Of a stretch of 64,000 bases of DNA, positions 1-64,000 are shown piece by piece. Within the stretch, counting starts at the first letter, position 1. The number at the start of each line of letters is the position of its first letter. The notes beneath the pieces are model-generated. The model worked only from the letters and a program-made list of their open reading frames with translations. It made no database searches and was not told the DNA's origin. The translations under genes and the position numbers were made by a program. Location of the stretch: the NCBI GenBank assembly GCA_017528315.1, contig JAFXOW010000010.1:67367-131366 (forward strand). The letters are read 5' to 3'. Source of the stretch: Bacilli bacterium (GTDB lineage Bacteria; Bacillota_I; Bacilli_A; RF39; UBA660).

Positions 1-488
1 AATATATTGATAAAGTTGATATAAACCATCAGAATAATGAAGGTGACTCGATCATGCATATGTTAGCAAGTACTAATTATTTAATTGTTCGCGAAATGGT
101 AGATTCTGTGTTAAATAATAAGAATATTAATTTAAATTTAAAAAATAGTAAAGGTGAAACAATACTTGATAAAGCAATTAAAAGTAATTATTTATGTACC
201 ACAATTAAAATACTTGAACAAGACAGTTTTGAATCTATTGATATTTATTCTTTTAAAAAATTATATGATACGTATATAAAAAGTGATAATTATGGTGCTT
301 ATTCTAAATTATCTAATTTAGAAGTTATTCTTGATAGTATTGAAAATAAAAAATTAATACCTAAAATAAGAAAATTAGTTTATTTAATTGAAAATAATAA
401 AAATAAAATTGAAGATGATTTTATGAAGATGAAAACAGGGAAGATAGATCGTTTGATTAATAGAGTTATAAAAGAAGTTGTAAATTAA
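1..488 (+). CDS. ankyrin-repeat-like protein (5' partial; reading frame is open from window start)
   Basis: Frame 3 is open from position 3. Ankyrin-like motifs NNEGDSIMHMLAS and NSKGETILDKAIKSNYL. ATG at 54 is internal. Confidence 0.45.
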   Translation, partial: YIDKVDINHQNNEGDSIMHMLASTNYLIVREMVDSVLNNKNINLNLKNSKGETILDKAIKSNYLCTTIKILEQDSFESIDIYSFKKLYDTYIKSDNYGAYSKLSNLEVILDSIENKKLIPKIRKLVYLIENNKNKIEDDFMKMKTGKIDRLINRVIKEVVN

Positions 489-544
489 TAGTTCAAAAGA
501 ACTATTTTTTTCGTATAAAAAAAATAATTTAATCCATATTATAA

Positions 545-1117
545 ATGGTGATGATTATGAAAAAGAAAAGAATATTAAGTTTATTTTTATTGTTAATAGG
601 AAGTTTTATGTTAATAACAGGATGTGAAACTAATTTAATGAATACTCCTACTAAAAGAGTTGAAACGATGTTAAATAATTATATAACGTTAAATAGTGAT
701 GTTTTAGATGACTTGGATGAAACAATAGTAGCTGATACTAGTATGACGGAAAGTCAAAAGAATGAATATAGAGATGTTATAAAGAAACTATATCAAAATA
801 TGGCTTATGAAATAAAAAATGAAACAATTGATGGAGATATAGCAACGGTTGAAGTAGAAATTGAAGTATATAATTATAAAAAAATAATAGATGATGCAAA
901 TACTTATTTACAAAACAATCAAAGTGAATTTTTAACAAGTGATAATGCTATTGATATAGCAAAGTTTAATGATTATAAAATAGCAGAACTAAAAAAGGCT
1001 AAGGATAAAGTAACTTATACTTTAAATTTAACTTTAAGAATTGTTGATGGAACTTGGACTTTAGATAATTTAACAGATACCGAGATTAGTAAAATACATG
1101 GTATGTATGAGGCTTAG
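545..1117 (+). CDS. lipoprotein (hypothetical)
   Basis: N-terminal signal peptide with lipobox LITGC. RBS upstream. Confidence 0.5.
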   Translation: MVMIMKKKRILSLFLLLIGSFMLITGCETNLMNTPTKRVETMLNNYITLNSDVLDDLDETIVADTSMTESQKNEYRDVIKKLYQNMAYEIKNETIDGDIATVEVEIEVYNYKKIIDDANTYLQNNQSEFLTSDNAIDIAKFNDYKIAELKKAKDKVTYTLNLTLRIVDGTWTLDNLTDTEISKIHGMYEA

Positions 1118-1187
1118 AAATAAGTCTTTTTTTTGTTGTAAAAAATAAAAGAATAGTATATAATATATTTCAATAAATGGAGGTAGT

Positions 1188-1733
1188 ATGGATTTAAATG
1201 AAAAAATTAGGAAATTAGAACAATTAAAATATTTAATGGAAAGAAAAATGAATTTTATTCAAGAACATCAAAAAGAATTGATATTGTTAGAAGGAGAATA
1301 TGATAAGTTAAAAGAAATGGAACTTCCAATTTTACTTTTTATAACTAAAATAAACCCTGAAGAAATATATCAAGAAAAAGATTATGAATTTAATTATAGA
1401 TATCAGAATGTTTATTATTTTCCTGATTTAAATATTATTAAAACTAATATAGAATATGGAAGTATGAATATATTACCTAATACAATTGATTTAACTGATA
1501 GTTTTAAAGATTTAGGTATTCCAAAGACATCTATGAGGACATGCTTTGGAGACTATTATGAAATTATTAATAAAGCTTCTATTATTGTGCGAAATATTTT
1601 AGGAAATATATTAGAAAATAATGCAATTAATTCCTGGAATGAATTAAGAAATTATATGGTAAGTAATAAAGATGAAATATCTTTTAAAATTAAACAAGAA
1701 TTAGATGAAAGTACAAAAATAAAGCAAAAATAA
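1188..1733 (+). CDS. hypothetical protein
   Basis: ORF with RBS aatggaggtagt upstream. No recognisable motifs. Confidence 0.4.
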   Translation: MDLNEKIRKLEQLKYLMERKMNFIQEHQKELILLEGEYDKLKEMELPILLFITKINPEEIYQEKDYEFNYRYQNVYYFPDLNIIKTNIEYGSMNILPNTIDLTDSFKDLGIPKTSMRTCFGDYYEIINKASIIVRNILGNILENNAINSWNELRNYMVSNKDEISFKIKQELDESTKIKQK

Positions 1734-1754
1734 TAAAAAAAAGTTAAAAAACAC

Positions 1755-1783
1755 TTGCAAAATTAAGCGTTTACGTGTATATT
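1755..1783 (+). promoter_or_regulatory. sigma-A-type promoter of rpsO (TTGCAA-17nt-TATATT) followed by structured leader
   Basis: -35/-10 hexamers with 17-nt spacer about 80 nt upstream of rpsO start. Confidence 0.4.
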
Positions 1784-1862
1784 ATTGGTAGTTACCAATT
1801 CATTGTTTTGGTTTCCTCAGACTGATACTCTGATTTGGTGGATATAGAAAAAGGAGGAAAAT

Positions 1863-2132
1863 ATGGCTTTAAGCAAAGAAAAGAAAACAAGTATTGTTGA
1901 AAAGTTTAGAAGAGATGAACACGATACTGGTTCAGTTGAAGTACAAGTTGCAATTTTAACTCAAGAAATAAATGCTTTAACAGAACACTTAAAAGTACAT
2001 ATTCACGATCATCATTCAAGACGTGGACTTTTAAAGAAAGTTGGTCAAAGAAAAAGTTTATTAAACTATTTAGCTAAAAAAGATGTTCAAAGATATCGTG
2101 AATTAATTAAAAAATTAGGATTAAGAAAATAA
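1863..2132 (+). CDS. rpsO: 30S ribosomal protein S15
   Basis: 89 aa. Strong similarity to S15 (…[23 protein letters not shown]…). Confidence 0.95.
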
Positions 2133-2134
2133 GC

Positions 2135-2162
2135 AAGACACTTTTTTAGTGTCTTTATTTTT
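2135..2162 (+). terminator. rpsO-pnp intergenic hairpin (AAGACAC-loop-GTGTCTT + T-run), terminator/attenuator
   Basis: Perfect 7-bp inverted repeat followed by T-rich tract between rpsO and pnp. Confidence 0.5.
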
Positions 2163-2176
2163 AGGAAAGGATTTGT

Positions 2177-4336
2177 ATGAAGAAAGTATTTGAAAAAGAT
2201 TTTTATGGAAAGAAGATTATAGTTGAATTTGGTGAACTTGCTAAACAAGCTAATGGTGCAGTTTTAGTTCGTTTTAATGATACTGTTGTATTATCAACTG
2301 TTTGTTATTCAAGTGAAGCAAACTTATTAAGTGATTTCTTTCCACTTATGGTAATATATCAAGAAAAATTATATTCTGTTGGTAAGATTCCAGGAGGATT
2401 TATTAAAAGAGAAGGTAGACCAACTGAAGCAGCAACGCTTGCAGCTCGTGTTGTTGATAGAACAATGAGACCATTATTCCCAGAAGATTTCAGGAATGAA
2501 GTTCAGGTTGTTAATACCGTTATGTCAGTTGATCCTGATTCACCACCTGAGATGCCTGCGATGTTTGCGTCAAGCTTAGCAACTTCTATTTCTGAGGTTC
2601 CTTTTGATGGGCCAATTGCTGGAGTTAAAGTTGGACGTGTTAATGGAGAATTTATAATTAATCCAACCGTTTCTGAGGCTGATGCTAGTGATATTGATTT
2701 AACAGTAGCTGGAACTATTGATGCTATCAACATGGTTGAAGCTGGTAGTAAACAAGTATCAGAATCTGATATGTTAGATGCTTTAATGTTTGGTCATGAG
2801 GCAATTAAAGAGTTATGTAAGTTTGAGCAAGAAATAATTGCTGAAATAGGCAAAGAAAAAATAGATTATCCTCGTCTTGAAATAAGTGAAGAATTAAGGA
2901 TGAACGTTGATAATCTAATTAGAAATGATTTAGATAAAGCTTTGCGTATTATGGATAAACTTGAAAAATATGCTGCTATTGATAAAGTAAAAAATGATTT
3001 AGTAGAAAAATACAAGGAAGAAAATAGTGAATTAGATGAAAAAGAACTAAATGAATTAGTAGTAAAAGTTCAAAGGATATTTGCTGATATTGAGTATGAT
3101 TTATTTAGAAATATAACAGTTCTTGAGCATACAAGAAGTGATGGAAGAAAGATGGATGAAATAAGACCACTTTCAACTGATATAGATTTACTTCCAAGAA
3201 CTCATGGTAGTGCTTTGTTTACTCGTGGACAAACTCAAAGTTTATCCGTTACAACTTTAGGAGCTCTTGGAGAACATCAAATATTAGATGGATTAGATAT
3301 TGAAACCGAAAAAAGATTTATGTTGCATTACAATTTCCCAGCATTTTCAGTTGGTGAAACAGGAAGATATGGTTCACCTGGACGTCGTGAAATAGGTCAT
3401 GGAGCTTTAGGTGAAAGAGCTCTTGCTCAAGTTATTCCATCTGAAGATGAATTTCCTTATACTATTCGAGTGGTATCTGAAATACTTGAAAGTAATGGTT
3501 CATCAAGTCAAGCATCTATTTGTGCTGGTTGTATGAGTTTAATGGCAGCTGGAGTTCCAATTAAAGCACCAGTTGCAGGTATTGCTATGGGATTAATTAC
3601 AGCGGGAGATGATTATACCATTTTAACGGATATTCAAGGTATGGAAGATCATTTAGGAGATATGGACTTTAAAGTTGCTGGAACAAGAAATGGAATAGTT
3701 GCACTTCAGATGGATATAAAGATTAAAGGTGTAACTAAAGAAATACTTGAAAAAGCTTTAGCTCAAGCTAAAAAAGCTCGTATGGAAATCCTTGATAAAA
3801 TAGAAGAAACAATTAAAGAACCACGTCCTGAAGTATCACAGTATGCACCTAAGACAGTTAGCTTTATGATTGATCCAAATAAGATTAAAGAGGTAATTGG
3901 TAAAGGTGGAGAAATGATTACTAAAATCATTCTTGAAGCTAGTAATGTTACAGCAGTTAATGATGTAAATGCTGTTAAAGTTGATCTTGAAGATGATGGA
4001 CGCGTTATAATTTATCATACTGATAAAGAAATTATAGATAAAACTCGTAAGATGATTGAAGAAGTCATTCGTGAGGCTGAAGTTGGTAAGATTTACAATG
4101 CTAAAGTTGTTAAAATAGAAGACTTTGGTTGTTTTGTTCAAATTTGGCCAGGATGTGAAGGTCTTGTTCATATATCTGCACTTGCTCGTGAACATGTAAA
4201 GAAAGTAGAAGATGTTGTATCACTTGGAGATGAAATATTAGTTAAATGTTTAGGATATGATAAAAAAGGACGTTTAAATTTCTCAAGAAAAGATGCAATA
4301 GAACCAGTTAAAGAAAATAAAAAAGAAGAAAATTAA
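2177..4336 (+). CDS. pnp: polyribonucleotide nucleotidyltransferase (PNPase)
   Basis: 719 aa. Two RNase PH-like domains, KH and S1 domains at C-terminus. Conserved rpsO-pnp synteny. Confidence 0.95.
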
Positions 4337-4349
4337 TTCTTCTTTCCTT

Positions 4350-4425
4350 GCTAAAATAGCTCAGTTGGTAGAGCAATCCTCTCGTAAGGGATAGGCCGCA
4401 GGTTCAAGTCCTGTTTTTAGCACCA
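4350..4425 (+). tRNA. tRNA-Thr (anticodon CGT)
   Basis: Cloverleaf folded by hand: acceptor GCTAAAA/TTTTAGC, D-arm GCTC-AGTTGGTA-GAGC, anticodon stem ATCCT/GGGAT with loop CTCGTAA, T-arm GCAGG-TTCAAGT-CCTGT, encoded CCA. Confidence 0.75.
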
Positions 4426-4460
4426 TAAGTTAATTATTCGAACCATGTTCGAATTATATA

Positions 4461-4496
4461 AAATGCACAATATTTTTGAAATATTGTGCATTTATC
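4461..4496. terminator. bidirectional hairpin terminator (AAATGCACAATATT...AATATTGTGCATTT)
   Basis: 14-bp inverted repeat between tRNA-Thr and the convergent gene 4529-5317. T-runs on both sides. Confidence 0.5.
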
Positions 4497-4528
4497 TTAT
4501 AACTTCCTATTTAATTAATAATAAAAAA

Positions 4529-5317
4529 TTATTGATTTTTAATATTTTTTATTTCATCTTTTTTAGAAGTAATATTATCAGTTTGAATTAAATAGGTTAT
4601 CATTAAAAAAGCATCATCATAGTATTTTTTTAATGTAATATTAGAAAAATTTTTATATTTCTTATCGATTTTATCTATTACACCCATTTTATTAATAATA
4701 AACTTAACTGTATTAAATATAGATGGATTATAAGATTTATATTTATCATAATCTAGGGATAAATAATCATATATTTTATTTAATATAATTCTTTTCATAT
4801 TAATTCCATTATTATTAATACTTGTATAAGAAAGAAGTAGTTCATAAATATCATTGGGAACTAATTCTCTTAAATCTTCATAATTAATATTTTTACTAGA
4901 AATAATTATTTTATCATCTAAATAGAAGGGTTCTAAATTGAAACTCTCTAATATTAAAGGAATATTATGAAAAATAATACTTTGACATAAAGTAGATAAT
5001 TTAGTTTTTTCATAATAAGATTTTATACTTTCCATTAAATATTCCATATTAAGAATAAATTCTAACATATTAATAAAAGCTGACTTAGTTATTTTTTTAC
5101 TTTTTAAATTAACACCAATAAATTCTAAATATGAATAGCAATCTAAAAAGGTATTTCGATATTTCCAATTATTAAATAGATAAGTATTTACATAATCAAA
5201 ATAAGTATATTCTTTTTTATTATAACTAACACATTTAGTATTTAAAACCTTAATTATTTTATTATATTCATCTTTATAAGATGTTTTATTATTTAAATTA
5301 AAAATAGGAGTTCTCAT
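4529..5317 (-). CDS. hypothetical protein (orphan, next to tRNA-Thr)
   Basis: 262-aa ORF, N/K/Y-rich, no recognisable motif. Confidence 0.4.
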   Translation of the reverse strand: MRTPIFNLNNKTSYKDEYNKIIKVLNTKCVSYNKKEYTYFDYVNTYLFNNWKYRNTFLDCYSYLEFIGVNLKSKKITKSAFINMLEFILNMEYLMESIKSYYEKTKLSTLCQSIIFHNIPLILESFNLEPFYLDDKIIISSKNINYEDLRELVPNDIYELLLSYTSINNNGINMKRIILNKIYDYLSLDYDKYKSYNPSIFNTVKFIINKMGVIDKIDKKYKNFSNITLKKYYDDAFLMITYLIQTDNITSKKDEIKNIKNQ

Positions 5318-5507
5318 ATTATCACCTGCATATTTTTTAAAGTTTATTTATTACATATTAATTATATAATATATTTCTTTTTTTTAATAGGATAAATTCA
5401 TTTATTTTACATTATTTAGATAATTATTAAAAATAAAGAAAAATATTAAGAAATGTGGTAAAATAATTTATGAAAAGATATTTATAACATTTAAAAGGAG
5501 AAGTTTT

Positions 5508-5948
5508 ATGGATAATAATTTAAAAAGAGAAATAATTATAGATAATTATGAGAATCCTTTTCATAAGAAAAAGGTAGATAATAAAGATTTTATAAAAGCT
5601 AATACGCATAATGAATCTTGTATAGATAATATAGATTTATTTGTTAAAGTAGAAGATGGAGTTATAGTAGATGCATATTTTGATGGAGAGGCTTGTGCTA
5701 TTACTACCAGTGCCACTAGTATAATGCTAAAAAATATTATAGGTATGAAAGTAGATGATGCTCGGGTATTAATGAAAGAATATTATCATATGATTAATGA
5801 AGAAGAATATGATAGAGATATGCTTAATGAGTTAAATGCTTATTTTGATATAGGAAAACAAGCTAGTCGAATTAAATGTGCAACTTTACCATTTCAAACT
5901 TTAGAAAAAACTATTAAAATTTATGAAGGAGTAGGAAATGAAAAATAG
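5508..5948 (+). CDS. Fe-S cluster assembly scaffold, SufU/NifU-like
   Basis: 146 aa. NifU-N-like pattern (NPxH…ESCIDNIDLFVKVEDGVIVDAYFDGEACAITTSATS…) with three conserved Cys. Confidence 0.6.
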   Translation: MDNNLKREIIIDNYENPFHKKKVDNKDFIKANTHNESCIDNIDLFVKVEDGVIVDAYFDGEACAITTSATSIMLKNIIGMKVDDARVLMKEYYHMINEEEYDRDMLNELNAYFDIGKQASRIKCATLPFQTLEKTIKIYEGVGNEK

Positions 5949-6579
5949 AGATTTATTTAAAACGGAAAATAGTCTAGCTGATAAATATATAAAGAGTTTT
6001 ACATATCCATTTGAAATATTACCACATATTGGGGAAATAATTATGGAAATTGGTAAAACTTTAGGAGATGATTATTATTTGAAGAATGAGAATATTTGGA
6101 TACATAAAAGTATTAAATTACCTGAATATTGTACAATAAATGGTCCTTGTATAATAGATTCTAATGTAGAGATTAGACCATCTGCTTATATAAGAGGTAA
6201 TGTTATTATTGGAAAAAATTCTGTAATAGGAAACTCTTGTGAAATAAAAAATACTATTCTTTATGATAATGTAGAAGTTCCTCATTTTAATTATGTAGGT
6301 GATTCAATTTTAGGATTTAAGAGTCATTTAGGAGCTGGTAGTATTATTTCTAATTTGAAAAGTACTAAAGAGAGTGTTGTAATAGATGAAATGGAGACTA
6401 ATTTAAGAAAAGTTGGAGCTTTTTTAGGAGATTATGTGGAAATTGGATGTAATGCAGTTTTAACACCAGGAACTATTGTTGGATCTAATACCATAATATA
6501 TCCACTTACAATGGTAAGAGGAATAATATCTGAGAATAAAATAGTTAAAAATATGAATAATATAGTAGAGAGGATTTAA
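5938..6579 (+). CDS. hexapeptide-repeat (left-handed beta-helix) acyl/acetyltransferase-like protein, GlmU C-terminal-like
   Basis: 213 aa with repeated [LIV]GxxxxI hexapeptide pattern. Overlaps upstream gene by 11 nt and is immediately followed by glmM. Confidence 0.5.
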   Translation: MKNRDLFKTENSLADKYIKSFTYPFEILPHIGEIIMEIGKTLGDDYYLKNENIWIHKSIKLPEYCTINGPCIIDSNVEIRPSAYIRGNVIIGKNSVIGNSCEIKNTILYDNVEVPHFNYVGDSILGFKSHLGAGSIISNLKSTKESVVIDEMETNLRKVGAFLGDYVEIGCNAVLTPGTIVGSNTIIYPLTMVRGIISENKIVKNMNNIVERI

Positions 6580-6581
6580 TA

Positions 6582-7904
6582 ATGAAGTTATTTGGAACTG
6601 ATGGAGTAAGAGGTTTAGTAAATAGTGAATTAGATGTAACTTTAGCTTTAAAGCTTGGAATTAGTGTTGCTCATATTTTAAAAAATAAATTAAATAAAGA
6701 TAAACTAACATTCTTAATTGGAGGAGATACTAGGGTTTCTCATGATATGTTAAAGTCTGGACTTACCTCAGGATTCTTAAGTGAAGGGTGTAATATTATT
6801 GATACTGGCATTATTCCGACTCCAGCTATATCTTATTTGATTACCAAATATCATTATGATGGCGGATTTGTTATCAGTGCTAGTCACAATCCGGGGGAAT
6901 ATAATGGTATTAAAGTATTTGGAAATAACGGTATAAAACTTGATGATAAAATAGAAGAAGAAATAGAAGATTATTTACTAAATAATTTTAAAGTTAATAA
7001 AAATATAAATGAAGTAGGAAAATTAGAAATTAAAGATTTAAAAAATGATTATGTAGAATTTTTAAGAAGTACTATTGATGTAAATCATATACCATATAAA
7101 GTTTTAATTGATGTTGCAAATGGTGCTTCATTTAAGACTGCTGATATGTTGTTTTCTAAATTAAATATAGATTATACCATTATTAATAATAATATAGATG
7201 GTTATAATATAAATAATAATTGTGGTTCTACTCATTTAGAAAATTTACAAGAAAAAGTTGTAACAGATAAATATGATTTAGGAATTGCTTATGATGGAGA
7301 TGCTGATAGATGTTTATTTGTCGATGAAAATGGGGAAATTGTTGATGGTGATTATGTTTTAGCAATTGTATCTCATTATCAAAAGCTTTCAAGTATAGTT
7401 GGAACTATAATGTCTAATCTTGGACTTATAAAATATGCTCGTGAAAATAATATTGAATTTATAGCTACAAAAGTTGGAGATAGATATGTATTAGAAGAAA
7501 TGCTTAAAAATAAAGAAGTACTTGGAGGGGAACAAAGTGGTCATATTATATTTAAAAATTATTTAACAACCGGTGATGGAGAACTTACGTCTTTACAAAT
7601 CTTAAATATTATGACATATAGTAAAAAGAAATTATCTGAATTAAAAAGCATTATGAAAAAATGTCCTCAAGTGTTAGTAAATCTTAAAGTAACTAGAGAA
7701 CAAAAAGATAGATTTGATGATAATAAAAGCGTACAAGAATTAATAAAAAAATATACTGAAGAGTTAGGAGAAAATGGTCGCATAGTTGTAAGAAAAAGTG
7801 GAACGGAAAATTTAATTCGAATTATGATTGAAGGAACTAGTTTAGAAGAAATTACTAGAAAAGCTAATACTTTAAAAACTGAAATAGAAAAGTTGATTAA
7901 TTAA
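6582..7904 (+). CDS. glmM: phosphoglucosamine mutase
   Basis: 440 aa. Phosphohexomutase active-site SASHNP and GGEQSGH motifs. Confidence 0.9.
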   Translation: MKLFGTDGVRGLVNSELDVTLALKLGISVAHILKNKLNKDKLTFLIGGDTRVSHDMLKSGLTSGFLSEGCNIIDTGIIPTPAISYLITKYHYDGGFVISASHNPGEYNGIKVFGNNGIKLDDKIEEEIEDYLLNNFKVNKNINEVGKLEIKDLKNDYVEFLRSTIDVNHIPYKVLIDVANGASFKTADMLFSKLNIDYTIINNNIDGYNINNNCGSTHLENLQEKVVTDKYDLGIAYDGDADRCLFVDENGEIVDGDYVLAIVSHYQKLSSIVGTIMSNLGLIKYARENNIEFIATKVGDRYVLEEMLKNKEVLGGEQSGHIIFKNYLTTGDGELTSLQILNIMTYSKKKLSELKSIMKKCPQVLVNLKVTREQKDRFDDNKSVQELIKKYTEELGENGRIVVRKSGTENLIRIMIEGTSLEEITRKANTLKTEIEKLIN

Positions 7905-7956
7905 ATATTTTATAGTATAATATTTTTGTCTTTAATAAAGTTGGAGGAATAAAAAT

Positions 7957-8433
7957 ATGAAATTTTTAAGAAAAAATAAATATGCCATATTGGCAATTAT
8001 TGTTTTAATTATATTAGTAATTTTAGGCATGAAAGTAAAAGATTTATTGGTACCAGATGAGGGAAAGGCAGCCTATGGACAAAGACTTGATGATATAAAA
8101 AATCATCCATTAGGCGATAAATTGTTTGAAGATATTACTAGTAAAATTAAAGAAGATGAAAAAGTTTTGGAAGTTACTCATTATGTTCATGGAAAAATTA
8201 TTAATTTAATTATTACGGTAAATGATGAAATGGATGTTCAAACTGCTAAATCTTTAGCTAATAGTACTATTAGTTTATTTAGCAATAATGAATTATCTTA
8301 TTATTCATTACAAGTGTATGTTAAGAAAACTAATGCAAGTTTAAATAATTTTCCGATTGTTGGATATAAAGGAACAGAAGCAACAGAGTTATCATTTACT
8401 AAAGATCGTGATATAACTTCAAATGAGGGATAA
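7957..8433 (+). CDS. membrane-anchored hypothetical protein
   Basis: N-terminal TM helix followed by a soluble domain. RBS ggaggaat upstream. Confidence 0.4.
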   Translation: MKFLRKNKYAILAIIVLIILVILGMKVKDLLVPDEGKAAYGQRLDDIKNHPLGDKLFEDITSKIKEDEKVLEVTHYVHGKIINLIITVNDEMDVQTAKSLANSTISLFSNNELSYYSLQVYVKKTNASLNNFPIVGYKGTEATELSFTKDRDITSNEG

Positions 8434-8435
8434 AT

Positions 8436-10484
8436 ATGAAAAATAGAAAAAAATTATTTATTTTTGCTATAGTAGTAGCAATAGTTTTATTTATTGCCCT
8501 TTTCTTTATTTATTATTATCATGAATCAAGTTTACTTGATTCAAATGATAAAAAATGGATCAATGAAAATGGTAAAAAGAAAATTGATGTTGAAGTTTTT
8601 AATGATGTATCAGTTTTTGGAGTAGATGGAAATGGTGTAATATTTGATATTTTAAATTATATTGAAGATGAAACATCATTGCAGTTTAACAAAATACCTT
8701 ATTCTAAAGAAAATGGGACAACTGGTAATACTTATAAATTTGAACTTGTAGATGGAGCAGTAGCACTTGATTCTAATAAATTAAGTTTATATGAAGATAA
8801 TTATATTGCTATTGGAAAAAAAGAAATAGAAGTTAATAATATTTCGGATTTTAATGGGTATACTATAGGTGTTTTAAAACTAGATGAATCTAATATAAGT
8901 TATTATTTAAAAAGTGTTGATAATATTAAGTATAATTCTTATGAGACATATACAGAGCTATTTCAAGCACTTGATGATGGAGAAATAAATTTTGGAATAG
9001 TATCATATATTGAAACTTTAAATAAAACTATAAATAACAGTGAGTACTATTTAAATTATTTCTTTACAGATATTAATAAAAAAATAGTTTTAACTCTTGA
9101 TAATAATAATTCTGGATTAAATTCTATTATAACTAAATATTTTAATAACTTTTTAGAAAACTATTATGTATCAGATTATAATAAGTTATTATTGAATTAT
9201 TATATCGATAAAAATGATATAAATGATAAAACAAAAACGGATTTATTAAGTAAGACTTATGTTTATGGATATGTTGAAAATGTTCCATATGAAATAACAA
9301 ATGGCTCTCGTGTAAATGGGATAGCTTTAGAATATATTAATCGTATAGAAAGACTTACTGATATTGATTTTACTTATAAAAAATATAATACAATAGATGA
9401 CTTAAATAAAGCTATTAATACGGGGAATGTGGATATTTATTTTGATTATATTGAAAATCAAAATAGTAAATATTTAAAAACTGTTTCACCATTTATTGAA
9501 AGTTTTGTAGTTCTTGGAAGAATTAGTGATGAATATGTTATTACTTCTTTAGAATCTTTAAAAGGAAAAACTGTTTCATTGTTATCAAATAATAAATATT
9601 TAACTAGTTATATAAAAAATAGTACGATGGCTAATGTTAAAAATTTTAATAATGTAAAAGATTTAGTTAAAAATTCTAAAAATGATAAAAATATAATAAT
9701 TCTTGATAAGGAGGTATATACTTATTATAAAAATAAAGAATTAAAAGATTATGAAATATTATATACCAATATTATGACTAATAATTATTCATTTATGGTT
9801 AAAAGTGATAATGATTCTTTCTTTAAATTATTTAATTATATAATAAATACTAATTCTTATTATAATTATCGTAATATGGGATTTAATAATTTAAATACAT
9901 CTATTTTAAAGACGACTAGTTTTGAAGAAACTTATTTATTAATCTTAGCAATTATATTAATTCCTATTATATTAGGTGTTCTTGTATTTGCTTATATTAA
10001 AAACCGTCATAAATTAAGATTGGTAAAAAAAGAAGATCGTAAAAAGTACACAGATATGTTAACATCTTTAAAAAATAGAAATTATTTAAACTTGCAAATT
10101 GATACATGGAATATGAGTAGAGTATATCCTCAAACAATAGTAGTAGTGGATTTAAATAATCTTAAATATATAAATGATAATTATGGAAGAGAAAAGGGAG
10201 ACAACTTAATTGTTAGAGCAGCTAGTATGCTCGTTAATACTCAACTAGAAAATAGTGAAATTATTAGAACTGATGGAACAGAATTTATTATTTATTTAGT
10301 TGGATATACTGAAAATCAAATAGAAATATATACCAATAAACTTCGTAAAGAATTAGCTGAACTTCCATATGGATATGGAGCATCAGTTGGATCTAGTATG
10401 ATATTTGATAATATTAAAACAATAGATGATGCTATAAATGAAGCAATGATTGATATGCAAAGTGATAAAGAGAGTTATAGATAA
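8436..10484 (+). CDS. membrane sensor protein with tandem extracytoplasmic solute-binding-like domains and degenerate GGDEF domain (DGTEF)
   Basis: 682 aa. N-terminal TM, second TM about residue 500. C-terminal GGDEF fold (…LKNRNYL…VVVDLNNLKYINDNYGREKGDNLI…RTDGTEF…). Signature is DGTEF instead of GG(D/E)EF. Confidence 0.65.
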   Translation: MKNRKKLFIFAIVVAIVLFIALFFIYYYHESSLLDSNDKKWINENGKKKIDVEVFNDVSVFGVDGNGVIFDILNYIEDETSLQFNKIPYSKENGTTGNTYKFELVDGAVALDSNKLSLYEDNYIAIGKKEIEVNNISDFNGYTIGVLKLDESNISYYLKSVDNIKYNSYETYTELFQALDDGEINFGIVSYIETLNKTINNSEYYLNYFFTDINKKIVLTLDNNNSGLNSIITKYFNNFLENYYVSDYNKLLLNYYIDKNDINDKTKTDLLSKTYVYGYVENVPYEITNGSRVNGIALEYINRIERLTDIDFTYKKYNTIDDLNKAINTGNVDIYFDYIENQNSKYLKTVSPFIESFVVLGRISDEYVITSLESLKGKTVSLLSNNKYLTSYIKNSTMANVKNFNNVKDLVKNSKNDKNIIILDKEVYTYYKNKELKDYEILYTNIMTNNYSFMVKSDNDSFFKLFNYIINTNSYYNYRNMGFNNLNTSILKTTSFEETYLLILAIILIPIILGVLVFAYIKNRHKLRLVKKEDRKKYTDMLTSLKNRNYLNLQIDTWNMSRVYPQTIVVVDLNNLKYINDNYGREKGDNLIVRAASMLVNTQLENSEIIRTDGTEFIIYLVGYTENQIEIYTNKLRKELAELPYGYGASVGSSMIFDNIKTIDDAINEAMIDMQSDKESYR

Positions 10485-11296
10485 TGAATAAATTAAAAAA
10501 ATTTTTTATAAGAATATTAAAGTTAGTACAGCTAGATGAAATGGTATTTTTACCAGCTCATTTAGCTTTCTATTTAATATTTTTGATAATTCCAATTATT
10601 TCATTTATTGGAATTATTACTAATAAGATAAATATTTCAGATAATACATTTTTGTTAAATAATAACATTCCAAATGATATTTCTAATTTAATATTAAATG
10701 CAAATAAAATTAATTATAATAATTTTAATATGATATTATTTTTGATTATAAGTTTATATATTGCATCTCAGGGTAGTAATGCAATTATTGTTTCAAGTAA
10801 TATTTTATTTAAGATAAAAGAAAATAATAGTATTAAGATTAGAATTAAATCTATTTTTTTAACAGTAGTATTATTTATCTTAATAACATTTATGGTTATG
10901 GTACCTGTTTTAGGTGATTTAATAGTTAACTTTATAACAAACTATTTAAGAGAAAATGGAGAAATTTTAGTTCTAAATATTTATAATTTATTAAAATATC
11001 CTTTATCAATAATTTTAATTTTTATGTTAATAAAAATAATTTATATTTTAGCTCCAACTATTGATATACCAAGTAAATATATGAATAATGGAGCTATATT
11101 TACAACTATAATGTGGTTAATAATATCAAGGGTATATTCAATGTATTTAAATAATTTTAATAACTATAATTTATATTATGGAAGCTTTTCAATTATTTTA
11201 ATATTACTCATTTGGGTTTATTTATTATCCTATATTTTTGTTATAGGTATGGCTTTAAATGCAGATAATTATTTAGTAAGTACTAAAAATGATTAG
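10484..11296 (+). CDS. polytopic membrane protein, YihY/BrkB-family-like
   Basis: 270 aa with 6 predicted TM segments. Start overlaps previous stop (ATAATG). Confidence 0.4.
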   Translation: MNKLKKFFIRILKLVQLDEMVFLPAHLAFYLIFLIIPIISFIGIITNKINISDNTFLLNNNIPNDISNLILNANKINYNNFNMILFLIISLYIASQGSNAIIVSSNILFKIKENNSIKIRIKSIFLTVVLFILITFMVMVPVLGDLIVNFITNYLRENGEILVLNIYNLLKYPLSIILIFMLIKIIYILAPTIDIPSKYMNNGAIFTTIMWLIISRVYSMYLNNFNNYNLYYGSFSIILILLIWVYLLSYIFVIGMALNADNYLVSTKND

Positions 11297-11309
11297 TATC
11301 ATTTAAGAT

Positions 11310-11352
11310 AAAATAAGAAATTAATTTAAAAAAATTTTTTCTTATTTTTTTT
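11310..11352 (+). repeat. terminator-like palindromic repeat copy A (AAAATAAGAAA-loop-TTTCTTATTTT)
   Basis: Near-identical copies at 22772-22816 and 44790-44833, each directly downstream of a + strand gene. Confidence 0.6.
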
Positions 11353-11482
11353 ATAAAAAGGCTTAAATTTAAAAATTAGTATGGTTTATAGATAGTAAAT
11401 TTAGAAATTAAAAATATTAATTAAGTAAAATTAAAAATTTAATTGAAAATGTCAATAAAATGTTGATTTACAAAATTTGACA

Positions 11483-12145
11483 ATGATTGGTATCTTTGTT
11501 ATTATGGTATCAATTGATGCATTAATTTTATATTTGTTAGGAGGAGATATTATTATAGAAGTAAATCAAAAAGAAATATTACAAATTAAATATGATAATT
11601 TATATCATGATTTAATAAATCAAGATGATATAAATGTTATAAAATGGATAGTTATGACTATTCTTAATCTTTCTTATGAAGAGGTACATAAAAAATGTGT
11701 TGTAAAAAATAGTGAGATAACAAAAGTTAGTAAAAGTGATAGAAAAAAATGTGTTGAATTTGGTGCTGATAATGAGGATACGACTGCTATAAATTCTAAT
11801 GAATGGAGTAATGATTATCAAACTGTTTTACAATCAACTGGTAAAACAAATTTTATGGGAATTATAATTGATGAAAATACTAATAAACCAGTTAGAGGAT
11901 TTTTGTGTGGTGTGGAATCTAATGTACCATTTTGTTTCGAGGTGGGTAATACTTCTTTAGTTGAAAGTAGTAGATCGCTTTTAAGAACAATTTATGGTGA
12001 TAGTGCTTGTGCAGCAAATTCTAGTTCATGTACAGGAACAACTTCTTCGTCTGCTATTTATAATGATGCTAGCGGAGAGGTTACTGATATACAAATGACG
12101 AATTATTGTGATTCAGAATTTGGACATCTTATGTGTCAAGGGTAA
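11483..12145 (+). CDS. secreted/membrane-anchored Cys-rich hypothetical protein
   Basis: Hydrophobic N-terminus and 8 Cys in the C-terminal half. ORF track start TTG at 11477 coincides with a TTGACA promoter-like motif, so ATG at 11483 is preferred. Confidence 0.4.
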   Translation: MIGIFVIMVSIDALILYLLGGDIIIEVNQKEILQIKYDNLYHDLINQDDINVIKWIVMTILNLSYEEVHKKCVVKNSEITKVSKSDRKKCVEFGADNEDTTAINSNEWSNDYQTVLQSTGKTNFMGIIIDENTNKPVRGFLCGVESNVPFCFEVGNTSLVESSRSLLRTIYGDSACAANSSSCTGTTSSSAIYNDASGEVTDIQMTNYCDSEFGHLMCQG

Positions 12146-12248
12146 TATAATCTATTATTGATTATTCTCTGCAATTGATATAGTTATATTATATTTTGAA
12201 GAATAGGTTAATATAAAATTTATTGTTTTGATGAATTTAATATATATT

Positions 12249-12288
12249 AAAAGAGTAAGTGATTAATTAAAAATTACTTACTCTTTTA
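12249..12288. terminator. bidirectional terminator hairpin (AAAGAGTAAGT...ACTTACTCTTT)
   Basis: 11-bp inverted repeat between convergent genes. Confidence 0.5.
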
Positions 12289-12298
12289 GGTTATATAA

Positions 12299-13180
12299 TT
12301 ATCTTGTTGATTGTAAAGTTGTACTTTTTTCTATTTTATTTAAAATGTTATTTGCTATATCTAAGGTTTTTAAATCAGTATCATTTAAGGGATTATATTC
12401 AACTAAATCAAATGATTTTATATTATTTTGTTTAGCTAAGTAATCAGTTATTTCTTCTACTTCTTGTAAGTTTATTCCATTTTTTTCTTTAATAGTTACT
12501 CCTTTGGCAAGTTCTGGATCAATTACATCTAAATCAAAACTTATATGAACTCCGTCTGTTTTATTATTTGCAATTTTAAATGCCTGTTCCATGATTTTAT
12601 TGATTCCATATTCTTTAATATCTTTTGTGGTATAGACAGTTACTCCCATAGTTTTAATATTATTTATTTCATCCATCGCGTTTTCTTCATAAGCTCGATA
12701 TCCAACAACTACGGTATTATTTGGATTAAAGAAATTTCCTTTATGAAAATGTGATAAATCAGAGTTTAATCCATTTAAAGTTGCAAGAGGTAAACCATGG
12801 ATATTTCCAGTAATAGTAGTTTTAAAAGTATTATAATCAAGATGGGCATCAATCCAAATAAGACCAAGATTACTGTATTTCTTTATACTAGCAAGACCTG
12901 ATGCTATGGAAATACTATGATCTCCTCCGATGGTAATACAAAAATTGTTTTCTTTAATAATAGAGTTATAAATTTGTTTATTAAATTTATTTATTTCGGT
13001 TTCATTTTTTCTTAAATCAGATTTATCATGACTTTTTATAATATTATTATTTTGATGAAATAAAATAGTTTTATAATTTTTATCCACTAAATTGGGGATA
13101 ATTTTTTCGGGTCCAAGCTTTGCTCCATCAATATCAACACCTAAATCAGAACCAGCTCCAATTAATGTTACTTTTTTCAT
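12299..13180 (-). CDS. rocF: arginase (ureohydrolase family)
   Basis: 293 aa. Motifs GGDHSI, IWIDAHLD, SGNIHGLPLATLNG, SFDLDVIDP typical of arginase/agmatinase. Confidence 0.75.
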   Translation of the reverse strand: MKKVTLIGAGSDLGVDIDGAKLGPEKIIPNLVDKNYKTILFHQNNNIIKSHDKSDLRKNETEINKFNKQIYNSIIKENNFCITIGGDHSISIASGLASIKKYSNLGLIWIDAHLDYNTFKTTITGNIHGLPLATLNGLNSDLSHFHKGNFFNPNNTVVVGYRAYEENAMDEINNIKTMGVTVYTTKDIKEYGINKIMEQAFKIANNKTDGVHISFDLDVIDPELAKGVTIKEKNGINLQEVEEITDYLAKQNNIKSFDLVEYNPLNDTDLKTLDIANNILNKIEKSTTLQSTR

Positions 13181-13240
13181 TTTTTACCTCATTTTTAAAT
13201 TTCTTATATTATTTTATCATAAAATAAGATATAATGGAAT

Positions 13241-14686
13241 ATGGATGTGATTGAATTGAAAAAATTAAAGGAATTATTAGAAACTAAATTAGATGTAAAT
13301 GTAAAAGAAATTAAAATAAATTCAAAAGAAGTAAATAAGGGAGATATGTTTGTTTGTATTCATGGTGTAAAAACAGATAGACATGATTTTATAGATGAAG
13401 CTATTAAAAATGGTGCTAGTTGTATAATAGGAGAGAAAGATATAGATTGTAGTATTCCATATATAAAAGTAAAAAATACTAATTATATATTACCAGAATT
13501 GTGTCGTAAGTTTTATGATTTTGATAAACTTAATTTAAAAATAATTGGAGTAACAGGAACAGATGGTAAAACAACAACCTCAACCAGTATTCAATATTTA
13601 ATTGGAAGAGATAAATGTGGATATATTGGAACTAATGGAGTGGATTGTGCAAAATTTACTGAAGATTGTCCTAATTCAACACCAGATCCAACGTTGCTTT
13701 ATAAGTATTTTAAAGAATTTTATGAAGCAGGATGTGAGTATGTAGTAATGGAAGCATCAAGTGAAGGTTTCCTTCGAGGAAGGTTAGATGATTTGTATTT
13801 TGCTGCTGGTGGGTATACTAATATTACTTGGGAACATATTAATGTTCATGGAAGTTTTGAAAATTATGTTAATTGTAAGCTAAAATGTGCTAGTCAAACT
13901 AAAGGAAAATTTATTGTTAATTACGATGATGAATATCATGATAAATTTGAAGAAAAAAGTATAAGTAGTTTAAGTTATGGAGAAAATTCTAAGTGTGATT
14001 TATATATTAAAAATTATACAATAACACCAAGGTATACTAATGTAACTTTTGAATATCTTAATCAAGAATATTCTTTTATGTCACCTTTACTTGGTAAATT
14101 TAATGTTTATAATTTAGCTTGTGCCATGCTAATTTGTTTATCGCTTGGATTTGACATGGAAACTTTGATTGAAAATGCTATGAATATAGATGTATCAGGA
14201 CGAGTCGAAATGATTAATATGGGGCAAGATTTTCAAGTTATGGTTGATTATGCTCATACACCATATGGTATAAAATCAATTTTAGATTTTGTAAGAGTTC
14301 TTGATGTTAATAGAGCGATTGTTGTAATTGGTTCAGCTGGTGAAAGAGATTATAAAAAAAGACCAGTTATGGGACGAACAGTTATGGAAAATGCAGATTA
14401 TGCTATATTTACTTATGAAGATCCAAGAAGTGAAGATCCTCTTGATATTATTAAACAAATGGTATCAGAAGTTGATGATAAGAATAAATATGAAATAGTA
14501 ATTGATCGAAGTTTAGCTATTAAAAGAGCTATTGATTTGGCAGGGAAAAATGATATAGTTTTAGTACTTGGAAAAGGTAATGAAACTTATCAAAAATTAA
14601 AAGATAAAGTAATATACTTTAATGATATTGAAGAATGTAAAAAATGGATAACAAATAAACTTGAAAATAGTAAAATTACCAGTTAA
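13241..14686 (+). CDS. murE: UDP-N-acetylmuramoyl-tripeptide synthetase (Mur ligase, MurE-like)
   Basis: 481 aa. Mur ligase P-loop GVTGTDGKTTTS. MurE-like N-terminal and central motifs (MEASSEG…). Confidence 0.75.
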   Translation: MDVIELKKLKELLETKLDVNVKEIKINSKEVNKGDMFVCIHGVKTDRHDFIDEAIKNGASCIIGEKDIDCSIPYIKVKNTNYILPELCRKFYDFDKLNLKIIGVTGTDGKTTTSTSIQYLIGRDKCGYIGTNGVDCAKFTEDCPNSTPDPTLLYKYFKEFYEAGCEYVVMEASSEGFLRGRLDDLYFAAGGYTNITWEHINVHGSFENYVNCKLKCASQTKGKFIVNYDDEYHDKFEEKSISSLSYGENSKCDLYIKNYTITPRYTNVTFEYLNQEYSFMSPLLGKFNVYNLACAMLICLSLGFDMETLIENAMNIDVSGRVEMINMGQDFQVMVDYAHTPYGIKSILDFVRVLDVNRAIVVIGSAGERDYKKRPVMGRTVMENADYAIFTYEDPRSEDPLDIIKQMVSEVDDKNKYEIVIDRSLAIKRAIDLAGKNDIVLVLGKGNETYQKLKDKVIYFNDIEECKKWITNKLENSKITS

Positions 14687-14744
14687 AAATTGGTTGCAAA
14701 AGTGTAAAAAATTAGATATAATATGAATTCGAAAGAGGTGGATT

Positions 14745-16010
14745 ATGGAAAAAAAGAAAAATATAGTTGAGTTAACTGGTGTTATTGCAGGAGACGAGTG
14801 GACAAAAGCAATTCATGATGCGTATGACAAAAATAAAAAAAATATTAAAATGGATGGGTTTCGTCCAGGTAAAGTACCATTTGATATGTTTGTAAAAAGA
14901 AATGGAGTAGAAAGTTTATTTTTAGATGCAGCTGATTTAGTTATTAGTAAAGCTTATATTGAAGCACTTGATGAAGCAAATATAATTCCCGTTGCTGAAC
15001 CAAAAGTTGATATAAAGGAAGTAACTGAAGAGAAAATAGAATTTATTTTTAAAGTGGTAACTAAACCAGAATTAAAGATTAATAAATATAAAGATTTAAA
15101 AGTAAAAAAAGATGAATTAAAAGTTACTGATGAAGAAATTAATCATGAAATAGAACATTTACTAGAACATTATGCTGAACTTGTGATTAAAGATGGCAAA
15201 GTAGAAAAGGGAGATATTGTTATAATTGATTATATTGGAACAGTAGATGGAAAAGAATTTGAGGGAGGAAAAGCTGAAAATTATAGTTTAGTAATTGGAA
15301 GTAATACTTTTATTCCGGGATTTGAAGATCAACTAATTGGAATGGATAAAGAAGAAACTAAAGATATTAAAGTTACATTTCCAGAAGATTATCATGCTGA
15401 TGATTTAAAAGGACGCGATGCTGTATTTAAAGTAACAGTACATGAAATAAAGACTAAAGAAGCAAGAAAATTAGATGAAGAATTTTTTGAAGATTTAGGT
15501 ATGGAAGGTGTTAACTCAGAAGAAACCTTAAAGAAAAGTATTAAAGAACATTTAGAAGGACATAAAAAAACAGATATTGAAAATAAATTCGTTGAAGAAT
15601 TAATGGATAAGATTTCTAAAAATACGGAAGTTGATATTCCAGAAGAAATGGTTGAAGAAGAAATTGATCGTTTAGTTCATCGAGCTGAAGAAAATTTAAA
15701 ATATCAAGGAATTAGTTTAGACTTATATTATCAGTTTACTAAGACAACTAAAGAAGACATGAGAAAACAATTAGAACCGGAAGCATTTAAAAATGTTATG
15801 TATCGTTTAATTTTAGAAGAAGTTATGAAATTAGAAGATATAAAAGTAACAGATGAAGATGTAGAAAATGAAATTAAGAAAATAATGGATGAATTTAAAG
15901 TAACTCGTGAAGATATAGAAAAAGAATATGGAAGTTTAGATAATTTAAAATATGATTTACAAGTTAGAAAAACGTTTGAAAGACTTTCTGAATTAAATGA
16001 GGTTAAGTAA
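14745..16010 (+). CDS. tig: trigger factor
   Basis: 421 aa. Central FKBP-type PPIase domain (…IIDYIGTVDGKEFEGGKAENYSLVIGSNTFIPGFEDQLIGM…). Confidence 0.9.
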   Translation: MEKKKNIVELTGVIAGDEWTKAIHDAYDKNKKNIKMDGFRPGKVPFDMFVKRNGVESLFLDAADLVISKAYIEALDEANIIPVAEPKVDIKEVTEEKIEFIFKVVTKPELKINKYKDLKVKKDELKVTDEEINHEIEHLLEHYAELVIKDGKVEKGDIVIIDYIGTVDGKEFEGGKAENYSLVIGSNTFIPGFEDQLIGMDKEETKDIKVTFPEDYHADDLKGRDAVFKVTVHEIKTKEARKLDEEFFEDLGMEGVNSEETLKKSIKEHLEGHKKTDIENKFVEELMDKISKNTEVDIPEEMVEEEIDRLVHRAEENLKYQGISLDLYYQFTKTTKEDMRKQLEPEAFKNVMYRLILEEVMKLEDIKVTDEDVENEIKKIMDEFKVTREDIEKEYGSLDNLKYDLQVRKTFERLSELNEVK

Positions 16011-16063
16011 TTTACTTAATCTTATTTTTATGCTATTATATTTGTGGTAGGTTAGGTGATAAT

Positions 16064-16744
16064 ATGAGAATGGATCGATATGATGGAGAGGAAATAGATG
16101 TTTCTAAAAAATCAAGAACAGATAAAAATCAAGAATTATATACAGATGTATATCTTAATAATGCATATGTTGATATAAGTGAAATAGAAGAAGCTGTTGA
16201 CGAAGAAAATAAGGAAACTTTAGTAGAAAATGTAGAAATAAAACCAGAAATAGAAGTAGTTCCTCTTGTTTATAATGAAAAAAAATACGATATTAATTCT
16301 TTAATAGAAGAAGCAATAGAAAATAATAATGATAATTTAAAAAGAAGTATTGAACATACAACTGAAATAGATGGTATTATAAAAAGTATTAATGAAGCTC
16401 AAAAAGAAAAGGAACAAAATAGTGATAAGGAGTTACTAGAATTTTTAATGCCAGAAAATGATACCACAACTATTGTTGAACCTTTAGATAACGTTATAGA
16501 TAACACTGAGATGGTTGATACGAGCGTTATTCATAAAGATGAGATGAGTAATGAGATATTAGAAGAAATGACCGAAGAAAATGAACATAAAGAGCCTTTA
16601 GAAGAAAGAGAATCAGAAATGGATGATACTTTTAAAGATGAAACTAAAATTGATAAGAAAAAAATTTTTATAATTGGTGGAGTAATATTAGTAATATTAA
16701 TAATTTTAGGATTTTTAGTTTGGAAGAAAGTTATTAAATTTTAG
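16064..16744 (+). CDS. acidic hypothetical protein with C-terminal TM anchor
   Basis: 226 aa, highly E/D-rich. C-terminal hydrophobic segment IFIIGGVILVILIILGFLVW. Confidence 0.4.
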   Translation: MRMDRYDGEEIDVSKKSRTDKNQELYTDVYLNNAYVDISEIEEAVDEENKETLVENVEIKPEIEVVPLVYNEKKYDINSLIEEAIENNNDNLKRSIEHTTEIDGIIKSINEAQKEKEQNSDKELLEFLMPENDTTTIVEPLDNVIDNTEMVDTSVIHKDEMSNEILEEMTEENEHKEPLEERESEMDDTFKDETKIDKKKIFIIGGVILVILIILGFLVWKKVIKF

Positions 16745-16861
16745 TTTAGGTATAACTATTGATTTTTTAACAATTTATAAAAAAAATAAATAATATCAAT
16801 AAATGTCAATATTATTTATTTTTTTTAATATTTATTTTATTATATCTATAGGAGGTTTGTT

Positions 16862-19264
16862 ATGAAATATGCATTAGTACTTAGAAAAATATTATATAAC
16901 AATATAATTTATTATCAAGCTATAGATAAAGTTATAGGAGAAGAGACTTTTGATAATAGAATAAAAGTAATAGAAGGTGATAAATATTTAGAAAAAGAAT
17001 TGTCTTCTATTGAAGAAAAAGATAATCGATTTGTATATTTAGAAATAGATGAAGAGACTTATAATAATTATAAGATTGAATATTCATTTTATAAAGAAGA
17101 GAATAAGGAAATAGTAAATGTTGAAGATCCAGTTGAATATAATAATATTATATTAGCTTTTCATGATGAATATAACGATTTTAAAATTATTCCTGATTAT
17201 AATATAGAAGAATTAATAAATAATACTAGAGAAGATTTAAATTATTTATTAATGGGACAAATGACACCAATTAATAAGATACTTAATAAAATATATGATA
17301 ATTATATGTACTTCGAATCAGATTTAGCTAGTGAATATATTTATAAATATAAAAGTAATATTATGGTAATTGGAGAACTAGGATGTGGTAAGTCAACAAT
17401 TAAAGATTCTTTAATTAGAAATTTTGCACCCATTCCTGTTATAAGTTTTAAATTGACAGGTGATGTAGGAGAAGATATATCAGAAATTGCTAGAAGACTT
17501 TGGATACTTAGTGATGGTAATAAATTTTTAGCTGAACGAGGAATGGTAATATTTGATACTATAGAATCAATTGGAGATTATGATAACCATGGGGATTTAA
17601 ATACCTATGTTCAAGAATTAGAAGAAATTATTAAAACTCGGGATGTTTATTTAAAAAATAAGAATGGAGAAATATTTAAATTTGATTACTCATTTATAAC
17701 TAATATATTAATGTTAGATATGGATTATGATTTTTCTTCTGAAGTTAAATATGATGATTTATACTATTCTAAAATATATGGAAGTAAATTAATGGAAATG
17801 GGATTTACTCCATCCATGATTAATAATTTATTTGATAATGAGATAATATTTATGAATGAAATGACTAAAGAACTAGCAACTAGTATTTTAAAAAATAAAG
17901 AAATATCACCTTTATATCAATTAAAAAATGTTCTTGAAGAAAGAGGTAAAAAGGTTAGAATTAGTAAAAATTTTGTTTCTAATTTAGTAGATTATGGACT
18001 AGATTATAAAGAAGGTTTTCATGGTATTATTAAAACTCTTAAATATTTACAAAATAAAAAAGATATGTCGTTAAAAGAAATTAAATTTATAGAAGATGAA
18101 GTTTTTGATTTAAAGATAGGAACTGCTAATTTATTTCATGATGAATTATATAATGAGTTTATGGAAACAAATCCTGAAACTAAAACAGAGACTAAATCTA
18201 AAACTGGACTTGATGTTGATATAAAAAATAGAACAATTAATAATTTAAAAATCAGAGATGTAGTAAATATAATAAAGAAAAGAGTATTAGGACAAGATGA
18301 AGCTATTTTTAGTATTGTAAATTCTTTTTATAATCATATTTTTAATCAAAATAGAGGATACACGAAAGAAGATCTTAATGAATTAAAAGAAAATGTTTTA
18401 ATATTTGGTTCAACTGGAGTTGGAAAAACAGCAATAGTTAAAGCATTAGCTAGTATTTTTGATATTACTTATGTTAGAGAAATTGCAACAAGGTATTCTA
18501 AAACTGGATTCGTAGGTCAAGATGTTGATTCTATACTATATGATTTAGTGGATGCTGCTCATGGTGATATAGAAAAAGCGGAGCATGGAATACTTTATAT
18601 TGATGAAATTGATAAAATTAAATCAGGTGGTGGAGGTAATGTTGAAAGTATGGCTGAGGGTGTTCAAGATAACTTATTAACCTTAATAGAAGGTGATGTA
18701 AGAACTATGGAACCATCAGCTGGAAGAGCACCTTTAACATTTGATACATCAAATCTTTGGGTTATAGGAACTGGAGCTTTTGATGGACTTGATGATTGTA
18801 TTAAACAAAGAATTAAACGTGAAAGAGGATTAGGAAAAGTTGGATTTGGTGATAAGGATACAAATTTAAAAGTATTACCAGAACCAACAGATGATGATTT
18901 ACACGAATATGGATTTGATAGACAGTTTTTAAGAAGATTTCCTAATAAAGTGCCACTTCAAAACTTAAATGTTGATGTTTTCTATGATATTATTAATAAT
19001 CCTAATGGAGGTTTTGTAAACTTAATTAAGAAGGGACTAGAAAGTGATGGAATAGTTGTATCTATATCAGAAGAATTTAAGAAAGAATTAGCTAAAAAGG
19101 CAATGGAGAAAAAACAAGGAGCGGCAGGTATTAAAAGTACTTTTATTAAATACAAACAAGAAATAGATAAAAATATTCAAGATGGGGATGTAGAAAAAGT
19201 AATACTAGATAAAACTTGTATCGATAATCTTAAAAATATTACCTATGTAAAGCGTAAAAAATAA
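16862..19264 (+). CDS. clpX: tandem ClpX-like AAA+ unfoldase: degenerate N-terminal ClpX-like module plus canonical C-terminal ClpX module, no zinc-finger domain
   Basis: 800 aa. C-terminal half has ClpX Walker A GSTGVGKT, pore loop GFVGQDV, Walker B GILYIDEIDKI, RKH-like and IGF-like (VGFG) loops. N-terminal half repeats the same architecture in degenerate form (GELGCGKST, GDVGEDI, GMVIFDTIESI). Sits at the clpX position downstream of tig. Confidence 0.7.
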   Translation: MKYALVLRKILYNNIIYYQAIDKVIGEETFDNRIKVIEGDKYLEKELSSIEEKDNRFVYLEIDEETYNNYKIEYSFYKEENKEIVNVEDPVEYNNIILAFHDEYNDFKIIPDYNIEELINNTREDLNYLLMGQMTPINKILNKIYDNYMYFESDLASEYIYKYKSNIMVIGELGCGKSTIKDSLIRNFAPIPVISFKLTGDVGEDISEIARRLWILSDGNKFLAERGMVIFDTIESIGDYDNHGDLNTYVQELEEIIKTRDVYLKNKNGEIFKFDYSFITNILMLDMDYDFSSEVKYDDLYYSKIYGSKLMEMGFTPSMINNLFDNEIIFMNEMTKELATSILKNKEISPLYQLKNVLEERGKKVRISKNFVSNLVDYGLDYKEGFHGIIKTLKYLQNKKDMSLKEIKFIEDEVFDLKIGTANLFHDELYNEFMETNPETKTETKSKTGLDVDIKNRTINNLKIRDVVNIIKKRVLGQDEAIFSIVNSFYNHIFNQNRGYTKEDLNELKENVLIFGSTGVGKTAIVKALASIFDITYVREIATRYSKTGFVGQDVDSILYDLVDAAHGDIEKAEHGILYIDEIDKIKSGGGGNVESMAEGVQDNLLTLIEGDVRTMEPSAGRAPLTFDTSNLWVIGTGAFDGLDDCIKQRIKRERGLGKVGFGDKDTNLKVLPEPTDDDLHEYGFDRQFLRRFPNKVPLQNLNVDVFYDIINNPNGGFVNLIKKGLESDGIVVSISEEFKKELAKKAMEKKQGAAGIKSTFIKYKQEIDKNIQDGDVEKVILDKTCIDNLKNITYVKRKK

Positions 19265-19338
19265 ATAATATCGAAAAATATAGAAAAATTATCTATATTT
19301 TTTTTTAATTATATGATAATATATAAATAGAATAAAGG

Positions 19339-20787
19339 GTGATTGAAATGAAGAAAACAGTTTTAATGTTAATAAATGGTTTTGGAGTTGAAAAGAAAAA
19401 TTCTTATCCAATCTATGATGATGATCTTATGCCAACATTTGCAGCCCTTTCACGTAACTATTTGTTTTCTAATAATTCAGTTATATCACATGTTAACAAT
19501 ATTTATGATGCTTACCGAAATATTTCTCTTGATGTAAATGAATTGTATAATTATTCAGTAATAAGTCGTGATATAGCAAGTAAAACATTTGGAAACAAAC
19601 AAATGTTATTAAATTTAAAAAAAGATTATGAAACTAAAAATGGTAATTTACATATTTTTTGTTTAGTAGATACTAGTTTAAAAATAGTAGAACATTTAAA
19701 AGAAACTTTGAAAGTAATTAATCCTAATATGAAAAAAAATGTATTTCTTCATTTAATAATATCATCAAATAGTATTGAAGATTATAAGTATTTAACAGAA
19801 GTATTTAGTAAAATTAATATGGATATGTCTGGATATGGTGAAATAGGATTTATTTTGGGATTAAATTCAATAGCCAATACAGCCAAAGATGTTGATTTAA
19901 ATTTCTTTTTCAAGATGTTTATTTCAAAAGTTGGAGAAAAATGGCAATCATTTACCCAAAAGTTTGATGTTTTATATGCAATGAAAACACCTCCAAGGGA
20001 AACTAAACCTTTTATTGTTAATTCTAATTTTAGTTTAGATATTAATGACACTTTTATGTTCTTTAACTATGATAATATTGATTTAACTAATTTTATAAAT
20101 ACTTTATCTAATATAAAATATGGTGATTCTAAAAATAATTATTCATATTATTCATTGTTTGCTGTTACTAGTAAAATTGCTATACCTTATCTTTATGAAG
20201 TAACTACATCACCTAATAGTTTAGTTAATTCATTAAATGAATTAAAAGCTAAAGCTTTAATGTTTTGTAACTTAGATCAAATAAATATTATAAATTATTT
20301 TTGTAATGGATTAAATAATACTGCAAGTGATACTATAACTTTTATTGATATGAAGAAGATAGAACATGATCCTAATAGTATTTATAATGCAATAAGAGAG
20401 TATGATAAAGATTTAGTAATTATAAATTATAATTTAGATGATTGTAGTACGGTTAGTGAGGTTAAACAAAAACTTAAAGATGCTGATAGTTTATTAAAAA
20501 TATTAGATACTAATAGAAATGGAAGTAAATATACTGTAATAGTTTCTAGTTTATATGGAATGATTAAAACATTAAAAACTGATAAGGATACTATGGGTAC
20601 TGTAATATTTTCAGAGGAATTACCATTTTTATATATAGATGACTTTTTAACGAAAAAGAACTTTTTAATTGCTAGTGGTTCTATTAATGATATAATAAAA
20701 AGTTGTTATAAAAGTTTAGATATGAATAGTAAATATCAATCTTTGGTAGAAAAGAAAAATGGTCTTTATAAATTATTCTTTAAATAG
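19339..20787 (+). CDS. hypothetical protein
   Basis: 482-aa ORF with no recognisable motif. Confidence 0.4.
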   Translation: MIEMKKTVLMLINGFGVEKKNSYPIYDDDLMPTFAALSRNYLFSNNSVISHVNNIYDAYRNISLDVNELYNYSVISRDIASKTFGNKQMLLNLKKDYETKNGNLHIFCLVDTSLKIVEHLKETLKVINPNMKKNVFLHLIISSNSIEDYKYLTEVFSKINMDMSGYGEIGFILGLNSIANTAKDVDLNFFFKMFISKVGEKWQSFTQKFDVLYAMKTPPRETKPFIVNSNFSLDINDTFMFFNYDNIDLTNFINTLSNIKYGDSKNNYSYYSLFAVTSKIAIPYLYEVTTSPNSLVNSLNELKAKALMFCNLDQINIINYFCNGLNNTASDTITFIDMKKIEHDPNSIYNAIREYDKDLVIINYNLDDCSTVSEVKQKLKDADSLLKILDTNRNGSKYTVIVSSLYGMIKTLKTDKDTMGTVIFSEELPFLYIDDFLTKKNFLIASGSINDIIKSCYKSLDMNSKYQSLVEKKNGLYKLFFK

Positions 20788-20795
20788 AGGATTTT

Positions 20796-21503
20796 ATGAA
20801 TAAATTTTTTAGCAATTTAGAAAAAATTGGAACTCTTTATATTCCTGTTTTTTTCTTAGTATTGATTTTAAGTATAATATTAAAAATAGATATATTTTTA
20901 ATAATTAAATTTATTATTAGTTCTTTATCTATAATTGTAGGTGTAAGTTTATATTTAGTAGGATATGATTTAAGTTATCCTAAAATAAGTGATAAAGTAA
21001 GTTTAATATTATTAAAGAAAAAAAATATAATTTATATGTTATTTATATCATTTATTTTATCTTTTGTAATTGTTTTATTTGAACCAGAATTATTAAAAGT
21101 ATCTATTAATAATATAAAATTATTAATATTATTGTCCTTTAGTGTTAGTGTTTTCTTTATATTATCAATTTATAGAATTTTAACTAAAGGAAATTATAAA
21201 TATTATTTAATTATTTCTTATATATTAGTTTTTTTAATTATGATGATAACTGATAATAATATTATTCCTTTTGCTATGGAAAGAAGTGTTTTATCAATGG
21301 GACTTGTAAGTGCACCTTTACTAATAACCATGGGAATGAGTTTATCTAAAAGAAGTAAATATGTTAATGAAGATCATACAAGTTTTGGGATACTGGGATT
21401 ATCTAGTATTGGACCCATGATGATATTTATGATTTTAGGAATATTTTATAAATTTGATTTAAATATTTTTTCTAATATTTCTATAATAAATAATTTAATA
21501 TAA
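20796..21503 (+). CDS. polytopic membrane protein (possibly N-terminal part of a frameshifted gene)
   Basis: 235 aa, multiple TM helices. Frame 0 ends at 21503 while an open frame-2 continuation begins at 21494. Confidence 0.4.
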   Translation: MNKFFSNLEKIGTLYIPVFFLVLILSIILKIDIFLIIKFIISSLSIIVGVSLYLVGYDLSYPKISDKVSLILLKKKNIIYMLFISFILSFVIVLFEPELLKVSINNIKLLILLSFSVSVFFILSIYRILTKGNYKYYLIISYILVFLIMMITDNNIIPFAMERSVLSMGLVSAPLLITMGMSLSKRSKYVNEDHTSFGILGLSSIGPMMIFMILGIFYKFDLNIFSNISIINNLI

Positions 21504-21652
21504 AAAATAATAAAAAAAATGTTTTTATTGTAATAAAGGGATTAGGTTTAGTATTTTTAGGTATTGTTTTATTTTTAATAGGTGCATATAATTATTCAGA
21601 ATTTGCAAGTATTATAGGACAAGGTATAAAAAATTATAATATTATTTTAATA

Positions 21653-22135
21653 ATGATAATTATGTTTATTTTTGGTTTCTTTATTATTCGAGTAGAACCA
21701 TCATTTAATTTTTTAATGAATTATGTAGTTGAAGCAACTAGTGGTGGAATTAAGGAAAAGTTTTTAGAATTTTTCTTAGGAATAGGAGCCAGTATTGCTT
21801 TAGTAATAGCTATTTTTATAGTTAAAAATAATTTAAATATTTTAGAATTTTTACTTCCTAGTTTCTTTTTAGCCGTTGTTTTAGCTTTTTTAACACCTAA
21901 TAAATTTTTAGGAATAGCTATGGATTCATTAGGAGCTGTAGTAGGTACTATTTCTTCGACATTTTTTATTCCATTTTTATGTGGGATAAATAGTAGTGTA
22001 CATACAATAGGACTTTTAGCTTTCATTGGAATAGTACCAGTAATATTTTTAGAAATCGCAGGATTTATTTATGAAAAAGAAGTAATATTACATGATTATA
22101 ATAGTTTAGATGATAGGATTATTGATTATGATTAA
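21653..22135 (+). CDS. polytopic membrane protein (frame open upstream to 21494)
   Basis: 160 aa from ATG. Same frame is open and hydrophobic from 21494 (…IKGLGLVFLGIVLFLIGAY…) with no canonical start, suggesting continuity with 20796-21503 across an A8 tract. Confidence 0.4.
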   Translation: MIIMFIFGFFIIRVEPSFNFLMNYVVEATSGGIKEKFLEFFLGIGASIALVIAIFIVKNNLNILEFLLPSFFLAVVLAFLTPNKFLGIAMDSLGAVVGTISSTFFIPFLCGINSSVHTIGLLAFIGIVPVIFLEIAGFIYEKEVILHDYNSLDDRIIDYD

Positions 22136-22211
22136 ATTGTTAGTAATTATTTATAATAAAGAAAAAAGATTAAAATTAATCTTTAGAAAATATAATTTAA
22201 ATTATCAAATT

Positions 22212-22760
22212 ATGGCAAATGCTATGGGTACTGCTAATAATAAAATATTGAAGTATTTAGGACTTAATAGTATTAAGAAAAATATTTATTATGCAATTAT
22301 TCCAAGTAATATAGAAAATTATTTGTTTAATGATTTAAAATTATGGTGTAATATTGAAAAAAAAGGAAATGGTATTGCTTTTATAGTTCCAATATCTAGT
22401 TCTAGTAAATTTGTAGGTGAGATAGGCGAAAGTGGTGAAAATAATAAAATGTTTAAAAAAGAATATGAATTAATCGTAACAATCGTTAGCGAAGGTTTTA
22501 GTGATTATGTAATGCATGCGGCTCATCTTGCAGGATGCAATGGTGGTACAGTTATAAAGGGTAGAAGTGTAGGAAGTCATGGTACTATATTTATGGATAT
22601 ATCAATTGAACCAGAAAAGGAAATGGTTTTAAATATTGTTCCTAAAAAGATTAAGAAAGAAGTTATGGAATCAATTACCAAGTACTGTGGTGTTAAAACA
22701 GATGCTAGAGGAGTACTAATATCTCTTCCAATTGATAATGTAATAGGTTTAGAAAAATAA
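22212..22760 (+). CDS. tandem PII-like (GlnB-fold-like) protein
   Basis: Two repeats of about 90 aa ending in KGNGIAFIVPI and ARGVLISLPIDNVIGL, resembling the PII C-terminal beta-hairpin. The ORF is open from 22110, but ATG at 22212 is more plausible. Confidence 0.4.
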   Translation: MANAMGTANNKILKYLGLNSIKKNIYYAIIPSNIENYLFNDLKLWCNIEKKGNGIAFIVPISSSSKFVGEIGESGENNKMFKKEYELIVTIVSEGFSDYVMHAAHLAGCNGGTVIKGRSVGSHGTIFMDISIEPEKEMVLNIVPKKIKKEVMESITKYCGVKTDARGVLISLPIDNVIGLEK

Positions 22761-22771
22761 AAAAATTTAGA

Positions 22772-22816
22772 TAAAATAAGAAATTAATTTGAAAAAAATT
22801 TTTTTCTTATTTTTTC
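22772..22816 (+). repeat. terminator-like palindromic repeat copy B
   Basis: ATAAAATAAGAAATTAATTTGAAAAAAATTTTTTTCTTATTTTTT, matching copies A and C. Confidence 0.6.
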
Positions 22817-22984
22817 TTTAGAAGATATTTTAAATTTAAAAAAATATATAGTTTTTAGATAGTAGTTTTCAAAATTAAAATCAATAGTTAAAGAAAAATA
22901 TGATTTAAATACTATTTCTAAAATATGCAAATTATCTATTGATAAGATTAAAGAAATAATTAAATCTAAAGATTGTTAGAAAAA

Positions 22985-23008
22985 AAGTTACTCATTTGAG
23001 TAACTTTT
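22985..23008. terminator. hairpin terminator (AGTTACTCA-ttt-GAGTAACT) at 3' end of punA
   Basis: Inverted repeat flanked by A/T runs. Confidence 0.5.
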
Positions 23009-23810
23009 ATAATTTAGTAACTAATTCTTTGATAACATTTTTAAAATAATTTTCGCACTTTAAAGCAGTTTCTTTGACATCTTCATGACTTAATATTTCT
23101 TGATTAATACCAGCTGCCATATTAGTAATGCAAGTAATACCAATACATTTTAGTCCAGAGTGTCTTGCAACAACAGCTTCTGGAACAGTAGACATACCAA
23201 CGGCATCAGCTCCTAATACTCGTAAGGCGCGAATCTCAGCTGGAGTTTCATAAGTAGGTCCTTTCATATAAGCATATACTCCGGTATGACATTTACCGGT
23301 TATTCTAGAAATAATTGGTTTAAGTATTTCAATGTAATTCTTGTCGTAGACATTAGACATATCAATAAATCTTTCCCCAAATTCCGATAAATTAGGACCT
23401 CTTAGAACACTTTCAGCAAAGAAACTTAATTGATCTTCAATTATCATTAAATCACCTTTTTCAAAATTAAGATTGATTCCTCCAGCAGCATTTGTAAGTA
23501 TTAAAGTTTCTACTCCTAAAAGTTTGAAAATTCTAATGGGATAGGTAACTTCTTTGAGATCATATCCTTCATAATAATGAAATCTTCCATTCATAGCAAG
23601 AATTGAAACGTTATTAAGAGTTCCAAATATTAATTCTCCTTTGTGACCAGGAACAGTAGAAATTGGAAAATTAGGAATATCCTTATATGAAATTATGGTT
23701 TTATTTTCAATTTCATCAGAGAGACTTCCGAGACCTGAACCTAGTATTATAGCAATTTTGGGTATATCAGTAACCTTACTTTTAATAAAATCAACGGTTT
23801 CTTGAAACAT
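23007..23810 (-). CDS. punA: purine nucleoside phosphorylase I (inosine/guanosine type)
   Basis: 267 aa. PNP family-2 motifs …IAIILGSGLGSL…MNGRFHYYEGY…. Confidence 0.85.
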   Translation of the reverse strand: MFQETVDFIKSKVTDIPKIAIILGSGLGSLSDEIENKTIISYKDIPNFPISTVPGHKGELIFGTLNNVSILAMNGRFHYYEGYDLKEVTYPIRIFKLLGVETLILTNAAGGINLNFEKGDLMIIEDQLSFFAESVLRGPNLSEFGERFIDMSNVYDKNYIEILKPIISRITGKCHTGVYAYMKGPTYETPAEIRALRVLGADAVGMSTVPEAVVARHSGLKCIGITCITNMAAGINQEILSHEDVKETALKCENYFKNVIKELVTKL

Positions 23811-23916
23811 AATATCCTCCTATAAGACCACTATAACATAAAAGAAAAAGAAAAACTAGTAAAAAATGTTAATAAAAATAAATATTTTAAATATAATCTA
23901 TTAGGAGGACCTAACA

Positions 23917-24429
23917 ATGGTTAATAAACAAGGATTATGGTTTTTAACACTTACCAGTTTAGCATTAGTATTAAGTGTCTATTACATAACAATGCCTAAT
24001 GAATTATTACTTTCTAATAATAGTAATTATGTGGATAAAACAGATTCTGTAAATAAGGAAGAAGGGGATACAGATATTAAAACAAGCAATCTTATTACTA
24101 GTATGAGAGTAGATTTAGATGAAGAAAGAAATTTGCTTATAAATGAATTAGAAGGAAAATTATCCGATAGTAAACTTTCAGTTGATGAGAAAAATGAAGT
24201 ATATGAAGATTTAAAATATATAAGTGAATTATCTAGCAGGGAAAGTATGTTAGAAAAAAAGATAAAAGATGAATTTAAATTAGATAGTTTTGTAAAAATA
24301 AAAGATGATACCATATCAGTGGTTATTAATTCTAGTAATCATGATAAGAGTTTAGTTGTTAATATTATGAAAAGTCTTCAAGAAGAGTTTTCTGACAAAA
24401 TGTATATTTCTATTAGTTTTAAAGAATAG
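23917..24429 (+). CDS. membrane-anchored hypothetical protein (possible sporulation-associated)
   Basis: N-terminal TM, acidic coiled region. Located immediately upstream of gerE. Confidence 0.35.
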   Translation: MVNKQGLWFLTLTSLALVLSVYYITMPNELLLSNNSNYVDKTDSVNKEEGDTDIKTSNLITSMRVDLDEERNLLINELEGKLSDSKLSVDEKNEVYEDLKYISELSSRESMLEKKIKDEFKLDSFVKIKDDTISVVINSSNHDKSLVVNIMKSLQEEFSDKMYISISFKE

Positions 24430-24471
24430 CAAATAAGTATTTCTTGCATACAATACTATGTAGGAGATATT

Positions 24472-24675
24472 ATGAAAAATATATTAACAGTTAGAGAAAA
24501 AGAGGTATTTACTTTATTAATTCAAAATAAAACAACAAAGGAAATTGGAGAAGAATTAAAAATTTCTGAAAAAACTGTTCGTAATCATATATCAAATGCC
24601 ATGCAAAAACTTGGTGTAAAAGGAAGAGCGGGAGCTGTTGTTGAACTTTTAAAATTAAATGAAATATCACTTTAA
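24472..24675 (+). CDS. gerE: LuxR-type HTH transcription regulator GerE
   Basis: 67 aa, near-identical core to Bacillus GerE (…KTTKEIGEELKISEKTVRNHISNAMQKLGVKGRAGAVVELLKL…). Confidence 0.85.
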   Translation: MKNILTVREKEVFTLLIQNKTTKEIGEELKISEKTVRNHISNAMQKLGVKGRAGAVVELLKLNEISL

Positions 24676-24692
24676 AAGCGTACTAATGAAGT

Positions 24693-25637
24693 ATGCTTTT
24701 TCATATATTTAAGTGGTGGATTATGTTAAAAAGAAAATCATTAAATAAAATTTATTTAACAACTTTAGTCTTATTTATTATGTTAGTAACGATTACTTTT
24801 GATTATTTAAAAGCGGATAAAAATAATATTATTTATGAAACAGAATATGTTAGTAATTTAGTAAATACTCATATATATTTATTAAATAAAGATAATTTGT
24901 TAGTTAAAGTTGATCATTTATTAAGAAGTAATACCTTAGAAGAAAATATAGAAGATATAATAAATGAATTATTTGTTACAAATAAAAAATATAATAATTT
25001 AAAAGGACTTATACCAAGTAATACTAAATTAAATAGAATAACAATAGATGATAAAACTGCTAATTTAGATTTTTCTAATGATTTGTTAAAAGTTAATAAA
25101 AATATTGAAGAAAAAGTTATTGAAAGTATTGTTTATAGTTTAATAGAATTAGAGAAAATAGATAATGTTAAAATAACTATTGAAGGGAATCCTTTAACAA
25201 AATTAGAAAAAAATAATAAAAATTTACCAATATTATTAAATGAATCTATTGGTATTAATAAAGATTATACTCTTAATAGTATTAAAGATATCGAAAAAGT
25301 AGTTATTTATTATGTTTTTAATGATAACAAAGATAATTATTATGTTCCAGTTACTAAATATGTAAATAGTCGAGATAGTAAAATTAAAATAATTATTGAT
25401 TCTTTAAAAGGAAATTATTTTTCTAATACTAATTTAATAAGTTATTTAAATAGAAATAGTAATATTGATTTTAAATTAGATACAGATATATTAACCATTA
25501 CTTTTGATAGTTTAAATGAAGATACTTTAGAAAGTGTTACTTATTCTATATCAAATAGTGTTTTTGATTCAGTTGAAAAAATAAATAAGGTTATATTTGA
25601 AGTAAATTCTAAAATAATAGATGTAAAATCAAAATGA
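24693..25637 (+). CDS. membrane-anchored hypothetical protein (GerM-like?)
   Basis: 314 aa, N-terminal TM, N/K-rich extracytoplasmic region. No firm motif. Confidence 0.35.
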   Translation: MLFHIFKWWIMLKRKSLNKIYLTTLVLFIMLVTITFDYLKADKNNIIYETEYVSNLVNTHIYLLNKDNLLVKVDHLLRSNTLEENIEDIINELFVTNKKYNNLKGLIPSNTKLNRITIDDKTANLDFSNDLLKVNKNIEEKVIESIVYSLIELEKIDNVKITIEGNPLTKLEKNNKNLPILLNESIGINKDYTLNSIKDIEKVVIYYVFNDNKDNYYVPVTKYVNSRDSKIKIIIDSLKGNYFSNTNLISYLNRNSNIDFKLDTDILTITFDSLNEDTLESVTYSISNSVFDSVEKINKVIFEVNSKIIDVKSK

Positions 25638-26537
25638 TTATACACCTTCTAAATCAAAGTTTGGAATAAAATCAGTACTATTTGTATTATCTAGTTGAGT
25701 ATAAGCATTTTTAATTCCTAAACTAATAGCATATAAGATTAATTTATCATAGTCATGTTTTTTAACAGAATGATTTAATTCTTTATATTTTAATGGATAA
25801 ATTACTGTATATTGGTTCATAATACTAATATAAATATTGTCTTGATAAGTATCATATAAATACTTTAATATTTTACAAGAATCATGAAGTTGAGTTGGAA
25901 GCATTAGATGTCTTACAATTACACCTCGAGTAATATTTCCTAATTTATTAAATTGAGGTTTTCCTACTTGTCTATACATTTCTTTAATTACTAAGGTTGC
26001 ATTTTCAAAATAATTTTTGGCATTAGAGTATTTTATTGCTAAATTATTATCATAGTATTTTAAATCAGGAAGGTATACATCAATCAAACCATCAAGCATT
26101 TTTATGGATTCAACTGTATCATAGGTTCCTGTATTATAAATAATCGGAATATTAAATCCTTTACTTTTAGCAAGTTTAATAGCTTCTATAATTCCCATTA
26201 TATGAGGAGTAGGAGTAACTAAATTAATATTAATAGCACCTTTACTTTCTAGTTCTAACATAATATTAGCAAGTCTTTCACTACTTATATTTTTTCCAAA
26301 GTTTTTCTTTGAAATATCTATATTTTGACAATAAATACATCCCATATTACATCCAGAAAAAAAGATAGTTCCGGATCCTTTTTCGTTAGATATACACGGT
26401 TCTTCAAAATAGGTAAGAGTAGCTTTGGCTATTCTTATTTCATTTGTTTGTTTGCAATATCCAACTTGTTTATATCTATTAACTAAACAGTTTCTATTAC
26501 ATAAATTACATTTTTCTAATATATCCATAAACATCAC
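25638..26537 (-). CDS. radical SAM protein, PflX-like (PFL-activating-enzyme homologue)
   Basis: 299 aa. CxxxCxxC radical-SAM cluster motif GCNMGCIYC plus N-terminal CNLCNRNC…C cluster. Confidence 0.6.
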   Translation of the reverse strand: MMFMDILEKCNLCNRNCLVNRYKQVGYCKQTNEIRIAKATLTYFEEPCISNEKGSGTIFFSGCNMGCIYCQNIDISKKNFGKNISSERLANIMLELESKGAININLVTPTPHIMGIIEAIKLAKSKGFNIPIIYNTGTYDTVESIKMLDGLIDVYLPDLKYYDNNLAIKYSNAKNYFENATLVIKEMYRQVGKPQFNKLGNITRGVIVRHLMLPTQLHDSCKILKYLYDTYQDNIYISIMNQYTVIYPLKYKELNHSVKKHDYDKLILYAISLGIKNAYTQLDNTNSTDFIPNFDLEGV

Positions 26538-26623
26538 GAAAGTTATTTTATCAAAAAAATATTAATAATGCTATTCATATTTAAAAAGTATAATAAAAAA
26601 AATTTAAAGAGGAGTTTTCACAA

Positions 26624-27052
26624 ATGGAAAATGAAGAACAAAAAGATTATGCAAGATTGATAGCAGCTCAAAATGAATCTGCAAGAAGATTAAAAATTAA
26701 AGGAATTACTAACACTTTAACAGAGGAACATAAAAAGAAAAGAGGATTTGCTATTGCTTCCGGAATATGTTTGGCTGGTTTAATGGTTGCAACCCATTTT
26801 TCCGGTATTGACCCAAATCAAGCACTTCAAACAGAAATTCAATCATTAAGTTCTTTTGATGCTTTAAAAGAATACTTAGGAGCTTTTACTCCTGCAATGT
26901 GGGGATCAATGATTGCAAGTGTTGCTAGTATTTCAAAATACATAAGTCACAAAAAGAAATATGATAATGCTAATCAAGAGTTTTATGATATGATGGATAA
27001 TGAGCCAAAAGATTATCAAGATATTGTTGAAAGTCAAGCCAAAAAAAGATAA
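26624..27052 (+). CDS. hypothetical protein with central hydrophobic segment
   Basis: 142-aa ORF, strong RBS aagaggag. Confidence 0.35.
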   Translation: MENEEQKDYARLIAAQNESARRLKIKGITNTLTEEHKKKRGFAIASGICLAGLMVATHFSGIDPNQALQTEIQSLSSFDALKEYLGAFTPAMWGSMIASVASISKYISHKKKYDNANQEFYDMMDNEPKDYQDIVESQAKKR

Positions 27053-27063
27053 GGAGGAATAAA

Positions 27064-27288
27064 ATGTTTGAAAAAGGAACTATTTTAACTTTAGCAGATG
27101 ATAATGAATATGCTGTTGTAGATAAATACAATGAAAATAGTATTATTTATGTCTATTTGGTAGATATTAATAATAATAGTAATATTATATATGGAAAATT
27201 AGAAAATGATGAAATTGTTGAATTAACAGATCCTTATGAGTTAGAAAAGGTTATTAAGCAAGTAAATATAAATTTACATAATAATTAA
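27064..27288 (+). CDS. hypothetical small protein
   Basis: 74-aa ORF with RBS aaggagg. Confidence 0.35.
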   Translation: MFEKGTILTLADDNEYAVVDKYNENSIIYVYLVDINNNSNIIYGKLENDEIVELTDPYELEKVIKQVNINLHNN

Positions 27289-27290
27289 AA

Positions 27291-27326
27291 AAACAATAAT
27301 TGTAATAAATTATTGTTTTTTTTGTT
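27291..27326 (+). terminator. rho-independent terminator (ACAATAAT...ATTATTGT + T8)
   Basis: Inverted repeat followed by T8. Confidence 0.55.
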
Positions 27327-27531
27327 AAATCGCATCTTTTCGATGATATTCTTTAATGGTGCAAGTGGCGTAGTTATCTACAACTTTTCATATTATTACG
27401 AATTGATATAGAAATATTGTTTATTAATATTAATATGTTATAAAATCTAAATTTTACACCATCTCATGGTAATTATTGTTTACATTTTTATTAATATGTG
27501 TTATAATATGCGCTATTAAAAGGGGATTAAT

Positions 27532-28761
27532 ATGTTAAAAAAAGATTATATGGAATATGTTCAATATGTACTAGATATTGATGAAGAGGAAATTAATGAA
27601 TTAGAAAATGGAAACTTTAGTACAGCAAAGAAGTTAAATTATTGGATGACATATCACTACTTTGATTATATCTTTGCAATTATAAATGGTTGTTATAAAA
27701 ACTATGATGATAAAATGCTTGGTTTTATTTCTATATTAGCTACCAGTTTATCTTGTAATACAAAGTTAAGATTTGAGACAGAAAATTTAATTAATTTCAT
27801 TAAATATTACTACAATAAATTTTTAAGCTTTTCTAATATTGACATATCATATAATAAACTAAATATATTAACTCAAGAAGAATTAATTCAATTATTACAA
27901 TCGATGATTAATAAAATTTGCGAAGTAATTCAAATAAAGGTTGATGAAGTTAAGAAAGCAATGCAAGATAACCATAGCAATACAGAAAAACCGTTGAAAA
28001 TACAAAACAAAATACAAATTAATATTTTTAACATAGCAAATATAGATAATTTATTTAATAATTATCAATTTAACGATATTTTAAAAATATTAGTAAAATA
28101 TAATCAATATATAGACTTTGATATACTTAATTTTATTTCTCTTAAGGCTAAATATTTAATGATTGCACCACCAGAAAATATATTGAATAATGATGAACTA
28201 ATTTTTAAAATTAAACATTCTGGATTTATTCCTAGTCCTTGGCTTAATAAAATGTCCCGTGAAGAGTTAATTTATGAATTTAATCAAATAATTATTAAAC
28301 GATGTGCTAACATTTTAAAAAAAGTAATATCAATTTGTTTTAAAAATTTAGAAAAATATGGTTCTATTTTAGATAAAATATATCAAAATACAAAATGCAA
28401 TGATAAAATTGGTTTAAACATTTCAAATTATTTACCAGATTATAATTTAAGTAATTTTTCTTTATCATGGGATAAATTGAGTGATAATGAAAAAGATAGA
28501 ATAAAATATATAGCCGATGCCTTGGAATATGGAGCAATTACAAATTCTGTTCACAATACAATTAAAACAGATGACACAATTGAAAGTTTACTGTTTAAAG
28601 TTGGTATATCTTCTTGGGAGATTTCTAAAAATATATTGGAAGCTGACAATAAAAGAATTTTAGCTTCAATAATACTTAAATACATTGATGAAGAGATTCT
28701 AGAGTTTAATGATGCAATAAAACCACAATTGCCAAACTTTTTTAATTCTGTTAGAAAATGA
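27532..28761 (+). CDS. hypothetical protein (orphan, in tRNA-proximal AT-rich islet)
   Basis: 409-aa ORF. Promoter-like TTTACA…TATAAT upstream. No recognisable domain. Confidence 0.4.
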   Translation: MLKKDYMEYVQYVLDIDEEEINELENGNFSTAKKLNYWMTYHYFDYIFAIINGCYKNYDDKMLGFISILATSLSCNTKLRFETENLINFIKYYYNKFLSFSNIDISYNKLNILTQEELIQLLQSMINKICEVIQIKVDEVKKAMQDNHSNTEKPLKIQNKIQINIFNIANIDNLFNNYQFNDILKILVKYNQYIDFDILNFISLKAKYLMIAPPENILNNDELIFKIKHSGFIPSPWLNKMSREELIYEFNQIIIKRCANILKKVISICFKNLEKYGSILDKIYQNTKCNDKIGLNISNYLPDYNLSNFSLSWDKLSDNEKDRIKYIADALEYGAITNSVHNTIKTDDTIESLLFKVGISSWEISKNILEADNKRILASIILKYIDEEILEFNDAIKPQLPNFFNSVRK

Positions 28762-28951
28762 CAAAATATTTAATAACCTAGGTATTTTGACATAAGTATC
28801 AAAATACGCAAACTAGAAATAGTTAATTTATAAAATATTAATTATTTACTTGTATTATTGTGATATTTATGTAATAATATTTATAGGAATATTTAGTTAG
28901 TTTGGGTACTATTCTCCTTTAACTTTAATAAAAGTGAAAGGAGGTGAAATT

Positions 28952-29044
28952 ATGAGAACAAGAGAAAAATTTCTTTTTACTATCATAATACTCCTTATTA
29001 TAGTGATTTTAATCATTTTAATAAAAATAGTACCAACTGTATAA
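28952..29044 (+). CDS. tiny hydrophobic peptide (30 aa, single TM)
   Basis: Strong RBS aaaggaggtgaaattATG. MRTREKFLFTIIILLIIVILIILIKIVPTV. Followed by hairpins. Confidence 0.35.
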   Translation: MRTREKFLFTIIILLIIVILIILIKIVPTV

Positions 29045-29208
29045 GTCGGTACTAAAACCAAATCTTGGGAATAGTACCTAACTCATCAAAACTAGGTATT
29101 CCCTTTTTTATTATATGAGATTTCTCTTCACATATACATAATACCACAAAAAAGAACTTTTTGCAAGTTCTCTATATAAAGTTCGAAAAGTTCGAACAGA
29201 TTCGTCAT

Positions 29209-29291
29209 TGGTGCGGGTAACAGGAATTGAACCTGCACTCCGAAGAACTAGTTCCTAAGACTAGCGCGTCTGCCAGTTCCGCCATACCCGC
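29209..29291 (-). tRNA. tRNA-Leu (anticodon TAG)
   Basis: Reverse complement folds into a class II tRNA: GCGGGTA acceptor, anticodon loop CTTAGGA, long variable arm, TTCAATT T-loop, CCA. Confidence 0.85.
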
Positions 29292-29304
29292 ATAAAAAAT
29301 AAAT

Positions 29305-29381
29305 TGGTGGACCCTATAGGACTCGAACCTATGACCGATCGGTTATGAGCCGATTGCTCTAACCAACTGAGCTAAGGGTCC
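29305..29381 (-). tRNA. tRNA-Met (anticodon CAT; could be tRNA-Ile2 lysidine type)
   Basis: Reverse complement GGACCCTTAGCTCAGTTGGTTAGAGC…CTCATAA…GGTTCGAGTCC…GGGTCCACCA. Promoter TTGATT-17-TATTAT on minus strand at about 29400-29440. Confidence 0.8.
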
Positions 29382-29412
29382 AAAAACAATTTACTGAATT
29401 ATAATAGCATAA

Positions 29413-29985
29413 TTAATTTTTAAAATCAATATATTTTTGAAAATTTTTGTCAAGTTTTAGCTTGGTTAGAGCAATCTTCCGGGGACTAATTTTATTTTTT
29501 TCAGAAGTAGTCATATCAGATAAATATTTATTATTATATAAGAAGATACTATCAAATCCAAATCCATTATTTATTCTCTCAACTTGAGCAATCGTTCCTT
29601 TTAAAGAATATTCGTAAGTTTCTAAATTTATACCATCAAAAAAAGCAATAGCACATGTAAAATAACAAGTTCTATTTTTTTTATTTTTCATCAATCTTAA
29701 TATCTCTTGATTACGATTACTATCGGTACCATTTAAAAATCGATGAGTTTTAACACCAGGAAAACCATTTAAAGCTTCGATTTCTAAACCACTATCATCA
29801 GCAATACAAGGTATTCCTGTTTGAATATATACTTCTTTGGCTTTCAAAGATGCATTTTCTAAAAAAGTAGTACCATTTTCCTTTATTTCTATTTTTTTGT
29901 CTAAGTCATTTAAAGATTTAATATCAATTCCTAGAATTTCTCTTATTTCTTTAACTTTTTCTAAATTATTACTTGCAAGTATCAT
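29413..29985 (-). CDS. rdgB: non-canonical purine NTP pyrophosphatase (RdgB/HAM1 family)
   Basis: 190 aa. Motifs MILASNNLEKV…ADDSGLEIEALNGFPGV…. Confidence 0.85.
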   Translation of the reverse strand: MILASNNLEKVKEIREILGIDIKSLNDLDKKIEIKENGTTFLENASLKAKEVYIQTGIPCIADDSGLEIEALNGFPGVKTHRFLNGTDSNRNQEILRLMKNKKNRTCYFTCAIAFFDGINLETYEYSLKGTIAQVERINNGFGFDSIFLYNNKYLSDMTTSEKNKISPRKIALTKLKLDKNFQKYIDFKN

Positions 29986-29986
29986 A

Positions 29987-30346
29987 TTATTCTTTTTCTT
30001 CTAATTCTTTAATTAGATCAGAATCTGCACTCTTATAGCAACTATAAAAAGAATCTTTATATGAAGATGTGTCAGTAAATTCATTTATTAAGGAAAGAAA
30101 AAGACCAATAAAAGTAGGAATTAAAAATATAATAACAGCTGCTGTAATTCTGGTACCGGTTTTTTTAATTAATTCACTTTTTTCATCATTCGCACTTATA
30201 ATACCTTTATAAAGATCTAAAGTTATTTTGAATAATAAACCTAAAGGAATCAAAAATCTAATAAGATTTACAAGTACTTTTACATAGTAAACAATTCTAA
30301 CACTTAGTAATGTGTCACAAAAAAGAATTTGCATAAATATCACCAA
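29987..30346 (-). CDS. small membrane protein (hypothetical)
   Basis: 119 aa, 3 TM segments. Translationally coupled upstream of rdgB. Confidence 0.4.
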   Translation of the reverse strand: MVIFMQILFCDTLLSVRIVYYVKVLVNLIRFLIPLGLLFKITLDLYKGIISANDEKSELIKKTGTRITAAVIIFLIPTFIGLFLSLINEFTDTSSYKDSFYSCYKSADSDLIKELEEKE

Positions 30347-30407
30347 TCTAATTGTAACAAATTATTTATTTTTAGTCAATTATATGATATACTAACATGC
30401 AAGGGAA

Positions 30408-31715
30408 GTGAGAAAAATGAAAACAGTTGCCTTAGTAGGAAGACCAAATGTTGGAAAAAGTACACTTTTTAATAAATTATCTCATGCTAAAATTTCTATA
30501 ATAGAAGATACACCAGGAGTTACCAGAGATAGAATATATTCAATTATAAATTATTTAGATTATCGTTTTAATTTGATTGATACAGGTGGAATAGATTTAA
30601 GTGAAGGAAACTTTAATAAATTAATTGAAGTACAAGTAGAAATTGCTATAGATGAAGCAGATGTAATAGTTTTTTTAGTAGATGGAAAAGATTCTATAAA
30701 TCAAAATGATCGATATTTAGCTAATAAACTTCATAAAAGTGGTAAAAGAGTAATTGTTGCAATTAATAAAATAGATAATAAAGAAAGTAATGTTCATAAA
30801 TATGATTATTATGAATTAGGATTTTCTGAATATATTGAAATTAGTTCCGAACATTCTAGTAATATAAGAGAACTTTTGGACATGATTGTTAAAGATTTTC
30901 CTAAATATGAAGAAAAGCTTGATTCAAAAATAAAATTTTCTCTTATAGGAAGACCCAATGTAGGGAAAAGTAGTTTAGTAAATGCTATTATAGGTGAAAA
31001 TAAATTAATAGTTTCCAATATTGCTGGTACTACTAGAGATGCTGTTGATACAACTTTTAGATATAATGAAGAAGAGTATGTAATAATTGATACTGCAGGA
31101 ATTAGAAAACGCGGTAAGATATATGAAAATATAGAAAAATATAGTTTGCTTCGTAGTTTGAAAGCTATTGAACGAAGTGATGTTTGTTTACTAGTAATTG
31201 ACTACTTGGATGGCATAAAAGAACATGATAAACATATAGCGTCCTATGCAATAGATGCTGGTAAAGGAATAGTAATTGTAGTTAATAAATATGATGAGAA
31301 TGATTCGAAGAAAAAAAATGATTATATAAAACTTATTCGAGCAGAGTTTCAATTTCTACCATATGTTAATATTATATTTGTAAGTGCTAAAAATAAAAAG
31401 AATATTCATTTAATTATGCCGGAAGTATTACTTGCTTATGAATCAAGAAATAGACATATTGCAACCAGTGTATTAAATGAAATTATAGAAGAAGCATATA
31501 ATTTAAATTTACCTCCTTCATATAAAGGAAGAAGGCTTAAAATATATTATGTTCAAGAAGAAACTGTTGCTCCACCTAAATTTGTTTTTTATGTTAATTC
31601 TAAAAATTTAATTCATTTTTCATATTATAGATATCTAGAAAATAAATTAAGAGAAAATATAGAATTAACAGGAACACCAATAATATTGAAATTTAAAGAA
31701 AGGACTCGTAAATGA
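30408..31715 (+). CDS. der: ribosome-biogenesis GTPase Der (EngA)
   Basis: 435 aa. Two G-domains (GRPNVGKSTLFN and GRPNVGKSSLVN) plus KH-like C-terminus. Confidence 0.9.
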   Translation: MRKMKTVALVGRPNVGKSTLFNKLSHAKISIIEDTPGVTRDRIYSIINYLDYRFNLIDTGGIDLSEGNFNKLIEVQVEIAIDEADVIVFLVDGKDSINQNDRYLANKLHKSGKRVIVAINKIDNKESNVHKYDYYELGFSEYIEISSEHSSNIRELLDMIVKDFPKYEEKLDSKIKFSLIGRPNVGKSSLVNAIIGENKLIVSNIAGTTRDAVDTTFRYNEEEYVIIDTAGIRKRGKIYENIEKYSLLRSLKAIERSDVCLLVIDYLDGIKEHDKHIASYAIDAGKGIVIVVNKYDENDSKKKNDYIKLIRAEFQFLPYVNIIFVSAKNKKNIHLIMPEVLLAYESRNRHIATSVLNEIIEEAYNLNLPPSYKGRRLKIYYVQEETVAPPKFVFYVNSKNLIHFSYYRYLENKLRENIELTGTPIILKFKERTRK

Positions 31716-31915
31716 TAATAAAAAAAGATTATTTAAATCTAGATAATAATTATCTAGAGCAAGAAAAAGAAGGACTTAATAAGGCAATAGAGAACTTTGA
31801 TAAAAGATTTAAAAATAAGGAAGTTGAAAGAGAAAAATTTTTAAAAGGACTGGATGAATTTGCTAAAAAACAAGTAGATATAAATAAAAGAATAGATAAG
31901 TTTAATAATAGATAA
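31712..31915 (+). CDS. hypothetical small protein
   Basis: 67-aa ORF overlapping der stop. Confidence 0.3.
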   Translation: MIIKKDYLNLDNNYLEQEKEGLNKAIENFDKRFKNKEVEREKFLKGLDEFAKKQVDINKRIDKFNNR

Positions 31916-31935
31916 TAAGATTTCTCATATAATAT

Positions 31936-32184
31936 ATGGGAGGTTTTATGAACGATAATCTATTTAAAAAAGTAGAAAAGAAAACTAATATTAATAAAAA
32001 TACTATTTTAAGTCTGGCTGAAAAATTAAAATCAGGTAATTTTAAAGATGAGAAAGTTCTAAATGAAGTAATATCAGAGTTATCGGTAATGACTGGACGA
32101 GATATAAGTGATGCTAAACGAGAAAAAATAATTAAAGCTATTAAAAATGATAAAGTACCAAAAGATATAGAAAATAAATGGTAA
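31936..32184 (+). CDS. hypothetical small protein
   Basis: 82-aa ORF with RBS gggagg. Confidence 0.3.
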   Translation: MGGFMNDNLFKKVEKKTNINKNTILSLAEKLKSGNFKDEKVLNEVISELSVMTGRDISDAKREKIIKAIKNDKVPKDIENKW

Positions 32185-32203
32185 TAGTTTAGAAGGTGAT
32201 AAA

Positions 32204-33118
32204 GTGAAGTGTGTGATGATTATTAATCCTAAAAGTGGAAGAGGATTTAATAAAAAAAATACTGAAAAAATAGTTAATATTATAAAACAATATAATTATG
32301 AACCAGAAATATTTTTTACTAAATATAGAGGTCATGCAACTGAGATTATTAAAAGTTTGAGTGATGATGTAGATTTAGTTATTTCCAGTGGAGGAGATGG
32401 AACTTTTTCGGAAGTAATGAATGGTAATTTAAAAAGAAATAAGCCTTTAGTACTTTCTCATTTACCAGTTGGAACGATGAATGATATAGGTCATATGTAT
32501 GGACTTGTTAGTAATTTATATACTAATTTGAAATTGATTTTAACTGGAACTGTTAAAAATATAGATGTAGGACTTATTAATAATCGTGCCTTTACTTATG
32601 TAGCATCCTACGGTAAATTTATGGATATACCATATCAAACACCTCAAGAGTTAAAGAAAAGATTAGGTTTTTTAGCATATTTCATAGAAGTATTAAAAAG
32701 AATTTATGAAAGAATACCTAAATATGATGTGGAATTTGAAATAGATGGAGAAAAACATCAAGGAAAATATAGTTTTATTTTAATATCTAATGCTAATCAT
32801 ATAGCTGGTATTAATAATTTTTATAAAGATATGAAGTTAGATGATAATATGATGGAAGTTATGTTTTGTAGTTTATATAAAAAACGTGATATTTTAAAAG
32901 CTTTTTATAATTTAAAAACAAATAATCTAACTGGTGTTTCAGGTATTGAATGTTATAAAGGTAGTGAATTAGAAATAAAATTATTTGGTAAAAAGAAATC
33001 TTGGTGTGTTGATGGAGAAGAATATAAAAGTAAAAATAATAGTTATAAAATTAGTTTAATAAATAATGTTAAACTTCAAATTCCAAGTAAAAATATTAAA
33101 AAATTATTTTTGAAGTAG
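32204..33118 (+). CDS. dagK: DagK/YegS-family lipid kinase
   Basis: 304 aa. DAGK catalytic-domain motif SSGGDGT. Confidence 0.8.
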   Translation: MKCVMIINPKSGRGFNKKNTEKIVNIIKQYNYEPEIFFTKYRGHATEIIKSLSDDVDLVISSGGDGTFSEVMNGNLKRNKPLVLSHLPVGTMNDIGHMYGLVSNLYTNLKLILTGTVKNIDVGLINNRAFTYVASYGKFMDIPYQTPQELKKRLGFLAYFIEVLKRIYERIPKYDVEFEIDGEKHQGKYSFILISNANHIAGINNFYKDMKLDDNMMEVMFCSLYKKRDILKAFYNLKTNNLTGVSGIECYKGSELEIKLFGKKKSWCVDGEEYKSKNNSYKISLINNVKLQIPSKNIKKLFLK

Positions 33119-33163
33119 ACTTAATAGAAAAGATATTAAGTCTTTTTATAATATAAAAAAGAG

Positions 33164-34132
33164 TTATTCACTCTTTAATAAATTTTTCATAGTATTTTCA
33201 TAATAAACTTTTAAATCTTCATCTTTAATTTCAAAACCATATTTTTCACGAATATAAGTTAATCCTTTATATTGAAGTTTAGAATCGGCTGTAAGTTTTT
33301 CATTAGTCATTTTTTCAATTATTTTGGTTTTAACACTTTCAAGACTTGGTTTTTCTGAAACAGCTTCTTTTAGAAATATTTCATATCCATATTCTGTTTC
33401 AACTGCCTCTTCCGAATATTTACCAACTTCAAGTTTAGTAAATTCTTGACGAGTAACATCATCAAGTTCTAAAGTATTAAAGGTTCCCATTGAACCACCT
33501 TGATCTTTAGTTGCATCATCGGTTGAATATTCTTTAGCAACTTCTTTAAAATCCGTTCCATTTTGAATTTTTTCAATGGCTTCTTTAGCTTTAGCAAGAG
33601 CTTCTTCTTTAGCAGTTCTTTTTTCTTCTTCAGTAGCATTACTATTATTTTCAACTTCAATTAGAATATGACTTCCTGTAACATCTCCAGTAATTTTTTC
33701 ATCATAATATTTTTTTATATCATCATCGCTTATTAAAGTTTTAATATAATCTTTAACAGCTAGATTTCTTTTATAGTTAAGTTTAAAATATTCTTTTAAA
33801 TCATTAACATTTTCATATCCATATTGATTAATATATTCTAAGAATTCTGTTTCAGTTGAATAGTAATTTCTGATAGATTCAACTTGATTATCAACATAAC
33901 TATTTATTTCATCGCTATCTGGATATTCTTTATCAAATATTTTAGTATCCATCATATCAATTAAAATACTTGTTCCATATTTCGCTTTTAATTTATCATA
34001 TAAATCATTAGCTGTAATTGTTAAATCTTTATCCTTAAAAGTAACTAAATCTCCTCCTATTGTAATATTTTTTTTACAACCAGTTGTAAGTAATAATACC
34101 ATAATTAAAATGGCTAATATTTTTTTCTTCAT
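33164..34132 (-). CDS. prsA: foldase lipoprotein PrsA (parvulin-type PPIase)
   Basis: 322 aa. Lipobox LLTTGC. Parvulin domain (…VTGSHILIEV…). Confidence 0.8.
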   Translation of the reverse strand: MKKKILAILIMVLLLTTGCKKNITIGGDLVTFKDKDLTITANDLYDKLKAKYGTSILIDMMDTKIFDKEYPDSDEINSYVDNQVESIRNYYSTETEFLEYINQYGYENVNDLKEYFKLNYKRNLAVKDYIKTLISDDDIKKYYDEKITGDVTGSHILIEVENNSNATEEEKRTAKEEALAKAKEAIEKIQNGTDFKEVAKEYSTDDATKDQGGSMGTFNTLELDDVTRQEFTKLEVGKYSEEAVETEYGYEIFLKEAVSEKPSLESVKTKIIEKMTNEKLTADSKLQYKGLTYIREKYGFEIKDEDLKVYYENTMKNLLKSE

Positions 34133-34278
34133 AGTTCTCCTCCTTTAAATAACATTAATATCATATCAAATTACTTTAAAAAAAACAATTGTATTTTACA
34201 TTTTTCTTAATCTTAGCCCTCACATAATAGAATTTTTACCATAAAATAATGTGAATATATTAAAAAGGAGGAATATTT

Positions 34279-34359
34279 ATGTGTAATAATACATCATCTT
34301 ATGCAATTGTTTTAGTATTATTTATTCTACTTGTTATCATCTTAGGAAATTATATATAA
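34279..34359 (+). CDS. tiny TM protein, YjcZ-like family (26 aa)
   Basis: Strong RBS aaaaggagg. MCNNTSSYAIVLVLFILLVIILGNYI matches the YjcZ/tiny-TM signature F/A-L-I-V-V-L-F-I-L-L-I-I. Confidence 0.5.
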   Translation: MCNNTSSYAIVLVLFILLVIILGNYI

Positions 34360-34370
34360 AGGAGGTTAAG

Positions 34371-34505
34371 ATGAATCAGAATAATGAAAATGTTTCTTAC
34401 TGTCATACAGGAGGAAATGATAATAATGGATTTTTAATTATAGTTGTATTATATATTTTACTTGCAATTATACTTGGAAGTAGATATAGAAACTATTACT
34501 ACTAG
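34371..34505 (+). CDS. tiny TM protein, YjcZ-like family (44 aa)
   Basis: RBS aaggagg. …GGNDNNGFLIIVVLYILLAIILGSRY…. Tandem paralogue of the preceding ORF. Confidence 0.5.
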   Translation: MNQNNENVSYCHTGGNDNNGFLIIVVLYILLAIILGSRYRNYYY

Positions 34506-34635
34506 AGAGTTTATCTCTCTTTTTTTATTACGTAATGAGTGAGTATAATTTTTGGAGTAAAAACTTTAAAATATTATTATCATCAATTTTAGTAATAGCA
34601 AAACACTTATTACCTAAATCTTTAAAACTAAATCA

Positions 34636-34821
34636 TTAATATATTTTTGTTCTATTAAAATATGTTCTAAGTTTAACAAACGCATTAATTACTTTAACAT
34701 TCGCTTCTGCGGCAATATTACTTTTCAAAAGCCCTGATAACATTATTATTCCATTCTTAAACTTGAGGCAACATTTTGTGACCTTAAGTTTGCAAACTCT
34801 TGATATGCAAGTTGAAAACAA
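34636..34821 (-). pseudogene. truncated duplicate of ORF6N-domain core
   Basis: 61-aa ORF …IIMLSGLLKSNIAAEANVKVINAFVKLR… mirrors the core of the adjacent full-length ORF6N protein (…IAMISSVLHSEIAIQMSIKIINTFVAMR…). Confidence 0.5.
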
Positions 34822-34859
34822 AAATTACTAGGAAATCGATTTATTTTTCTTTTTACTAC

Positions 34860-35729
34860 TTAATGAATAATTTTTTTAATATTTTTTAATAATATATTTT
34901 TTATAGCATCATCTTCTAGTTTAACTATAGTAGAAGTTTTATTACCTAAGTTATTAATAGAAGAACCTAATAGATATAAATATTTTCTATCAATAATAAA
35001 ATATCTATCATGGAAAGAATTATCTCTTATAACTTCTAAATTATGATATTGACTATTATATTTATTAATTTCTATATTACTTAATCTATTACTATCTTTA
35101 GTAATTAAAATAATATTTACTTTTATATTTCTAATTAAATCAAGGAATAAGGGATCAGCATAAGGATCAATAATAATTATTTCATTTGATGCATCTTTTA
35201 GAATGTGTAATACATTGGAATATGAATCATATGCTTGACCAGGTAGAATAAGTTGTTCTTTTTTATCAAACTTGGAAAAGATAAATTCAAATTTATCATC
35301 ATGTTCTAATAATTTGTTATTAATATTATTAATTGATTTATATATATCTTTATTGTCAATTAAATAATGTCTCATAGCTACAAAGGTATTTATTATTTTA
35401 ATGCTCATTTGTATTGCTATTTCACTGTGTAAGACACTTGAAATCATTGCAATTCCTTGCTCACTATAAACAAATGGTAAATTTGTTCTTCCTCCTTTAC
35501 TTTTTGCTATTCCAATTTGGAATAGCAAAGAATTGTATTCATTATTATTTAATTTAAAACAAAATTCAATTGGAAATCTTTCAATGTTTCGTTTCATTGC
35601 TTTGTTTAAATTTCCAGTTTCAATTTTAAACAATTTTGCTAAATCAGAATCCAGCATAACTTGAACTCCACGTATTTCATAAATCATATTTTCAATTTTT
35701 ACATTTTCTTTTTCAATAGCTTCATTCAT
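34860..35729 (-). CDS. ORF6N-domain (KilA-N-related) protein fused to a PLD-like (HxR/K…D…GSxN) C-terminal domain
   Basis: N-terminal ORF6N signature (IYEIRGVQVMLDSDLAKLF…LPFVYSEQGIAMISSVL). C-terminal FHDRYFIIDRKYLYLLGSSINN resembles the PLD-family HxKxxxxD(x6)GSxN motif with R in place of K. Confidence 0.55.
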   Translation of the reverse strand: MNEAIEKENVKIENMIYEIRGVQVMLDSDLAKLFKIETGNLNKAMKRNIERFPIEFCFKLNNNEYNSLLFQIGIAKSKGGRTNLPFVYSEQGIAMISSVLHSEIAIQMSIKIINTFVAMRHYLIDNKDIYKSINNINNKLLEHDDKFEFIFSKFDKKEQLILPGQAYDSYSNVLHILKDASNEIIIIDPYADPLFLDLIRNIKVNIILITKDSNRLSNIEINKYNSQYHNLEVIRDNSFHDRYFIIDRKYLYLLGSSINNLGNKTSTIVKLEDDAIKNILLKNIKKIIH

Positions 35730-35906
35730 TTTAATACCTCCAATAAATAAAAAATAGTAAATACATAAGTTAACTATATTATTAACTTATTATATTTACC
35801 ACCAACATAAATAATTATAACATGTTTGCATAAAATATACAATTATTTCAAATGCTTTTTGACTTTATATTTAAAATATGATAATATCTACCACGGGTGT
35901 AGTTAT

Positions 35907-36734
35907 ATGATAGATATAATTTTAGATACTTTAATTGATTTATTAAAAATAATACCATTTCTATTTGCAGCTTTTTTAATAATGGAATATTTTGAACATA
36001 ATTTAAAAAGCAAGAAATTAATTTCAAATAAAAAATATGGTCCTTTACTTGGAAGTATATTAGGAGCAGTTCCTCAATGTGGATTTTCGGTAATGGCTAC
36101 TAATTTATATGGAGCAAGAGTAATTACAATAGGAACACTTATGGCTGTATATTTATCAACAAGTGATGAAATGTTGCCACTTTTAATAAGTAATCATGCA
36201 AGTATTAAATTAGTTATAACTATTATTTTAATTAAAATAATAATAGGTATAATATTTGGTTATTTATTAGATTTATTTTATAAAAAAGAAAATAAAAATA
36301 ATTATGAAATATGTAAACATGATCATTGTCACTGTGATGATAATATATTTAAATCAAGTATAATTCATACATTAAAAATAAGTTTATATATTTTAATAAC
36401 AACCTTTATATTAAATACATTAATATATTATTTAGGAGAAGAAAATATTAGTAATATTCTTCTTAAAAATAATTTTTTTGGTCCATTTTTATCTAGTCTA
36501 GTTGGATTAATACCTAATTGTAGTGCTAGTGTTATTTTAACAGAATTATATATAAATAATATTATTACAACTGGAATGTTAATAGGAGGATTATTAACAG
36601 GAAGTGGAATAGGAATACTTGTCTTATTTAAAGTTAATAAAAATAAAAAAGAAAATTTTATGATATTATTATTTTTATATATAATAGGGGTTATAATAGG
36701 AATATTAATAGATTTATTTAAAATTATTTTGTAA
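35907..36734 (+). CDS. polytopic membrane protein with two-fold repeat (PQCGFS / PNCSAS) and His/Cys-rich loop, putative metal(loid) permease
   Basis: Internal repeat around GAVPQCGFSVMATNLYG and GLIPNCSASVILTELY. Loop CKHDHCHCDD. ORF open from 35826, but ATG at 35907 precedes the first TM. Confidence 0.4.
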   Translation: MIDIILDTLIDLLKIIPFLFAAFLIMEYFEHNLKSKKLISNKKYGPLLGSILGAVPQCGFSVMATNLYGARVITIGTLMAVYLSTSDEMLPLLISNHASIKLVITIILIKIIIGIIFGYLLDLFYKKENKNNYEICKHDHCHCDDNIFKSSIIHTLKISLYILITTFILNTLIYYLGEENISNILLKNNFFGPFLSSLVGLIPNCSASVILTELYINNIITTGMLIGGLLTGSGIGILVLFKVNKNKKENFMILLFLYIIGVIIGILIDLFKIIL

Positions 36735-36801
36735 AGTTTAAAATAGTTCTTGAAAAAGAATTATTTTTTTGATATTATTATTATAGTTAGGATATGGTTA
36801 T

Positions 36802-39702
36802 ATGGATAATATTATAGATAATAAAAAAAGAAGATTTTTTTTGATAATTGGTATTTTATTTTTAATAATTGTTCTTATAGGTTCAGCTTATGCTTTTTTT
36901 AGTTATTCGAGAAATAGTCAAGCTTTTACTTTAACAAGTAATGGAATTACAGCAAGATTTACTAATGGTAGTAATCATATAAATATGCCAAATGCTTTTC
37001 CTGTGAGTGATGAATATGCTATTAGTAATTTAAGTGATTTAAGTTATACTGATTTTACCGTAACAGGTAATGCAGAAAATGAAGATGAAGCGATTACATA
37101 TGAAATATATTTAACAGAAAAAGATGGTAATACTTTAAGTAGTAATTACGTAAAGATATATTTAACAGATAGTAATGGTAATGTTATAGTAGAACCAACT
37201 ATCTATTCAAGTTTAGAAAATACAACTTATCAAAATGATGCAGCAACAGGAAAATTAGTATTAAAGAATACTTTAGATGGAAATTTTACAAAATCATATC
37301 GATTATATGCTTGGATAGATAGTAGTTTTAGTCAGAATGAATCTTTAACCTTTGATTTTTATGTCAATGTATATGCTTATAATGCTTTAGAAAGTGAAGT
37401 AGTTGGTGAATCAAATATTACATTTAATAAGCAAAGCGGAAGTGGAGGGACTAATAGTGTTGAAGCATCTTATAATGATGCTATGCCAACAATAACTTTA
37501 CCAACTAAAAGTGGATATACTTTTGCAGGATACTTTACAGGCGAAAACGGAACTGGTGATCAATATTATAATGCTGATGGTTCAGGAGTTACTGGATGGG
37601 ATAAAACAACTGATACTACTCTTTATGCTAATTGGACAACAGATGAGTATTTAATTGTTTATTATTTAGATGGAGGAACAGTTTCAAGTGCTAATCCGAC
37701 AACTTATAGTATAAATAGTAGTGCTATAACTTTAAATAATCCAACCAAGGTGGGATATATTTTTACTGGATGGAGTGGAACTGACTTAACAGGAAGTGAA
37801 AATACAACTGTAACTATTCCAGCAGGTTCAACAGGAAATAGATATTATACAGCAAATTTTGTACCAATTGGAATGACAGCTTCTGATTTAAAAGATACTT
37901 ATGTAGCTAATTCTTCAAGTGGACTAGTAGCTATAAATAATGATGGAGGATTATATACAGGAACTGGAACAATTAGAGAATATAGATATTCAGGAGTAGA
38001 TAATAGATGGGGAGGAGATGTCAATAACTATATTTGGTTTAATAATGAAATGTGGAGAATTGTTGGAATCTTTAAAGGAGATACCGATGATGGAGCAGAT
38101 GCGTGGAACATAAAAATTATGAGAGATTATTCAATTGGTTCATATAATGGAATAGAAGATGCAATTCAAGTGCCAAGCAGTTATGCAAGTACCGGAGCGG
38201 GAACTAAATCACTAGCATCTGGAGAAATATATTCTGTAACAGCTTCCGGTTCTCGTCCAGCGTTCACTGTTCAAAGAGTACGTTGGAACTCTGGAGGAAC
38301 CAATTCAACTAAAGTATACCCAAGTACATCTGGAATTTTATTATGGTTAAATGAAGCAAGTAATAGTAATTCTTGGTACTATAAGAATTATGATTCATCT
38401 ACGGGAATCAACAAAGAGTATGAAGAATTTATAGCAACAACCACATTTTATACAAGAGCTGGAAATAAAGAGTCAACTGTTGCTGATGAATATAATTTAG
38501 AAAGAATAACAGGAACCATATATAATAGTGAACCGACTTATACTGGAAAAATAGGAATGTTATATCCTAGCGATTATGCTTACGCATCATCTTCAACCAT
38601 TTGGAATGGTACTTCAACAACAATGAATAATTATGATAGTATCGGAGGCTTATCAAGTAATAAACTAAACAACTGGATTTTAAAACCTCATGGTTCAAGT
38701 GAATATTATTGGTTTATTTCTCCTTCATCAGCAAGTGATACTACAGTCCTATGTTGGGAAGGCACTGGTATTGTTGCGAGCTGTGATGCTAGGAATGGAA
38801 TTAATGCTGTACTCAATCTTAAGTCCTCAACATCTATTGTTGCTGGAACAGGAGAATTTTATAACCCTTATATGCTTGAAGAAAATAAATATGTTATTGT
38901 CTACGACTTAAATGGAGGAAGTGTAGCAAGTGCTAATCCAACATATTATACTTCAGAAAGTGGAAGTATAACCTTAAATAATCCAACAAAAGAAGGATAT
39001 ACATTTGTTGGATGGACGGGTTCTAATGGAAATGTTCCTCAAACTACTGTAACTATTCCAAGTGGATCAATTGAAGGTAAACATTATATAGCAAATTGGA
39101 CAGCGAATACTTATACAATAAGTTATACATTAAATGGAGGAAGTGTAGCAAGTGCTAATCCAACTAGTTATACAATAGAGACATCAACATTTAGTCTAAA
39201 TAATCCAATGAAAACTGGTTATAACTTTACAGGATGGAGTGGAACAGATATAAATGGAACTAGTAATAGTGTAAGTATAGCAAAAGGATCAACTGGTAAT
39301 AGAACTTATATGGCTAACTTTACAGTAGATGCTATTGGTAATGTATCATTTACATCGTCAGCTAATCCAATTTATAAAGGTGGATCAACTGCTACAACGA
39401 CTTTAACATATAGTGGAACTGCTAATACAATTGCTTATTCATCAAATAATTCAAGTGTTGCAATTGTAAGTAAAGTTAATAATTCAACAGCTACAATTAC
39501 TGCTGTAAATCCTGGTAGTGCAACAATAACCGTAACGATTACTGATTATGATGGAAATGAAACAACGGAAACAATAAATATAAATGTAATGGTAGACGCT
39601 GAAAATGTAAGTTATACACCTCCTGCTGGAATAACTTGTAATGGCAATACTTGTGATACTGTTCAGCTTATGATTGAAAAATTAGATGAAATGTATGATT
39701 AA
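36802..39702 (+). CDS. large cell-surface protein with Listeria-Bacteroides-type (Flg_new) repeats
   Basis: 966 aa. N-terminal TM/signal. At least four repeats of the …GY(T/I/N)F(T/V)GW(S/T)G…TV(T/S)IP.GS… motif. Precedes the DGR cassette. Confidence 0.6.
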   Translation: MDNIIDNKKRRFFLIIGILFLIIVLIGSAYAFFSYSRNSQAFTLTSNGITARFTNGSNHINMPNAFPVSDEYAISNLSDLSYTDFTVTGNAENEDEAITYEIYLTEKDGNTLSSNYVKIYLTDSNGNVIVEPTIYSSLENTTYQNDAATGKLVLKNTLDGNFTKSYRLYAWIDSSFSQNESLTFDFYVNVYAYNALESEVVGESNITFNKQSGSGGTNSVEASYNDAMPTITLPTKSGYTFAGYFTGENGTGDQYYNADGSGVTGWDKTTDTTLYANWTTDEYLIVYYLDGGTVSSANPTTYSINSSAITLNNPTKVGYIFTGWSGTDLTGSENTTVTIPAGSTGNRYYTANFVPIGMTASDLKDTYVANSSSGLVAINNDGGLYTGTGTIREYRYSGVDNRWGGDVNNYIWFNNEMWRIVGIFKGDTDDGADAWNIKIMRDYSIGSYNGIEDAIQVPSSYASTGAGTKSLASGEIYSVTASGSRPAFTVQRVRWNSGGTNSTKVYPSTSGILLWLNEASNSNSWYYKNYDSSTGINKEYEEFIATTTFYTRAGNKESTVADEYNLERITGTIYNSEPTYTGKIGMLYPSDYAYASSSTIWNGTSTTMNNYDSIGGLSSNKLNNWILKPHGSSEYYWFISPSSASDTTVLCWEGTGIVASCDARNGINAVLNLKSSTSIVAGTGEFYNPYMLEENKYVIVYDLNGGSVASANPTYYTSESGSITLNNPTKEGYTFVGWTGSNGNVPQTTVTIPSGSIEGKHYIANWTANTYTISYTLNGGSVASANPTSYTIETSTFSLNNPMKTGYNFTGWSGTDINGTSNSVSIAKGSTGNRTYMANFTVDAIGNVSFTSSANPIYKGGSTATTTLTYSGTANTIAYSSNNSSVAIVSKVNNSTATITAVNPGSATITVTITDYDGNETTETININVMVDAENVSYTPPAGITCNGNTCDTVQLMIEKLDEMYD

Positions 39703-39715
39703 AATATAAAAAGGA

Positions 39716-40741
39716 TTGAAAAATATGCAGAAAATAAAAAAAATTCTAAAAAGAAATATTAAACTATTAATAACCTTAATATTAGGAATAATTATACCAA
39801 TAATTGGAGTATATGCATCAACCATATATTATAATGGTAATGAAGTAGGATATAGTAATGCTAATTTAACTAAAAATGGTCAAGTAGTAACTAATGTTCA
39901 AGATGCCTTAGATGCCTTGTATAATAAAGCAACAGATCCTTCATATGGTGAAGATGTTTGTACAACTAGTCCTTTTAAGTTAGGAGATTATGTAAGTTAT
40001 ATGCCAACATCAACAAGTTATTCTCCAAATACTTCGTTAAGAGGGGATGCAACAGCAGTAACAATAAATCCAAGTGAGTTGACACTTTGGAGAGTAATAA
40101 AAATAAATCCAAATTGTACAGTAGAAGTAGTATCAGAGTATGTATCAACAAGTACCGTGCAATTTAAGAATAAAACTGGATATTTAAATTATGTGTATGT
40201 ACTAAATGAGATAGCTAAACAGTATGCAGATTCAAGCCATACGTATACACTTGATCCGGCATCAGCCCCAAATGGAGCATTTAGAAATGTAGGATATGAT
40301 GGAGCAACACTTCAAATAACTAATACAACAAGAATAGATAATACGTCACTTGGAGCATCAGGAGGATTATGGTATCAAAAGTCAACTGGATTAAATGGAG
40401 AAGAGAGTTTGGGAGGAGGAGATCAAGGATTTACAACGGATTTAAAATTATTGAGTGATGCAGGAGTAAGTATAGCTGCCTATGCTAAGGGAACAACAAC
40501 GCCAACAGAATATTGGTTAGCTTCGCGCTCCTATACGTGGAACAGTACTACTGATTGGGGATTTGCCGCCCGTAGTGTGCGCTCGTATGGCTACGTTGGT
40601 GGCTACTACCTGTATGACTGGGATGGCAGTAGCTTTACTTCGTACCTCAGCAATAGAGCGGTTCGTCCTGTAATCACTCTAAAGTCTGGACTCACGGTGA
40701 GTGGAGCTGGAACAAGTGCATCACCATATGTGATAAACTAA
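39716..40741 (+). CDS. DGR target protein: membrane-anchored surface protein with C-terminal C-type-lectin-fold variable region
   Basis: 341 aa, N-terminal anchor. 3' 131 nt (40543-40673) matches the downstream template repeat except mainly at template adenines. C-terminus …AVRPVITLKSG… is typical of CLec-fold DGR targets. Confidence 0.75.
   Translation: MKNMQKIKKILKRNIKLLITLILGIIIPIIGVYASTIYYNGNEVGYSNANLTKNGQVVTNVQDALDALYNKATDPSYGEDVCTTSPFKLGDYVSYMPTSTSYSPNTSLRGDATAVTINPSELTLWRVIKINPNCTVEVVSEYVSTSTVQFKNKTGYLNYVYVLNEIAKQYADSSHTYTLDPASAPNGAFRNVGYDGATLQITNTTRIDNTSLGASGGLWYQKSTGLNGEESLGGGDQGFTTDLKLLSDAGVSIAAYAKGTTTPTEYWLASRSYTWNSTTDWGFAARSVRSYGYVGGYYLYDWDGSSFTSYLSNRAVRPVITLKSGLTVSGAGTSASPYVIN
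40543..40673 (+). repeat. DGR variable repeat (VR)
   Basis: Hand alignment to 41610-41740 gives about 109 of 131 identical positions. About 18 of about 22 mismatches are at template adenines. Template AAC (Asn) codons map to Tyr/Asp/Arg/Leu/Ser codons in the variable repeat. Confidence 0.75.
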
Positions 40742-40766
40742 GATAGAAAGATAAAGAATATGAAGA

Positions 40767-40790
40767 GTGGACGCCCTCTAGGACGTCCAC
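40767..40790 (+). other. GC-rich hairpin (GTGGACG…CGTCCAC) immediately downstream of the VR-bearing gene
   Basis: 7-bp GC-rich inverted repeat that stands out in an AT-rich genome. Positioned like the stem-loop that enhances DGR homing in other systems. Confidence 0.5.
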
Positions 40791-40827
40791 GACAGCCTTA
40801 AAAAATTAAAAGAAAGAAGGGTTAATT

Positions 40828-41250
40828 ATGGCGAATGTTTTTATGCATAAGACATTAAAAGAAGCATTCTCTGATTATATAATTTTCTTAAAAGTTGGTA
40901 ATTTTTGTGAAGCATATGATAATGATGCTAAAATTATTTCTTATTTATTTAATTATAAATTAAGAAAACTAAATGATACTCTTAATTGTGTCTTTCCTCT
41001 TGTTGCTATAAACAAAGTTTTAAGTGTTTTAGATAGAAAAAGTATTAATTATATAGTTATTGATAAAGCTCATAATTATGAAGAAGAAATAAAACAAAAT
41101 TATAAGAGAAAAAATAAATATGAAGAAACATTAAATGAAGCTTTAAAATATACTGAAAAAATAGATAGAATAGAAAAAATAAAAAATCATTTAATGTTAG
41201 ATGATAAATACCTTCTTGATATAGAAAGACTTTTGTATGAACAAAAGTAA
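40828..41250 (+). CDS. small protein with MutS domain-I-like (mismatch-binding-domain-like) N-terminal region
   Basis: 140 aa. …FLKVGNFCEAYDNDAKIIS…LNCVFPLVAINKVLSVL… parallels MutS domain I (…FYRMGDFYELFYDDAK…IPMAGIPYHA…L..L…). Embedded between the DGR target gene and avd. Confidence 0.4.
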   Translation: MANVFMHKTLKEAFSDYIIFLKVGNFCEAYDNDAKIISYLFNYKLRKLNDTLNCVFPLVAINKVLSVLDRKSINYIVIDKAHNYEEEIKQNYKRKNKYEETLNEALKYTEKIDRIEKIKNHLMLDDKYLLDIERLLYEQK

Positions 41251-41584
41251 GTTTTATATTATTACTTTAGTTGAAAATCTTATTTTAGATTTTGATAAAT
41301 ATTTAACTAATTTCCCTCATATGTATATTGAGTTAAAAAGAGAGATTATGAATACAAGTTATAATATGTTAAGAATTACTCTAGAAGCCAATGAAACGTA
41401 TTCAATAGATAAGAGAATCGATTATCAAGATAAAATTATTGCTAATATTAAGTATTTAGATTTTCTAATTAATTCTTGTTATGATAAGAAAATTATAAAT
41501 AATAAAAGATATTTAAAATTTGGTAGTAATCTAGATTATTTACTTAAATATATTTATGCATGGAGAAATAAGTGTAGGGCATAG
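41237..41584 (+). CDS. avd: DGR accessory variability determinant (Avd)-like small basic helical protein
   Basis: 115 aa, basic. Positioned directly upstream of the template repeat and reverse transcriptase as in canonical DGRs. …FPHMYIELKREIMNTSYNMLRITLEAN… resembles the Avd four-helix-bundle family. Confidence 0.5.
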   Translation: MNKSKFYIITLVENLILDFDKYLTNFPHMYIELKREIMNTSYNMLRITLEANETYSIDKRIDYQDKIIANIKYLDFLINSCYDKKIINNKRYLKFGSNLDYLLKYIYAWRNKCRA

Positions 41585-41609
41585 TTGTTAGAACGTATTG
41601 TAATCTTTT

Positions 41610-41740
41610 CAGTACCACTGATTGGAAATTTACCGCACGTATTGTGAACTCGAATGGCAACGTTGGTAGCAACAACCTGTATAACTGGTATAGCAGTAGC
41701 TTTACTTCGAACAACAACAATAAAGCGGTCCGTCCTGTAA
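41610..41740 (+). repeat. DGR template repeat (TR), non-coding, AAC-rich
   Basis: Intergenic copy of the 3' end of gene 39716-40741. Lies between avd and the reverse transcriptase. Confidence 0.75.
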
Positions 41741-41867
41741 CTTCTATAAACTTAGGAAATATAATTATTATTATATTTGATAAATATAGAAATAGACTAT
41801 TGTCCTTTCCATTTGGATAAACTAAGAAAAATATATCTGTTAGTAAAATAATGAAAGGGGATATATT

Positions 41868-42821
41868 TTGAAAAAATATAATAATTTATATGATAATATT
41901 TATAAATTAGAAAACATAATATATTGTTTTAATGAAATATGTAAAAATACTAGAAATAAAAAAAGAGTAGCAGAATTTAAATCATTAAAATGTGTTTATA
42001 TAAGTAGAGTATATAATGACCTAAAAAATAAAACGTATGAACCAGGTAAGTTTAATGTATTCTATATATATGATCCTAAAAAAAGAAGAATAGTCAGTCA
42101 AAATATGTATGATAAACTAGTTAATCATTTAGTAAGTAGATATATTTTATATCCTAGTATACTTCCTTGTTTAATAAATGAAAACTGTGCATCACGTCCA
42201 AACAAAGGAGTTAAATATGCCTTAGATTTATATTATAAATATAGAAGAATTTTATATAATAATTATAATAGTTATTATATATTAAAATGTGATATTAAAG
42301 ATTATTTTGGAAGTATTAATATAGATATATTAAAAGAAAAAATAGAAAGAAGGATTAAAGATAAAGATTCTTTACTAATAATTAATAAAATACTTGATAG
42401 TGATAATAAATTATCAATTGGTTTTATGACTAGTCAAATACTTGGTATATTTTATTTAAATGACTTAGACCATTATATTAAAGAAAATTTACATATAAAA
42501 TATTATGTTAGATATCAAGATGACTTTTTATTGATGCATCAAGATAAAGAATATTTAAAATACTGTTTAAATAAAATAAAAGAATTTTTAATTAAAGATG
42601 ACTTAATATTAAATAAGAAAACAAGGATTCATAAAAATACAGATAATTTTATATTTTTAGGTAGAAATAAGTATAATAATTATACTAAATATAGAAATAT
42701 AAAAAGAAAAATTAAATATAAAAAATATTTATATGAAAATAATATTATTAATCTTAATTCTTATATTAGTAGTATTAATTCATATAAAAATTTAATAAAT
42801 AGAAAGGAATTTAAAAAATGA
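41868..42821 (+). CDS. DGR-type reverse transcriptase
   Basis: 317 aa. RT motifs: DIKDYFGSI (motif 3), SIGFMTSQ (DGR-specific [ILV]GxxxSQ in place of QGxxxSP), YVRYQDDFLL (YxDD box). Confidence 0.85.
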   Translation: MKKYNNLYDNIYKLENIIYCFNEICKNTRNKKRVAEFKSLKCVYISRVYNDLKNKTYEPGKFNVFYIYDPKKRRIVSQNMYDKLVNHLVSRYILYPSILPCLINENCASRPNKGVKYALDLYYKYRRILYNNYNSYYILKCDIKDYFGSINIDILKEKIERRIKDKDSLLIINKILDSDNKLSIGFMTSQILGIFYLNDLDHYIKENLHIKYYVRYQDDFLLMHQDKEYLKYCLNKIKEFLIKDDLILNKKTRIHKNTDNFIFLGRNKYNNYTKYRNIKRKIKYKKYLYENNIINLNSYISSINSYKNLINRKEFKK

Positions 42822-43816
42822 AAAAAATAAGATTATTTTTAAAGAATAATTTTAAACTATTAATAGCATTAATAGTAGGAATAGCTATATCAGGAACTTG
42901 TGTATATGCAACTTCAATACAATTTGATAGTAATAAAGTAAGTTTTGATAATACAAGTGCTAATTTAACTAAAAATGGAGTTGCAGTAACTAATGTTCGT
43001 GATGCTATAGATGCTTTGTATGAAAAATCACTTTGTACTAATAATCCTTTTAATATAGGAGATTATGTAAGTTATACACCGACAGCAACAAGTTATGATG
43101 TAACATCAACAGGAGTAAGTGGTGCAACGGGAACCTTAAATCCAAGTGAGTTAAATTTGTGGAGAGTAATAAAAATAAATCCCAATTGTACAGTAGAAGT
43201 AGTATCAGAGTATGTATCAACAACAAATATAACTTTTACAGGTAAGGATGGATATTTAAATTATGTATATATATTAAATGAGATAGCTAAGCAATATGCA
43301 GATGAAAATCATACGTATACACTTGATCCAACAACCGCCCCAGATGGAGCATATAGAAATTTTGGATATGATGGAGCAACACTTCAAATAACCAATACAA
43401 CGAGAATCGATAATACAACACTTGGAGCATCAGGAGGATTATGGTATCAAAAGCCAGTTGGATTAAATGGAGAAGAAAGTTTTGGAGGAGGAGATCAAGG
43501 ATTTACAACGGATTTAAAATTATTGAGTGATGCAGGAGTAAGTATAGCTGCCTATGCCAAGGGAACAACAACGCCAACAGCCTATTGGATTGATTCACGT
43601 ATGTATAAATGGGATGATGCTTCTACGTGGAGCTTTGTTGCACGGCGTATGAATGCTTCTGGACTTCCCGGAGGTGGGAGCCTATATAGTTATAGCAGTA
43701 GTAGTTTTACGTCTTCAAGCGATGGTGGATATGCTGTCCGTCCTGTCGTGACTCTAAAGTCTGGACTCTCAGTAAGTGGTCAGGGTACTAGTGATTCACC
43801 ATATGTTATAAATTAA
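42818..43816 (+). CDS. paralogue of the DGR target protein (secondary or decayed target)
   Basis: 332 aa with the same architecture and about 60-70% identity to 39716-40741. C-terminal VR-like region is diverged at non-adenine positions with indels. No downstream GC hairpin. Confidence 0.6.
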   Translation: MKKIRLFLKNNFKLLIALIVGIAISGTCVYATSIQFDSNKVSFDNTSANLTKNGVAVTNVRDAIDALYEKSLCTNNPFNIGDYVSYTPTATSYDVTSTGVSGATGTLNPSELNLWRVIKINPNCTVEVVSEYVSTTNITFTGKDGYLNYVYILNEIAKQYADENHTYTLDPTTAPDGAYRNFGYDGATLQITNTTRIDNTTLGASGGLWYQKPVGLNGEESFGGGDQGFTTDLKLLSDAGVSIAAYAKGTTTPTAYWIDSRMYKWDDASTWSFVARRMNASGLPGGGSLYSYSSSSFTSSSDGGYAVRPVVTLKSGLSVSGQGTSDSPYVIN

Positions 43817-43847
43817 GATATAGTAGTATATATAGTAAGAAAGGAAT

Positions 43848-44312
43848 TTGATTATGAAAAATATGTTAAATAAAATAAAAGGAATAAGTAAGAGAAATAA
43901 AATAATAATTATAATAGGAATAGTATTAGTAGTAATAATAGGTATTAGTATATTCTTTATTATTAGAAATAATAATAAAGGTAATAAATTAATATTAGAT
44001 GATGATAAACCTATTGTAGAAAATATTAAAGTAGATAATACTATAAATGAAATAAGTGTTGTAAGTTCAAGAATAGAGAAACTTGGTAAAGTTAGTAGTA
44101 TTTATGTTAAAGTGAAAAATAATACAGATAGTATTATAGATAAAAGTGATTTAAAGTTAACTATTAAAGATAGTAATGATAATGTTATATTAACATCATA
44201 TATTAAAGAATTTAATAATTTTAATATAGGAGAAGAAAGAGAGTTTCAAGTATCTACTAGTAGTGATATAAGTAATGCTTCTAAGTATATAGTAGAAAAA
44301 GTAGTAGAATAA
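43848..44312 (+). CDS. membrane-anchored hypothetical protein
   Basis: 154 aa, N-terminal TM. RBS aaggaa. Confidence 0.4.
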   Translation: MIMKNMLNKIKGISKRNKIIIIIGIVLVVIIGISIFFIIRNNNKGNKLILDDDKPIVENIKVDNTINEISVVSSRIEKLGKVSSIYVKVKNNTDSIIDKSDLKLTIKDSNDNVILTSYIKEFNNFNIGEEREFQVSTSSDISNASKYIVEKVVE

Positions 44313-44338
44313 ATGACAAGTATGACTTGTCATTTTGT
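44312..44338 (+). terminator. hairpin terminator (AATGACAAGT-a-ACTTGTCATT + T-run)
   Basis: Perfect 10-bp palindrome after gene 43848-44312. Confidence 0.5.
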
Positions 44339-44435
44339 GTACCGTGCATGGCATATAACTAGGTATTTAAAGAAATTGATTTGAAAATAATTTAAAAACG
44401 TTCCGAATTTTTGACAAAAATGGCGAAAATTCGGA

Positions 44436-44789
44436 ATGTATTTGTTGACTAATCAACAAGTGTATTATATCATTTATAATGAACTTAGAAGAAGAGGATA
44501 TGCTGTAGATGTTGGAGTAGTTGAAATAAGAGATGAAAATAATCGTAAACAAACAGAAATAGATTTTGTTTGCAATTTGGGTAGTAAAAAATATTATATA
44601 CAATCAGCACTTAATATTGATGAAAAAGAGAAACAAGAACAAGAATTTAGGCCGCTTATGAATGTAAATGATTTTTTTAAAAAAATTGTTATAGTAAAAA
44701 GTGGTGGTAAGATATGGAGAAATGAAGTTGGAATTACGATTATGAATATATATGAATTTTTATTAAATGAAAATAGTTTAGATTTATAA
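44436..44789 (+). pseudogene. C-terminal fragment of a DUF4143-type AAA ATPase (truncated gene remnant)
   Basis: 117-aa ORF …TEIDFVCNLGSKKYYIQSALNIDEK…FFKKIVIVKSGGKIW… resembles only the C-terminal restriction-endonuclease-like domain of DUF4143 ATPases. No N-terminal P-loop module present. Confidence 0.45.
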
Positions 44790-44833
44790 TTTAAGAAATT
44801 AAATTGAAAAAATTTTTTTTCTTATTTTTTTTT
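44790..44833 (+). repeat. terminator-like palindromic repeat copy C
   Basis: TTAAGAAATTAAATTGAAAAAATTTTTTTTTCTTATTTTTTTTT, a variant of copies A and B. Confidence 0.55.
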
Positions 44834-45155
44834 AAATATTAGCGTAAATTTAATTTTTGTTATATTTTTTATACCTCAATTTTGTTTTTTGTTTTTATAA
44901 ATTAAACAAAAAGGAAATTTGAGGTATTTTTGTATTAAAAATATTGATTTACAAAATTTGACATATATAGATTGTTGTGTTAGTCTTTTAATTACCGGTG
45001 AAAATACTATAGTTAGAGTACTATAATTATGGAGAAATGAGAAGGTAAAAATGCGAAAATATGTCACTAGAAATGAGTGTGAAAATGATTCTAATTTGAT
45101 TGTGCCAATCGCATAAGACGATTTATTTCATGAAGTATTTGGAAGAGAGGAGTAT

Positions 45156-46008
45156 GTGGCTAATACGGAAGTACTTTTAAGTGCTTTACTTGGTATTCCA
45201 TATGATGAAACAAAAGGTCATGTAATTATAAAATCTAGTGGTATGTCTAATTTGGCAGTTAATTCTAAACATGGTGAAAAAGATATTGTTGCTTGGGTTA
45301 ATATAGATGAACCATTAAAAATTACAATTGAAATGAACAAATATAGTACTCATTAACCAATTATTGATAGAAACATTTTCTTTGCAAGTGATGTTTTTAG
45401 TTCAGGTCTTGAACGTGGTAATTCTTATGAAGATTTGGTTCAGACAATTCAATTTAGTTTTAATCCTCGTTATATTGATATGGAACATAAAGATGTAATT
45501 GACGAATATACTTTAAGAAATAACCATAATCATGAATTATTAAGAAAATTTACTTCGTATCAAATTAATATTGCAAGACTATCCGAATTATGGTACAAAA
45601 AGAGAAAAGTCTAATATAAATCCATTATTAATTTTATTTGGTGCATTGATTTGGGAAAATGAAAAAGACAAATTTGAAGAAATAATTAAGAGTGAATTAA
45701 TGGATAAAGCTATTGGAACTTTAATTGAAGGAATAGTGTTCGATATGAATAAGAATTCTGATTTTGTTGTAAAGTATTATGATAGAGAGGAAGCTCGTAA
45801 GCAAGAACTTGAAATAGAAAAAAAGTATCTTCGAGAAGAAGTTCGTGATGAGGTTCGTGAAGAGGTTCTTGCTGAGGGCATAGAACAAAATAGGATTGAA
45901 ATGATTATGAATATGTATAAAAAAGGTTGGACTTTGGAACACATAGCAGATGGATGTAATCTAACAATTGAAGAAGTAGAAAAAATAATTGATTCAAATA
46001 AAGAGTAA
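45156..46008 (+). pseudogene. Rpn-family (YhgA-like, PD-(D/E)XK) recombination-promoting nuclease/putative transposase, disrupted
   Basis: Family hallmarks …ITIEMN…, …IDRNIFFASDVFSSGLERGNSYEDLVQTIQFSFN… and C-terminal …KGWTLEHIADGCNLTIEEVEKII…. In-frame TAA at 45354-45356 and a frameshift near 45560-45615. Confidence 0.65.
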
Positions 46009-46052
46009 TTTAACTAAAAAAGAAAAAAATTAAAAATATAATAAAAAAGTTC

Positions 46053-46081
46053 TTGATTTTCCTATTTTTCTATGCTAAAAT
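46053..46081 (+). promoter_or_regulatory. S10 operon promoter (TTGATT-17nt-TAAAAT) followed by about 115-nt GC-richer structured leader
   Basis: Consensus-like hexamers with 17-nt spacing. Leader 46082-46196 is markedly GC-richer than surrounding intergenic DNA. Confidence 0.5.
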
Positions 46082-46196
46082 ATCTATCGTGTTTGATTGC
46101 TTAGATGTGCAAGGTTGTCGATACACGTGGGCACGTTGTTCGGGTTATTTGCACGGAGCAAGCCTATGCCAGATATAGACGAAAGGAGCCGATAAT

Positions 46197-46508
46197 ATGT
46201 CAAAACAGATAGTTCGTATTAGATTGAAAGCATATGATCATCGTGTACTTGATAATGCATGCTTAAAAATTGTTGAAACTGTTAAAAGATCAGGTGGAGA
46301 AATCAGTGGACCAGTACCACTTCCAACTGAAATTGAAAAGTTTACAATTCTTCGTGCAGTACATAAGTACAAAGATTCACGTGAACAATTTGAAATGAGA
46401 ACTCATAAGAGACTTATCGATATCAAAAATCCAAGTAAGGAAATTATTGATGCTTTAACACATTTAGATTTACCAAGTGGTGTTGATATTGATATTAAAC
46501 AAAAATAA
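46197..46508 (+). CDS. rpsJ: 30S ribosomal protein S10
   Basis: 103 aa. Strong S10 similarity. Confidence 0.95.
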
Positions 46509-46535
46509 GAAAAATAAGAAAGAGAGGAATTAAAA

Positions 46536-47327
46536 ATGAAAGGAATCTTAGGTAGAAAGATTGGGATGACTCAAGTCTTTTCTCGTGAAGGTAAGCTTAT
46601 TCCGGTTACTGTTGTTGAAGTAGAACCTAACTATGTTAGTCAAATTAAAACTATGGAAACAGATGGATATGAAGCTATTCAACTTGCAGCTATCAGCAAA
46701 AAAGAGAAAAATACTACTAAACCAGAGATGGGTCATCTAAAAAAAGCAGGTGTTGAACCTAAGCGCTTCTTAAAAGAAATAAGAGGGGTTAATGTATCTG
46801 AATATACTTTAGGACAAAAAGTTGATGCAAGTATATTTACAGAAGGAGAAATGGTTGATGTTTCTGGAATTTCAAAAGGAAAGGGATATCAAGGTGTAAT
46901 TAAACGTTACAATCAAACAAGAGGACCTATGGGACATGGTAGTCAATACCATCGTGGAGTAGGATCTATGGGAACACTTCTTCCAATGCACGTATTAAAG
47001 GGAAAGAAGTTACCAGGTCATATGGGACATGAATTAGTTACTGTTCAAAATCTTGAAATAGTAAAAATTGATTTAGAAAACAATATTGTTTTAATTAAAG
47101 GAAATGTTCCTGGACCAAAGAAAGCTTTAGTTGTTATTAAAACAGCTGTAAAAAATCCTGATAAGGTAAATGAAAAAGTAGACTTAGTTTTTTATGAAGT
47201 AGAAGAAGTTACTAATGATGTGGAAAATTCAGAAGTAGTAGAAAACGATACTTTAGAAGAGACAGTTGAAACCACAGAAGAAGTAGAAACTTCTGAAACT
47301 AAGGAAGAGGAGCCAACAGGAGAGTAA
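46536..47327 (+). CDS. rplC: 50S ribosomal protein L3 (with about 50-aa acidic C-terminal extension)
   Basis: 263 aa. L3 core plus E/T/V-rich tail. Confidence 0.95.
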
Positions 47328-47349
47328 TCTCTTGTAAAGGAGGATAATT

Positions 47350-47946
47350 ATGGAAAGAGTTAATGACATTAAGTTAAGCAAAGAAGTATTTGATATAAAA
47401 CCTAATGATAATGTGGTACGTGACGCAATTCAGGTTGCAATGTCAGGACTTCGTCAAGGAACTTATAAAGTAAAAACAAGAAGCGAAGTATCAGGCGGTG
47501 GAAGAAAACCTTGGAGACAAAAGGGAACTGGACGTGCTCGTCAAGGTTCAATTCGCGCACCACAGTGGCGTGGAGGAGGAATTGCTCTAGGACCTGTACC
47601 TCGTGATTACTCACTTAAAATGAATCGTAAGGAAAGAAAGTTAGCATTAAAGAGTGCTTTAACTTATAAAGCACATGATAAAGAGATAATTGTTGTTGAT
47701 AAGATTACTCTTGATGTTCCAAAAACTAAAGAAATGATTAAGATGCTTGATGGTTTAGAAATTGCTTCTAAGAAAGTTTTAATTGTTATGAATGAATTAG
47801 ATGAAAATGTAATTCTTGCAGGACGTAATTTACAAAATATCTTTATGATGGAACCATACGAATTAAATGTTTTAGACATTATAAATGCTGACTATATATT
47901 AGCGGATGTTGCTGCTATAAAGACAATAGAGGAGGCACTTAAATAA
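47350..47946 (+). CDS. rplD: 50S ribosomal protein L4
   Basis: 198 aa. L4 similarity. Confidence 0.95.
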   Translation: MERVNDIKLSKEVFDIKPNDNVVRDAIQVAMSGLRQGTYKVKTRSEVSGGGRKPWRQKGTGRARQGSIRAPQWRGGGIALGPVPRDYSLKMNRKERKLALKSALTYKAHDKEIIVVDKITLDVPKTKEMIKMLDGLEIASKKVLIVMNELDENVILAGRNLQNIFMMEPYELNVLDIINADYILADVAAIKTIEEALK

Positions 47947-47947
47947 T

Positions 47948-48229
47948 ATGGATACTAAGTATTTAGAAATAATTAAAGCTCCTTTAATTACTGAGAAAAG
48001 CCGTGACCGTGAAGCAATAAACCAATACAGTTTCAGAGTTTCACTTAAGGCAACTAAGATTGAAATTAAAGAAGCTGTTGAAAAAATATTTAAAGTTAAT
48101 GTAGTGGATGTTCAAACATTGAACATGCCAGTTAAGAAAAAAAGAGTAGGTCGTTATACTGGACTTAGTAATAGATGCAAAAAAGCAATTGTTACTCTTA
48201 AGGCTGGACAAACGATTGAAATGAAATAG
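47948..48229 (+). CDS. rplW: 50S ribosomal protein L23
   Basis: 93 aa. Confidence 0.93.
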
Positions 48230-48237
48230 GAGGGTAT

Positions 48238-49068
48238 ATGGCTATTAAGAATTTTAAACCCACAACTAATGCAAGACGTAAGATGAGTACGCTTGTTAAT
48301 GAAGAAATTACTAAAAGTACTCCAGAAAAGAGTCTAGTCGTTACACTAAAGAAAAATGGTGGACGTAATAATCAAGGACATATTACAGTAAGACACCATG
48401 GTGGTGGAGAAAAGAGAAAATATCGTATAATTGATTTTAAAAGAAATAAATTTGATATAGAAGGACGTGTTGCTAGTATTGAATACGATCCAAATCGTTC
48501 GGCAAATATTGCTTTAATTAATTATAAAGATGGAGAAAAGAGATATATTATAGCTCCAAAGGATTTACATGTTGAAGATGTAGTTATAAGTGGAGAAAAC
48601 GTTGATATTAAAATAGGAAATGCACTTCCAATTATGAATATTCCGGTTGGTACTGTTATTCACAATATTGAACTTCGTCCTAAAAAAGGTGGAGCTTTAG
48701 CACGTTCTGCAGGCTCTAGTGCTCAAATACTTGGACGTGAAGGAAAGTATGTAATGATACGTTTATCAAGTGGAGAACAACGTAAAATCCTTGGTACTTG
48801 TATGGCAACAATTGGAGAAGTTGGAAATGCTGATTATGAGCTTGTTCATTTAGGTAAAGCTGGAAGAAGTCGTCATATGGGAATTCGTCCAACTGTTCGT
48901 GGATCTGTAATGAACCCTAATGATCATCCACATGGTGGTGGTGAAGGACGTGCTCCAGTTGGTCGCAAAGGACCAGTTACTCCATGGGGAAAACCTGCAC
49001 TTGGATATAAAACTCGTAAAAATAAATCTAGCGATAAATTAATCGTTCGTCGTAGGAATAGTAAATAA
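48238..49068 (+). CDS. rplB: 50S ribosomal protein L2
   Basis: 276 aa. …HPHGGGEGR… motif. Confidence 0.97.
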
Positions 49069-49079
49069 GGAGAGTAAAT

Positions 49080-49349
49080 ATGGCAAGAAGTTTGAAAAAA
49101 GGACCTTATGTATTCGATAGATTACTAAAGAAGGTTCAAAATTTAAATGAATCTGGAAAGAAAGAAGTTATTAAGACTTGGTCTCGCCGTTCAACAATTT
49201 ATCCTGAATTTATAGGTCATACTTTTGCTGTTCATAATGGAAAAGAATTTATTCCAGTATATGTTACAGAAGATATGGTCGGACATAAATTAGGTGAATT
49301 TTCACTAACTCGTAAGTTTGGTGGACATGGCGAAAACAAGACTAAATAA
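49080..49349 (+). CDS. rpsS: 30S ribosomal protein S19
   Basis: 89 aa. Confidence 0.95.
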
Positions 49350-49369
49350 TTCGAGGAGGGAAATTAAGT

Positions 49370-49702
49370 ATGGAAACATATGCAATTGCAAAGATGCAAA
49401 GAATTTCACCAATTAAAGCAAGACTTGTTATTGATTTAATTCGTGGAAAAAATGTAAGTGACGCAAAAACCATATTAGTAAATTATAATACTAAAGCTTC
49501 TAAATTAATACTTAGTGTACTTAATTCAGCAATCGCTAATGCTGTTAATAATGAAGGTGCTGATGAAGCTAAGTTATTTGTAAGCGAAGCAAGAGTAGAC
49601 ATGGGTCCTGTTATGAAAAGAATTATGTTTGATTCAAGAGGATATATAGGACATAAAGATAAAAGAACTAGTCATATAATAGTTCGTGTTAAGGAAAGAT
49701 AG
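49370..49702 (+). CDS. rplV: 50S ribosomal protein L22
   Basis: 110 aa. Confidence 0.95.
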
Positions 49703-49710
49703 GAGATATT

Positions 49711-50358
49711 ATGGGACAAAAAGTAAGTCCAATTGGACAAAGAATAGGTATAAATAAAGACTGGGAATCTAAATGGTATGCTCCTAAGCATGATTTTGCT
49801 AAAGTTTTAAAAGAAGATATGGAAATTCGTCGTTATCTTGATGAAAATTTAGTAGATAAAGGTGTTGCCAAGGTTGAAATTGAAAGAAGTAAGAAAAGAT
49901 GTGAAGTCACAATTCATTCAGCTAAACCTGGTGTATTAATTGGAAAAGGCGGAGAAGAAATTGAAAAACTTAAGAAAGTATTATCTACATTAGTAGGTCA
50001 TGCTGTTCAAGTATCAGTTGTTGATGTTAAAAAAGCAGATATTAATGCTAAGTTAGTAGCTGATTCAATTGCTAAACAAATTTCCAATAGAGCATCATTT
50101 AGAATGGCTCAAAAACGTGCTATTAAAAATGCTATGAAAGCCGGAGCTAAAGGAATTAAAACTAGTGTTTCAGGTCGTTTAGGTGGTGCAGACATGGCAA
50201 GAAGTGAAGGATATAAGGAAGGTACAATACCACTTCATACTTTTAGAGCTGATATTGATTATGCTCAATCTGAAGCTGATACAACATTTGGAAAAATTGG
50301 TGTAAAAGTATGGATTTATAAAGGAGAAATTCTTCCTTCAAAGAATGGAGGTAAGTAA
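49711..50358 (+). CDS. rpsC: 30S ribosomal protein S3
   Basis: 215 aa, KH domain. Confidence 0.95.
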
Positions 50359-50360
50359 TT

Positions 50361-50798
50361 ATGGCTTTAATTCCAGCAAGAGTTAAATATAGAAGAGTTC
50401 ATAGATTACCATATGAAGGACGTGCAAAGGGAAATACAACTTTATCATTTGGTGAATTTGGACTAATGGCTAAAGAAGGTGCTTGGATTACAACTAATCA
50501 AATCGAAGCAGCTCGTGTTGCTATGACAAGATATATGAAACGTGGAGGAAAAGTATGGATTAATATTTTCCCTCATATGCCTGTAACTAGCAAACCACTT
50601 GGAACTCGTCAAGGAAAAGGAAAAGGTGCTGTTGATAAATGGGTTGCCGTAGTTAAGGAAGGTAAAATTATGTTTGAAATTGGTGGTGTAACTGAAGATG
50701 TAGCTCGTGAAGCATTTCGTCTAGCTAGTCATAAATTACCAATTAAAACAAAATTTGTTACAAAAGAAATAGAAAGTGGTGATAAGAATGAAGGTTAA
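50361..50798 (+). CDS. rplP: 50S ribosomal protein L16
   Basis: 145 aa. Confidence 0.95.
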
Positions 50799-50985
50799 TG
50801 ATATTAGAAAAATGACCACTGAAGAAATAAATAAAAAGATTGTAGACACTAAACAAGAATTATTTAATTTACGTTTTCAATCTTCACTTGGAAATTTAGA
50901 AAAACCTTCAAGAATCAGAGAATTAAGACATGATGTAGCAAGATGTAAAACAGTTCTTCGTGAACGCGAGATGGAGGCTAAATAA
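50788..50985 (+). CDS. rpmC: 50S ribosomal protein L29
   Basis: Probable start at internal Met (MKVNDIRKM…). ORF track start 50776. Confidence 0.9.
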
Positions 50986-51239
50986 TGGAAAGACGTAAGG
51001 AATTAGTTGGAAAAGTTGTAAGTAATGTAAACGATAAAACTATAACAGTATTAGTTGAAACTTATAAGAAAGATCCATTATATGGTAAGAGAGTAAAATA
51101 TTCTAAGAAGTATGCTGTAGATGATCCAAAAAATTTGGCATCAGTTGGAGATACAGTTAGAATAGTTGAAACAAGACCATTATCAAAAACAAAATATTTC
51201 TATTTAAAAGAAATCGTAGAAAAAGCAGTTATTCTATAG
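50985..51239 (+). CDS. rpsQ: 30S ribosomal protein S17
   Basis: 84 aa. Confidence 0.95.
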
Positions 51240-51262
51240 GAATAACTTGATAAGGAGGAATT

Positions 51263-51634
51263 ATGATTCAACAAGAAAGTCGTCTTAAGGTTGCTGATAA
51301 TTCAGGAGCACGTGAACTTTTAGTTATTCGCGTTCTTGGAGGAAGTAAAGTTAAGACTGGAAATATTGGCGATATCGTTGTTGGAACCGTAAAAAATGCT
51401 ATTCCCAACGGTACAGTCAAGAAAAGTAAAGTTGTAAAAGCAGTTATTGTTCGTTCTAAATTTGGTGTAAGACGTCCAGATGGTTCGTATATTAAATTTG
51501 ATGACAATGCTTGCGTTATTATTAAAGATGATAAGAGTCCAGTGGGAACACGTATTTTTGGACCAGTAGCTAGAGAACTTCGTGAGGATAAAGATTTTAT
51601 GAAGATTGTATCTTTAGCTAAGGAAGTACTATAG
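51263..51634 (+). CDS. rplN: 50S ribosomal protein L14
   Basis: 123 aa. Confidence 0.95.
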
Positions 51635-51640
51635 AGGTGT

Positions 51641-51955
51641 ATGATGAAATTAAAAACAGGTGATAAAGTTATAGTAATTGCTGGTTCTAATAAAGGAAAA
51701 AGTGGAACTATCAAGAAAGTATTAGTTAAAGAAAATAGAGTAATTATTGAAGGTATAAATATTGTTCATAAACACAGCAAGGGAAATGGACAAGAAACAG
51801 GTGGAATACTTGATATAGAAGCACCTATCAATGCATCTAATGTAATGCTTGTTGATAAGAAAACTAATAAACCTACTAGAGTAGGAATTACTGTTGACGA
51901 AAAAACTAAAAAGAAAGTAAGAGTTTCAAAAAAATCAAACGAAAAGTTTGATTAA
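51641..51955 (+). CDS. rplX: 50S ribosomal protein L24
   Basis: 104 aa, KOW motif. Confidence 0.95.
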
Positions 51956-51969
51956 AGAAGGAGGAATTA

Positions 51970-52512
51970 TTGATGAACCGCCTAAAAGAAAAATACTTGA
52001 ATAAAGTTATTCCAAGTTTAAAAGAAAAATATAGTTATAAATCAATTATGGAAGTTCCAAAGTTATCAAAGATTGTTGTTAATATTGGAGTTGGAGATGC
52101 TACAACTAATTCTAAGCTACTTGATGCAGCCGTTAATGATTTAACAGCTATAACTGGTCAAAAACCGGTTATAACGAGAGCTAAGAAAAGTATAGCCGGA
52201 TTTCATGTCAGAGAAGGACAAGCAATTGGATGTAAAGTAACTCTTAGGGGAGATGCTATGTATAATTTTATGGATAAATTAATTAGTATTGGTCTTCCTC
52301 GTGTAAGAGATTTCCGTGGAATTAGTTCTAAAGCATTTGATGGACGTGGAAACTATACTTTAGGAATTAAAGAACAATTAATTTTTTCTGAAATTGAATA
52401 CGATAATGTCGTTAAAGTTCGTGGAATGGATATTGTGTTTGTAACAACAGCTAAGAGTAATGAAGAAGCATTCGATTTATTAGATGAACTTGGAATGCCA
52501 TTTAGAAAGTAA
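51970..52512 (+). CDS. rplE: 50S ribosomal protein L5
   Basis: 180 aa. Confidence 0.95.
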
Positions 52513-52524
52513 TTGGAGGAAATT

Positions 52525-52710
52525 ATGGCTAAAAAAAGTATGATAAATAAAGCTAACAAAAAACAAAAGTTTAAAGTTCGTGAATATACAAGATGCGAAA
52601 GATGTGGAAGACCACATGCTGTAATCTCAAAATTTGGAATTTGTAGAATTTGTTTTCGTGAATTAGCTTATAAAGGACAAATACCAGGTGTTAAAAAATC
52701 AAGCTGGTAA
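52525..52710 (+). CDS. rpsN: 30S ribosomal protein S14 type Z (zinc-binding)
   Basis: 61 aa from MAKKSM…. C-x2-C…C-x2-C motif. Confidence 0.92.
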
Positions 52711-52728
52711 AAAGGAGGATAAAATAAT

Positions 52729-53127
52729 ATGGTAGTAACAGATGCTATTGCAGATATGCTAACGAGAATTCGTAATGCAAATCAATTACGCTATCAAGAA
52801 GTTTTGGTACCATCTTCAAAAACAAAATTAGAAATTGCTAAAATTTTAAAAGAAGAAGGTTTTATTGAAGATTATAAAGTATCAAAAGATGATGTTCAAG
52901 GAACAATTGTTATAACATTAAAATATGGACCAAATAAAGAAAGAGTTATTACTGGACTTAAGAGAATATCTAAACCAGGTTTAAGAGTATATGCTAAAAG
53001 TACTGATATTCCTAAAGTATTAAATGGATTAGGTATAGCAATTATTTCTACGAGTAAAGGTTTAATGACTGATAAAGCTGCTCGTTCAAATAACTTAGGT
53101 GGAGAAGTACTAGCTTATATTTGGTAG
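52729..53127 (+). CDS. rpsH: 30S ribosomal protein S8
   Basis: 132 aa. Confidence 0.95.
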
Positions 53128-53141
53128 GAAAGGATAAGATT

Positions 53142-53678
53142 ATGAGCCGTATAGGAAATAGAAAAATTGTTATTCCTGAAGGTGTTAGTGTTGAAGTTCA
53201 AGATAACCTTGTTACTGTTAAAGGCAAACTTGGTGAATTAAGCTTAGAGTTACCAGAAGTTATTTCTATGGAAATAAATGGTAATGAAATTACTTTAAAA
53301 AGAAGTGATGAAGAAAAATTTACTAAGGCTTTACATGGAACAGCAAATGCTAACATTGCTAATATGATTAAAGGAGTACGTGAGGGTTATAAAAAAGGTT
53401 TAGAAATTGTTGGTGTTGGATATCGTTTCAATATGAAGGGATCTAATCTTGTAATAAATGCAGGATATTCTCATCCAGTTGAAATGAAAGTACCAGAAGG
53501 TATTAAAGTAGAAGTAGTAAGTAATACGGAAATAACTGTATCAGGAATTTCTAAAGAATTAGTAGGAGAATATGCTGCTAATATTCGTAAAGTAAGAGAA
53601 CCTGAACCTTATAAAGGAAAGGGTATTCGTTATAAAGATGAATATATTCGTCGTAAAGAAGGTAAGAAAGCTGCCTAA
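53142..53678 (+). CDS. rplF: 50S ribosomal protein L6
   Basis: Probable start MSRIGN…. ORF track start 53121. Confidence 0.93.
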   Translation: MSRIGNRKIVIPEGVSVEVQDNLVTVKGKLGELSLELPEVISMEINGNEITLKRSDEEKFTKALHGTANANIANMIKGVREGYKKGLEIVGVGYRFNMKGSNLVINAGYSHPVEMKVPEGIKVEVVSNTEITVSGISKELVGEYAANIRKVREPEPYKGKGIRYKDEYIRRKEGKKAA

Positions 53679-53694
53679 TAGGTAAGGAGGAAAT

Positions 53695-54051
53695 ATGATT
53701 AGTAAAGTATCAAGAAATGATGTAAGAATTGAAAGACATAAACGTGTAAGAAATAAAATCGTTGGAACTCATGATATACCACGTCTTTGTGTTTTTAAAT
53801 CTAATACAAATATTTATGCTCAAATTATTAATGATGAAGAAGGTATTACTCTAGTAAGTGCTTCCTCTTTAGAAAATAAAGGTAAGAATGGAAGTAATGT
53901 AGAAGCAGCGAAGGCCGTTGGAGAAAATCTTGCTAAGAAAGCTAAAAAGGCAGGAATTACTAAGGTTGTATTTGATAGAGGCGGATACCTATATCATGGT
54001 CGTGTTAAAGCACTTGCTGACAGTGCTCGCGATGGTGGATTAGAATTCTAA
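53695..54051 (+). CDS. rplR: 50S ribosomal protein L18
   Basis: 118 aa. Confidence 0.95.
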
Positions 54052-54060
54052 GGAGGAGCT

Positions 54061-54576
54061 ATGCAAAAAGGAAAGAAAGAAAAAAGCCAAAACACTAAAA
54101 TGTATGAAGAATTAGTTGTTGAAATTAAGAGTGTTGTTAAGGTTACTCAAGGTGGAAGACAAAGAAGATTCTCTGCTACTGTTGTTGTTGGTGATAGAAA
54201 AGGAACAGTAGGAATTGGTATTGGTAAAGCTTCTGAAGTACCAGATGCTATTAAAAAAGCCATTCAAGCTGCAAATAAAAATCTAATTAAAATCACTTTA
54301 ATTGATGGAAGAACTATAGCCCATGAAGCAATTGGTAAGAGTGGTGCTGCAAGAGTACTTATTAAACCAGCCCCAGCTGGAGCCGGATTAATTGCTGGTG
54401 GAGCAGTTCGTGCGGTACTTGAACTTGCTGGTGTTCATGATATTTCAAGTAAATCACTTGGTTCAAGAACTAAATTAAATATGGCAACAGCAACTATTAA
54501 TGCTTTAACATCTATTAAAACAATAGATGAGGTTGCTAAATTAAGAGGAAAAGAAGAAAGTGAGATATTAGGATAA
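54061..54576 (+). CDS. rpsE: 30S ribosomal protein S5
   Basis: 171 aa. Confidence 0.95.
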
Positions 54577-55019
54577 TGAAATTACATGAATTAGAAAGAA
54601 ATAGAGAAGCAAAGAGCGTTAGACGTAGAGTTGGACGTGGAATGGGATCTGGACTTGGTAAAACAAGTGGACGTGGTGAAAAAGGTCAAAAAGCGAGAAG
54701 TGGTGTTTCAATTCCTGCTCAATTTGAAGGTGGACAATTACCACTTTATAGAAGATTACCAAAGAGAGGATTCTCAAATAGTGATTTTAAAATTAGATAT
54801 GCAACAATCAATGTTTCAGATTTAAATAGATTTAAGGATGGAGACATTGTTACGCCAGAATTACTTAAAGAAACTGGAATACTTAAAAATCAACTTGATG
54901 GAGTTAAAGTTCTTGGAGATGGAGAATGCGACAAGAAATTAACTGTTAAAGCACATAAATTTTCAAAATCTGCAATAGAAAAACTTGAGAATAATGGAAG
55001 TAAAATAGAGGTGATCTAA
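54576..55019 (+). CDS. rplO: 50S ribosomal protein L15
   Basis: 147 aa. Follows rpsE directly with no rpmD between. Confidence 0.95.
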
Positions 55020-56284
55020 TGTTTCACATGTTGAAGCAAATATTTGCGCCTACTAATAAAGATTTAAGAAATAGATTATTTTTCACATTAGGAGCATTAT
55101 TAATCTTTATAATAGGAACTGGTATTACGGTACCTGGAACAACAAATATTACTAAGAATTTAGGATTTTTGGAACTTATTAATGCTATGGGTGGAGGAAG
55201 TCTTAAGAGATTTTCAATCTTTGCCTTAGGTGTTAGTCCCTATATTACAGCATCAATTATTGTGCAACTATTAGAAATGGATATTATTCCTTATTTTACA
55301 GAATTAAGTAAGGAAGGTCCAGTTGGTCGTCGTAAACTTAATCAAATTACTAGATATATGGGTATAATATTTGCGTTTATTGAAGGATATGCTTTTAGTT
55401 TTGCCTTCCTTGGAGTAGGAAATGCATTTGATTACTTGTATGTTGCTGTTATTATGACAGCTGGAACGGCATTTTGTTTGTGGCTTGGGGATCAAATTAC
55501 TCAAAAAGGAATAGGGAATGGAATATCTTTGATGATTATGGCTGGTATTATTGCAACACTTCCAACAATGTTTGTAACAGCTTATAATTCATTTGTTATT
55601 GGAAGTGGTACTGAACTTCTTATTGGAATATTAAAATTTGCGGTATTCGTTATCATTTATTTTGCAATTATAATTGGAGTTATTTATGTTCAAGAATCTG
55701 AACGAAGAATACCTTTACAATACGCGAATAAAACAACGGGTAGTTATGGTTCAGAGCAATCATTCTTACCAATTAAACTTAATACAGCAAGTGTTATTCC
55801 GGTAATCTTTGCATCAAGTTTGTTGGCAATTCCAGCCACTATATCTAACTTTGTTAATAATGAAGGATTTAAGAGTTTTGTAGAAACTTACCTTGATTAT
55901 TCCAAACCAGTTGGATTTGTAATATATGTATTTCTAATATTCTTCTTTGGTTATTTCTATACATTCTTGCAATTAAAACCTGAGGATGTTGCAGATAACT
56001 TAAAGAAAAATGGAGGATATATTCCAGGAATTAGACCTGGTAGTGAAACAGAAGAGTATGTAAGACATACTTTATCTCGTGTTACAATTGTTGGAACTTT
56101 ATTATTAATTGTTTTAGCAATTTTACCAATAATATTTACATCAATTACAAAACTTCCAAGTAGTATTAGTATTGGTGGTACAGGATTATTGATTGTTGTT
56201 GGTGTTGCACTTGAAACTTATAAACAATTAGAAGGAAGTCTTGCTACAAGAACTTACAAGAAGAGAAGGAGCCGTTTAAGATGA
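55019..56284 (+). CDS. secY: preprotein translocase subunit SecY
   Basis: 421 aa, 10 TM. Confidence 0.95.
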   Translation: MFHMLKQIFAPTNKDLRNRLFFTLGALLIFIIGTGITVPGTTNITKNLGFLELINAMGGGSLKRFSIFALGVSPYITASIIVQLLEMDIIPYFTELSKEGPVGRRKLNQITRYMGIIFAFIEGYAFSFAFLGVGNAFDYLYVAVIMTAGTAFCLWLGDQITQKGIGNGISLMIMAGIIATLPTMFVTAYNSFVIGSGTELLIGILKFAVFVIIYFAIIIGVIYVQESERRIPLQYANKTTGSYGSEQSFLPIKLNTASVIPVIFASSLLAIPATISNFVNNEGFKSFVETYLDYSKPVGFVIYVFLIFFFGYFYTFLQLKPEDVADNLKKNGGYIPGIRPGSETEEYVRHTLSRVTIVGTLLLIVLAILPIIFTSITKLPSSISIGGTGLLIVVGVALETYKQLEGSLATRTYKKRRSRLR

Positions 56285-56931
56285 AAAATATCATTTTAAT
56301 AGCAGCACCAGCTGCTGGTAAAGGAACTTTATCAGAAATGTTAGTAGAGAAATATGGCTATGTTCATATTTCAACTGGTGATTTACTTAGGGATGTATCA
56401 ACAAGTGATACACAACTGGGACGCACGGTAAGTGATATGTTAAGTCAAGGTGTTTTAGTTACTGATGAAATAGTCTTTGAAATTTTAGAAAATAGACTAA
56501 AACAAGACGATATTAAAAATGGATTTATCTTAGACGGTTTTCCAAGAACTTTAGAACAAGCTAAAAAATATGATGAATTAATAAGTCGTTTAAATATTGA
56601 TTTAGGATCAGTAATTATCTTAGAATCTGATTATGAGACTTTAGAAAAGAGAATTGTTGGACGTATGTTATGTAAATCTTGTGGAAGTGTTCATAATACT
56701 TTGACTGGAGTAAATACTCCGAAAGTTGATAATATTTGTAATAAATGTGGTGGAAATTTATATAAAAGAAGTGATGATAATAGAGAGTCATTTAAAACTC
56801 GTTATGAGACTTTCTTAGAAAAAACCGAACCATTAATAGAATTTTATCAAGAAAAAGGTAATATTCATTTTGTAAATTCTCTTGATAAAGAAACCATGCT
56901 TAGTGGTGTTGAGGATATATTAAATGATTAG
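56281..56931 (+). CDS. adk: adenylate kinase (zinc-lid type)
   Basis: 216 aa. P-loop GAPAAGKGT. Cys4 lid. Confidence 0.95.
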   Translation: MKNIILIAAPAAGKGTLSEMLVEKYGYVHISTGDLLRDVSTSDTQLGRTVSDMLSQGVLVTDEIVFEILENRLKQDDIKNGFILDGFPRTLEQAKKYDELISRLNIDLGSVIILESDYETLEKRIVGRMLCKSCGSVHNTLTGVNTPKVDNICNKCGGNLYKRSDDNRESFKTRYETFLEKTEPLIEFYQEKGNIHFVNSLDKETMLSGVEDILND

Positions 56932-57697
56932 TATTAAAAGTGAGAGAGAAATAGAATTACTTGCTATAGCAGGTAATGTTGTATATCAAACTCATAAATA
57001 TTTAAAACCTTTTATTAAACCAGGAATTACAACTAAAGAACTTGATAAATTAGCTGAAGAGTTTATTAGAAGTCAGGGCTGTACACCATCGTTTCTTGGA
57101 TATGAAGGATTTCCAAATACACTTTGTACAAGTATAAACTCGGAGGTTGTTCACGGAATACCAAGCAACTATAAACTTAAAAATGGTGATATAATATCAA
57201 TAGATATTGGAGCATGTTTTAAGGGGTATCATGGAGATTCAGCTTGGACATATGCGGTTGGAAATATATCTGATGATGCGAAATATATAATGGAGCATAC
57301 GGAAAAATCTTTATATGTTGGTCTTAAGGAAATTAAGCCAGGGAAACGCATTGGGGATATTGGAGCAGCTATCGAAGAATATGCTCATGCCCATAATTTA
57401 GGAGTTGTTAAAGAATTAGTTGGACATGGTGTTGGTACGACAGTTCATGAAGAACCTGATGTTCCAAATTTTGGAACAAAAGGAACAGGTCCGGTTTTAA
57501 GAAAAGGTATGGTTATTGCAGTTGAACCAATGTTAACTTTAGGAAGTCCAGAAATTGTAATACTTGACAATGATTGGACAATTGAAACAGAAGATTATAG
57601 TCTATCAGCGCACTTTGAACATACAGTTGCAGTAACTGATGACGGTTATAGAATATTAACTGGAGAATTAAAAGGAGGTTTAAATGGCCAAAAATGA
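56924..57697 (+). CDS. map: type I methionine aminopeptidase
   Basis: 257 aa. Confidence 0.93.
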
Positions 57698-57899
57698 TAC
57701 TATTGAGGTAGAAGGAAAAGTTTTAGAAGTTTTACCAGGGTACAAATTCAAAGTAGAGCTTAGTAATAAGCATATTATTGAGGCTCACGTTTCTGGTAAA
57801 ATGCGAATGAATTACATTCGTATCATAGAAGGTGATAATGTTGTGGTTGAACTATCACCCTATGATTTAACACGTGGGCGTATAACCTATAGAAAGTAG
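57684..57899 (+). CDS. infA: translation initiation factor IF-1
   Basis: 71 aa, S1-like. Confidence 0.95.
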
Positions 57900-57911
57900 G
57901 AGGGAAATATT

Positions 57912-58025
57912 ATGAAAGTAAAACCATCTGTAAAACCAATTTGTGCTAAATGTAAAGTAATTAAACGTAAAGGTAAAGTAATGGTAATTTGTGAAAATCC
58001 AAAACACAAACAAACCCAAGGATAA
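57912..58025 (+). CDS. rpmJ: 50S ribosomal protein L36
   Basis: 37-aa [40 protein letters not shown], not in ORF track. RBS agggaaatattATG. Confidence 0.9.
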
Positions 58026-58041
58026 TAGGAGGTGTAATTAA

Positions 58042-58407
58042 ATGGCACGTATTAAGGGTGTAGATATACCAAATGATAAACATATTGTTATTTCATTAAC
58101 TTATATTTATGGAATTGGACGAAATCTTGCTAAAACAATATGTGAGAATGCTGGTGTTCTACCAACTAAGAAAGCAGGAGACGTTACAACTGATGAATTA
58201 ACAAAATTAAGAGATGAAATTAATAAACATTTAACCGAAGGAGATCTAAGACGTGAAGTTAATATGAACATTAAAACAAAAATGGAAATTAACTCATATC
58301 AAGGAACTCGTCATAAAAAAGGTTTACCTGTAAGAGGACAAAGAACAAATAGAAATGCTCGTACTCGTAAAGGTAAAGGAAAAACTGTTGCTAATAAGAA
58401 GAAATAG
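58042..58407 (+). CDS. rpsM: 30S ribosomal protein S13
   Basis: 121 aa. Confidence 0.95.
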
Positions 58408-58436
58408 TTTAAAAAATTAAAAAAGGAGGAAAAACC

Positions 58437-58820
58437 ATGGCTTATAAGCAAAGAAAAAGAAAAGTCAAAAAGAATGTGCCTGAAGGGGTTGCCCATATTC
58501 ATGCAACATTTAATAATACAATTGTAACTTTGTCTGATAAAGAAGGTAATGCTATTGCTTGGGCGAGTGCTGGAGCTATTGGATTTAAAGGTTCAAAGAA
58601 ATCAACACCATTTGCTGCAGGATTAGCATCAGAAGCTGCTGGAAAGAAAGCAATGGATGCTGGCATGAGAAAAGTTGAAGTATATGTTAAGGGACTTGGA
58701 CCTGGACGTGAAACAGCAATTCGTTCACTTCAAACAGCCGGACTTGAGATTACATCAATTAGCGATGTAACACCAATTCCACATAATGGATGTCGTCCAC
58801 CAAAACGTCCTCGTGGATAA
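58437..58820 (+). CDS. rpsK: 30S ribosomal protein S11
   Basis: 127 aa. Confidence 0.95.
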
Positions 58821-58867
58821 TTTGGATTAGATAATGATAAAAATTTGTGGATAAATAAGGAGGGAAT

Positions 58868-59839
58868 ATGGCAAATTTTACAATACCATTTGAAAAACCA
58901 GTTTATAAAGTAACTGATTATGTAGAAAATAATTTCTACGGAAAATTCGAATTTGAACCTCTTGAAAGAGGATTTGGTAATACTATTGGTAATGCTTTAA
59001 GAAGAGTTTTATTATCAAGTCTTCCAGGAAGTGCAATTTCAAGTGTTAAAATTGAAGGAATTCAACATGAATTTCAAACTATTGATGGAGTTATTGAAGA
59101 TGTTACAACAATTATTTTAAATTTAAAAAGTGTGGTTATTAAAAATTATTCTGATGAAATGAAATTAATGCATCTTGATGTTACGTGTAGTGAGGATGAA
59201 ATGGAAATTAAAGCATCTGATTTTACACTTGACGCTGATCTTGAAATCATGAATCCCGATTTACATATTGCAACACTTAGTCGCGGGGCACATCTTGTAA
59301 TGGAGATGACGGTTACTAACGGACGTGGATATGTAAGAAGTGAAGAAAATAAAAAGTTATTAGATATAAAGAAAGTTGGAACTATTGCAATTGATTCACT
59401 TTATTCACCTATTGAAAGAGTATCTTATGAAGTTGATAATGCACGTGTTGGTCAAAATGAAAATTATGATAAATTAATTTTAAATGTTTGGACTAATGGT
59501 AGTATTAAGCCTCAAGATGCTGTGGCACTTGCTTCTAAAATTTTAATTGCCCACTTCAATATTTTAGAAGATGTTGGTAGTATTAAAGATTTAACTGGTT
59601 TAATGATTGAGAAAACTGAAGATAGTAAATCTAAAGAATTAGAAACTCCAATTGAAGATTTAGATTTTTCAGTTAGAACATTTAATTGCTTAAAGAGAGC
59701 AAATATAAAGACACTTAAAGATTTAGTTGATAAAAAACAAAGTGACTTTATGAAAATACGTAATTTAGGTAAGAAGTCTTTAAAAGAAGTTCTTGATAAA
59801 ATTAAAGATATGAATCTTACTTTAAAAGACGAAGATTAG
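58868..59839 (+). CDS. rpoA: DNA-directed RNA polymerase subunit alpha
   Basis: 323 aa. Confidence 0.95.
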   Translation: MANFTIPFEKPVYKVTDYVENNFYGKFEFEPLERGFGNTIGNALRRVLLSSLPGSAISSVKIEGIQHEFQTIDGVIEDVTTIILNLKSVVIKNYSDEMKLMHLDVTCSEDEMEIKASDFTLDADLEIMNPDLHIATLSRGAHLVMEMTVTNGRGYVRSEENKKLLDIKKVGTIAIDSLYSPIERVSYEVDNARVGQNENYDKLILNVWTNGSIKPQDAVALASKILIAHFNILEDVGSIKDLTGLMIEKTEDSKSKELETPIEDLDFSVRTFNCLKRANIKTLKDLVDKKQSDFMKIRNLGKKSLKEVLDKIKDMNLTLKDED

Positions 59840-59848
59840 GAGGAAAAT

Positions 59849-60193
59849 ATGGCATATAGAAAATTAGGACGAGTAAGTAAACATAGAAAAAGTATGCTAT
59901 CTAACTTAACACGTGATGCAATAATGAAAGAAAGAATAGAAACAACCAATACAAGAGCTAAAGAAGTACGTAAGTTCGTTGATAAAATGATTACTTATGG
60001 AAAAAAAGGAGATTTAGTTTCACGTAGAATGGCTTTAGCATTTTTTCATAATGATAAAGAAGTTGTTGATAAAATCTTTAATGATTTGGCAAAACGTTAT
60101 GAAAAGAGAAATGGTGGATATACTAGAATCTTAAAGTTAGATGAAAGAAGAGGAGATGGAGCTTTAATTTCCATCATTGAATTGGTAAAATAA
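59849..60193 (+). CDS. rplQ: 50S ribosomal protein L17
   Basis: 114 aa. Confidence 0.95.
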
Positions 60194-60198
60194 TTAAT

Positions 60199-60225
60199 TG
60201 ACCTAAGTTTTTTAGGTCTTTTTAA
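60199..60225 (+). terminator. rho-independent terminator of the alpha operon (GACCTAA-loop-TTAGGTC + T-run)
   Basis: 7-bp inverted repeat followed by T-rich tract after rplQ. Confidence 0.6.
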
Positions 60226-60293
60226 TTTTATTTTTTTATATTGTATTTTTGTATATTGTGTGATAAAATACTTTTAGAAATGAGGGGATTTTT

Positions 60294-63233
60294 ATGTATA
60301 CTGATTATTCCGAAGAAAAAGAAGAAAATTATTATGCAGATGATGATAATAATAATGGATTTGATAATGAAAAATTAAAAAAAATTGTTTTTTATGTGAT
60401 AATTGGAGTGGTTGGTCTTATTTTAATTATATTGCTTGCTAAAGGATGTACTAAGAAAACTAATCAAGGTCAAAGTAGTCAAAGTACTAGTGATCCAGTT
60501 GTTGTTATTCCATATAAGAGTATGTCATTAGCAGTTGGAGAAACTGATACAATACTTGGAGATGTTTATTTTAATAAAGATGAAAATCCAGTTATTGTGT
60601 GGACATCCGAAAATAGTAATGTTGTTCGTGTATCTGATGATGGTTCAGTTGAAGCAGTTGGTGAAGGATCAACTGATGTTATTGGTAAATATGTTGAAAA
60701 TGGAAAAGAATATACTAGTAAATGTTTAGTAACGGTAACATCAAAAGACATTGTACCTCAAAGTATTTCTTTTGAACAAGAAAAAATAGATATAAGTGCA
60801 GGAGGAAGTTTTTTGCTTCAATATACTGTTACTCCAACGGATGCTAAAGTTCGAGATTTAGTTTATGAAAGTGCTGATAAAGCTATTGCGTTAGTTGACA
60901 ATTCTGGATATATTTATGGTATTTCTGCTGGTACAACAACAATTACTTTAAAAACAAGTGATGAAAATGTTAAAGCAAGTATCACAGTTAATGTTGTTGA
61001 AGCAGAAAATGATGAACCAGTTGTCAATTTAGATCCTGTAAGTTTAAAGATTAGTGGTTTATCAAATGGATTGGCTATTAATAATACAAGTACTATTAAT
61101 TATGAAATTTTACCAACTAATGCAACTAATAGAAAAATTACTTGGGAAAGTAGTAATCCTGAAGTTGCAACGGTTGAGGATGGTGTTGTCAAAGGAATAA
61201 GTGCTGGAACGGCAACGATAATTGCAACAACTGAGAATGGAATATCTGATAAGATAGTTGTAACAGTTGAAACTTCGAGTGTTCCGGTTGAATCAATAAC
61301 TATAGTTGGTGATACTTCTATTACAATTACAAGAGGTGGAACTAAACAACTGGAATTTAATATAACTCCAGAAAATGCTACCAATAAAGAAGTTAAATTT
61401 TCATCAAGCAATACAAATATTGTTTTTGTTACATCAGATGGCATGATGGCGGCTTTAGAACCTGGAAGTTCTGTTGTTACAATTACAACAAAAGATCAAA
61501 ATAAAGTTGCAACAGTTAATGTTACTGTAAAATCGGATGAAGATGGTTCGTCTGGCGGAGATGATTCGTTTGATGGAGGCGATTCGTCTGGTGGAGGTGA
61601 TTCGTCTGGTGGAGGCGATTCGTCAGGAGGAAGTGATTCATCGGATCCAAGCGAAGAAACTTGTACTGCACCTATAGCATCTAATATCTTGAGTATTTCT
61701 CACGATGCTTCAAGTGGAAAAATTTCTACCCAATCTTTTACACTTGCTGCAAGTCAAAAACTATCAGGAAATAATATTAATGTTAAATTAGATAATTTTG
61801 GTTCAGCATGTTTTAAAGATGCAACATATACAGTTAAATATGGAAGTAGTAGTACTAATTTAAAAACAATGTCAAATTTCAATTCGATAAATTTACCTAC
61901 GGAAAGTGGAAGCTCTTTAGTTACTTTAACCTATAAAGGATATTATTTAATAGAAGTTAGTGCTAAATTAAAATCTAATGATACAACCTTAACTAAGTCA
62001 TATTATGCTTACAAATCTACTGGTAGTAGTTGTACAAAAAATTGTACATTAGATAATCCAAGTAGTGGATCAGAAGATGGTTCAAGTAGTGGATCTAGTG
62101 GTGGATCTAGTACTGGTTCAGGAAGTGGTACTGGTGGCGGAACTGGAAGTAGTTTATGTACTTTAGATTCTTTCTCTATTACTTCTAATCAATATTCTTA
62201 TGGTGCACGAACTTCTACTAGCAATTGGTACACAACTGATAGTACGTTCTTCAAAAATAGTAGTCCAGTTCCTGCTTTGACGGTTACTAAATATGATTCA
62301 TGTATAAAAAGTGTAAGTTATAAAGTATATCGTAATTCAACTTCCTCAACTAAAACTCAAACTTTAGTTAGATCAGGTAATAGTTTAAAGAAAAATAGTA
62401 GTATAGAACTTGGAACAACTGATGGTTATTATTATGTGACTGTTACATTTAAAAGTAATAGTGGTAATACTTTTACAAAACAGTATTATGCAGTTGTAAA
62501 AATATCATCTAATAGTTCAACTTCTGGTAATAGTAATAATTATATAAGTATTTTGCCTGCTAATGATACTACAAATGGTCAAACGACGTATGTAATCACT
62601 AAAATACCTTCAACTGTTCAATACGTATATTATTGTACATCAAAGACCAAAAATGACTGTTCACTTAATACAACTACTGGTAAATACAGATTAAGTTTTA
62701 CAAGTGATAATAAACGATTTACAACAATTTCGTATTCTTCTTCATCTAATTCTTCACAAAAAGGTGCCAGAGCATGTTTTAGAGCTTGGAATTCATCAGG
62801 ATGGCTTGGTCAGCCAATTTGTTTAAATGTTCAAAATAAAACCTCTTCATCAACTACTGGTTCAAATTCTTATACAATATCTGTACAAAAAGACTCGGGA
62901 CCAACAACATCTGGTTCATACAGTAAGGGTGATTTAGTAATTACCTGTTCATATAATATAACTGTACCTACGGGTGTTGATCACATAAGACACGCATATT
63001 CATATGTAAGTTACTTAGATTGTTTAAATAAATTAGATAAAAATGGGCAATATGATACTTTTAAAACAATGGATATTAAGAGGTATTCATATATACAAAA
63101 AAATGCCAATAATTCTAAAGTAGTTTATACGTGTTTTACTGGATATAATAAGTCTGGTGAGAAAATTACTAATCGTGTTTATAAGAGTATTATGTATAAC
63201 AGTACTACACTTAAATCGTCTTGTACAAGCTAA
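60294..63233 (+). CDS. large cell-surface protein with multiple Big_2 (bacterial Ig-like) domains, Gly/Ser/Asp-rich linkers and Cys-containing C-terminal domains
   Basis: 979 aa. N-terminal TM anchor. At least four Big_2-like repeats (…KISWESSNPEVATVEDGVVKGISAGTATIIATT…). Low-complexity linkers (SGGGDSS)n and (GS)n. Confidence 0.6.
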   Translation: MYTDYSEEKEENYYADDDNNNGFDNEKLKKIVFYVIIGVVGLILIILLAKGCTKKTNQGQSSQSTSDPVVVIPYKSMSLAVGETDTILGDVYFNKDENPVIVWTSENSNVVRVSDDGSVEAVGEGSTDVIGKYVENGKEYTSKCLVTVTSKDIVPQSISFEQEKIDISAGGSFLLQYTVTPTDAKVRDLVYESADKAIALVDNSGYIYGISAGTTTITLKTSDENVKASITVNVVEAENDEPVVNLDPVSLKISGLSNGLAINNTSTINYEILPTNATNRKITWESSNPEVATVEDGVVKGISAGTATIIATTENGISDKIVVTVETSSVPVESITIVGDTSITITRGGTKQLEFNITPENATNKEVKFSSSNTNIVFVTSDGMMAALEPGSSVVTITTKDQNKVATVNVTVKSDEDGSSGGDDSFDGGDSSGGGDSSGGGDSSGGSDSSDPSEETCTAPIASNILSISHDASSGKISTQSFTLAASQKLSGNNINVKLDNFGSACFKDATYTVKYGSSSTNLKTMSNFNSINLPTESGSSLVTLTYKGYYLIEVSAKLKSNDTTLTKSYYAYKSTGSSCTKNCTLDNPSSGSEDGSSSGSSGGSSTGSGSGTGGGTGSSLCTLDSFSITSNQYSYGARTSTSNWYTTDSTFFKNSSPVPALTVTKYDSCIKSVSYKVYRNSTSSTKTQTLVRSGNSLKKNSSIELGTTDGYYYVTVTFKSNSGNTFTKQYYAVVKISSNSSTSGNSNNYISILPANDTTNGQTTYVITKIPSTVQYVYYCTSKTKNDCSLNTTTGKYRLSFTSDNKRFTTISYSSSSNSSQKGARACFRAWNSSGWLGQPICLNVQNKTSSSTTGSNSYTISVQKDSGPTTSGSYSKGDLVITCSYNITVPTGVDHIRHAYSYVSYLDCLNKLDKNGQYDTFKTMDIKRYSYIQKNANNSKVVYTCFTGYNKSGEKITNRVYKSIMYNSTTLKSSCTS

Positions 63234-63335
63234 AATATTATAAATGATGAATAAAAGTCAATTGATTTGGCTTTTTTTCTTGTATTTATAAGCTTTTTGT
63301 GGTATTATATAACTAATTATTTTGGGGGTATATTA

Positions 63336-64000
63336 TGGATAACAAATTATATGAAATAGCTTTGAAAAAATATAATGATTATTTGTTTATAAATATAGAT
63401 AGAAAATTATATTTAAGTTATGTTAAAAAAAATATTAGTACTGCTAATATAGAAGAATTTGAAAGTAGATTAAATAAGTTTTTTATAGGACAAGTTACTG
63501 ATTGTTTAAAAGAAAATAAAGAAGAAACAATAAGCAATTATATTAATTTTGTAAGTAATGATGAAAGTTATTATAAAGTAGTTAATTCATTAAGAAAAAT
63601 TAATCATTTTTTAGTCTGTTATAAAATAAATTCAGATCTTGATTTATTTGCTTATTTAATTGAAAATAATGATGAATTAAATAATTTACTTAAAATATTT
63701 GTGAATAAAAATATAAATATAATAAAAAATGATAAATTATTTGAGTTAAATATTTCAGAAAATATTATTACTATGATTGAGATATACTGTAATATAAATG
63801 ATATTGAAATAAAAGAAGATTTTGAAATAGAATCTATTTCAACTATAGAAAATCAAATTGGAGCATATTATAATGAAATAAAAAAATATCCTTTGTTAAC
63901 TTTTAAAGACCAACAAGAAATATTTAAAAAAATAGAAACAGGTGATAAAGAAGCTAAAGATTTTTTTATTAAATGTAATTTAAGATTAGTTTTCAAATAT
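63336..64000 (+). CDS. sigma-70 family RNA polymerase sigma factor with long unique N-terminal extension (3' partial)
   Basis: C-terminal part of the visible ORF matches sigma-70 regions 1.2/2.1 (…YYNEIKKYPLLTFKDQQEIFKKIETGDKEAKDFFIKCNLRLVFKY). About 190 aa of unrelated N-terminal sequence. Runs off window end. Confidence 0.6.

What the first reader, a model, noticed from the sequence alone, without database searches (positions are those of the whole stretch)
16862..19264. Single-chain tandem ClpX: degenerate N-terminal ClpX-like AAA+ module fused to a canonical C-terminal ClpX module, no zinc-binding domain
At the conserved tig-clpX position the 800-aa ORF contains two successive ClpX-like modules.

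N-terminal module, degenerate (Walker B acidic pair lost):
- Walker A GELGCGKST.
- Pore-1-like loop GDVGEDI.
- Walker B-like GMVIFDTIESI.
- Sensor-like regions.

C-terminal module, canonical:
- Walker A GSTGVGKT.
- Pore-1-like loop GFVGQDV.
- Walker B GILYIDEIDKI.
- RKH-like region.
- VGFG (IGF-type) ClpP-docking loop.

The usual N-terminal C4 zinc-finger adaptor domain is absent. A natural pseudo-dimeric ClpX, possibly a trimer of tandem subunits with alternating dead and active ATPase sites, would be mechanistically interesting.
Basis: seen in the sequence. Interest (0 to 1): 0.65.

Follow-up and report, generated by a model that had tools for sequence, protein, structure and literature searches.

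The report
Natural two-module ClpX with dead first module
This gene encodes a conserved protein-unfolding motor (ClpX) in which the ATPase module is duplicated within one chain, with the first copy now an ATP-binding but catalytically dead module; this arrangement had so far only been made by protein engineers.

Summary
Window 16862-19264 (+) is one 800-aa gene with a strong ribosome-binding site and no internal stop.

- **Two ClpX-like modules.** Both halves are specifically ClpX-like. The C-half matches NCBIfam ClpX at E 3e-70 and the N-half alone at E 9e-12. The N-profile against the C-profile gives hhalign 99.6%, E 8e-25.
- **Conserved fusion.** About 40 uncultured gut "Bacilli bacterium" proteins of about 800 aa (39-69% identity) share the fusion, so it is not an assembly artefact.
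- **N-module.** Across 38 sequences it always keeps Walker A and the Walker B Asp. It never has the Walker B Glu, the arginine finger, the sensor-II Arg, the pore-1 aromatic or an IGF loop.
- **C-module.** It keeps all of these. It has no RKH motif and scores below the ClpX cut-off. In this window alone the sensor-II position is Ala.
- **N-terminus.** A confidently modelled 112-aa β-rich domain with no PDB match replaces the zinc finger.
- **Assembly.** The dead module lost its own arginine finger while the live module kept its finger.
- **Open points.** ClpP could not be located. Other natural tandem ClpX families, including one with two live modules, also exist.

The parts
16850..16855 (+). 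Ribosome-binding site AGGAGG, 6 nt upstream of the ATG at 16862
   Evidence: Read directly in the sequence.
16862..19264 (+). Whole gene: 800-aa tandem ClpX-like protein (stop codon included)
   Evidence: ORF list. About 40 full-length homologues of about 800 aa exist. An identical protein is GenBank MBR3660653.1, 'AAA family ATPase [Bacilli bacterium]'.
16862..17197 (+). N-terminal β-rich domain (residues 1-112) in place of the ClpX zinc finger; invariant M1, R8, Y17, Q19, K23, D106, F107
   Evidence: AF2 model of residues 1-114 has pLDDT 91.7 and pTM 0.82. Foldseek finds no PDB match, best E about 1. Pfam finds no family. Invariant residues are from the alignments.
17198..18133 (+). N-module (residues 113-424): ClpX-derived pseudo-ATPase with large and small AAA+ domains
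   Evidence: NCBIfam ClpX E 9e-12. PDB ClpX chains match. hhalign against the C-module gives E 7.9e-25. Mean pairwise identity is 45-50%, about the same as the C-module.
17372..17395 (+). N-module Walker A GELGCGKS (residues 171-178); GxxGxGK[ST] in 38/38 relatives
17543..17560 (+). N-module degenerate Walker B MVIFDT (residues 228-233): Asp invariant; the Glu position is T here and never E in 38 sequences
18134..18202 (+). Variable, disordered inter-module linker (residues 425-447)
   Evidence: pLDDT is below 50 for residues 425-446. Mean identity is 17%. The wider region 418-452 that holds the linker varies from 25 to 46 aa between relatives. No stop codon or RBS is present.
18203..19261 (+). 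C-module (residues 448-800): catalytically equipped ClpX AAA+ module, preceded by a conserved 'VDxxKRTIN' segment (448-462)
   Evidence: NCBIfam ClpX E 3.4e-70. Foldseek top hits are ClpX chains, with E down to 2.8e-23 and TM 0.74-0.86 normalised to the target. Mean identity is 49-51%, and 59% for the 448-462 segment.
18407..18430 (+). C-module Walker A GSTGVGKT (residues 516-523)
   Evidence: G519, G521, K522 and T523 are invariant.
18506..18517 (+). C-module pore-1 loop GFVG (residues 549-552)
   Evidence: The residue at the E. coli Y153 position is Y in 20, I in 11 and F in 7 of 38 relatives.
18590..18607 (+). C-module Walker B ILYIDE (residues 577-582)
   Evidence: D581 and E582 are invariant, 38/38.
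18839..18847 (+). IGF-type ClpP-docking tripeptide VGF (residues 660-662)
   Evidence: [VLIMA]-G-F: Gly and Phe are 38/38 inside an otherwise variable loop. The corresponding segment is deleted in all 38 N-modules.
18935..18937 (+). C-module arginine finger R692 (E. coli R307)
   Evidence: R in 38/38 C-modules. The equivalent N-module column is D/N/T/S/E/G and never R.
19124..19126 (+). Sensor-II position (E. coli R370): codon GCA, Ala755, in this window only
   Evidence: R in 37/38 C-modules and A only here. The exact protein is found on 5 contigs.
14745..16010 (+). Trigger factor gene upstream (context only)
   Evidence: Pfam Trigger_N, FKBP_C and Trigger_C.

Best explanation
The gene encodes a conserved ClpX-family unfoldase that arose by internal duplication of the AAA+ module.

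**Shown.**
- The chain is a novel β-rich N-domain, then a ClpX-derived N-module, then a variable linker, then a ClpX-type C-module.
- The N-module keeps the nucleotide-binding residues: box II, Walker A Lys-Ser/Thr and the Walker B Asp.
- The N-module has lost every residue needed for hydrolysis or work: the Walker B Glu, the arginine finger, the sensor-II Arg, the pore-1 aromatic and the IGF loop.
- The C-module keeps all of these.

**Inferred.**
- Six chains assemble so that the six C-modules form an ordinary ClpX ring. That ring hydrolyses ATP, pulls substrate through its pore and docks on ClpP through six [VLIM]GF loops.
- The six N-modules sit on top as a second tier. This tier binds ATP, does not hydrolyse it, and holds the assembly together.
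- The N-tier presents the N-domains for substrate or adaptor recognition in place of the missing zinc finger.
- Functionally this would be a ClpA/ClpC-like two-tier machine built from two ClpX modules, with a D1-like tier that behaves like NSF-D2.
For: **Duplication and ClpX identity of both halves.**

**The fusion is real and conserved.**
- About 40 homologues of about 800 aa share it at 39-69% identity and 99-100% coverage.
- The RBS is present and there is no internal stop.
- The exact protein is found on 5 contigs.

**The N-module is under purifying selection, not decaying.** Its mean identity is 45-50%, against 49-51% for the C-module and 17% for the linker.

**Motif census over 38 sequences.**

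| Feature | N-module | C-module |
|---|---|---|
| Walker A | 38/38 | 38/38 |
| Walker B Asp | 38/38 | 38/38 |
| Walker B Glu | 0/38 | 38/38 |
| Arginine finger | 0/38 | 38/38 |
| Sensor-II Arg | 0/38 | 37/38 |
| G-F of the IGF loop | deleted in 38/38 | 38/38 |

About 20 more distant dead-live tandem proteins show the same pattern.

**Ring logic.** ATP hydrolysis in a ClpX subunit needs the arginine finger and sensor-I* of the clockwise neighbour, and R307A, E185Q and R370K abolish or severely inhibit hydrolysis (PMC7112951). The finger that was lost belongs to the dead module, and the finger that stayed invariant belongs to the live module. That is expected if like modules are neighbours (N-N and C-C).

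**ClpP docking.** The invariant G-F inside a variable loop argues for a ClpP partner. The role of the IGF loop is described in PMC7112951.
Against: - No oligomer model or experiment exists. The monomer AF2 model has pTM 0.52, so the relative position of the two modules is undefined.
- The linker region (418-452) is 25-46 aa. To my knowledge that is also long enough for a side-by-side arrangement like engineered linked ClpX (own knowledge).
- clpP was not found in the 64-kb window or in eight loci from relatives. The rest of the genome could not be searched.
- In this window's protein the sensor-II Arg is Ala. By E. coli standards this would cripple hydrolysis. Several distant relatives also lack this Arg, so it may be dispensable in this clade.
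- A related family with two complete modules, each carrying an IGF loop, probably is side-by-side. Planar tandem rings are therefore plausible in this clade.
Confidence: 0.55

Rival explanations
1. Three tandem chains form one planar six-module ring in which dead N-modules alternate with live C-modules. Only three IGF loops contact ClpP.
For: - Fusing two copies of a ring subunit is the simplest evolutionary route.
- The linker region (418-452) is 25-46 aa. To my knowledge engineered linked ClpX uses linkers of roughly 20 residues, and such hexamers tolerate inactive subunits (own knowledge). [quoted passage not shown]
- A sister family has two complete modules, each with its own IGF loop (P0199, P0202). 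That family is most easily read as a planar covalent dimer.
- The N-module keeps its nucleotide-binding residues and a well-conserved small domain.
Against: - In an alternating ring every C-site would be completed by an N-module. The N-module has no arginine finger (0/38) and no conserved sensor-I* residue. R307A severely inhibits ClpX ATPase (PMC7112951).
- Every N-site lacks the catalytic Glu and sensor-II, so all six sites would be crippled. Yet the C-module catalytic residues are invariant.
- In this geometry the C finger would serve only dead sites and should be free to decay. The opposite is observed.
- Three IGF loops would give weak ClpP binding. From my own knowledge of Martin et al. 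2007 and Amor et al. 2019, loss of even one loop lowers affinity strongly. Those papers were not read here.
Confidence: 0.15
2. The C-modules form a normal ClpX hexamer. The N-modules do not form a ring. Each is a large peripheral appendage: a nucleotide-sensing regulatory or adaptor-docking domain that, with the N-domain, replaces the zinc-finger domain.
For: - The same finger-loss pattern is expected if the N-modules have no AAA+ neighbours.
- The long disordered linker allows this freedom.
- The N-module pore-1 loop has no conserved aromatic, so it need not line a channel.
Against: - Walker A and the Walker B Asp are strictly conserved, and the small domain is well conserved at 50% identity. 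In ClpX the small domain packs on the neighbouring subunit's large domain (PMC7112951). This is more than an appendage would seem to need.
- There is no direct evidence either way.
Confidence: 0.2
3. The protein works without ClpP, as a stand-alone unfoldase or remodelling chaperone. In this reading the VGF loop has another role.
For: - No clpP was found in the window or in the relatives' flanks.
- The protein scores below the ClpX equivalog cut-off.
- Other tandem ClpX-like proteins without IGF loops exist (P0077, P0083, P0095).
Against: - G-F is invariant in 38/38 C-modules, at the exact IGF position, inside an otherwise variable loop.
- In Bacillota clpP is commonly unlinked to clpX (own knowledge), so its absence nearby says little.
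Confidence: 0.08
4. The fusion is an artefact: two adjacent genes joined by an assembly or sequencing error.
For: None found.
Against: - Homologues have the same architecture at full length in dozens of independent assemblies and samples, down to 39% identity.
- The exact sequence is on 5 contigs.
- The linker has no stop codon, RBS or start context.
Confidence: 0.01

Closest known systems
Canonical bacterial ClpX (NCBIfam NF003745 / TIGR00382; E. coli ClpX structures 6PO1, 6WRF and others)
   Same: - The C-module aligns over the whole ClpX AAA+ module at about 30-34% identity, with TM 0.74-0.86 normalised to the target.
- It has Walker A and B, a G[YF]VG-type pore-1 loop, an IGF-type loop, the arginine finger and, across the family, sensor-II.
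- The N-module is also closest to ClpX among all families.
   Different: - There are two modules per chain.
- There is no C4 zinc finger and no RKH loop.
- Gln replaces Glu at the sensor-I* position.
- The score is below the curated ClpX cut-off.
- The first module is catalytically dead.
- A new N-terminal domain is present.
Engineered single-chain ClpX (covalently linked dimers, trimers and hexamers with mixed active and inactive subunits; Sauer/Baker laboratories)
   Same: ClpX modules lacking the zinc finger are joined head-to-tail by a flexible linker, with a hydrolysis-dead module next to a live one. The use of such pseudohexamers is described in PMC7112951 and PMC9035409.
   Different: - The engineered dead subunits carry a single point mutation (E185Q or R370K). 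To my knowledge they keep the arginine finger, the pore loops and the IGF loop.
- The natural dead module has lost all of these. It probably cannot stand in for a ring subunit next to a live site.
Two-tier Clp/Hsp100 unfoldases ClpA and ClpC (ClpB is similar but does not bind ClpP)
   Same: There are two AAA+ modules per chain. Only the second module carries the ClpP-docking loop. An N-terminal domain handles substrates or adaptors. This is the architecture proposed here.
   Different: - Their D1 belongs to a different AAA+ clade from D2, is catalytically active and has pore loops (own knowledge). They also have the Clp_N domain.
- Here both modules derive from ClpX, the first is dead, and no Clp_N domain is found. 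The only ClpA and ClpB profile matches are weak: the full protein matches their D2 region through its C-module, and the N-half gives one marginal ClpB D2-small-domain match at E 0.028.
Non-hydrolysing assembly rings such as NSF-D2
   Same: In the proposed model, a tier binds ATP through an intact Walker A, does not hydrolyse it, and serves oligomer stability. This comparison is from my own knowledge.
   Different: It belongs to an unrelated AAA+ clade and sits in a different position: below the active ring in NSF, above it here. The assembly role is not shown here.
Natural tandem ClpX-like proteins with two complete modules (P0199, 925 aa; P0202, 920 aa, 'AAA family ATPase [Bacilli bacterium]')
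   Same: They come from the same broad group of zinc-finger-less ClpX-like proteins in uncultured Bacilli. They also have an N-terminal region followed by two ClpX modules in one chain.
   Different: - Both of their modules keep Walker B DE, the IGF loop, the arginine finger and sensor-II.
- Their two modules are 52-54% identical to each other, against about 25% here.
- The two families are probably independent duplications.

Membership tests
ClpX (NCBIfam equivalogs NF003745, TIGR00382) | Whole-protein score at or above the curated cut-off | tested here: not met
   237 bits against a cut-off of 359, and 209.8 bits against 370.75. GenBank names it only 'AAA family ATPase'.
ClpX | N-terminal C4 zinc-binding domain (Pfam zf-C4_ClpX, PF06689) | tested here: not met
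   No Pfam hit. Residues 1-112 contain no Cys. A β-rich domain is modelled instead.
ClpX | One HCLR-clade AAA+ module with Walker A, Walker B DE and a GYVG-type pore-1 loop | tested here: met
   The C-module has GSTGVGKT, ILYIDE and GFVG, all conserved. The fold matches ClpX chains. The chain carries a second, degenerate module as well.
ClpX | IGF loop for ClpP docking | tested here: met
   VGF at residues 660-662. G-F is 38/38 in C-modules and the loop is absent from N-modules.
ClpX | Arginine finger (R307) and sensor-II Arg (R370) | tested here: inconclusive
   R692 is present and invariant. Sensor-II is R in 37/38 relatives but Ala755 in this window's protein.
ClpX | RKH loop | tested here: not met
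   The RKH positions are gaps in 37/38 C-modules.
ClpX | ClpP encoded in the same genome and bound by the ATPase | not testable with these tools
   There is no clpP in the 64-kb window or in eight relatives' loci. The genome-contig scan was swamped by canonical ClpX.
Two-tier Clp/Hsp100 (ClpA/ClpB/ClpC) | Two AAA+ modules per chain | tested here: met
Two-tier Clp/Hsp100 (ClpA/ClpB/ClpC) | Clp_N domain and a D1 module of the ClpA/B/C type | tested here: not met
   No Clp_N hit. The only significant NCBIfam matches of the N-module are to ClpX, with one marginal ClpB match at E 0.028. The full protein's ClpA and ClpB model matches cover only their D2 region and are weak, E 2e-14 or worse.
Two-tier Clp/Hsp100 (ClpA/ClpB/ClpC) | Stacked double hexameric ring | not testable with these tools
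   Only a monomer model could be made, with pTM 0.52. The stacked arrangement is inferred from the finger-loss pattern.
Anti-phage defence ATPases (PADLOC) | Significant match to a defence-system model | tested here: not met
   Only weak P-loop-level matches, best E 1.3e-5 with no stretch passing the threshold on its own.

The most novel reading that the evidence does not exclude
The chain assembles as a trimer into a single six-module ring. Permanently nucleotide-bound dead modules alternate with live ones, and only three IGF loops hold ClpP. This would be a natural version of the engineered mixed ClpX pseudohexamers. It would work despite finger-less neighbours and would imply a different rule for how ClpX sites are activated.
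Probability: 0.15. Interest if true: 0.85.

Novelty: new variant of a known kind. Interest (0 to 1): 0.66.

Why it matters
ClpX is the reference system for how ring ATPases unfold proteins. Much of what is known comes from artificial single-chain ClpX with defined mixes of live and dead subunits.

A natural, conserved, single-chain ClpX with one dead and one live module shows that evolution explored the same design space. It offers a test of which subunit contacts a ClpX ring really needs.

If the two-tier reading is right, it is an independent origin of the ClpA/ClpC-type architecture from two copies of one module. It would also be a clean example of a pseudo-enzyme retained for nucleotide-dependent assembly.

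The family and its sister architectures are the forms with two live modules, with three modules, and with a long N-region plus one module. They are currently annotated only as 'AAA family ATPase', so they are invisible to genome-based inventories of proteolysis in gut Bacilli.

Tried and rejected
- **Genome-contig scan with the full-length alignment.** The chosen pattern GI[LIV]x[IL]DE[IFL]DK matched canonical ClpX everywhere, and the 80 loci returned were all ordinary clpX.
- **Metagenome-contig scan with the N-half alignment.** It returned only one locus, from a human gut metagenome.
- **Search for clpP or a second clpX.** Neighbour lists of four relatives show no CLP_protease domain.
- **Foldseek of the N-domain against the PDB.** Nothing significant was found.
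- **Literature searches.** No paper on a natural tandem or duplicated ClpX was found.
- **PADLOC.** No membership of a defence family.
- **Promoter and terminator scan.** It was uninformative in this AT-rich DNA: 37 promoter-like sites against 31 expected, and no terminator.
- **Assembly-fusion artefact.** Considered and rejected.
Full report
**1. The observation**

Window 16862-19264 (+) is a single 800-aa ORF. AGGAGG lies at 16850-16855, six bases before the ATG. The reading frame runs without a stop, RBS or start context through the region that joins the two halves.

The window has 20-33% G+C.

The surroundings are ordinary chromosomal genes:
- PNPase, GlmM, an arginase-family protein and MurE;
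- trigger factor, Der and SecY.

Trigger factor (14745-16010) is upstream, but a 226-aa acidic membrane-anchored protein of no known family lies in between.

**2. Both halves are ClpX-like, far beyond chance**

- The C-half (448-797) covers positions 57-409 of the 418-position NCBIfam ClpX model, at E 3.4e-70.
- The AF2 model has mean pLDDT 83.4. Its best PDB matches are ClpX chains, with E down to 2.8e-23 and TM 0.74-0.86 normalised to the target.
- The N-half alone (1-447) matches only ClpX models, at E 9.2e-12 and 5.8e-8. It also matches ClpX chains in the PDB, best E 6e-8, against HslU at E 0.4.
- E. coli ClpX aligns by tblastn to both halves. For the N-half the alignment covers residues 71-346.
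- Profiles of the two halves, built from 38 relatives, align at 99.6% probability and E 7.9e-25. [quoted passage not shown]
- No zinc-finger domain is detected.

**3. The fusion is real and conserved**

A protein search returned 40 proteins. Nearly all are 788-818 aa and align over 99-100% of the query at 39-69% identity. They come from ENA, Logan, JGI and NCBI assemblies.

The identical protein is GenBank MBR3660653.1. It and two relatives are named only 'MAG: AAA family ATPase [Bacilli bacterium]'. The exact sequence is on five contigs.

The neighbourhood differs between relatives. The 480-aa iPGM-like gene and the DUF1538 gene follow the tandem gene in several of them. The upstream genes vary. 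The tig linkage is therefore not a family feature.

**4. Anatomy**

*N-domain (residues 1-112).* It is a β-rich domain ending in a helix. Modelled alone it has pLDDT 91.7 and pTM 0.82. It has no Pfam family and no significant Foldseek match in the PDB.

*N-module (residues 113-424).* See the census below.

*Linker (residues 425-447).* It is disordered in the model, 17% identical on average, and sits in a region (418-452) that varies from 25 to 46 aa.

*Pre-C segment (residues 448-462).* This 'VDxxKRTIN' segment is well conserved, at 59% identity.

*C-module (residues 463-800).* See the census below.

A census of the catalytic positions over 38 sequences, mapped on E. coli numbering, gives:

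| Position (E. coli) | N-module | C-module |
|---|---|---|
| Box II GQ | kept | kept |
| Walker A GxxGxGK[ST] | 38/38 | 38/38 |
| Walker B Asp (D184) | 38/38 | 38/38 |
| Walker B Glu (E185) | 0/38 (G/S/L/D/N/T) | 38/38 |
| Arginine finger (R307) | 0/38 (D20, N6, T5, S3, E2, G1) | 38/38 |
| Sensor-II Arg (R370) | 0/38 | 37/38 |
| Pore-1 aromatic (Y153) | 0/38 (D/N/S) | Y20, I11, F7 |
| IGF loop | deleted in 38/38 | G-F 38/38, preceded by V/L/I/M/A |
| Sensor-I* (E303) | variable | Gln 38/38 |
| RKH | none | none |

The N-module is nearly as conserved as the C-module, at 45-50% against 49-51% mean pairwise identity. It is therefore a maintained pseudo-ATPase and not a decaying remnant.

The one sensor-II exception is this window's own protein, with Ala755 encoded by GCA at 19124-19126.

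**5. How it most likely works**

Fei et al. 2020 (PMC7112951) report three points for ClpX:
- Nucleotide is contacted by box II, Walker A, Walker B, Arg307 (arginine finger) and Arg370 (sensor-II).
- E185Q, R370K and R307A abolish or severely inhibit hydrolysis.

It follows by inference that the N-module can bind ATP but cannot hydrolyse it.

The pattern of loss is the more informative point. If dead and live modules alternated in one ring, each live site would be completed by a dead module. The dead module's finger would then stay under selection, and the live module's finger, serving only dead sites, could decay. The opposite is seen: the N finger is gone in 38/38 and the C finger is invariant.

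The same holds in about 20 further, more distant dead-live tandem proteins. The N-module alignment around the finger is less certain for those.

This fits like-with-like neighbours. I therefore favour a hexamer with two parts:
- The six C-modules form a working ClpX ring with six ClpP-docking loops.
- The six N-modules form a separate, nucleotide-bound, non-hydrolysing tier carrying the N-domains.

*Shown:* the module identities, the motif states and the conservation.

*Inferred:* ATP binding by the N-module, the two-tier geometry, ClpP docking, and a substrate or adaptor role for the N-domain.

**6. Rivals**

It is the simplest evolutionary route, the linker is long enough, and a sister family probably is planar (section 7). 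It predicts six crippled sites.
- *C6 ring with N-modules as non-ring appendages.* It explains the finger pattern equally well, at about 0.2. It explains the strict conservation of the nucleotide site and the small domain less well.
- *ClpP-independent role.* It is disfavoured by the invariant G-F.
- *Assembly artefact.* It is excluded.

**7. Wider family**

A profile of the N-half, searched against 1.84 billion cluster representatives, found 36 proteins at E of 1e-30 or better. The hits fall into these groups:
- About nine clusters of the core family of about 800 aa.
- More distant tandem proteins of 720-790 aa with the same N-terminal signature and an even more degenerate first module. Their Walker A is GxxGxGK[NK], and 'RDN' replaces 'DE'.
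- Single-module, zinc-finger-less ClpX-like proteins of about 470 aa with an IGF-type loop.
- Proteins of about 400 aa that resemble the N-half alone.

The N-profile scores higher on the live modules of this clade (E 2e-47 to 1e-31) than on most other hits. This suggests the duplication happened within this clade, but the comparison with canonical ClpX was not made directly.

Separately, P0199 (925 aa, a 90%-identity cluster of 214 sequences) and P0202 (920 aa, NCBI 'Bacilli bacterium') have two complete modules. Each module has Walker A and B, an [IM]GF loop, an arginine finger and sensor-II. The two modules are 52-54% identical to each other, and orthologous modules are 64-66% identical.

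Other proteins have two live ClpX-like modules without IGF loops, or three modules.

Several distant tandem members also lack the sensor-II Arg. The Ala755 of this window may therefore be tolerated in this clade.

**8. Comparison with what is known, and novelty**

The protein works like ClpX. It fails several membership features of the curated ClpX family: the score cut-off, the zinc finger, the RKH loop and one module per chain.

It resembles ClpA/ClpC in the proposed layout but not in ancestry.

Two full-text literature searches found no description of a natural tandem ClpX. The library does not hold most subscription papers.

I rate it a new variant of a known kind.

**9. Limits**

- The presence of clpP and of a second, canonical clpX in the same genome could not be tested.
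- The statements about engineered linked ClpX linker lengths, what those engineered subunits retain, and the quantitative effect of removing IGF loops rest on my own knowledge of Martin et al. 2005/2007 and Amor et al. 2019. Those papers were not read here.

Noticed in passing
Proteins P0199, P0200, P0202 (no window coordinates): This is a separate family of natural tandem ClpX-like proteins of about 920-925 aa in 'Bacilli bacterium' MAGs. Both modules are complete: GPTGCGK[TS], FDEID, an [IM]GF loop, an ELVGR finger and GARSL. The two modules are 52-54% identical to each other. One 90%-identity cluster holds 214 sequences. These look like natural covalent ClpX dimers.
   Followed up: partly
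Proteins P0077, P0083, P0095, P0128, P0066 (no window coordinates): P0077, P0083 and P0095 have an N-terminal hydrophobic segment and two live ClpX-like modules without IGF loops. P0128 also has two live modules without IGF loops by motif survey. P0066 is a 1238-aa protein with three ClpX-like modules. Their origin and context are unknown.
   Followed up: no
window 19124-19126: The sensor-II arginine of the live module (E. coli R370) is Ala (GCA) in this organism only, among 38 close relatives. Some distant tandem relatives have Ser or Thr at this position. This is unexplained. The enzyme may be a slow ATPase, or sensor-II may be dispensable in this clade.
   Followed up: partly
window 20796-21503 and 21653-22135: The DUF1538 membrane protein is split into two ORFs here, 235 and 160 aa with a 150-nt gap. 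It is a single 466-489-aa gene in relatives L001 and L086. It may be a pseudogene, a frameshift or a true split.
   Followed up: no
window 19339-20787: This 482-aa protein has only a faint iPGM_N match (E 7e-4, below the cut-off). It sits directly downstream of the tandem gene, and the position is conserved in L001, L083 and L086. It is followed by DUF1538 and a P-II-like protein.
   Followed up: no
window 16064-16744: This 226-aa protein is very acidic, has a C-terminal transmembrane helix and belongs to no known family. It lies between trigger factor and the tandem ClpX gene.
   Followed up: no
window 16862-17197 (residues 1-112): The N-terminal domain is confidently modelled (pLDDT 91.7) but has no significant Foldseek match in the PDB. 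A similar N-terminal β-hairpin signature ('hhhh[RK]K..h....Y[YF]') appears at the start of the more distant tandem proteins. Looser versions of it start the sister ClpX-like families.
   Followed up: partly
L087 16442-17716; L086 2573-2743; window 24693-25637: Relatives' contigs and the window carry sporulation-related domains: SpoVS, CotZ, Cse60 and Germane. One relative carries a group II intron reverse transcriptase. With MurE present as well, these very AT-rich 'Bacilli bacterium' MAGs appear to be walled, possibly spore-forming organisms and not mycoplasma-like.
   Followed up: no

Follow-up and report, generated by a model that had tools for sequence, protein, structure and literature searches.

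The DNA analyzed here (a 64-kb stretch, referred to as the window) comes from an uncultured gut Bacilli genome and carries a cassette with the gene order target 1, Msl, Avd, template repeat (TR), spacer RNA, reverse transcriptase (RT) and target paralog 2. All five ORFs of the cassette are intact. The element is located on the chromosome, adjoining the S10 ribosomal operon, and does not lie within an ICE or prophage. The background GC content of the region is 20–30%. The following features were identified (coordinates refer to the window):

36802–39702 (+): upstream neighbour, an exported protein of 966 aa that contains Listeria-Bacteroides repeats and a Big_2 domain; listed as genomic context
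39716–40741 (+): target (variable protein) gene 1, with a signal-peptide-like N-terminus and a predicted C-type-lectin-like globular domain (residues ~80–338)
40543–40673 (+): variable repeat VR1, encoding target residues ~277–319 (of the 341-aa ORF)
40658–40695 (+): candidate 3′ boundary of VR1 resembling an IMH, with GC-rich GCGGTTCGTCCTGT ahead of a stretch that imperfectly matches the end of the TR
40767–40790 (+): GC-rich inverted repeat, hairpin/cruciform candidate, GTGGACGCCC-TCTA-GGACGTCCAC
40828–41250 (+): Msl, MutS-domain-I-like accessory protein (140 aa)
41237–41584 (+): Avd-like accessory protein (115 aa, pI 9.2), 14-nt overlap with the Msl stop
41610–41740 (+): TR, non-coding, 25 nt past the Avd stop, ungapped 131-nt match to VR1
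41868–42821 (+): RT of the diversity-generating retroelement (DGR) type, 317 aa, TTG start, ribosome-binding site AAAGGGG
42818–43816 (+): target paralog 2 (332 aa), sharing 65% identity with target 1, 4-nt overlap with the RT stop
43616–43747 (+): relic VR of paralog 2, A-depleted like VR1 and no longer a copy of the TR

A preliminary description of positions 39716–42821 had recognized the target, the Avd-like ORF, the TR and the RT, all of which were recovered, but had overlooked the Msl gene, the structured spacer RNA and the second (decayed) target. Target paralog 2 extends beyond that region; the same downstream paralog is present in the sister loci L021 and L099–L102.

Proteins of the cassette

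The 317-aa ORF had been described as an RT containing the motifs IGxxxSQ (SIGFMTSQ) and YQDD, and both align with the corresponding motifs of the BPP-1 reverse transcriptase Brt (IGSLTSQ and YMDD, respectively). Brt was the best PDB match (8ub7_A; E 2.3e-20, 76 bits), compared with only 21–25 bits for group II intron (E ~1e-4) and retron-type RTs. Other matching profiles were PHROG 1423 (E 8e-72) and Pfam RVT_1. These sequence comparisons support grouping of the RT with the prototype DGR RT rather than with RTs of group II introns or retrons. The SQ signature of motif 4 is typical of DGR RTs, the equivalent residues being SP in group II and retron RTs.

The small basic ORF upstream of the TR, previously considered Avd-like, matches PHROG 3206 (“Avd protein of DGR”) over residues 4–112 (E 5.3e-9), with additional matches below the cut-off to NCBIfam DivGenRetAVD (E 2e-5) and Pfam bAvd (E 2.7e-4). 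The order target/small basic ORF/TR/RT given for the locus was incorrect, since the ORF encoding Msl (40828–41250) is inserted between the target and Avd. Msl matches Pfam MutS_I above the gathering score (E 7.7e-7) and adjoins the RT gene in 68 of the 80 related loci (tblastn). Residues Gly24, Phe26 and Asp33 are invariant in 73–74 of 74 homologs, and the position of the MutS Glu is variable. The family identities of RT, Avd and Msl are thus established by direct comparison. Proteins of the MSL class, described together with Architecture D by Wu et al. 2018 (PMC5758913), are 112–283 aa long with a pI of 7.2±1.7 (Msl of the window: pI 8.4). No HRDC domain was matched in the cassette (Pfam, NCBIfam), which therefore combines a small MutS-like protein with avd in the absence of HRDC. 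With Msl located between target and Avd, the cassette corresponds to the published “Architecture D” type.

Translation of target 1 probably begins at ATG 39725 (338 aa; NCBI MBR3660678.1) and not at TTG 39716, the start of the mechanically defined ORF. The target had been proposed to be membrane-anchored, but its N-terminus resembles a cleavable signal peptide (ending VYA|S), and neither another membrane anchor nor a lipobox was found in the protein. The C-type-lectin-like fold suggested for its C-terminus agrees with the predicted structure, in which the variable residues would be displayed on this fold; DGR variable residues are carried on C-type-lectin or Ig-like folds. Neither Pfam nor NCBIfam contains a model for the target family, and DUF1566/Lcl_C was matched by none of 71 members. 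Assignment to the CLec2/DUF1566 (Lcl_C) class was rejected, as no DUF1566, DUF823 or Fib_succ_major match was found over the VR domain.

The repeats noted earlier in the 966-aa upstream neighbour were identified as Listeria-Bacteroides repeats by Pfam Flg_new (E 3.6e-25) and TIGR02543 (E 7e-31). This protein has no significant similarity to target 1. In the sister loci, a large surface protein (1164–1569 aa, Cadherin-like) is encoded directly upstream of the target. For the spore-forming host suggested earlier, support is limited to at most one Germane-domain ORF.

TR and VR sequences and their variation

The TR lies between the stop codon of Avd (41584) and the start of the RT gene (41868). 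A blastn search within the 64-kb window aligned it with VR1 over 131 nt without gaps (83.2% identity, E 2e-35), exactly at the coordinates previously reported for this near copy, which a repeat search assigned to family D2, and revealed no further TR-like copies. The approximate count made by hand (about 22 differences, about 18 at adenines) proved exact: ungapped tabulation gave 22 mismatches, 18 at TR adenines and four elsewhere. The TR contains 42 adenines in 131 nt, so that 18/42 adenines and 4/89 other positions were changed (odds ratio 15.9, Fisher p = 1.8e-7). The adenine changes comprise nine A>G, six A>T and three A>C, and the remaining differences are two C>T and two T>G. This adenine-specific pattern is established directly from the two sequences.

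There are 12 AAN codons in the TR (8 AAC, 2 AAT and 2 AAA). Codon positions 1 and 2 hold 38 of the 42 adenines and take 17 of the 18 adenine changes. Both C>T differences are synonymous, at third codon positions, and the two T>G differences are nonsynonymous; this points either to drift of the TR or VR after the latest round of homing or to occasional RT errors at bases other than adenine. The mutable part of the TR (41611–41724) contains 40 adenines, from which a theoretical repertoire of ~10^24 DNA and ~10^22 protein sequences was computed, with stop codons reachable only from the two AAA codons.

VR1 has an adenine content of 18%, compared to 40% for the remainder of target gene 1, and forms a GC peak (0.47) against the low-GC background. 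The alignment of the target family is most variable over the VR (entropy 2.45 vs 1.47). The relic VR of paralog 2 shows the same base composition (18% adenine vs 40% for the remainder of gene 2), but it differs from the TR at 27/41 adenine and 34/88 non-adenine positions, and by a 3-nt indel. Identity to the TR at non-adenine positions is 95.5% (85/89) for VR1 vs 61% for the relic VR. Paralog 2 has clearly escaped diversification.

The scan of the RT clade covered 81 sequences, i.e. 80 related RT loci and the window segment, whose own pair fell outside the filter. Adenine-biased TR/VR pairs, with adenines accounting for 70% or more of the mismatches, were detected in at least 45 of them. The sister element of loci L099–L102 has a gene order identical to that of the window cassette (69%, 73% and 53% identity for RT, Avd and Msl, respectively). 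Two of its copies from different samples, L099 and L100, differ at five positions in ~2 kb of Msl-Avd-TR-RT (one of them in the TR), but at 28 positions in the VR, 26 of which correspond to TR adenines. The sister element is therefore demonstrably diversifying in nature. Two clusters of the target family, P0100 and P0088, vary almost exclusively within the VR stretch. In cluster P0113, the VR is invariant among the 27 members, which indicates that fixed lineages exist in the family.

VR1 itself is spanned by four other assemblies (L002, L083, L084 and an NCBI MAG), obtained from at least three samples (ERZ28019130, ERZ28018792, SRR12529285), and its sequence is the same in all of them. These near-clonal consensus sequences differ from the window at 0–2 positions in 2.7–5.7 kb, with the cassette byte-identical or nearly so, and the identity of VR1 is therefore uninformative and does not refute diversification. 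The 90% cluster of target 1 consists of a single sequence, found on six contigs.

Structured RNA and the VR1 boundary

The region around and downstream of the TR contains the following predicted RNA elements:

41576–41586 (+): P0, 5′ strand of a long-range duplex, AGGGCATAGTT, spanning the Avd stop codon and pairing with 41795–41806
41737–41866 (+): structured spacer RNA (Sp analogue), ~130 nt, abutting the TR 3′ end
41742–41747/41786–41791 (+): spacer helix P1
41757–41765/41770–41778 (+): spacer helix P2, 9 bp and a tetraloop
41795–41806 (+): spacer Stop strand
41808–41810/41815–41817 (+): spacer helix P3, minimal, followed by an A-rich stretch
41831–41840/41857–41866 (+): spacer helix P4, overlapping the RT ribosome-binding site in the window copy

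The spacer RNA is conserved across 18–20 elements, in which 22 of 29 pairs are compensatory (RNAalifold). Pairing reached 93%, compared to 76.6% after shuffling and 40–63% after sliding (0/500 on all five measures). The P0 pairing recurs in 20/20 elements (RNAduplex); 93.4% of its positions are paired (80.4% shuffled, 31–53% slid; 0/500 shuffles) and 7 of 11 pairs are compensatory. Covariation thus supports five helices. P0 is a candidate “cPRT Stop” duplex by analogy with the avd:Sp duplex of BPP-1 (bioRxiv 10.1101/2023.10.23.563531). A covariance model of the spacer (R1) gave one match in the window (100 bits, E 6e-18) and matches in 47 further loci, once in each of the 48 sequences, and wherever a TR had been mapped (20-odd loci), the match abuts its 3′ end. 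Rfam gave no match for the spacer RNA. Its predicted layout matches the elements of the BPP-1 DGR RNA with its cis-priming architecture.

VR1 has no adenine changes past position 40656 (TR 41723). At this boundary GCGGTTCGTCCTGTAATCACTCTAAAGTCTGG in the VR corresponds to GCGGTCCGTCCTGTAACTTCTATAAACTTAGG in the TR, and the GC-rich GCGGTTCGTCCTGT (VR) and GCGGTCCGTCCTGT (TR) each precede a stretch that is identical at 11 of 18 positions. By sequence pattern, these segments fit the IMH (3′ end of VR) and IMH* (3′ end of TR) of DGRs described in PMC5758913.

The GC-rich inverted repeat at 40767–40790 is located 94 nt past VR1 and 26 nt past the stop codon of target 1 (DNA fold −10 kcal/mol, z = −3.3), and no T-run follows it on the + strand. 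An equivalent hairpin is absent after target gene 2, and the TR is followed by AT-only hairpins with no GC-rich inverted repeat. Related loci contain hairpins of 10–14 bp with 4-nt loops, 83–107 nt past their VRs and not past their TRs, and a hairpin is present at the equivalent place in the sister element L099. In about one third of DGRs, a GC-rich inverted repeat occurs 3′ of the VR but not of the TR.

Interpretation and comparison with known systems

The region 39716–42821, together with the sequence downstream of it, is almost certainly a complete chromosomal DGR of the Msl-plus-Avd type (Architecture D). The preliminary reading as a DGR is upheld by the adenine-enriched mismatches, the DGR-type RT and the Avd-like ORF. 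The element is a member of an already described, well-documented class, and its presence is not surprising.

The resemblance of the TR to VR1 might be ascribed to ordinary segmental duplication, or to a gene-conversion tract of the 3′ end of the target, with normal mutation and an unrelated RT nearby. Direct repeats are indeed common here (D1 and D3–D6, between gene 1 and gene 2), but this reading is refuted by the substitution table, as 18 of the 22 differences fall at adenines of one copy only (p = 1.8e-7), and ordinary divergence, as seen between gene 2 and the TR, changes 39% of non-adenine positions. Moreover, the A-rich copy, a non-coding segment 25 nt past Avd, has immediately 3′ of it a covarying RNA that abuts the TR in relatives with a mapped TR, and the arrangement with its A-bias recurs in at least 45 related loci; duplication is therefore considered extremely improbable. 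Scarcely any probability attaches, likewise, to an RT of another class (group II intron, retron, or a defence RT such as DRT/Abi) beside an incidental repeat. The top NCBIfam matches of the RT are group_II_RT_mat (E 2.9e-22), retron St85 RT and Drt3a, with no DGR RT model among them, and some homologs are labelled “retron-type” in phage records. These scores nevertheless lie far below the curated cut-offs (79 vs 300, 46 vs 235 and 39 vs 200 bits, respectively), whereas the nearest solved RT is Brt and motif 4 (IGFMTSQ) carries the SQ signature. An intron RNA domain, maturase/X and En domains and msr/msd are all lacking, group II or retron RNA gave no Rfam match, and the cassette contains Avd, Msl, a TR and a spacer RNA of the DGR type.

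A more serious alternative, although still an unlikely one, is that the DGR is dormant or recently inactivated: it wrote the present VR1 but diversifies no longer, or only under unsampled conditions, so that the target is in effect fixed. The invariance of VR1 in four other assemblies from at least three samples, the single-member protein cluster on six contigs, the four accumulated non-adenine TR/VR1 differences, the decay of paralog 2 out of the system and the lack of VR variation in cluster P0113 would all agree with such a state. On the other hand, near-clonal consensus assemblies could not show low-frequency variants, and 23% of the DGRs catalogued in PMC5758913 carry non-adenine substitutions. 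Every ORF and catalytic motif is intact, as are all RNA helices, the hairpin and the IMH-like boundary, non-adenine identity of TR and VR1 still far exceeds that of the decayed paralog, and the sister element is diversifying.

For a functional DGR, the following steps may be proposed by analogy with BPP-1. One transcript would cover the 3′ end of avd, the TR and the 130-nt spacer, and would fold by pairing of the Avd-stop region with the spacer (P0), formation of the P2 hairpin just past the TR, and pairing of the first nucleotides past the TR with a spacer strand (P1). The RT-Avd complex would bind the folded RNA, and cDNA synthesis would be cis-primed at the P1 duplex, at about TR position 41740–41741. 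The TR would be copied faithfully except opposite adenines, where any nucleotide could be incorporated. The GC-rich IMH-like boundary would then direct the cDNA to the 3′ end of the target gene, where it would replace VR1, and the downstream GC-rich hairpin may help homing. The densely mismatched heteroduplex of cDNA and VR is the probable substrate of Msl, a stand-alone homolog of the MutS mismatch-recognition domain. At most 26 codons would be recoded on the ligand-facing surface of the exported C-type-lectin-like protein, giving access to the ~10^22 proteins mentioned above. In this uncultured gut Bacilli genome, an exported lectin-like protein would thus have its tip rewritten by error-prone reverse transcription.

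The DGR of Legionella pneumophila belongs to Architecture D (Msl with Avd), as defined by Wu et al. 2018 (PMC5758913), and Bacteroides DGRs likewise encode Msl (Macadangdang et al., bioRxiv 10.1101/2024.11.15.621889). The window element shares with this group the combination of Msl with Avd, TR and RT, a GC-rich inverted repeat past the VR, an AAC-rich TR and multiple targets per cassette. It differs in its host (a very AT-rich gut Bacilli lineage, 20–30% GC), in a target family without a Pfam or NCBIfam model (0/71 members match DUF1566/Lcl_C), in the decay of its second target and in its chromosomal location beside the S10 ribosomal operon instead of an ICE or prophage. Unlike LdtA, target 1 has no lipobox. 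Other close systems include the solved DGR variable proteins TvpA of Treponema denticola and TaqVP of Thermus aquaticus, as well as the N-terminal C-type-lectin-like domain of the Thomasclavelia ramosa IgA peptidase (PDB 9QA6; PMC12237041). The latter, with which the target has no detectable sequence-level match, is a seven-domain metallopeptidase, and DGR diversification is not reported in the excerpted text of PMC12237041.

The prototype BPP-1 DGR (mtd-avd-TR-brt) has the nearest solved RT homolog (E 2e-20), in which motif 4 and the YxDD box agree with those of the window RT. Avd, transfer from TR to VR that is specific for adenines, a hairpin downstream and an IMH-like boundary are further features common to both. 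The predicted RNA elements follow the same order in both systems: a duplex of the avd 3′ end with Sp, a hairpin past the TR (9 bp plus a tetraloop in the window clade), a duplex of the TR end with Sp, and a short stem-loop with adenosines after it. In contrast to BPP-1, the window element has no phage context, carries an additional Msl gene and has a spacer helix (P4) that overlaps the RT ribosome-binding site in the window copy. Its TR contains 40 mutable adenines, compared to 23 in BPP-1, and its target is a cellular exported protein, whereas that of BPP-1 is the tip of a tail fibre.

Genes and repeats of the cassette

The element is a complete, apparently intact diversity-generating retroelement (DGR) of the class carrying both Msl (a MutS-domain-I-like accessory protein) and Avd (accessory variability determinant), with two targets, one live and the other decayed, and a full DGR RNA resembling that of BPP-1. 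All five ORFs are located on the + strand and are overlapping or closely spaced. Target 1 (39716/39725–40741) is identical to NCBI MBR3660678.1, a "hypothetical protein" from a MAG labelled Bacilli bacterium; the NCBI labels IKN63_02110 and IKN63_02130 denote hypothetical proteins only. The other features are:

40828–41250, + strand: Msl, 140 aa, matching Pfam MutS_I above the gathering score (E 7.7e-7)
41237–41584, + strand: Avd, 115 aa, pI 9.2, matching PHROG 3206 'Avd protein of DGR' (E 5.3e-9)
41868–42821, + strand: reverse transcriptase (RT), 317 aa, TTG start
42818–43816, + strand: target paralog 2 (gene 2), 332 aa, 65% identical to target 1, overlapping the RT stop codon
43616–43747, + strand: relic variable region (VR) of gene 2, A-depleted and GC-rich, not a copy of the template repeat (TR)

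The preliminary description had listed the target, an Avd-like ORF and the RT, and had overlooked the Msl ORF with its MutS_I match. Msl matched no PDB sequence, and the scores of Avd with the Avd models of NCBIfam and Pfam stayed below the cut-offs. The closest solved relative of the RT was 8ub7 chain A (E 2.3e-20, 76 bits), identified by tblastn to the BPP-1 genome as Brt of Bordetella phage BPP-1; group II intron/retron-type RTs scored 21–25 bits. IGFMTSQ of the RT aligns with IGSLTSQ of Brt, and RYQDD with RYMDD. The top NCBIfam match of the RT was a group II RT model (79 bits; cut-off 300), and no DGR RT model was present among its NCBIfam matches. Directly 3′ of target 2, a 154-aa membrane-anchored ORF (43848–44312, +) gives a weak FxLYD match below the cut-off (E 4e-4). 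Since tblastn revealed no homolog in the related loci, this ORF is probably not part of the cassette.

Within the 64-kb window, blastn aligned the TR (41610–41740) with the VR of target 1 (VR1, 40543–40673) over 131 nt without gaps (83.2% identity, E 2e-35) and detected no third copy in the window; the pair was also recovered as family D2 in a repeat search of the window. In the ungapped comparison, 18 of the 22 mismatches fall at TR adenines (9 A>G, 6 A>T, 3 A>C), the remaining four being C>T (two) and T>G (two). The changed positions amount to 18 of 42 adenines versus 4 of 89 non-adenines (odds ratio 15.9, Fisher p = 1.8e-7), with 95.5% identity at the latter. The preliminary description, which took 41610–41740 for a near copy of 40543–40673 in which ~18 of ~22 differences lie at adenines of the intergenic segment, proved correct to the base on the computed alignment. 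Read in the target frame, the TR contains 12 AAN codons (8 AAC, 2 AAT and 2 AAA); all but one of the 18 A changes affect codon positions 1–2, and both C>T changes are silent, third-position ones. The 40 mutable TR adenines, distributed over 26 codons, allow ~10^24 DNA and ~10^22 protein variants. VR1 has an A content of 18%, compared with 40% elsewhere in the target gene, and forms a GC peak of 0.47 over a background of 20–30%.

The last A change is at TR position 41723, beyond which lies a GC-rich segment (GCGGTCCGTCCTGT in the TR, GCGGTTCGTCCTGT in the VR); in the stretch 3′ of this segment, TR and VR are identical at only 11 of 18 positions. A GC-rich segment followed by an imperfectly matching stretch is the published signature of IMH*/IMH, the 3′ boundaries of TR and VR (PMC5758913). 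An inverted repeat, GTGGACGCCC-TCTA-GGACGTCCAC, is located 94 nt 3′ of VR1 (z = −3.3). The minimum free energy DNA fold of this hairpin has 9 pairs (7 plus 2 around an unpaired C and A), while a G-T-tolerant terminator scan gave 10 pairs and the loop TCTA; no T-run follows it on the + strand. In more distant relatives, hairpins of 10–14 bp with 4-nt loops occur 83–107 nt 3′ of the VR, and none of comparable GC content follows the TR.

Target proteins and the decayed second VR

The AlphaFold model of target 1 (71-sequence alignment) has an overall pLDDT of 86.9; residues 81–338 reach 94–99 per 10-residue block, apart from one block at 87, and the N-terminal 40 residues form a low-confidence helix. 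The N-terminus, KKILKRNIK followed by LLITLILGIIIPIIGVYA and then, after an AxA-type site, by ST, looks like a signal peptide. No Pfam model matched any member of the target family, and a Foldseek search of the PDB with the target 1 model found nothing. The paper on the IgA peptidase of Thomasclavelia ramosa (PDB 9QA6) calls the N-terminal domain of this enzyme C-type-lectin-like and similar to 8Q4E (PMC12237041), and the earlier assignment of the target to the C-type-lectin (CLec) fold is thus supported at the level of the modelled fold. When tested for membership, the target did not fall into the DUF1566/CLec2 sequence class. Variability in the target-family alignment peaks exactly in the VR stretch (entropy 2.45 versus 1.47 bits).

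The C-terminus of the neighbouring 966-aa protein (VSYTPPAGITCNGNTCDTVQLMIEKLDEMYD, 39560–39702) resembles the N-terminal motif of both targets (VGYSNANLTKNGQVVTNVQDALDALYNK, 39830–39925), conserved in the target family as ...TNVQxAIDxLYxK; the likeness was not significant in BLASTP. The shared motif may represent an interaction or assembly module. BLASTP gave no significant match (E 0.3) that would place an undiversified version of the target domain in the 966-aa protein.

Gene 2 looks like a target that has dropped out of diversification. Its relic VR retains the scaffold residues W.F.AR..G..G..LY..SSFTS..AVRPV and has an A content as low as that of VR1; it differs from the TR at 34 of 88 non-A (39%) and 27 of 41 A positions and contains a 3-nt insertion. 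Outside the VR, genes 1 and 2 share 80–91% DNA identity; divergence is thus stronger in the VR region than around it, as would be expected if VR1 is periodically overwritten from the TR and gene 2 is not. No TR matching gene 2 is present in the window. Gene 2 has kept an IMH-like end (80% identical to that of gene 1 over 88 nt) and has lost the 5′ homology and the downstream hairpin, none being present 3′ of the gene. In the related loci L037 and L099/L100, the second target carries a live VR. The live and the decayed target in one cassette form a natural pair showing which cis features are lost on target drop-out.

A 331-aa family member encoded on a 1746-nt ENA contig (P0121) clusters with gene 2; its first 255 residues are those of gene 2, and the remainder is the C-terminal portion of gene 1 with VR1. 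Being an exact gene 2/gene 1 chimera, it was rejected as a VR variant. It is most likely a metagenome-assembly artefact across a 300-nt, 91% identical repeat (40177–40476/43249–43548), the alternative being a real recombination between the paralogs.

Variation, related elements and host

No variation was seen in the VR of the window element: contigs of ERZ28019130, ERZ28018792 and SRR12529285 are 99.9–100% identical to the window over the cassette, including VR1, although this is a weak test, the compared assemblies being near-clonal consensus sequences. The 90%-identity cluster of target 1 consists of one sequence from six contigs, and exact-protein look-ups and cluster listings returned identical VR1 only. 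A metagenome scan with the VR1-specific IMH sequence found nothing, and a scan with an 18-mer common to TR and VR gave 14 chance matches, none with cassette homology. The ORFs, motifs and cis elements of the window copy are all intact, its TR and VR1 agree at 95.5% of non-A positions, and this copy is probably functional.

The DGR family is clearly active. In two target-family clusters ~41% identical to the target (P0100 and P0088), variation is almost confined to the VR stretch. The loci of these clusters, L099–L102 (the sister element), have exactly the gene order of the window (large surface protein, target, MutS_I, 115-aa ORF, RT, second target), with identities to the window of 69% for RT, 73% for Avd and 53% for Msl. 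L099 and L100 differ at 5 positions across the ~2 kb Msl-Avd-TR-RT region and at 1 position in their TRs, compared with 28 differences between their VRs, 26 of which are at TR adenines. In L099 (sample ERZ28615007), VR1 and VR2 (8743–8880 and 5737–5874) share an identical set of 22 differences from the TR, which may reflect assembly repeat collapse, gene conversion or homing of one cDNA into both targets. VR2 of L100 differs and has an indel.

A scan of 80 loci with related RTs plus the window segment, in which at least 70% of mismatches had to be at adenines of one copy, revealed A-biased TR/VR pairs in at least 45 of the 81 sequences, a lower bound that covers plus-strand pairs. In many pairs, 100% of the mismatches are at adenines. 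The window's own pair fell below the 70% filter, its BLAST alignment having run into the IMH flank. The more distant relatives L060 (3866–4412) and L067 (638–1119) contain two or three tandem TR-like copies, A-biased relative to a single VR, which may be multiple TRs or tandem repeat units; two or three tandem TR copies are unusual for DGRs.

As determined by tblastn, Msl adjoins the RT in 68 of the 80 loci and Avd in 44, and the clade represents a large, architecture-conserved set of Msl-containing DGRs. The Msl and avd combination is known as 'Architecture D', MSL being a small MutS-like accessory found, among others, in a Legionella DGR (Wu et al. 2018, PMC5758913); Msl in Bacteroides DGRs was noted by Macadangdang et al. 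(bioRxiv 10.1101/2024.11.15.621889). Gly24, Phe26 and Asp33 show little or no variation among 74 homologs, the stacking Phe being present in 74/74; variation does occur at the site of the mismatch-motif Glu of MutS, where the window copy has Glu. With the stacking Phe invariant and the Glu position not conserved, the pattern fits binding without repair signalling. In Bacteroides ovatus, host MutS reverses retrohoming 5–10-fold, in an all-or-nothing manner. A tentative and rather unlikely proposal is that Msl serves specifically to counter mismatch repair: consisting of an isolated MutS mismatch-recognition domain, it would attach to the heavily mismatched cDNA:VR heteroduplex and keep host MutS away from it.

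The cassette is flanked upstream by genes for a Der/EngA GTPase, a DAG-kinase-like protein and a PrsA-type rotamase, and downstream by the S10 ribosomal protein operon, with no sign of phage structural genes. Among species-representative genomes, no RT homolog exceeds 71% identity; the nearest ones belong to MAGs of uncultured gut 'Clostridia/Bacilli', among them Clostridium sp. CAG:508 and CAG:451 and Mycoplasma sp. CAG:776. The element is thus a chromosomal one, carried by an AT-rich Bacillota lineage of the gut that is uncultured. A prophage context was rejected, the flanks being housekeeping and their ORFs lacking PHROG matches except for one ORF6N/anti-repressor-like gene. This sole phage-like gene nearby (34860–35729, −; 4 kb upstream) encodes a 289-aa ORF6N-domain protein matching phage anti-repressor PHROGs (E 1e-22). 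The host had also been called spore-forming, a label whose sole support is one ORF for a Germane-domain (sporulation/germination) protein (24693–25637, +).

A second very large exported protein (60294–63233, +; 979 aa) contains four Big_2 domains. An S10-Clostridia leader match at 46094–46182 (+) scored 29.2 bits against the Rfam gathering score of 35.1 (E 0.009); it is probably a genuine divergent ribosomal-protein leader, because it lies directly upstream of rpsJ (46197–46508). Between ORFs 44436–44789 and 45156–45356, the mir-2574 model matches both strands at 44870–44928 (E ~0.1–0.2), which indicates a long palindromic hairpin, probably a terminator or other inverted repeat.

The host is an uncultured, small-genome-like gut Bacilli lineage. 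Its cluster of 'hypothetical' genes is explained as a system for the programmable hypervariation of an exported protein that is lectin-like.

The DGR RNA and its comparison with BPP-1

Between the TR end and the RT start, 130 nt (spacer RNA, 41737–41866) are conserved across elements whose RTs are just 55–70% identical. RNAalifold predicted four helices, in which 22 of 29 pairs are kept through changes on both sides. In an independent pair count, these local helices had 93.0% paired cells, compared with 76.6% after shuffling and 40–63% with a slid partner, and double changes at 22 pairs versus 10.5 expected; none of 500 shuffles reached the observed value in any of five measures. A long-range helix, P0, pairs AGGGCATAGTT (41576–41586, spanning the Avd stop codon) with ACTAT(T)GTCCT (41795–41806) and was recovered in 20 of 20 elements. 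In P0, 93.4% of cells are paired (80.4% shuffled, 31–53% slid), a percentage inflated by setting the strand register to maximise pairing with bulged bases removed, which affects the compensatory counts less (7 of 11 pairs; 0/500 shuffles).

A covariance model built from the four local helices gave a single match in the window, at 41737–41866 (100 bits, E 6e-18), and one match in each of 47 other loci (48 sequences in all), more than 25 being outside the training set; the spacer RNA had no match in Rfam. For all loci whose TR was mapped, the model match starts at the 3′ end of the TR; these include L007, L017 and L040, where the TR is downstream of the RT gene. In eleven loci (L003, L004, L008, L016, L018, L024, L034–L036, L045 and L049), whose TRs are outside the plus-strand scan, the match is on the strand of Avd and Msl, opposite to the RT, which would mean separate transcription of the template RNA and the RT. 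With the spacer RNA as a marker, TRs of this DGR clade could be located with high sensitivity. Most relatives have a terminator-like hairpin with a T-run and a separate ribosome-binding site between the spacer RNA and the RT gene; the window, L021 and L099 are without this segment, and there helix P4 (41831–41840/41857–41866 in the window) overlaps the RT ribosome-binding site.

The RNA elements of the window follow the same order as those described for the BPP-1 DGR RNA by Handa et al. (bioRxiv 10.1101/2023.10.23.563531). P0 resembles the avd-3′-end:Sp 'cPRT Stop' duplex of BPP-1, and P1, whose 5′ strand begins at 41742, two nt past the end of TR/VR homology (40673/41740), its TR-end:Sp template:primer duplex. 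P2 (9 bp, loop TATT) is like the Avd-binding stem-loop just after the TR, 'most commonly 9 bp, capped by tetraloops' (bioRxiv 10.1101/2023.10.23.563531), and P3 plus ATAAAC like the short stem-loop followed by adenosines. By analogy, cDNA would be primed from a spacer adenosine near 41791 and start opposite C41741. DGRs of this class have already been catalogued by hundreds to thousands, so current understanding is not overturned; the covariation-supported model of the whole DGR RNA provides independent support for conservation of the BPP-1 cis-priming architecture in distant Bacillota.

Follow-up and report, generated by a model that had tools for sequence, protein, structure and literature searches.

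A covarying stem-loop behind the variable repeat: a probable target-side DNA signal of a chromosomal MSL-type DGR in uncultured Bacilli

The window analyzed here, that is, the whole 64,000-nt stretch of DNA, carries an inverted repeat of high GC content which folds into a stem-loop, occupies a unique position behind the only cognate VR of a DGR, is linked to the target gene, and is absent both at the TR and after the target paralogue; in related loci, the stem of this structure covaries. With a probability of roughly 0.6, this repeat serves a chromosomal MSL-type DGR as its target-side stem-loop, acting on DNA and stimulating homing. By analogy with phage BPP-1, from which action at the level of DNA and the stimulation of homing are proposed here, the stem-loop most likely works like the hairpin/cruciform of that phage, and it very probably represents a signal that marks a hypervariable gene for targeted mutation. 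The open questions on which the finding touches are the job of the MSL accessory protein and the part that the “enigmatic” stem-loop plays in cDNA integration.

The cassette consists of the target gene, the stem-loop, the MSL gene, avd, the TR, the RT and a paralogue of the target, in this order and all on the + strand (Table 1). A Pfam search with the product of target gene 1 returned no match. The RT contains the signature motifs of DGR reverse transcriptases (IGxxxSQ and YxDD). The MSL protein matches the Pfam family MutS_I (E = 7.7e-7); its residues F26 and E28 are invariant among the relatives and align with the FYE motif of Taq MutS, and for the AF2 model of this protein (pLDDT 88.5) the best 50 PDB matches are all domain I of MutS or MSH. 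The Avd-like protein is matched by bAvd with an E-value of 2.7e-4, which is under the curated cut-off, and the size and position of its gene are constant in all relatives. The locus accordingly combines avd, recognized through this weak match, with a small MutS-like gene, as is typical of the MSL-type (Architecture D) DGRs. The spacer between the TR and the RT aligns over the full length of the Rfam RT-14 RNA below threshold (28.8 bits compared to a gathering score of 48.1, E = 0.15) and probably is a structured part of the DGR RNA. Judged from its sequence, the DGR looks complete and functional. The GC skew on the + strand is positive throughout the window, so that the target is co-directional with replication.

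Table 1. Features of the DGR cassette and their positions in the window
Feature	Coordinates	Strand	Description
DGR target gene 1	39716..40741	+	341 aa; N-terminal membrane anchor; variable C-terminal region; contains VR1
VR1 core	40543..40673	+	131 nt aligned to TR; patchy TR-flank homology on to 40690
IMH-like VR end	40658..40693	+	GC-rich core GCGGTTCGTCCTGT, then ~20 nt unlike the TR copy
Stem-loop / cruciform-forming inverted repeat	40767-40790	.	GTGGACG-C-CC TCTA GG-A-CGTCCAC
MSL accessory gene	40828..41250	+	140 aa; stand-alone MutS domain I, Phe-x-Glu motif
avd-like accessory gene	41237..41584	+	115 aa; weak Pfam bAvd
TR	41610..41740	+	131 nt, 42 adenines
IMH*-like TR copy	41725-41760	+	alignment counterpart of the IMH-like VR end
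TR-RT spacer	41741..41867	+	sub-threshold full-length Rfam RT-14 match
DGR RT	41868..42821	+	317 aa; Pfam RVT_1 E = 1.7e-13; motifs IGFMTSQ, YQDD
Target paralogue	42818..43816	+	332 aa; VR-like stretch 43618-43751; shares repeat families D1, D4, D6-D8

The first-pass annotation of this DNA had pointed out a GC-rich palindrome 26 nt after the stop codon of the target gene, and this description is borne out: the inverted repeat, the exact content of which is GTGGACGCCCTCTAGGACGTCCAC, starts 26 nt past the TAA of the target ORF (40739-40741), ends 37 nt 5′ of the MSL ATG within an intergenic gap of 86 nt, and has a GC content of 67% compared to 26.6% for the window. The stem allows three readings: seven perfect pairs around a loop of 10 nt, nine pairs that leave an A bulged and close a loop of 5 nt (CTCTA), or ten pairs, interrupted by a single C.A mismatch, that close the tetraloop TCTA (TAGA on the antisense strand); the length of this GC-rich stem, 7 perfect pairs or 9-10 pairs with one defect, is within the 7-10 bp range of known DGR hairpins. 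Secondary-structure prediction, a check suggested in the same annotation, returned the hairpin as the minimum-energy structure, with -8.0 kcal/mol for the ssDNA (z = -4.7; none of 200 shuffles was equally stable), and the same hairpin is still the minimum-energy ssDNA structure in the 51-nt and 86-nt contexts. Folded as RNA, the stem-loop reaches -12.8 kcal/mol for the + strand and -17.3 kcal/mol for the - strand, on which the C.A defect of the + strand turns into a G.U pair. At a strength filter of at least seven perfect pairs, at least four G-C pairs and a loop of 3-12 nt, this is the sole hairpin in the 64-kb window. Composition-matched (block) shuffles yield 0.9 hairpins of this strength per 64 kb, so that the count of one is not exceptional; the position is, given an expectation of only ~0.0014 such hairpins for any given 100 nt. 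That position had, however, been described as immediately 3′ of the variable repeat, which has to be corrected: the stem-loop begins 76 nt past the end of the TR/VR homology (40690) and 93 nt past the end of the VR1 core (40673), and what it immediately follows is the target ORF.

The TR and VR1 form the adenine-biased pair that is expected of a DGR, with 22 mismatches over 131 nt, 18 of which are located at TR adenines, mostly in codon positions 1-2. In a BLAST search with the TR across the 64-kb window, VR1 is the only match, and the VR-like stretch of the paralogue differs from the TR by 51 substitutions, 24 of these at TR adenines, and 3 indels; VR1 is thus the only current cognate target. 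The four mismatches between the TR and VR1 at positions other than adenines suggest that the last homing event lies some time back. The identical locus, with identical VR and MSL protein, is found in three other assemblies, and given that the VRs are the same in all four assemblies that share it, no ongoing diversification is seen at this exact locus. In the related loci, the bias towards adenines is even more pronounced, with 22/22, 24/24 and 23/24 TR/VR mismatches at adenines in L004, L013 and L005, respectively. Furthermore, in a lineage that is sister to that of the window, three loci from three samples (L010, L011 and L012) have identical TR and stem-loop sequences, whereas L011 and L012 share one VR, from which that of L010 deviates at adenine positions; this difference indicates that targets with the stem-loop behind them are diversified in nature.

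The 3′ flank of the paralogue, past its stop codon at 43816, contains no comparable structure: the fold is weak (-3.3 kcal/mol, z = -0.96) and the covariance model described below finds no match, in agreement with the absence of a stem-loop that had been reported for this site. From this absence and the presence behind the first gene, the first-pass annotation had taken it as likely that only the first gene is an active target. The proposal itself gains support from the match of the TR to VR1 alone; the missing hairpin is consistent with it without being evidence for it, because the loss of TR homology in the paralogue suffices to explain its inactivity. In the L022 locus, the paralogue downstream of the RT retains its likeness to the TR, and adenines account for 20 of its 27 mismatches (the contig stops before the 3′ flank of this paralogue). 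The finding also helps to tell which of two paralogous surface-protein genes is diversified in an uncultured gut-type bacterium.

About 20 relatives of the MSL protein come from uncultured “Tenericutes”, Bacillales and Bacilli, as represented in metagenomes and MAGs; a pattern scan of IMG/VR and JGI metagenomes and a tblastn search of phage and plasmid collections found no MSL relatives. For 13 further lineages, with MSL proteins 42-65% identical to that of the window, the sequence upstream of MSL was recovered, and in all 13 (14 including the window) a GC-rich stem-loop is located between the target stop and the MSL start, 28-58 nt from the start codon of the latter. The distance from the VR homology to the stem-loop is 66-99 nt in these relatives (76 nt in the window), and their stem-loops have 53-68% GC in loci of ~26-30% GC. 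The first-pass annotation had named the lack of conservation at this position in homologous loci as the result that would speak against its proposal; the opposite is observed, with the structure present in 14 lineages and the stems covarying. The apex is conserved and consists of CC, a loop of 3-4 nt (TCTA, TTA, TCCA, TAA, TCA, CTA or TAAG) and GG, whereas the stems differ, as illustrated by GTGGACG/CGTCCAC in the window, GGTGAT-A-GGACG/CGTCC-C-ATCACC in L010, GGTGC-A-CTACG/CGTAG-G-GCACC in L013, GCCTCA-A-GAACA/TGTTC-C-TGAGGC in L019, GCCGTG-A-GAACA/TGTTC-C-CACGGC in L023 and GGTCA-A-GAACG/CGTTC-G-TGACC in L025. The copy in the window, with 9 pairs and no lower stem, is the shortest of the family; the relatives have 11-15 pairs with defects.

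Covariation was assessed in a structure-blind MAFFT alignment of the 14 distinct stem-loops. In this alignment, pairing is seen in 74.0% of cells, compared to 54.3 +/- 2.7% in shuffles, and the score for covariation is 0.467, which none of 500 shuffles reaches (0.179 in shuffles); double-sided changes occur at 11 of the 13 pairs, and slid controls give 28-51% pairing. RNAalifold on its own recovers the upper 7 pairs, five of these with compensatory changes. The covariance model built from the alignment matches exactly one site per locus, and one in the 64-kb window; no match was obtained in the TR flanks or after the paralogue and the second targets. In particular, the segment 41741-41867 and the TR flanks of the relatives contain neither a GC-rich inverted repeat nor a match to the model. 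This single copy, in the 64-kb window as in each related locus, led to the rejection of a REP-like repeated element as the identity of the stem-loop.

Immediately beneath the CC/GG apex, none of the 14 lineages has a Watson-Crick pair (5 G.T and 9 mismatches or bulges), whereas the neighbors of this position are paired in 12-14 of the 14. A second defect, five pairs lower, is replaced by a Watson-Crick pair in the window only. Stems of L004, L005, L018, L022 and L024 include G.U-type wobbles on the + strand; in the window, in L008 and in L010, a C.A defect interrupts the + strand stem and corresponds to a wobble only when the - strand is read.

A second MSL lineage, represented by L006 and L007 (MSL about 41-44% identical), has a different gene order, with the target and the stem-loop followed by avd, the TR and MSL. 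Here, the stem-loop (GTCCCC-T-GTAAG GCGAAGT CTTAC GGGGAC) is located 12 nt past the target stop and about 85 nt after the VR, contains a conserved bulged T together with a G.T, and shows a compensatory change between the two loci (GTAAG/CTTAC to GGAAG/CTTCC). Its presence behind the target despite the different order implies that the stem-loop is tied to the target's 3′ end and not to MSL.

Stem-loops at DGR targets are already known. The hairpins of BPP-1 and of kindred phage DGRs, located 4-34 bp past the VR, combine 7-10 bp of GC-rich stem with a GRNA loop of 4 nt; in BPP-1, loop size and sequence are critical, lengthening of the 4-bp spacer gradually lowered activity, and the intergenic hairpin has been shown to act on the target DNA (Guo et al., 2011; PMC3240598). 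The rule derived from BPP-1, with the stem required to be perfect, is the one usually applied in searches, including that of MyDGR (PMC6602519). The structure described here resembles the BPP-1 hairpin in its nature as an inverted repeat rich in GC, in its site 3′ of the cognate VR and between the target and the accessory gene, in its absence after the TR, and in the conservation of structure, with the apex and the loop more conserved than the stem, the sequence of which varies. It differs from the BPP-1 hairpin in its distance from the VR (76-94 nt here and 66-99 nt in the relatives), in the pyrimidine-rich rather than GRNA loop of 3-4 nt, and in stems of 9-15 pairs that include 1-2 conserved non-Watson-Crick positions. 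With both the loop and the distance outside its rule, MyDGR would miss this stem-loop, and because this conserved family breaks the BPP-1 rule, these DGRs would come out of current annotation as having “no hairpin”.

The presence of avd and a small gene for MutS domain I beside the TR and the RT is shared with the MSL-type “Architecture D” DGRs (Wu et al., 2018; PMC5758913) and with the Msl-encoding DGRs of Bacteroides (bioRxiv 10.1101/2024.11.15.621889). The available portions of these two papers describe the MSL gene and no matching target stem-loop. The hosts also differ, being uncultured low-GC Bacilli or “Tenericutes” MAGs, unlike those of the surveyed MSL-type DGRs. Among 28 DGR loci from IMG/VR that were used for comparison (RTs 28-40% identical; MSL encoded by 0 of 28), most have a GC-rich stem-loop after the VR, in line with the earlier phage data (Guo et al., 2011; PMC3240598). 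In this MSL-less set, 8 of the 12 distinct VR-proximal stem-loops are perfect, with stems of 7-11 bp, the loops mostly are of 4 nt, and 9 of the 12 are located 14-37 nt from the VR. These loops, too, often are not GRNA, which indicates that GRNA is not a universal criterion. Another lineage-specific variant, unusually placed and constrained in its loop, is seen in the hairpins of the nanoarchaeal DUSEL4 DGR (Paul et al., 2015; PMC4372165). In DUSEL4, however, the hairpin has a trinucleotide GRA loop and is inside the target ORF, whereas the stem-loop described here comes after the stop codon, with CC-N3-4-GG at its apex; in L006/L007, the apex does contain GAA. Folded ssDNA hairpins characterized by conserved extrahelical or mismatched bases rather than by stem sequence are also found in the attC sites of integrons and in the ends of IS200/IS605 elements, where hairpin formation is favored on the lagging-strand template. 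Unlike those elements, the locus analyzed here has no recombinase or transposase and no strand-specific pattern of defects, and the likeness is one of analogy only.

If the stem-loop is indeed a target-side DNA element, the following course of events can be proposed. The RT together with Avd would reverse-transcribe the TR RNA, making errors opposite adenines, and the resulting antisense cDNA would have to pair with the sense strand of VR1. In a target that is co-directional with replication, the sense strand would be the lagging-strand template and transiently single-stranded, and the GC-rich repeat, embedded in AT-rich DNA 3′ of the target ORF, could snap into a hairpin or, in supercoiled duplex, possibly be extruded as a cruciform. 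The hairpin might then hold the VR/IMH region open or else label the recipient copy, in either case with more cDNA being integrated, and the lack of a stem-loop at the TR and at the decayed paralogue would help to maintain a one-way flow from the TR to VR1. In a reconstituted system, deletion of the stem-loop lowers editing about 22-fold, not to zero, and targets co-directional with replication are preferred for retrohoming; the stem-loop has been proposed to act as a “wedge” by which the sense strand, complementary to the cDNA and serving as lagging-strand template, stays single-stranded for longer (PMC12875486; bioRxiv 10.1101/2025.08.18.670894). The orientation of the target in the window, as judged from GC skew, fits the wedge picture, and the distance of ~80 nt presumably would matter less in a wedge model than in a model of a nick at the IMH. 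The observations that count against a homing-stimulating DNA element are the 76-nt spacing, the non-GRNA loops, the status of the window copy as the shortest in the family and the identity of the VRs in the four assemblies.

The stem-loop is itself transcribed as well, and all the comparative signals could equally reflect a function in RNA. It would then be an RNA element of a polycistronic target-MSL-avd-TR-RT transcript, acting as an attenuator of partial effect, as a site of RNase processing or as a stabilizer of the target mRNA at its 3′ end, and would set the expression ratio of the abundant surface protein to the DGR machinery while playing no role in target DNA recognition. This alternative appears unlikely, albeit far from negligible. 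It accords with the location on the transcribed strand within the 86 nt between two genes, with the stability of the + strand RNA fold, and with the conserved apex and defects, which would suit an RNA-binding factor; furthermore, covariation is blind to the distinction between RNA and ssDNA. The + strand G.U-type wobbles in five of the relatives are in line with RNA, whereas the C.A defects of the window, L008 and L010 point the opposite way; with such mixed strandedness, there is no consistent strand preference, and the wobble bias was discarded as a guide to RNA versus DNA or to the folding strand. However, no U-tract follows the stem-loop on the + strand either here or in the relatives, where a spacer of 3-6 nt leads into A-rich sequence, and the MSL start is too close, at 28-58 nt and with no conserved promoter. 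These features are incompatible with a strong terminator and leave no room for a promoter, and a real terminator would silence the DGR. An intrinsic terminator of the target gene was rejected on similar grounds, given that the + strand tail (GACAGCCTTAAAAAA) lacks a U-tract and that the terminator scan flags the - strand only. Moreover, an Rfam scan at the stem-loop gave no match either at the gathering threshold or at E <= 1, so that no Rfam family accounts for it, the sub-threshold RT-14 match in the TR-RT spacer being the sole one nearby, and the analogous intergenic hairpin of BPP-1 acts on the target DNA (PMC3240598).

The same terminator scan brings up the possibility of a Rho-independent terminator of a minus-strand transcript, for which the consensus is satisfied by a stem of 10 pairs that closes a loop of 4 nt and leads into the tail TCTTCATATT, the - strand RNA hairpin also being the more stable of the two. 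Such a function is very unlikely, considering that the genes for several kb on both sides are all on the + strand, that the T-rich tail is interrupted and mirrors the purine-rich + strand, and that the + strand wobbles of the relatives would become A.C mismatches on the - strand. That the palindrome arose by chance, for example around the self-complementary AatII site GGACGTCC, and has no function might be thought compatible with the number of hairpins of minimal strength in the shuffles. The expectation for a given 100 nt is, however, minute, and 13 other lineages have a structure at the same position with different stems and significant covariation, with one model match per locus; a chance origin is therefore practically negligible and is effectively refuted by conservation.

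A refinement of the target-side DNA stem-loop, rather than a replacement for it, would assign a role to the defects themselves. Under this distinctly doubtful extension, MSL docks on a conserved mismatch or bulge of a deliberately imperfect, MSL-type-specific hairpin and, next to the VR, would for instance protect the heteroduplex of cDNA and VR against mismatch repair by the host. The site beneath the apex that is never Watson-Crick, the second defect below it and the bulged T and G.T kept in L006/L007 are in line with such docking, as are the retention in MSL of the mismatch-reading Phe-x-Glu of MutS along with the domain I fold and the predominance of perfect stem-loops (8/12) in MSL-less DGRs. 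In Bacteroides, host MutS lowers retrohoming 5-10 fold (bioRxiv 10.1101/2024.11.15.621889). These arguments, however, come down to co-occurrence, the MSL-positive hairpins originate from two lineages and are not independent of one another, and the defects are chemically varied and show no strand consistency, the window copy having one defect only. Imperfect hairpins are also found in the MSL-less loci L030, L037 and L052, and MSL could act on the heteroduplex alone. If docking did take place, a mismatch-repair module would have been turned into a structure-specific targeting or anti-repair factor, coupling target recognition to the protection of the mutagenic heteroduplex. An always-mismatched position beside a gene for a mismatch-binding domain of MutS opens a direct experimental route to what MSL and the stem-loop do.

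Several smaller features of the locus concern the end of the VR. The TR-specific and VR-specific differences at the IMH-like end recur in the alignment of L010. A second block of TR/VR-flank homology at the stop codon, which would bring the end of the VR nearer to the stem-loop, was considered (p ~0.01 in the window; also found in L005) and rejected: it is missing in L010, L008, L013 and L004 and thus appears to be a relic rather than a conserved feature. Likewise, the complementarity between a hairpin arm (GGACG/CGTCC) and the IMH core (CGTCC) was noticed by eye, is limited to the three closest lineages and was dismissed. The cassette is chromosomal and is located ~2.7 kb upstream of the S10/spc ribosomal-protein operon.

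The two target paralogues of the diversity-generating retroelement (DGR), located at the two ends of the cassette, are mosaic in their similarity: they are 91% identical across the 300 nt directly upstream of the variable repeat (VR), unlike the VR itself and the N-terminal part, which diverge strongly. This combination of a highly similar block with divergent flanking parts suggests gene conversion or recent duplication. In a related metagenomic locus, L022, both the first target (positions 154-307; 21 of the 33 mismatches at adenines) and the paralogue located 3' of the reverse transcriptase (RT) gene (positions 3259-3407; 20 of 27) resemble the template repeat (TR), and because both genes do so, the second one is, or once was, possibly a target there as well; the L022 contig lacks the 3' flank of this paralogue. 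The 3' ends of the two window paralogues also form a repeat, and in independent metagenome assemblies the contigs of the relatives L019-L027 start 14-60 nt upstream of the stem-loop, directly past the target stop codon. At this point the paralogues cease to resemble each other in their 3' ends. These breaks probably reflect branching of the assembly graph at the paralogue repeat.

Features of the window discussed in the text
Feature	Positions	Remark
966-aa protein gene	36802-39702	directly upstream of target; Listeria-Bacteroides (Flg_new) repeats
Similar paralogue blocks	40177-40476 / 43249-43548	
Repeat, 3' ends of target paralogues	40658-40745 / 43733-43820	
Target stop-codon region	40724-40753	
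MSL gene	40828-41250	
TR-RT spacer	41741-41869 (+)	sub-threshold RF02921 match
Stop-codon-region relic	41809-41835	within TR spacer
Further Big_2 surface protein	60294-63233	

A stretch of the TR spacer resembles the stop-codon region of the target (CCATaTGtGATAAACTAAGA, p about 0.01) and is present also in the related locus L005, with no counterpart in the four other relatives compared. It looks like a relic of the duplication that gave rise to the TR. In another relative, L004, the TR is duplicated in tandem along with some 230 nt of the spacer (positions 1173-1330 and 1565-1722). Of the two copies, just the first is cognate to the VR, with all 22 mismatches at adenines; the second has drifted. 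The window spacer between TR and RT, probably the structured part of the DGR RNA, matches the Rfam family RF02921 (RT-14 RNA) over its full length, albeit below threshold: it scores 28.8 bits, where the gathering cut-off is 48.1, with E = 0.15.

The accessory protein MSL carries Phe-Cys-Glu in the window copy, whereas all 17 relatives have Phe-Tyr-Glu; beyond the core of MutS domain I, a long helical hairpin (residues 98-138) is predicted to form its C-terminal end.

In four phage DGRs from IMG/VR (L030, L047, L052 and L055), an ORF of 264-274 aa, which by eye looks like a double-length Avd, is located between VR and TR. The stem-loop lies 28 nt from the VR in L030 and 37 nt in L047, and farther away in the other two (85 and 61 nt).

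Among the surface-protein genes of the window, the 966-aa protein gene contains internal DNA repeats at 37643, 38885 and 39107.

Follow-up and report, generated by a model that had tools for sequence, protein, structure and literature searches.

A MutS-like (Msl) accessory gene encoding a predicted stand-alone MutS domain I in the chromosomal DGR of an uncultured Bacilli bacterium

The small gene located between the target gene and avd in the DGR of an uncultured low-GC Bacilli bacterium is almost certainly an Msl (MSL) accessory gene of this chromosomal element. According to its structural model, the product is a stand-alone MutS domain I, i.e. the mismatch-recognition fold with the Phe-X-Glu wedge kept, and is a putative mismatch binder. 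The gene was found on the + strand at positions 40828-41250 of the window (the whole stretch of DNA that was analysed, 64,000 nucleotides long), where the initial annotation had reported a 140-aa ORF between the DGR target gene and avd, and the peptide quoted in that annotation is present in the translation.

All the parts expected of a DGR were observed at this locus, namely a DGR-type reverse transcriptase (RT), avd and an adenine-biased TR/VR pair with the VR at the 3' end of the target gene. The order on the + strand is target gene with VR1, GC hairpin, msl, avd, TR, RT and a second target paralogue, as follows:

39716..40741, + strand: DGR target (variable protein) gene 1, 341 aa, with an N-terminal membrane/signal segment and a C-terminal VR
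40543..40690, + strand: variable repeat VR1, 80% identical to the TR, the two making up direct repeat family D2
40767..40790, no strand assigned: GC-rich inverted repeat GTGGACGCCC..GGACGTCCAC, just 3' of VR1
40828..41250, + strand: msl, MutS-like DGR accessory gene, 140 aa, ATG start (called from ORF, profile and fold)
41237..41584, + strand: avd (accessory variability determinant), 115 aa, pI 9.2 (basic)
41610..41757, + strand: template repeat TR, between avd and RT
41868..42821, + strand: DGR reverse transcriptase, 317 aa (Pfam RVT_1, E 1.7e-13; motifs IGFMTSQ and YQDD read from the translation)
42818..43816, + strand: second target-family paralogue, 332 aa, with a VR-like region at ~43620-43765

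VR1 lies within the last ~65 codons of target gene 1 and has a GC content of 51%, against 27% for the window. Comparison of the TR core (41610-41740) with VR1 revealed 22 mismatches, 18 of them at TR adenines, and 42 adenines were counted in the TR stretch 41610-41745. The GC-rich inverted repeat that follows VR1 (fold of -17 kcal/mol, z -2.9; 10 pairs, 7 of them G-C) is placed like the hairpin/cruciform of DGR targets, a role that we infer from its position only. The avd product was recognised by Pfam bAvd (E 2.7e-4), NCBIfam DivGenRetAVD (E 2e-5) and PHROG 3206, 'Avd protein of DGR' (E 5.3e-9). No HRDC match was obtained in the scanned ORFs of the cassette at E <= 1. The second target paralogue, directly after the RT gene, is probably a retired or decaying target whose diversification has ended, because its VR-like region differs from the TR at many non-adenine sites and by a 3-nt indel; unlike VR1, this VR2 is not followed by a GC hairpin.

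The element is flanked upstream by genes for PNPase, GlmM, a Mur ligase and Der, and downstream by the gene of ribosomal protein L3 (46536-47327). Directly upstream of the DGR target, positions 36802-39702 encode a 966-aa predicted surface protein with Listeria-Bacteroides repeats (Flg_new) and Big_2, and a second predicted surface protein, of 979 aa and with Big_2 repeats, is encoded further downstream (60294-63233). The DGR is set, as judged from these predictions, among surface-protein genes. Of the ten largest other ORFs in the 64-kb window, which were scanned in search of a host mutS gene, none encodes MutS. A promoter scan of this 27% GC sequence returned 46 sites against 39.6 expected.

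The ATG of msl is preceded, at a distance of ~8 nt, by the ribosome-binding site GAAGGG, which was called good, and the ORF list contains no ORF of 40 aa or more on the opposite strand over the gene. The likeness to MutS domain I proposed in the initial annotation was borne out by the profile search it had called for: Msl residues 8-70 match Pfam MutS_I (PF01624) with an E value of 7.7e-7 and 29.8 bits, above the gathering cut-off of 20.6 bits, the match spanning only positions 8-75 of the 113 in the profile. The statement that nothing else of MutS is present also stood. Pfam gave no match to MutS_II-V (connector, lever, clamp, ABC ATPase) in the 140-aa protein, and the NCBIfam full-length MutS equivalogs scored 16.2 and 12.9 bits, far below their cut-offs of 480 and 642. 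This indicates that Msl is domain I without the rest of MutS, and not a full-length MutS/MSH ATPase.

A single-sequence phmmer search of Msl against the PDB sequences returned no match. The profile of alignment A2, which comprises the 21 homologues of the first homology search and is also the base of the AlphaFold2 model, matched Taq MutS weakly (E 0.027), with Msl residues 9-37 aligned to Taq residues 22-50. In this alignment Msl F26-C27-E28 falls on Taq F39-Y-E41, i.e. on the Phe-X-Glu mismatch-contact pair, which is F36/E38 in E. coli MutS and F39/E41 in Taq. The same register was obtained with hhalign against the N-terminus of E. coli MutS, where GNFCE fell on GDFYE with 87% probability. 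Since the sequence and profile routes to the PDB were empty or weak, the decisive evidence for the fold is the structure search, another check that the initial annotation had proposed. The AlphaFold2 model was confident (mean pLDDT 91.1, pTM 0.82) and comprises an alpha/beta domain at residues 2-90 followed by two long helices (98-124 and 126-137). When it was compared with the PDB by Foldseek, the top 50 matches were all MutS, MutS-alpha or MutS-beta chains (best E 1.6e-5).

Residues ~1-95 of Msl thus correspond to MutS domain I. They are followed by an acidic hairpin of two helices (residues 98-137), and for the last 45 residues of the protein the fold comparison found no equivalent in MutS. 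The calculated pI is 8.36 for the whole protein, 9.1 for the basic N-terminal domain and 5.3 for the acidic C-terminal 45 residues. Compared with MutS, MSH6 and MSH3, whose domain I belongs to the same family (PF01624), Msl lacks domains II-V and the dimerisation helix-turn-helix, and bears an unrelated 45-residue helical hairpin in place of domains II-V. Because these parts are absent, Msl cannot clamp DNA, hydrolyse ATP or recruit MutL.

The initial annotation had considered that such an ORF was not a described DGR component, and this proved to be wrong. Four classes of DGR accessory genes (avd, HRDC, MSL and CH1) were defined by Wu et al. 2018 in NAR (PMC5758913), where MSL ('MutS-like') was named and found in 16 of 372 DGRs, always together with avd ('Architecture D'); its members have 112-283 aa and a pI of 7.2 +/- 1.7, with no HRDC in the cassette, and three RTs bear a weak C-terminal MutS_I motif (PMC5758913). 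More recently, Msl was reported by Macadangdang et al. to be encoded by three Bacteroides DGRs, Bfr, Bth and Bun (bioRxiv 10.1101/2024.11.15.621889). The assignment of the window gene to this class rests on shared MutS_I homology and shared context, against the published class description. Like the published members, its product is small (140 aa), has MutS-domain homology and a near-neutral pI within one SD of the class mean, and is encoded inside a DGR cassette where avd is present and HRDC is absent. It differs in coming from the MAG of an uncultured low-GC Bacilli bacterium, in which the identical protein (GenBank MBR3660679.1, IKN63_02115) is annotated only as 'hypothetical protein'. Hence, the gene class is not novel, and the msl of the window is a new example of a known DGR part. 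Searches of the literature on Msl in mutagenic retrohoming found no functional study of this protein. Modestly new are the near-invariant Phe combined with a variable Glu, the msl-avd overlap and the acidic C-terminal helical hairpin, which are described below and above.

The 21 proteins obtained in the first homology search measure 122-162 aa, and a precomputed MutS_I (PF01624) match exists for nearly all of them. An exhaustive profile search raised the family to 1,221 cluster representatives at E <= 1e-3 (391 at E <= 1e-10), and the 150 matches listed were all small proteins of 67-187 aa. No match was found when Msl was compared by tblastn with 50,697 phage genomes, no PHROGs family matches it, and a search of viral and metagenome contigs with A2 returned mostly unrelated MutS_I proteins or short contigs. 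The survey of related DGR loci suggested in the initial annotation was informative: msl is conserved in related and in distant cassettes, with only one fragment (locus L003) standing apart. Linkage to a DGR was seen in 12 other complete loci. The synteny target-msl-avd-TR-RT is common to loci L001, L002 and L005-L007, and homologues of target gene 1, 50% identical, hold the same position in L005-L007. TR/VR mismatches fell at adenines in 19 of 20 cases in L005 and in 19 of 25 in L002. Among the more distant members on longer contigs (24-42% identity), all eight adjoin avd and/or an RVT_1 gene, and at least three arrangements of the genes occur among them:

L016-L018: avd-RT-target-target-small ORF-msl
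L019: msl-small ORF-RT
L020 and L023: msl-avd-RT
L021: msl-avd, with the contig end next
L022: msl-avd on one strand, RT and another MutS_I gene on the other

Relatives on contigs that were long enough therefore all lie beside avd and/or RT, down to 24% identity, with the truncated L003 remnant as the sole exception, and in MAGs of both Bacilli and Clostridia msl keeps its place within DGR cassettes.

Several of these loci showed peculiarities of their own. L003 (positions 2727-6234), from Bacillales bacterium UBA7476, the same MAG as L001, carries three tandem target-family paralogues followed by a truncated msl (residues 50-125), with no avd or RT beside it; judging by its gene content, it seems to be the decayed remains of a second DGR, in a genome that has an intact one as well. 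L004 (2826-7742), from a Hadza gut Bacilli MAG (CAKOLK010000007.1), is a divergent cassette encoding an 894-aa target, a 124-aa Msl-like protein and a 369-aa RT. In this Msl-like protein F-I-N replaces F-x-E, and its Pfam MutS_I score (20.0 bits) is just below the cut-off. No avd was detected in L004 by tblastn or Pfam; if this cassette truly lacks it, L004 would break the rule, stated in the literature, that MSL is never seen without avd. A 97-aa ORF after the RT of L004, considered as a second Msl, was unsupported by Pfam. In the Clostridia MAG JBJFFF010000130.1 two MutS_I genes occur in one cassette (L022, 328-2811), which could represent two head-to-head elements or a duplicated accessory gene:

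328-774, + strand: msl
746-1087, + strand: avd
1461-2405, - strand: RT
2407-2811, - strand: 134-aa MutS_I gene

Finally, a small ORF of 68-86 aa is conserved immediately upstream of msl in L016 (4442-4702), L017 (4752-4997) and L018 (4718-4924). It has no Pfam match in these three loci and may be a further accessory gene.

In 112 near-full-length family members, ten positions were conserved in at least 80% of the sequences (G24, F26, D33, Y43, F56, P57, K63, Y75, N96 and Y98). F26, which sits in the conserved motif G-x-F-Y, was kept in 104 of 106 ungapped sequences. The Glu position of the Phe-X-Glu pair is variable among family members (E 22, H 21, N 15, K 15, Y 10, R 9), and Glu is retained in the window Msl and its close relatives (A2). 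MutS uses the Phe for stacking on the mismatched base, and the Glu has a part in discrimination and in signalling towards the ATPase. The E. coli MutS variants E38A, E38Q and E38T are represented among the Foldseek matches by PDB entries 1wbb, 1wbd and 1wb9, each on a G.T mismatch according to the entry titles. A retained Phe together with a free Glu position fits what might be expected of a mismatch binder that has no ATPase to signal to.

In the cassettes with msl before avd, six out of six, the two genes share 8-29 nt; in the window, the avd ATG lies 14 nt inside the 3' end of msl. This overlap suggests that msl is probably translationally coupled to avd, and the acidic tail of Msl and the basic Avd perhaps form a complex. 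Identity to the window for Msl/Avd/RT was 61/88/79% in L005, 51/68/71% in L002 and 52/70/69% in L001, the RTs of these three loci thus being 69-79% identical to that of the window. The faster divergence of Msl relative to Avd and RT could reflect weaker constraint or adaptation to a host partner.

One important question is what a mismatch-recognition domain might do in such a cassette. The initial annotation had suggested that it could protect or channel mismatched cDNA:DNA heteroduplexes. This putative role is reasonable and fits the data from Bacteroides, because host MutS reduces retrohoming there: deletion of the host mutS gene raised DGR retrohoming 5- to 10-fold without changing the mutation pattern, which the authors read as all-or-nothing repair of the heteroduplex (bioRxiv 10.1101/2024.11.15.621889). 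In a 2026 preprint, the use of a dominant-negative MutL in an E. coli DGR system is justified by the 'many MutS-like homologs' of DGRs, and another group deleted mutS for the same purpose in an engineered E. coli DGR. Both oligo recombineering and the DGRs rebuilt in E. coli have relied on dominant-negative MutL (E32K) or on deletion of mutS. The proposed likeness to Msl is that repair would be suppressed and a multiply mismatched heteroduplex of ssDNA or cDNA with the chromosome would survive. The engineered measures differ in that they hit MutL or remove MutS, whereas Msl is a natural, element-encoded MutS fragment. Since host MutS limits retrohoming in Bacteroides and engineered DGRs need repair to be switched off, a MutS fragment encoded by the DGR itself is an obvious candidate solution.

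The reading that we favour, tentatively and with rather less than even confidence, is that Msl occupies the mismatches between cDNA and VR without licensing repair, and so would shield the heteroduplex from host MutS. In mutagenic retrohoming, the adenine-mutagenised cDNA would pair with the parental VR and give rise to a mismatch-dense heteroduplex, which host MutS/MutL could revert, all or nothing, to the parental sequence. Msl would probably arrive with the Avd-RT-cDNA complex, and its conserved Phe would be inserted at the mismatches of the heteroduplex. Having no connector, clamp or ATPase for the recruitment of MutL, Msl would leave these sites occupied and repair unlicensed, and the new VR would remain shielded until replication fixes the change. 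Msl would then play in nature the part that dominant-negative MutL plays in engineered DGR and recombineering systems. A more specific form, in which Msl is an anti-mismatch-repair decoy, a wedge domain loaded via Avd that blocks MutS/MutL from erasing new diversity, is advanced with somewhat greater reserve; the combination of a retained Phe with a dispensable Glu would be its signature, i.e. 'bind but do not signal'.

Some observations speak against this shielding role. Full-length MutS depends on its clamp domains and on dimerisation as well for a stable hold on DNA; domain I by itself may therefore be a weak DNA binder if it has no partner to assist it. In the Bordetella phage, MutS is reportedly dispensable for retrohoming (PMC5758913), which counts against a shield. 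The Bacteroides DGRs that encode Msl (Bfr, Bth and Bun) were quiescent in the laboratory, whereas those without it (Bov and Bfi) were constitutively active, a quiescence that the authors ascribed to transcription (bioRxiv 10.1101/2024.11.15.621889). This activity pattern does not support a simple boost of retrohoming by Msl.

Among the alternatives, the one that survives best, although it is unlikely, is that Msl acts as a targeting or integration factor, binding distorted target DNA and tethering or stabilising the Avd-RT-cDNA complex. The sites that it might recognise, under the same unlikely reading, are the GC hairpin/cruciform 3' of the VR, the IMH/IMH* junction and the mismatches met first once the cDNA has annealed. 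Efficient homing without Msl is the rule among DGRs, examples being the Bordetella phage model and the constitutively active Bacteroides elements, so that Msl is not a core targeting factor; moreover, the second architecture (L016-L018) places msl far from avd, after the target genes.

It is quite improbable that Msl is a brake on diversification, or a filter of its quality, which by binding to mismatched intermediates or to proteins of host repair would lower or gate retrohoming and help to keep the element quiescent. The one observation in its favour is the quiescence of the Msl-bearing Bacteroides DGRs described above, a pattern that is confounded by low transcription, and the homologues are active in mothers and infants. 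The abundant adenine-specific VR divergence in the Msl-bearing cassettes of the window, L005 and L002 also argues against a brake, and it would be a strange arrangement for a brake to share an operon with avd and to be coupled to it in translation.

A poisoning of host repair through protein contacts, for instance by docking on MutS in place of its own domain I or by sequestering some other factor of repair, is given an equally low probability. A truncated host repair protein is a common design of dominant-negative inhibitors, the faster evolution of Msl in comparison with Avd and RT would be expected of a protein that tracks a host partner, and the Glu position is unconserved. However, the top conserved residue is the DNA-intercalating Phe in G-x-F-Y, which points to a contact with DNA, and domain I of MutS is neither its dimerisation nor its MutL-binding surface. 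The last explanation, that msl is a chance ORF or a decaying mutS fragment with no role in the DGR, is hardly credible: genomes of 27% GC yield many spurious ORFs, the GenBank label is 'hypothetical protein' and the truncated L003 copy has no avd or RT, but it is effectively refuted by the conservation data (the 1,221 cluster representatives, the conserved core residues and the DGR position kept in Bacilli and Clostridia MAGs down to 24% identity), and the confidently predicted fold and the good ribosome-binding site also contradict it.

The proposed shielding of the heteroduplex by Msl is directly testable, since the locus and its relatives supply a structural model, a set of constrained residues and a conserved msl-avd overlap. 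The value of the locus lies in being a well-characterised example that comes with testable predictions, and not in a new discovery. If the shielding role were true, Msl would be the first factor found in nature by which a DGR evades repair, and a ready-made local replacement for MutL-E32K in DGR- or retron-based genome writing, and the MutS_I-only proteins of phages might be a wider class of such decoys.

Proteins of this last kind were encountered in the course of the searches. No DGR RT was found near the MutS_I genes on the IMG/VR phage contigs by tblastn with the window RT. Like Msl, these proteins and fusions carry MutS domain I outside the repair ATPase; unlike Msl, they show a far stronger canonical MutS_I match and do not have the C-terminal hairpin pattern. 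From their sequences they are probably acquisitions separate from Msl, and they may constitute an independent class of mismatch-binding or anti-repair proteins. One phage (IMG/VR) contig encodes a MutS_I-only protein of 127 aa (L009, 4977-5360; Pfam E 1e-29), and BFVD contains similar small phage entries, such as 'MutS domain I [Myoviridae sp. ctsK93]'. Fusions of ParB_N, HTH_ParB and MutS_I, of ~392 aa and with a MutS_I E value of 2e-23, were observed in L011 (24-1052), L012 (3362-4543) and L013 (4119-5297).
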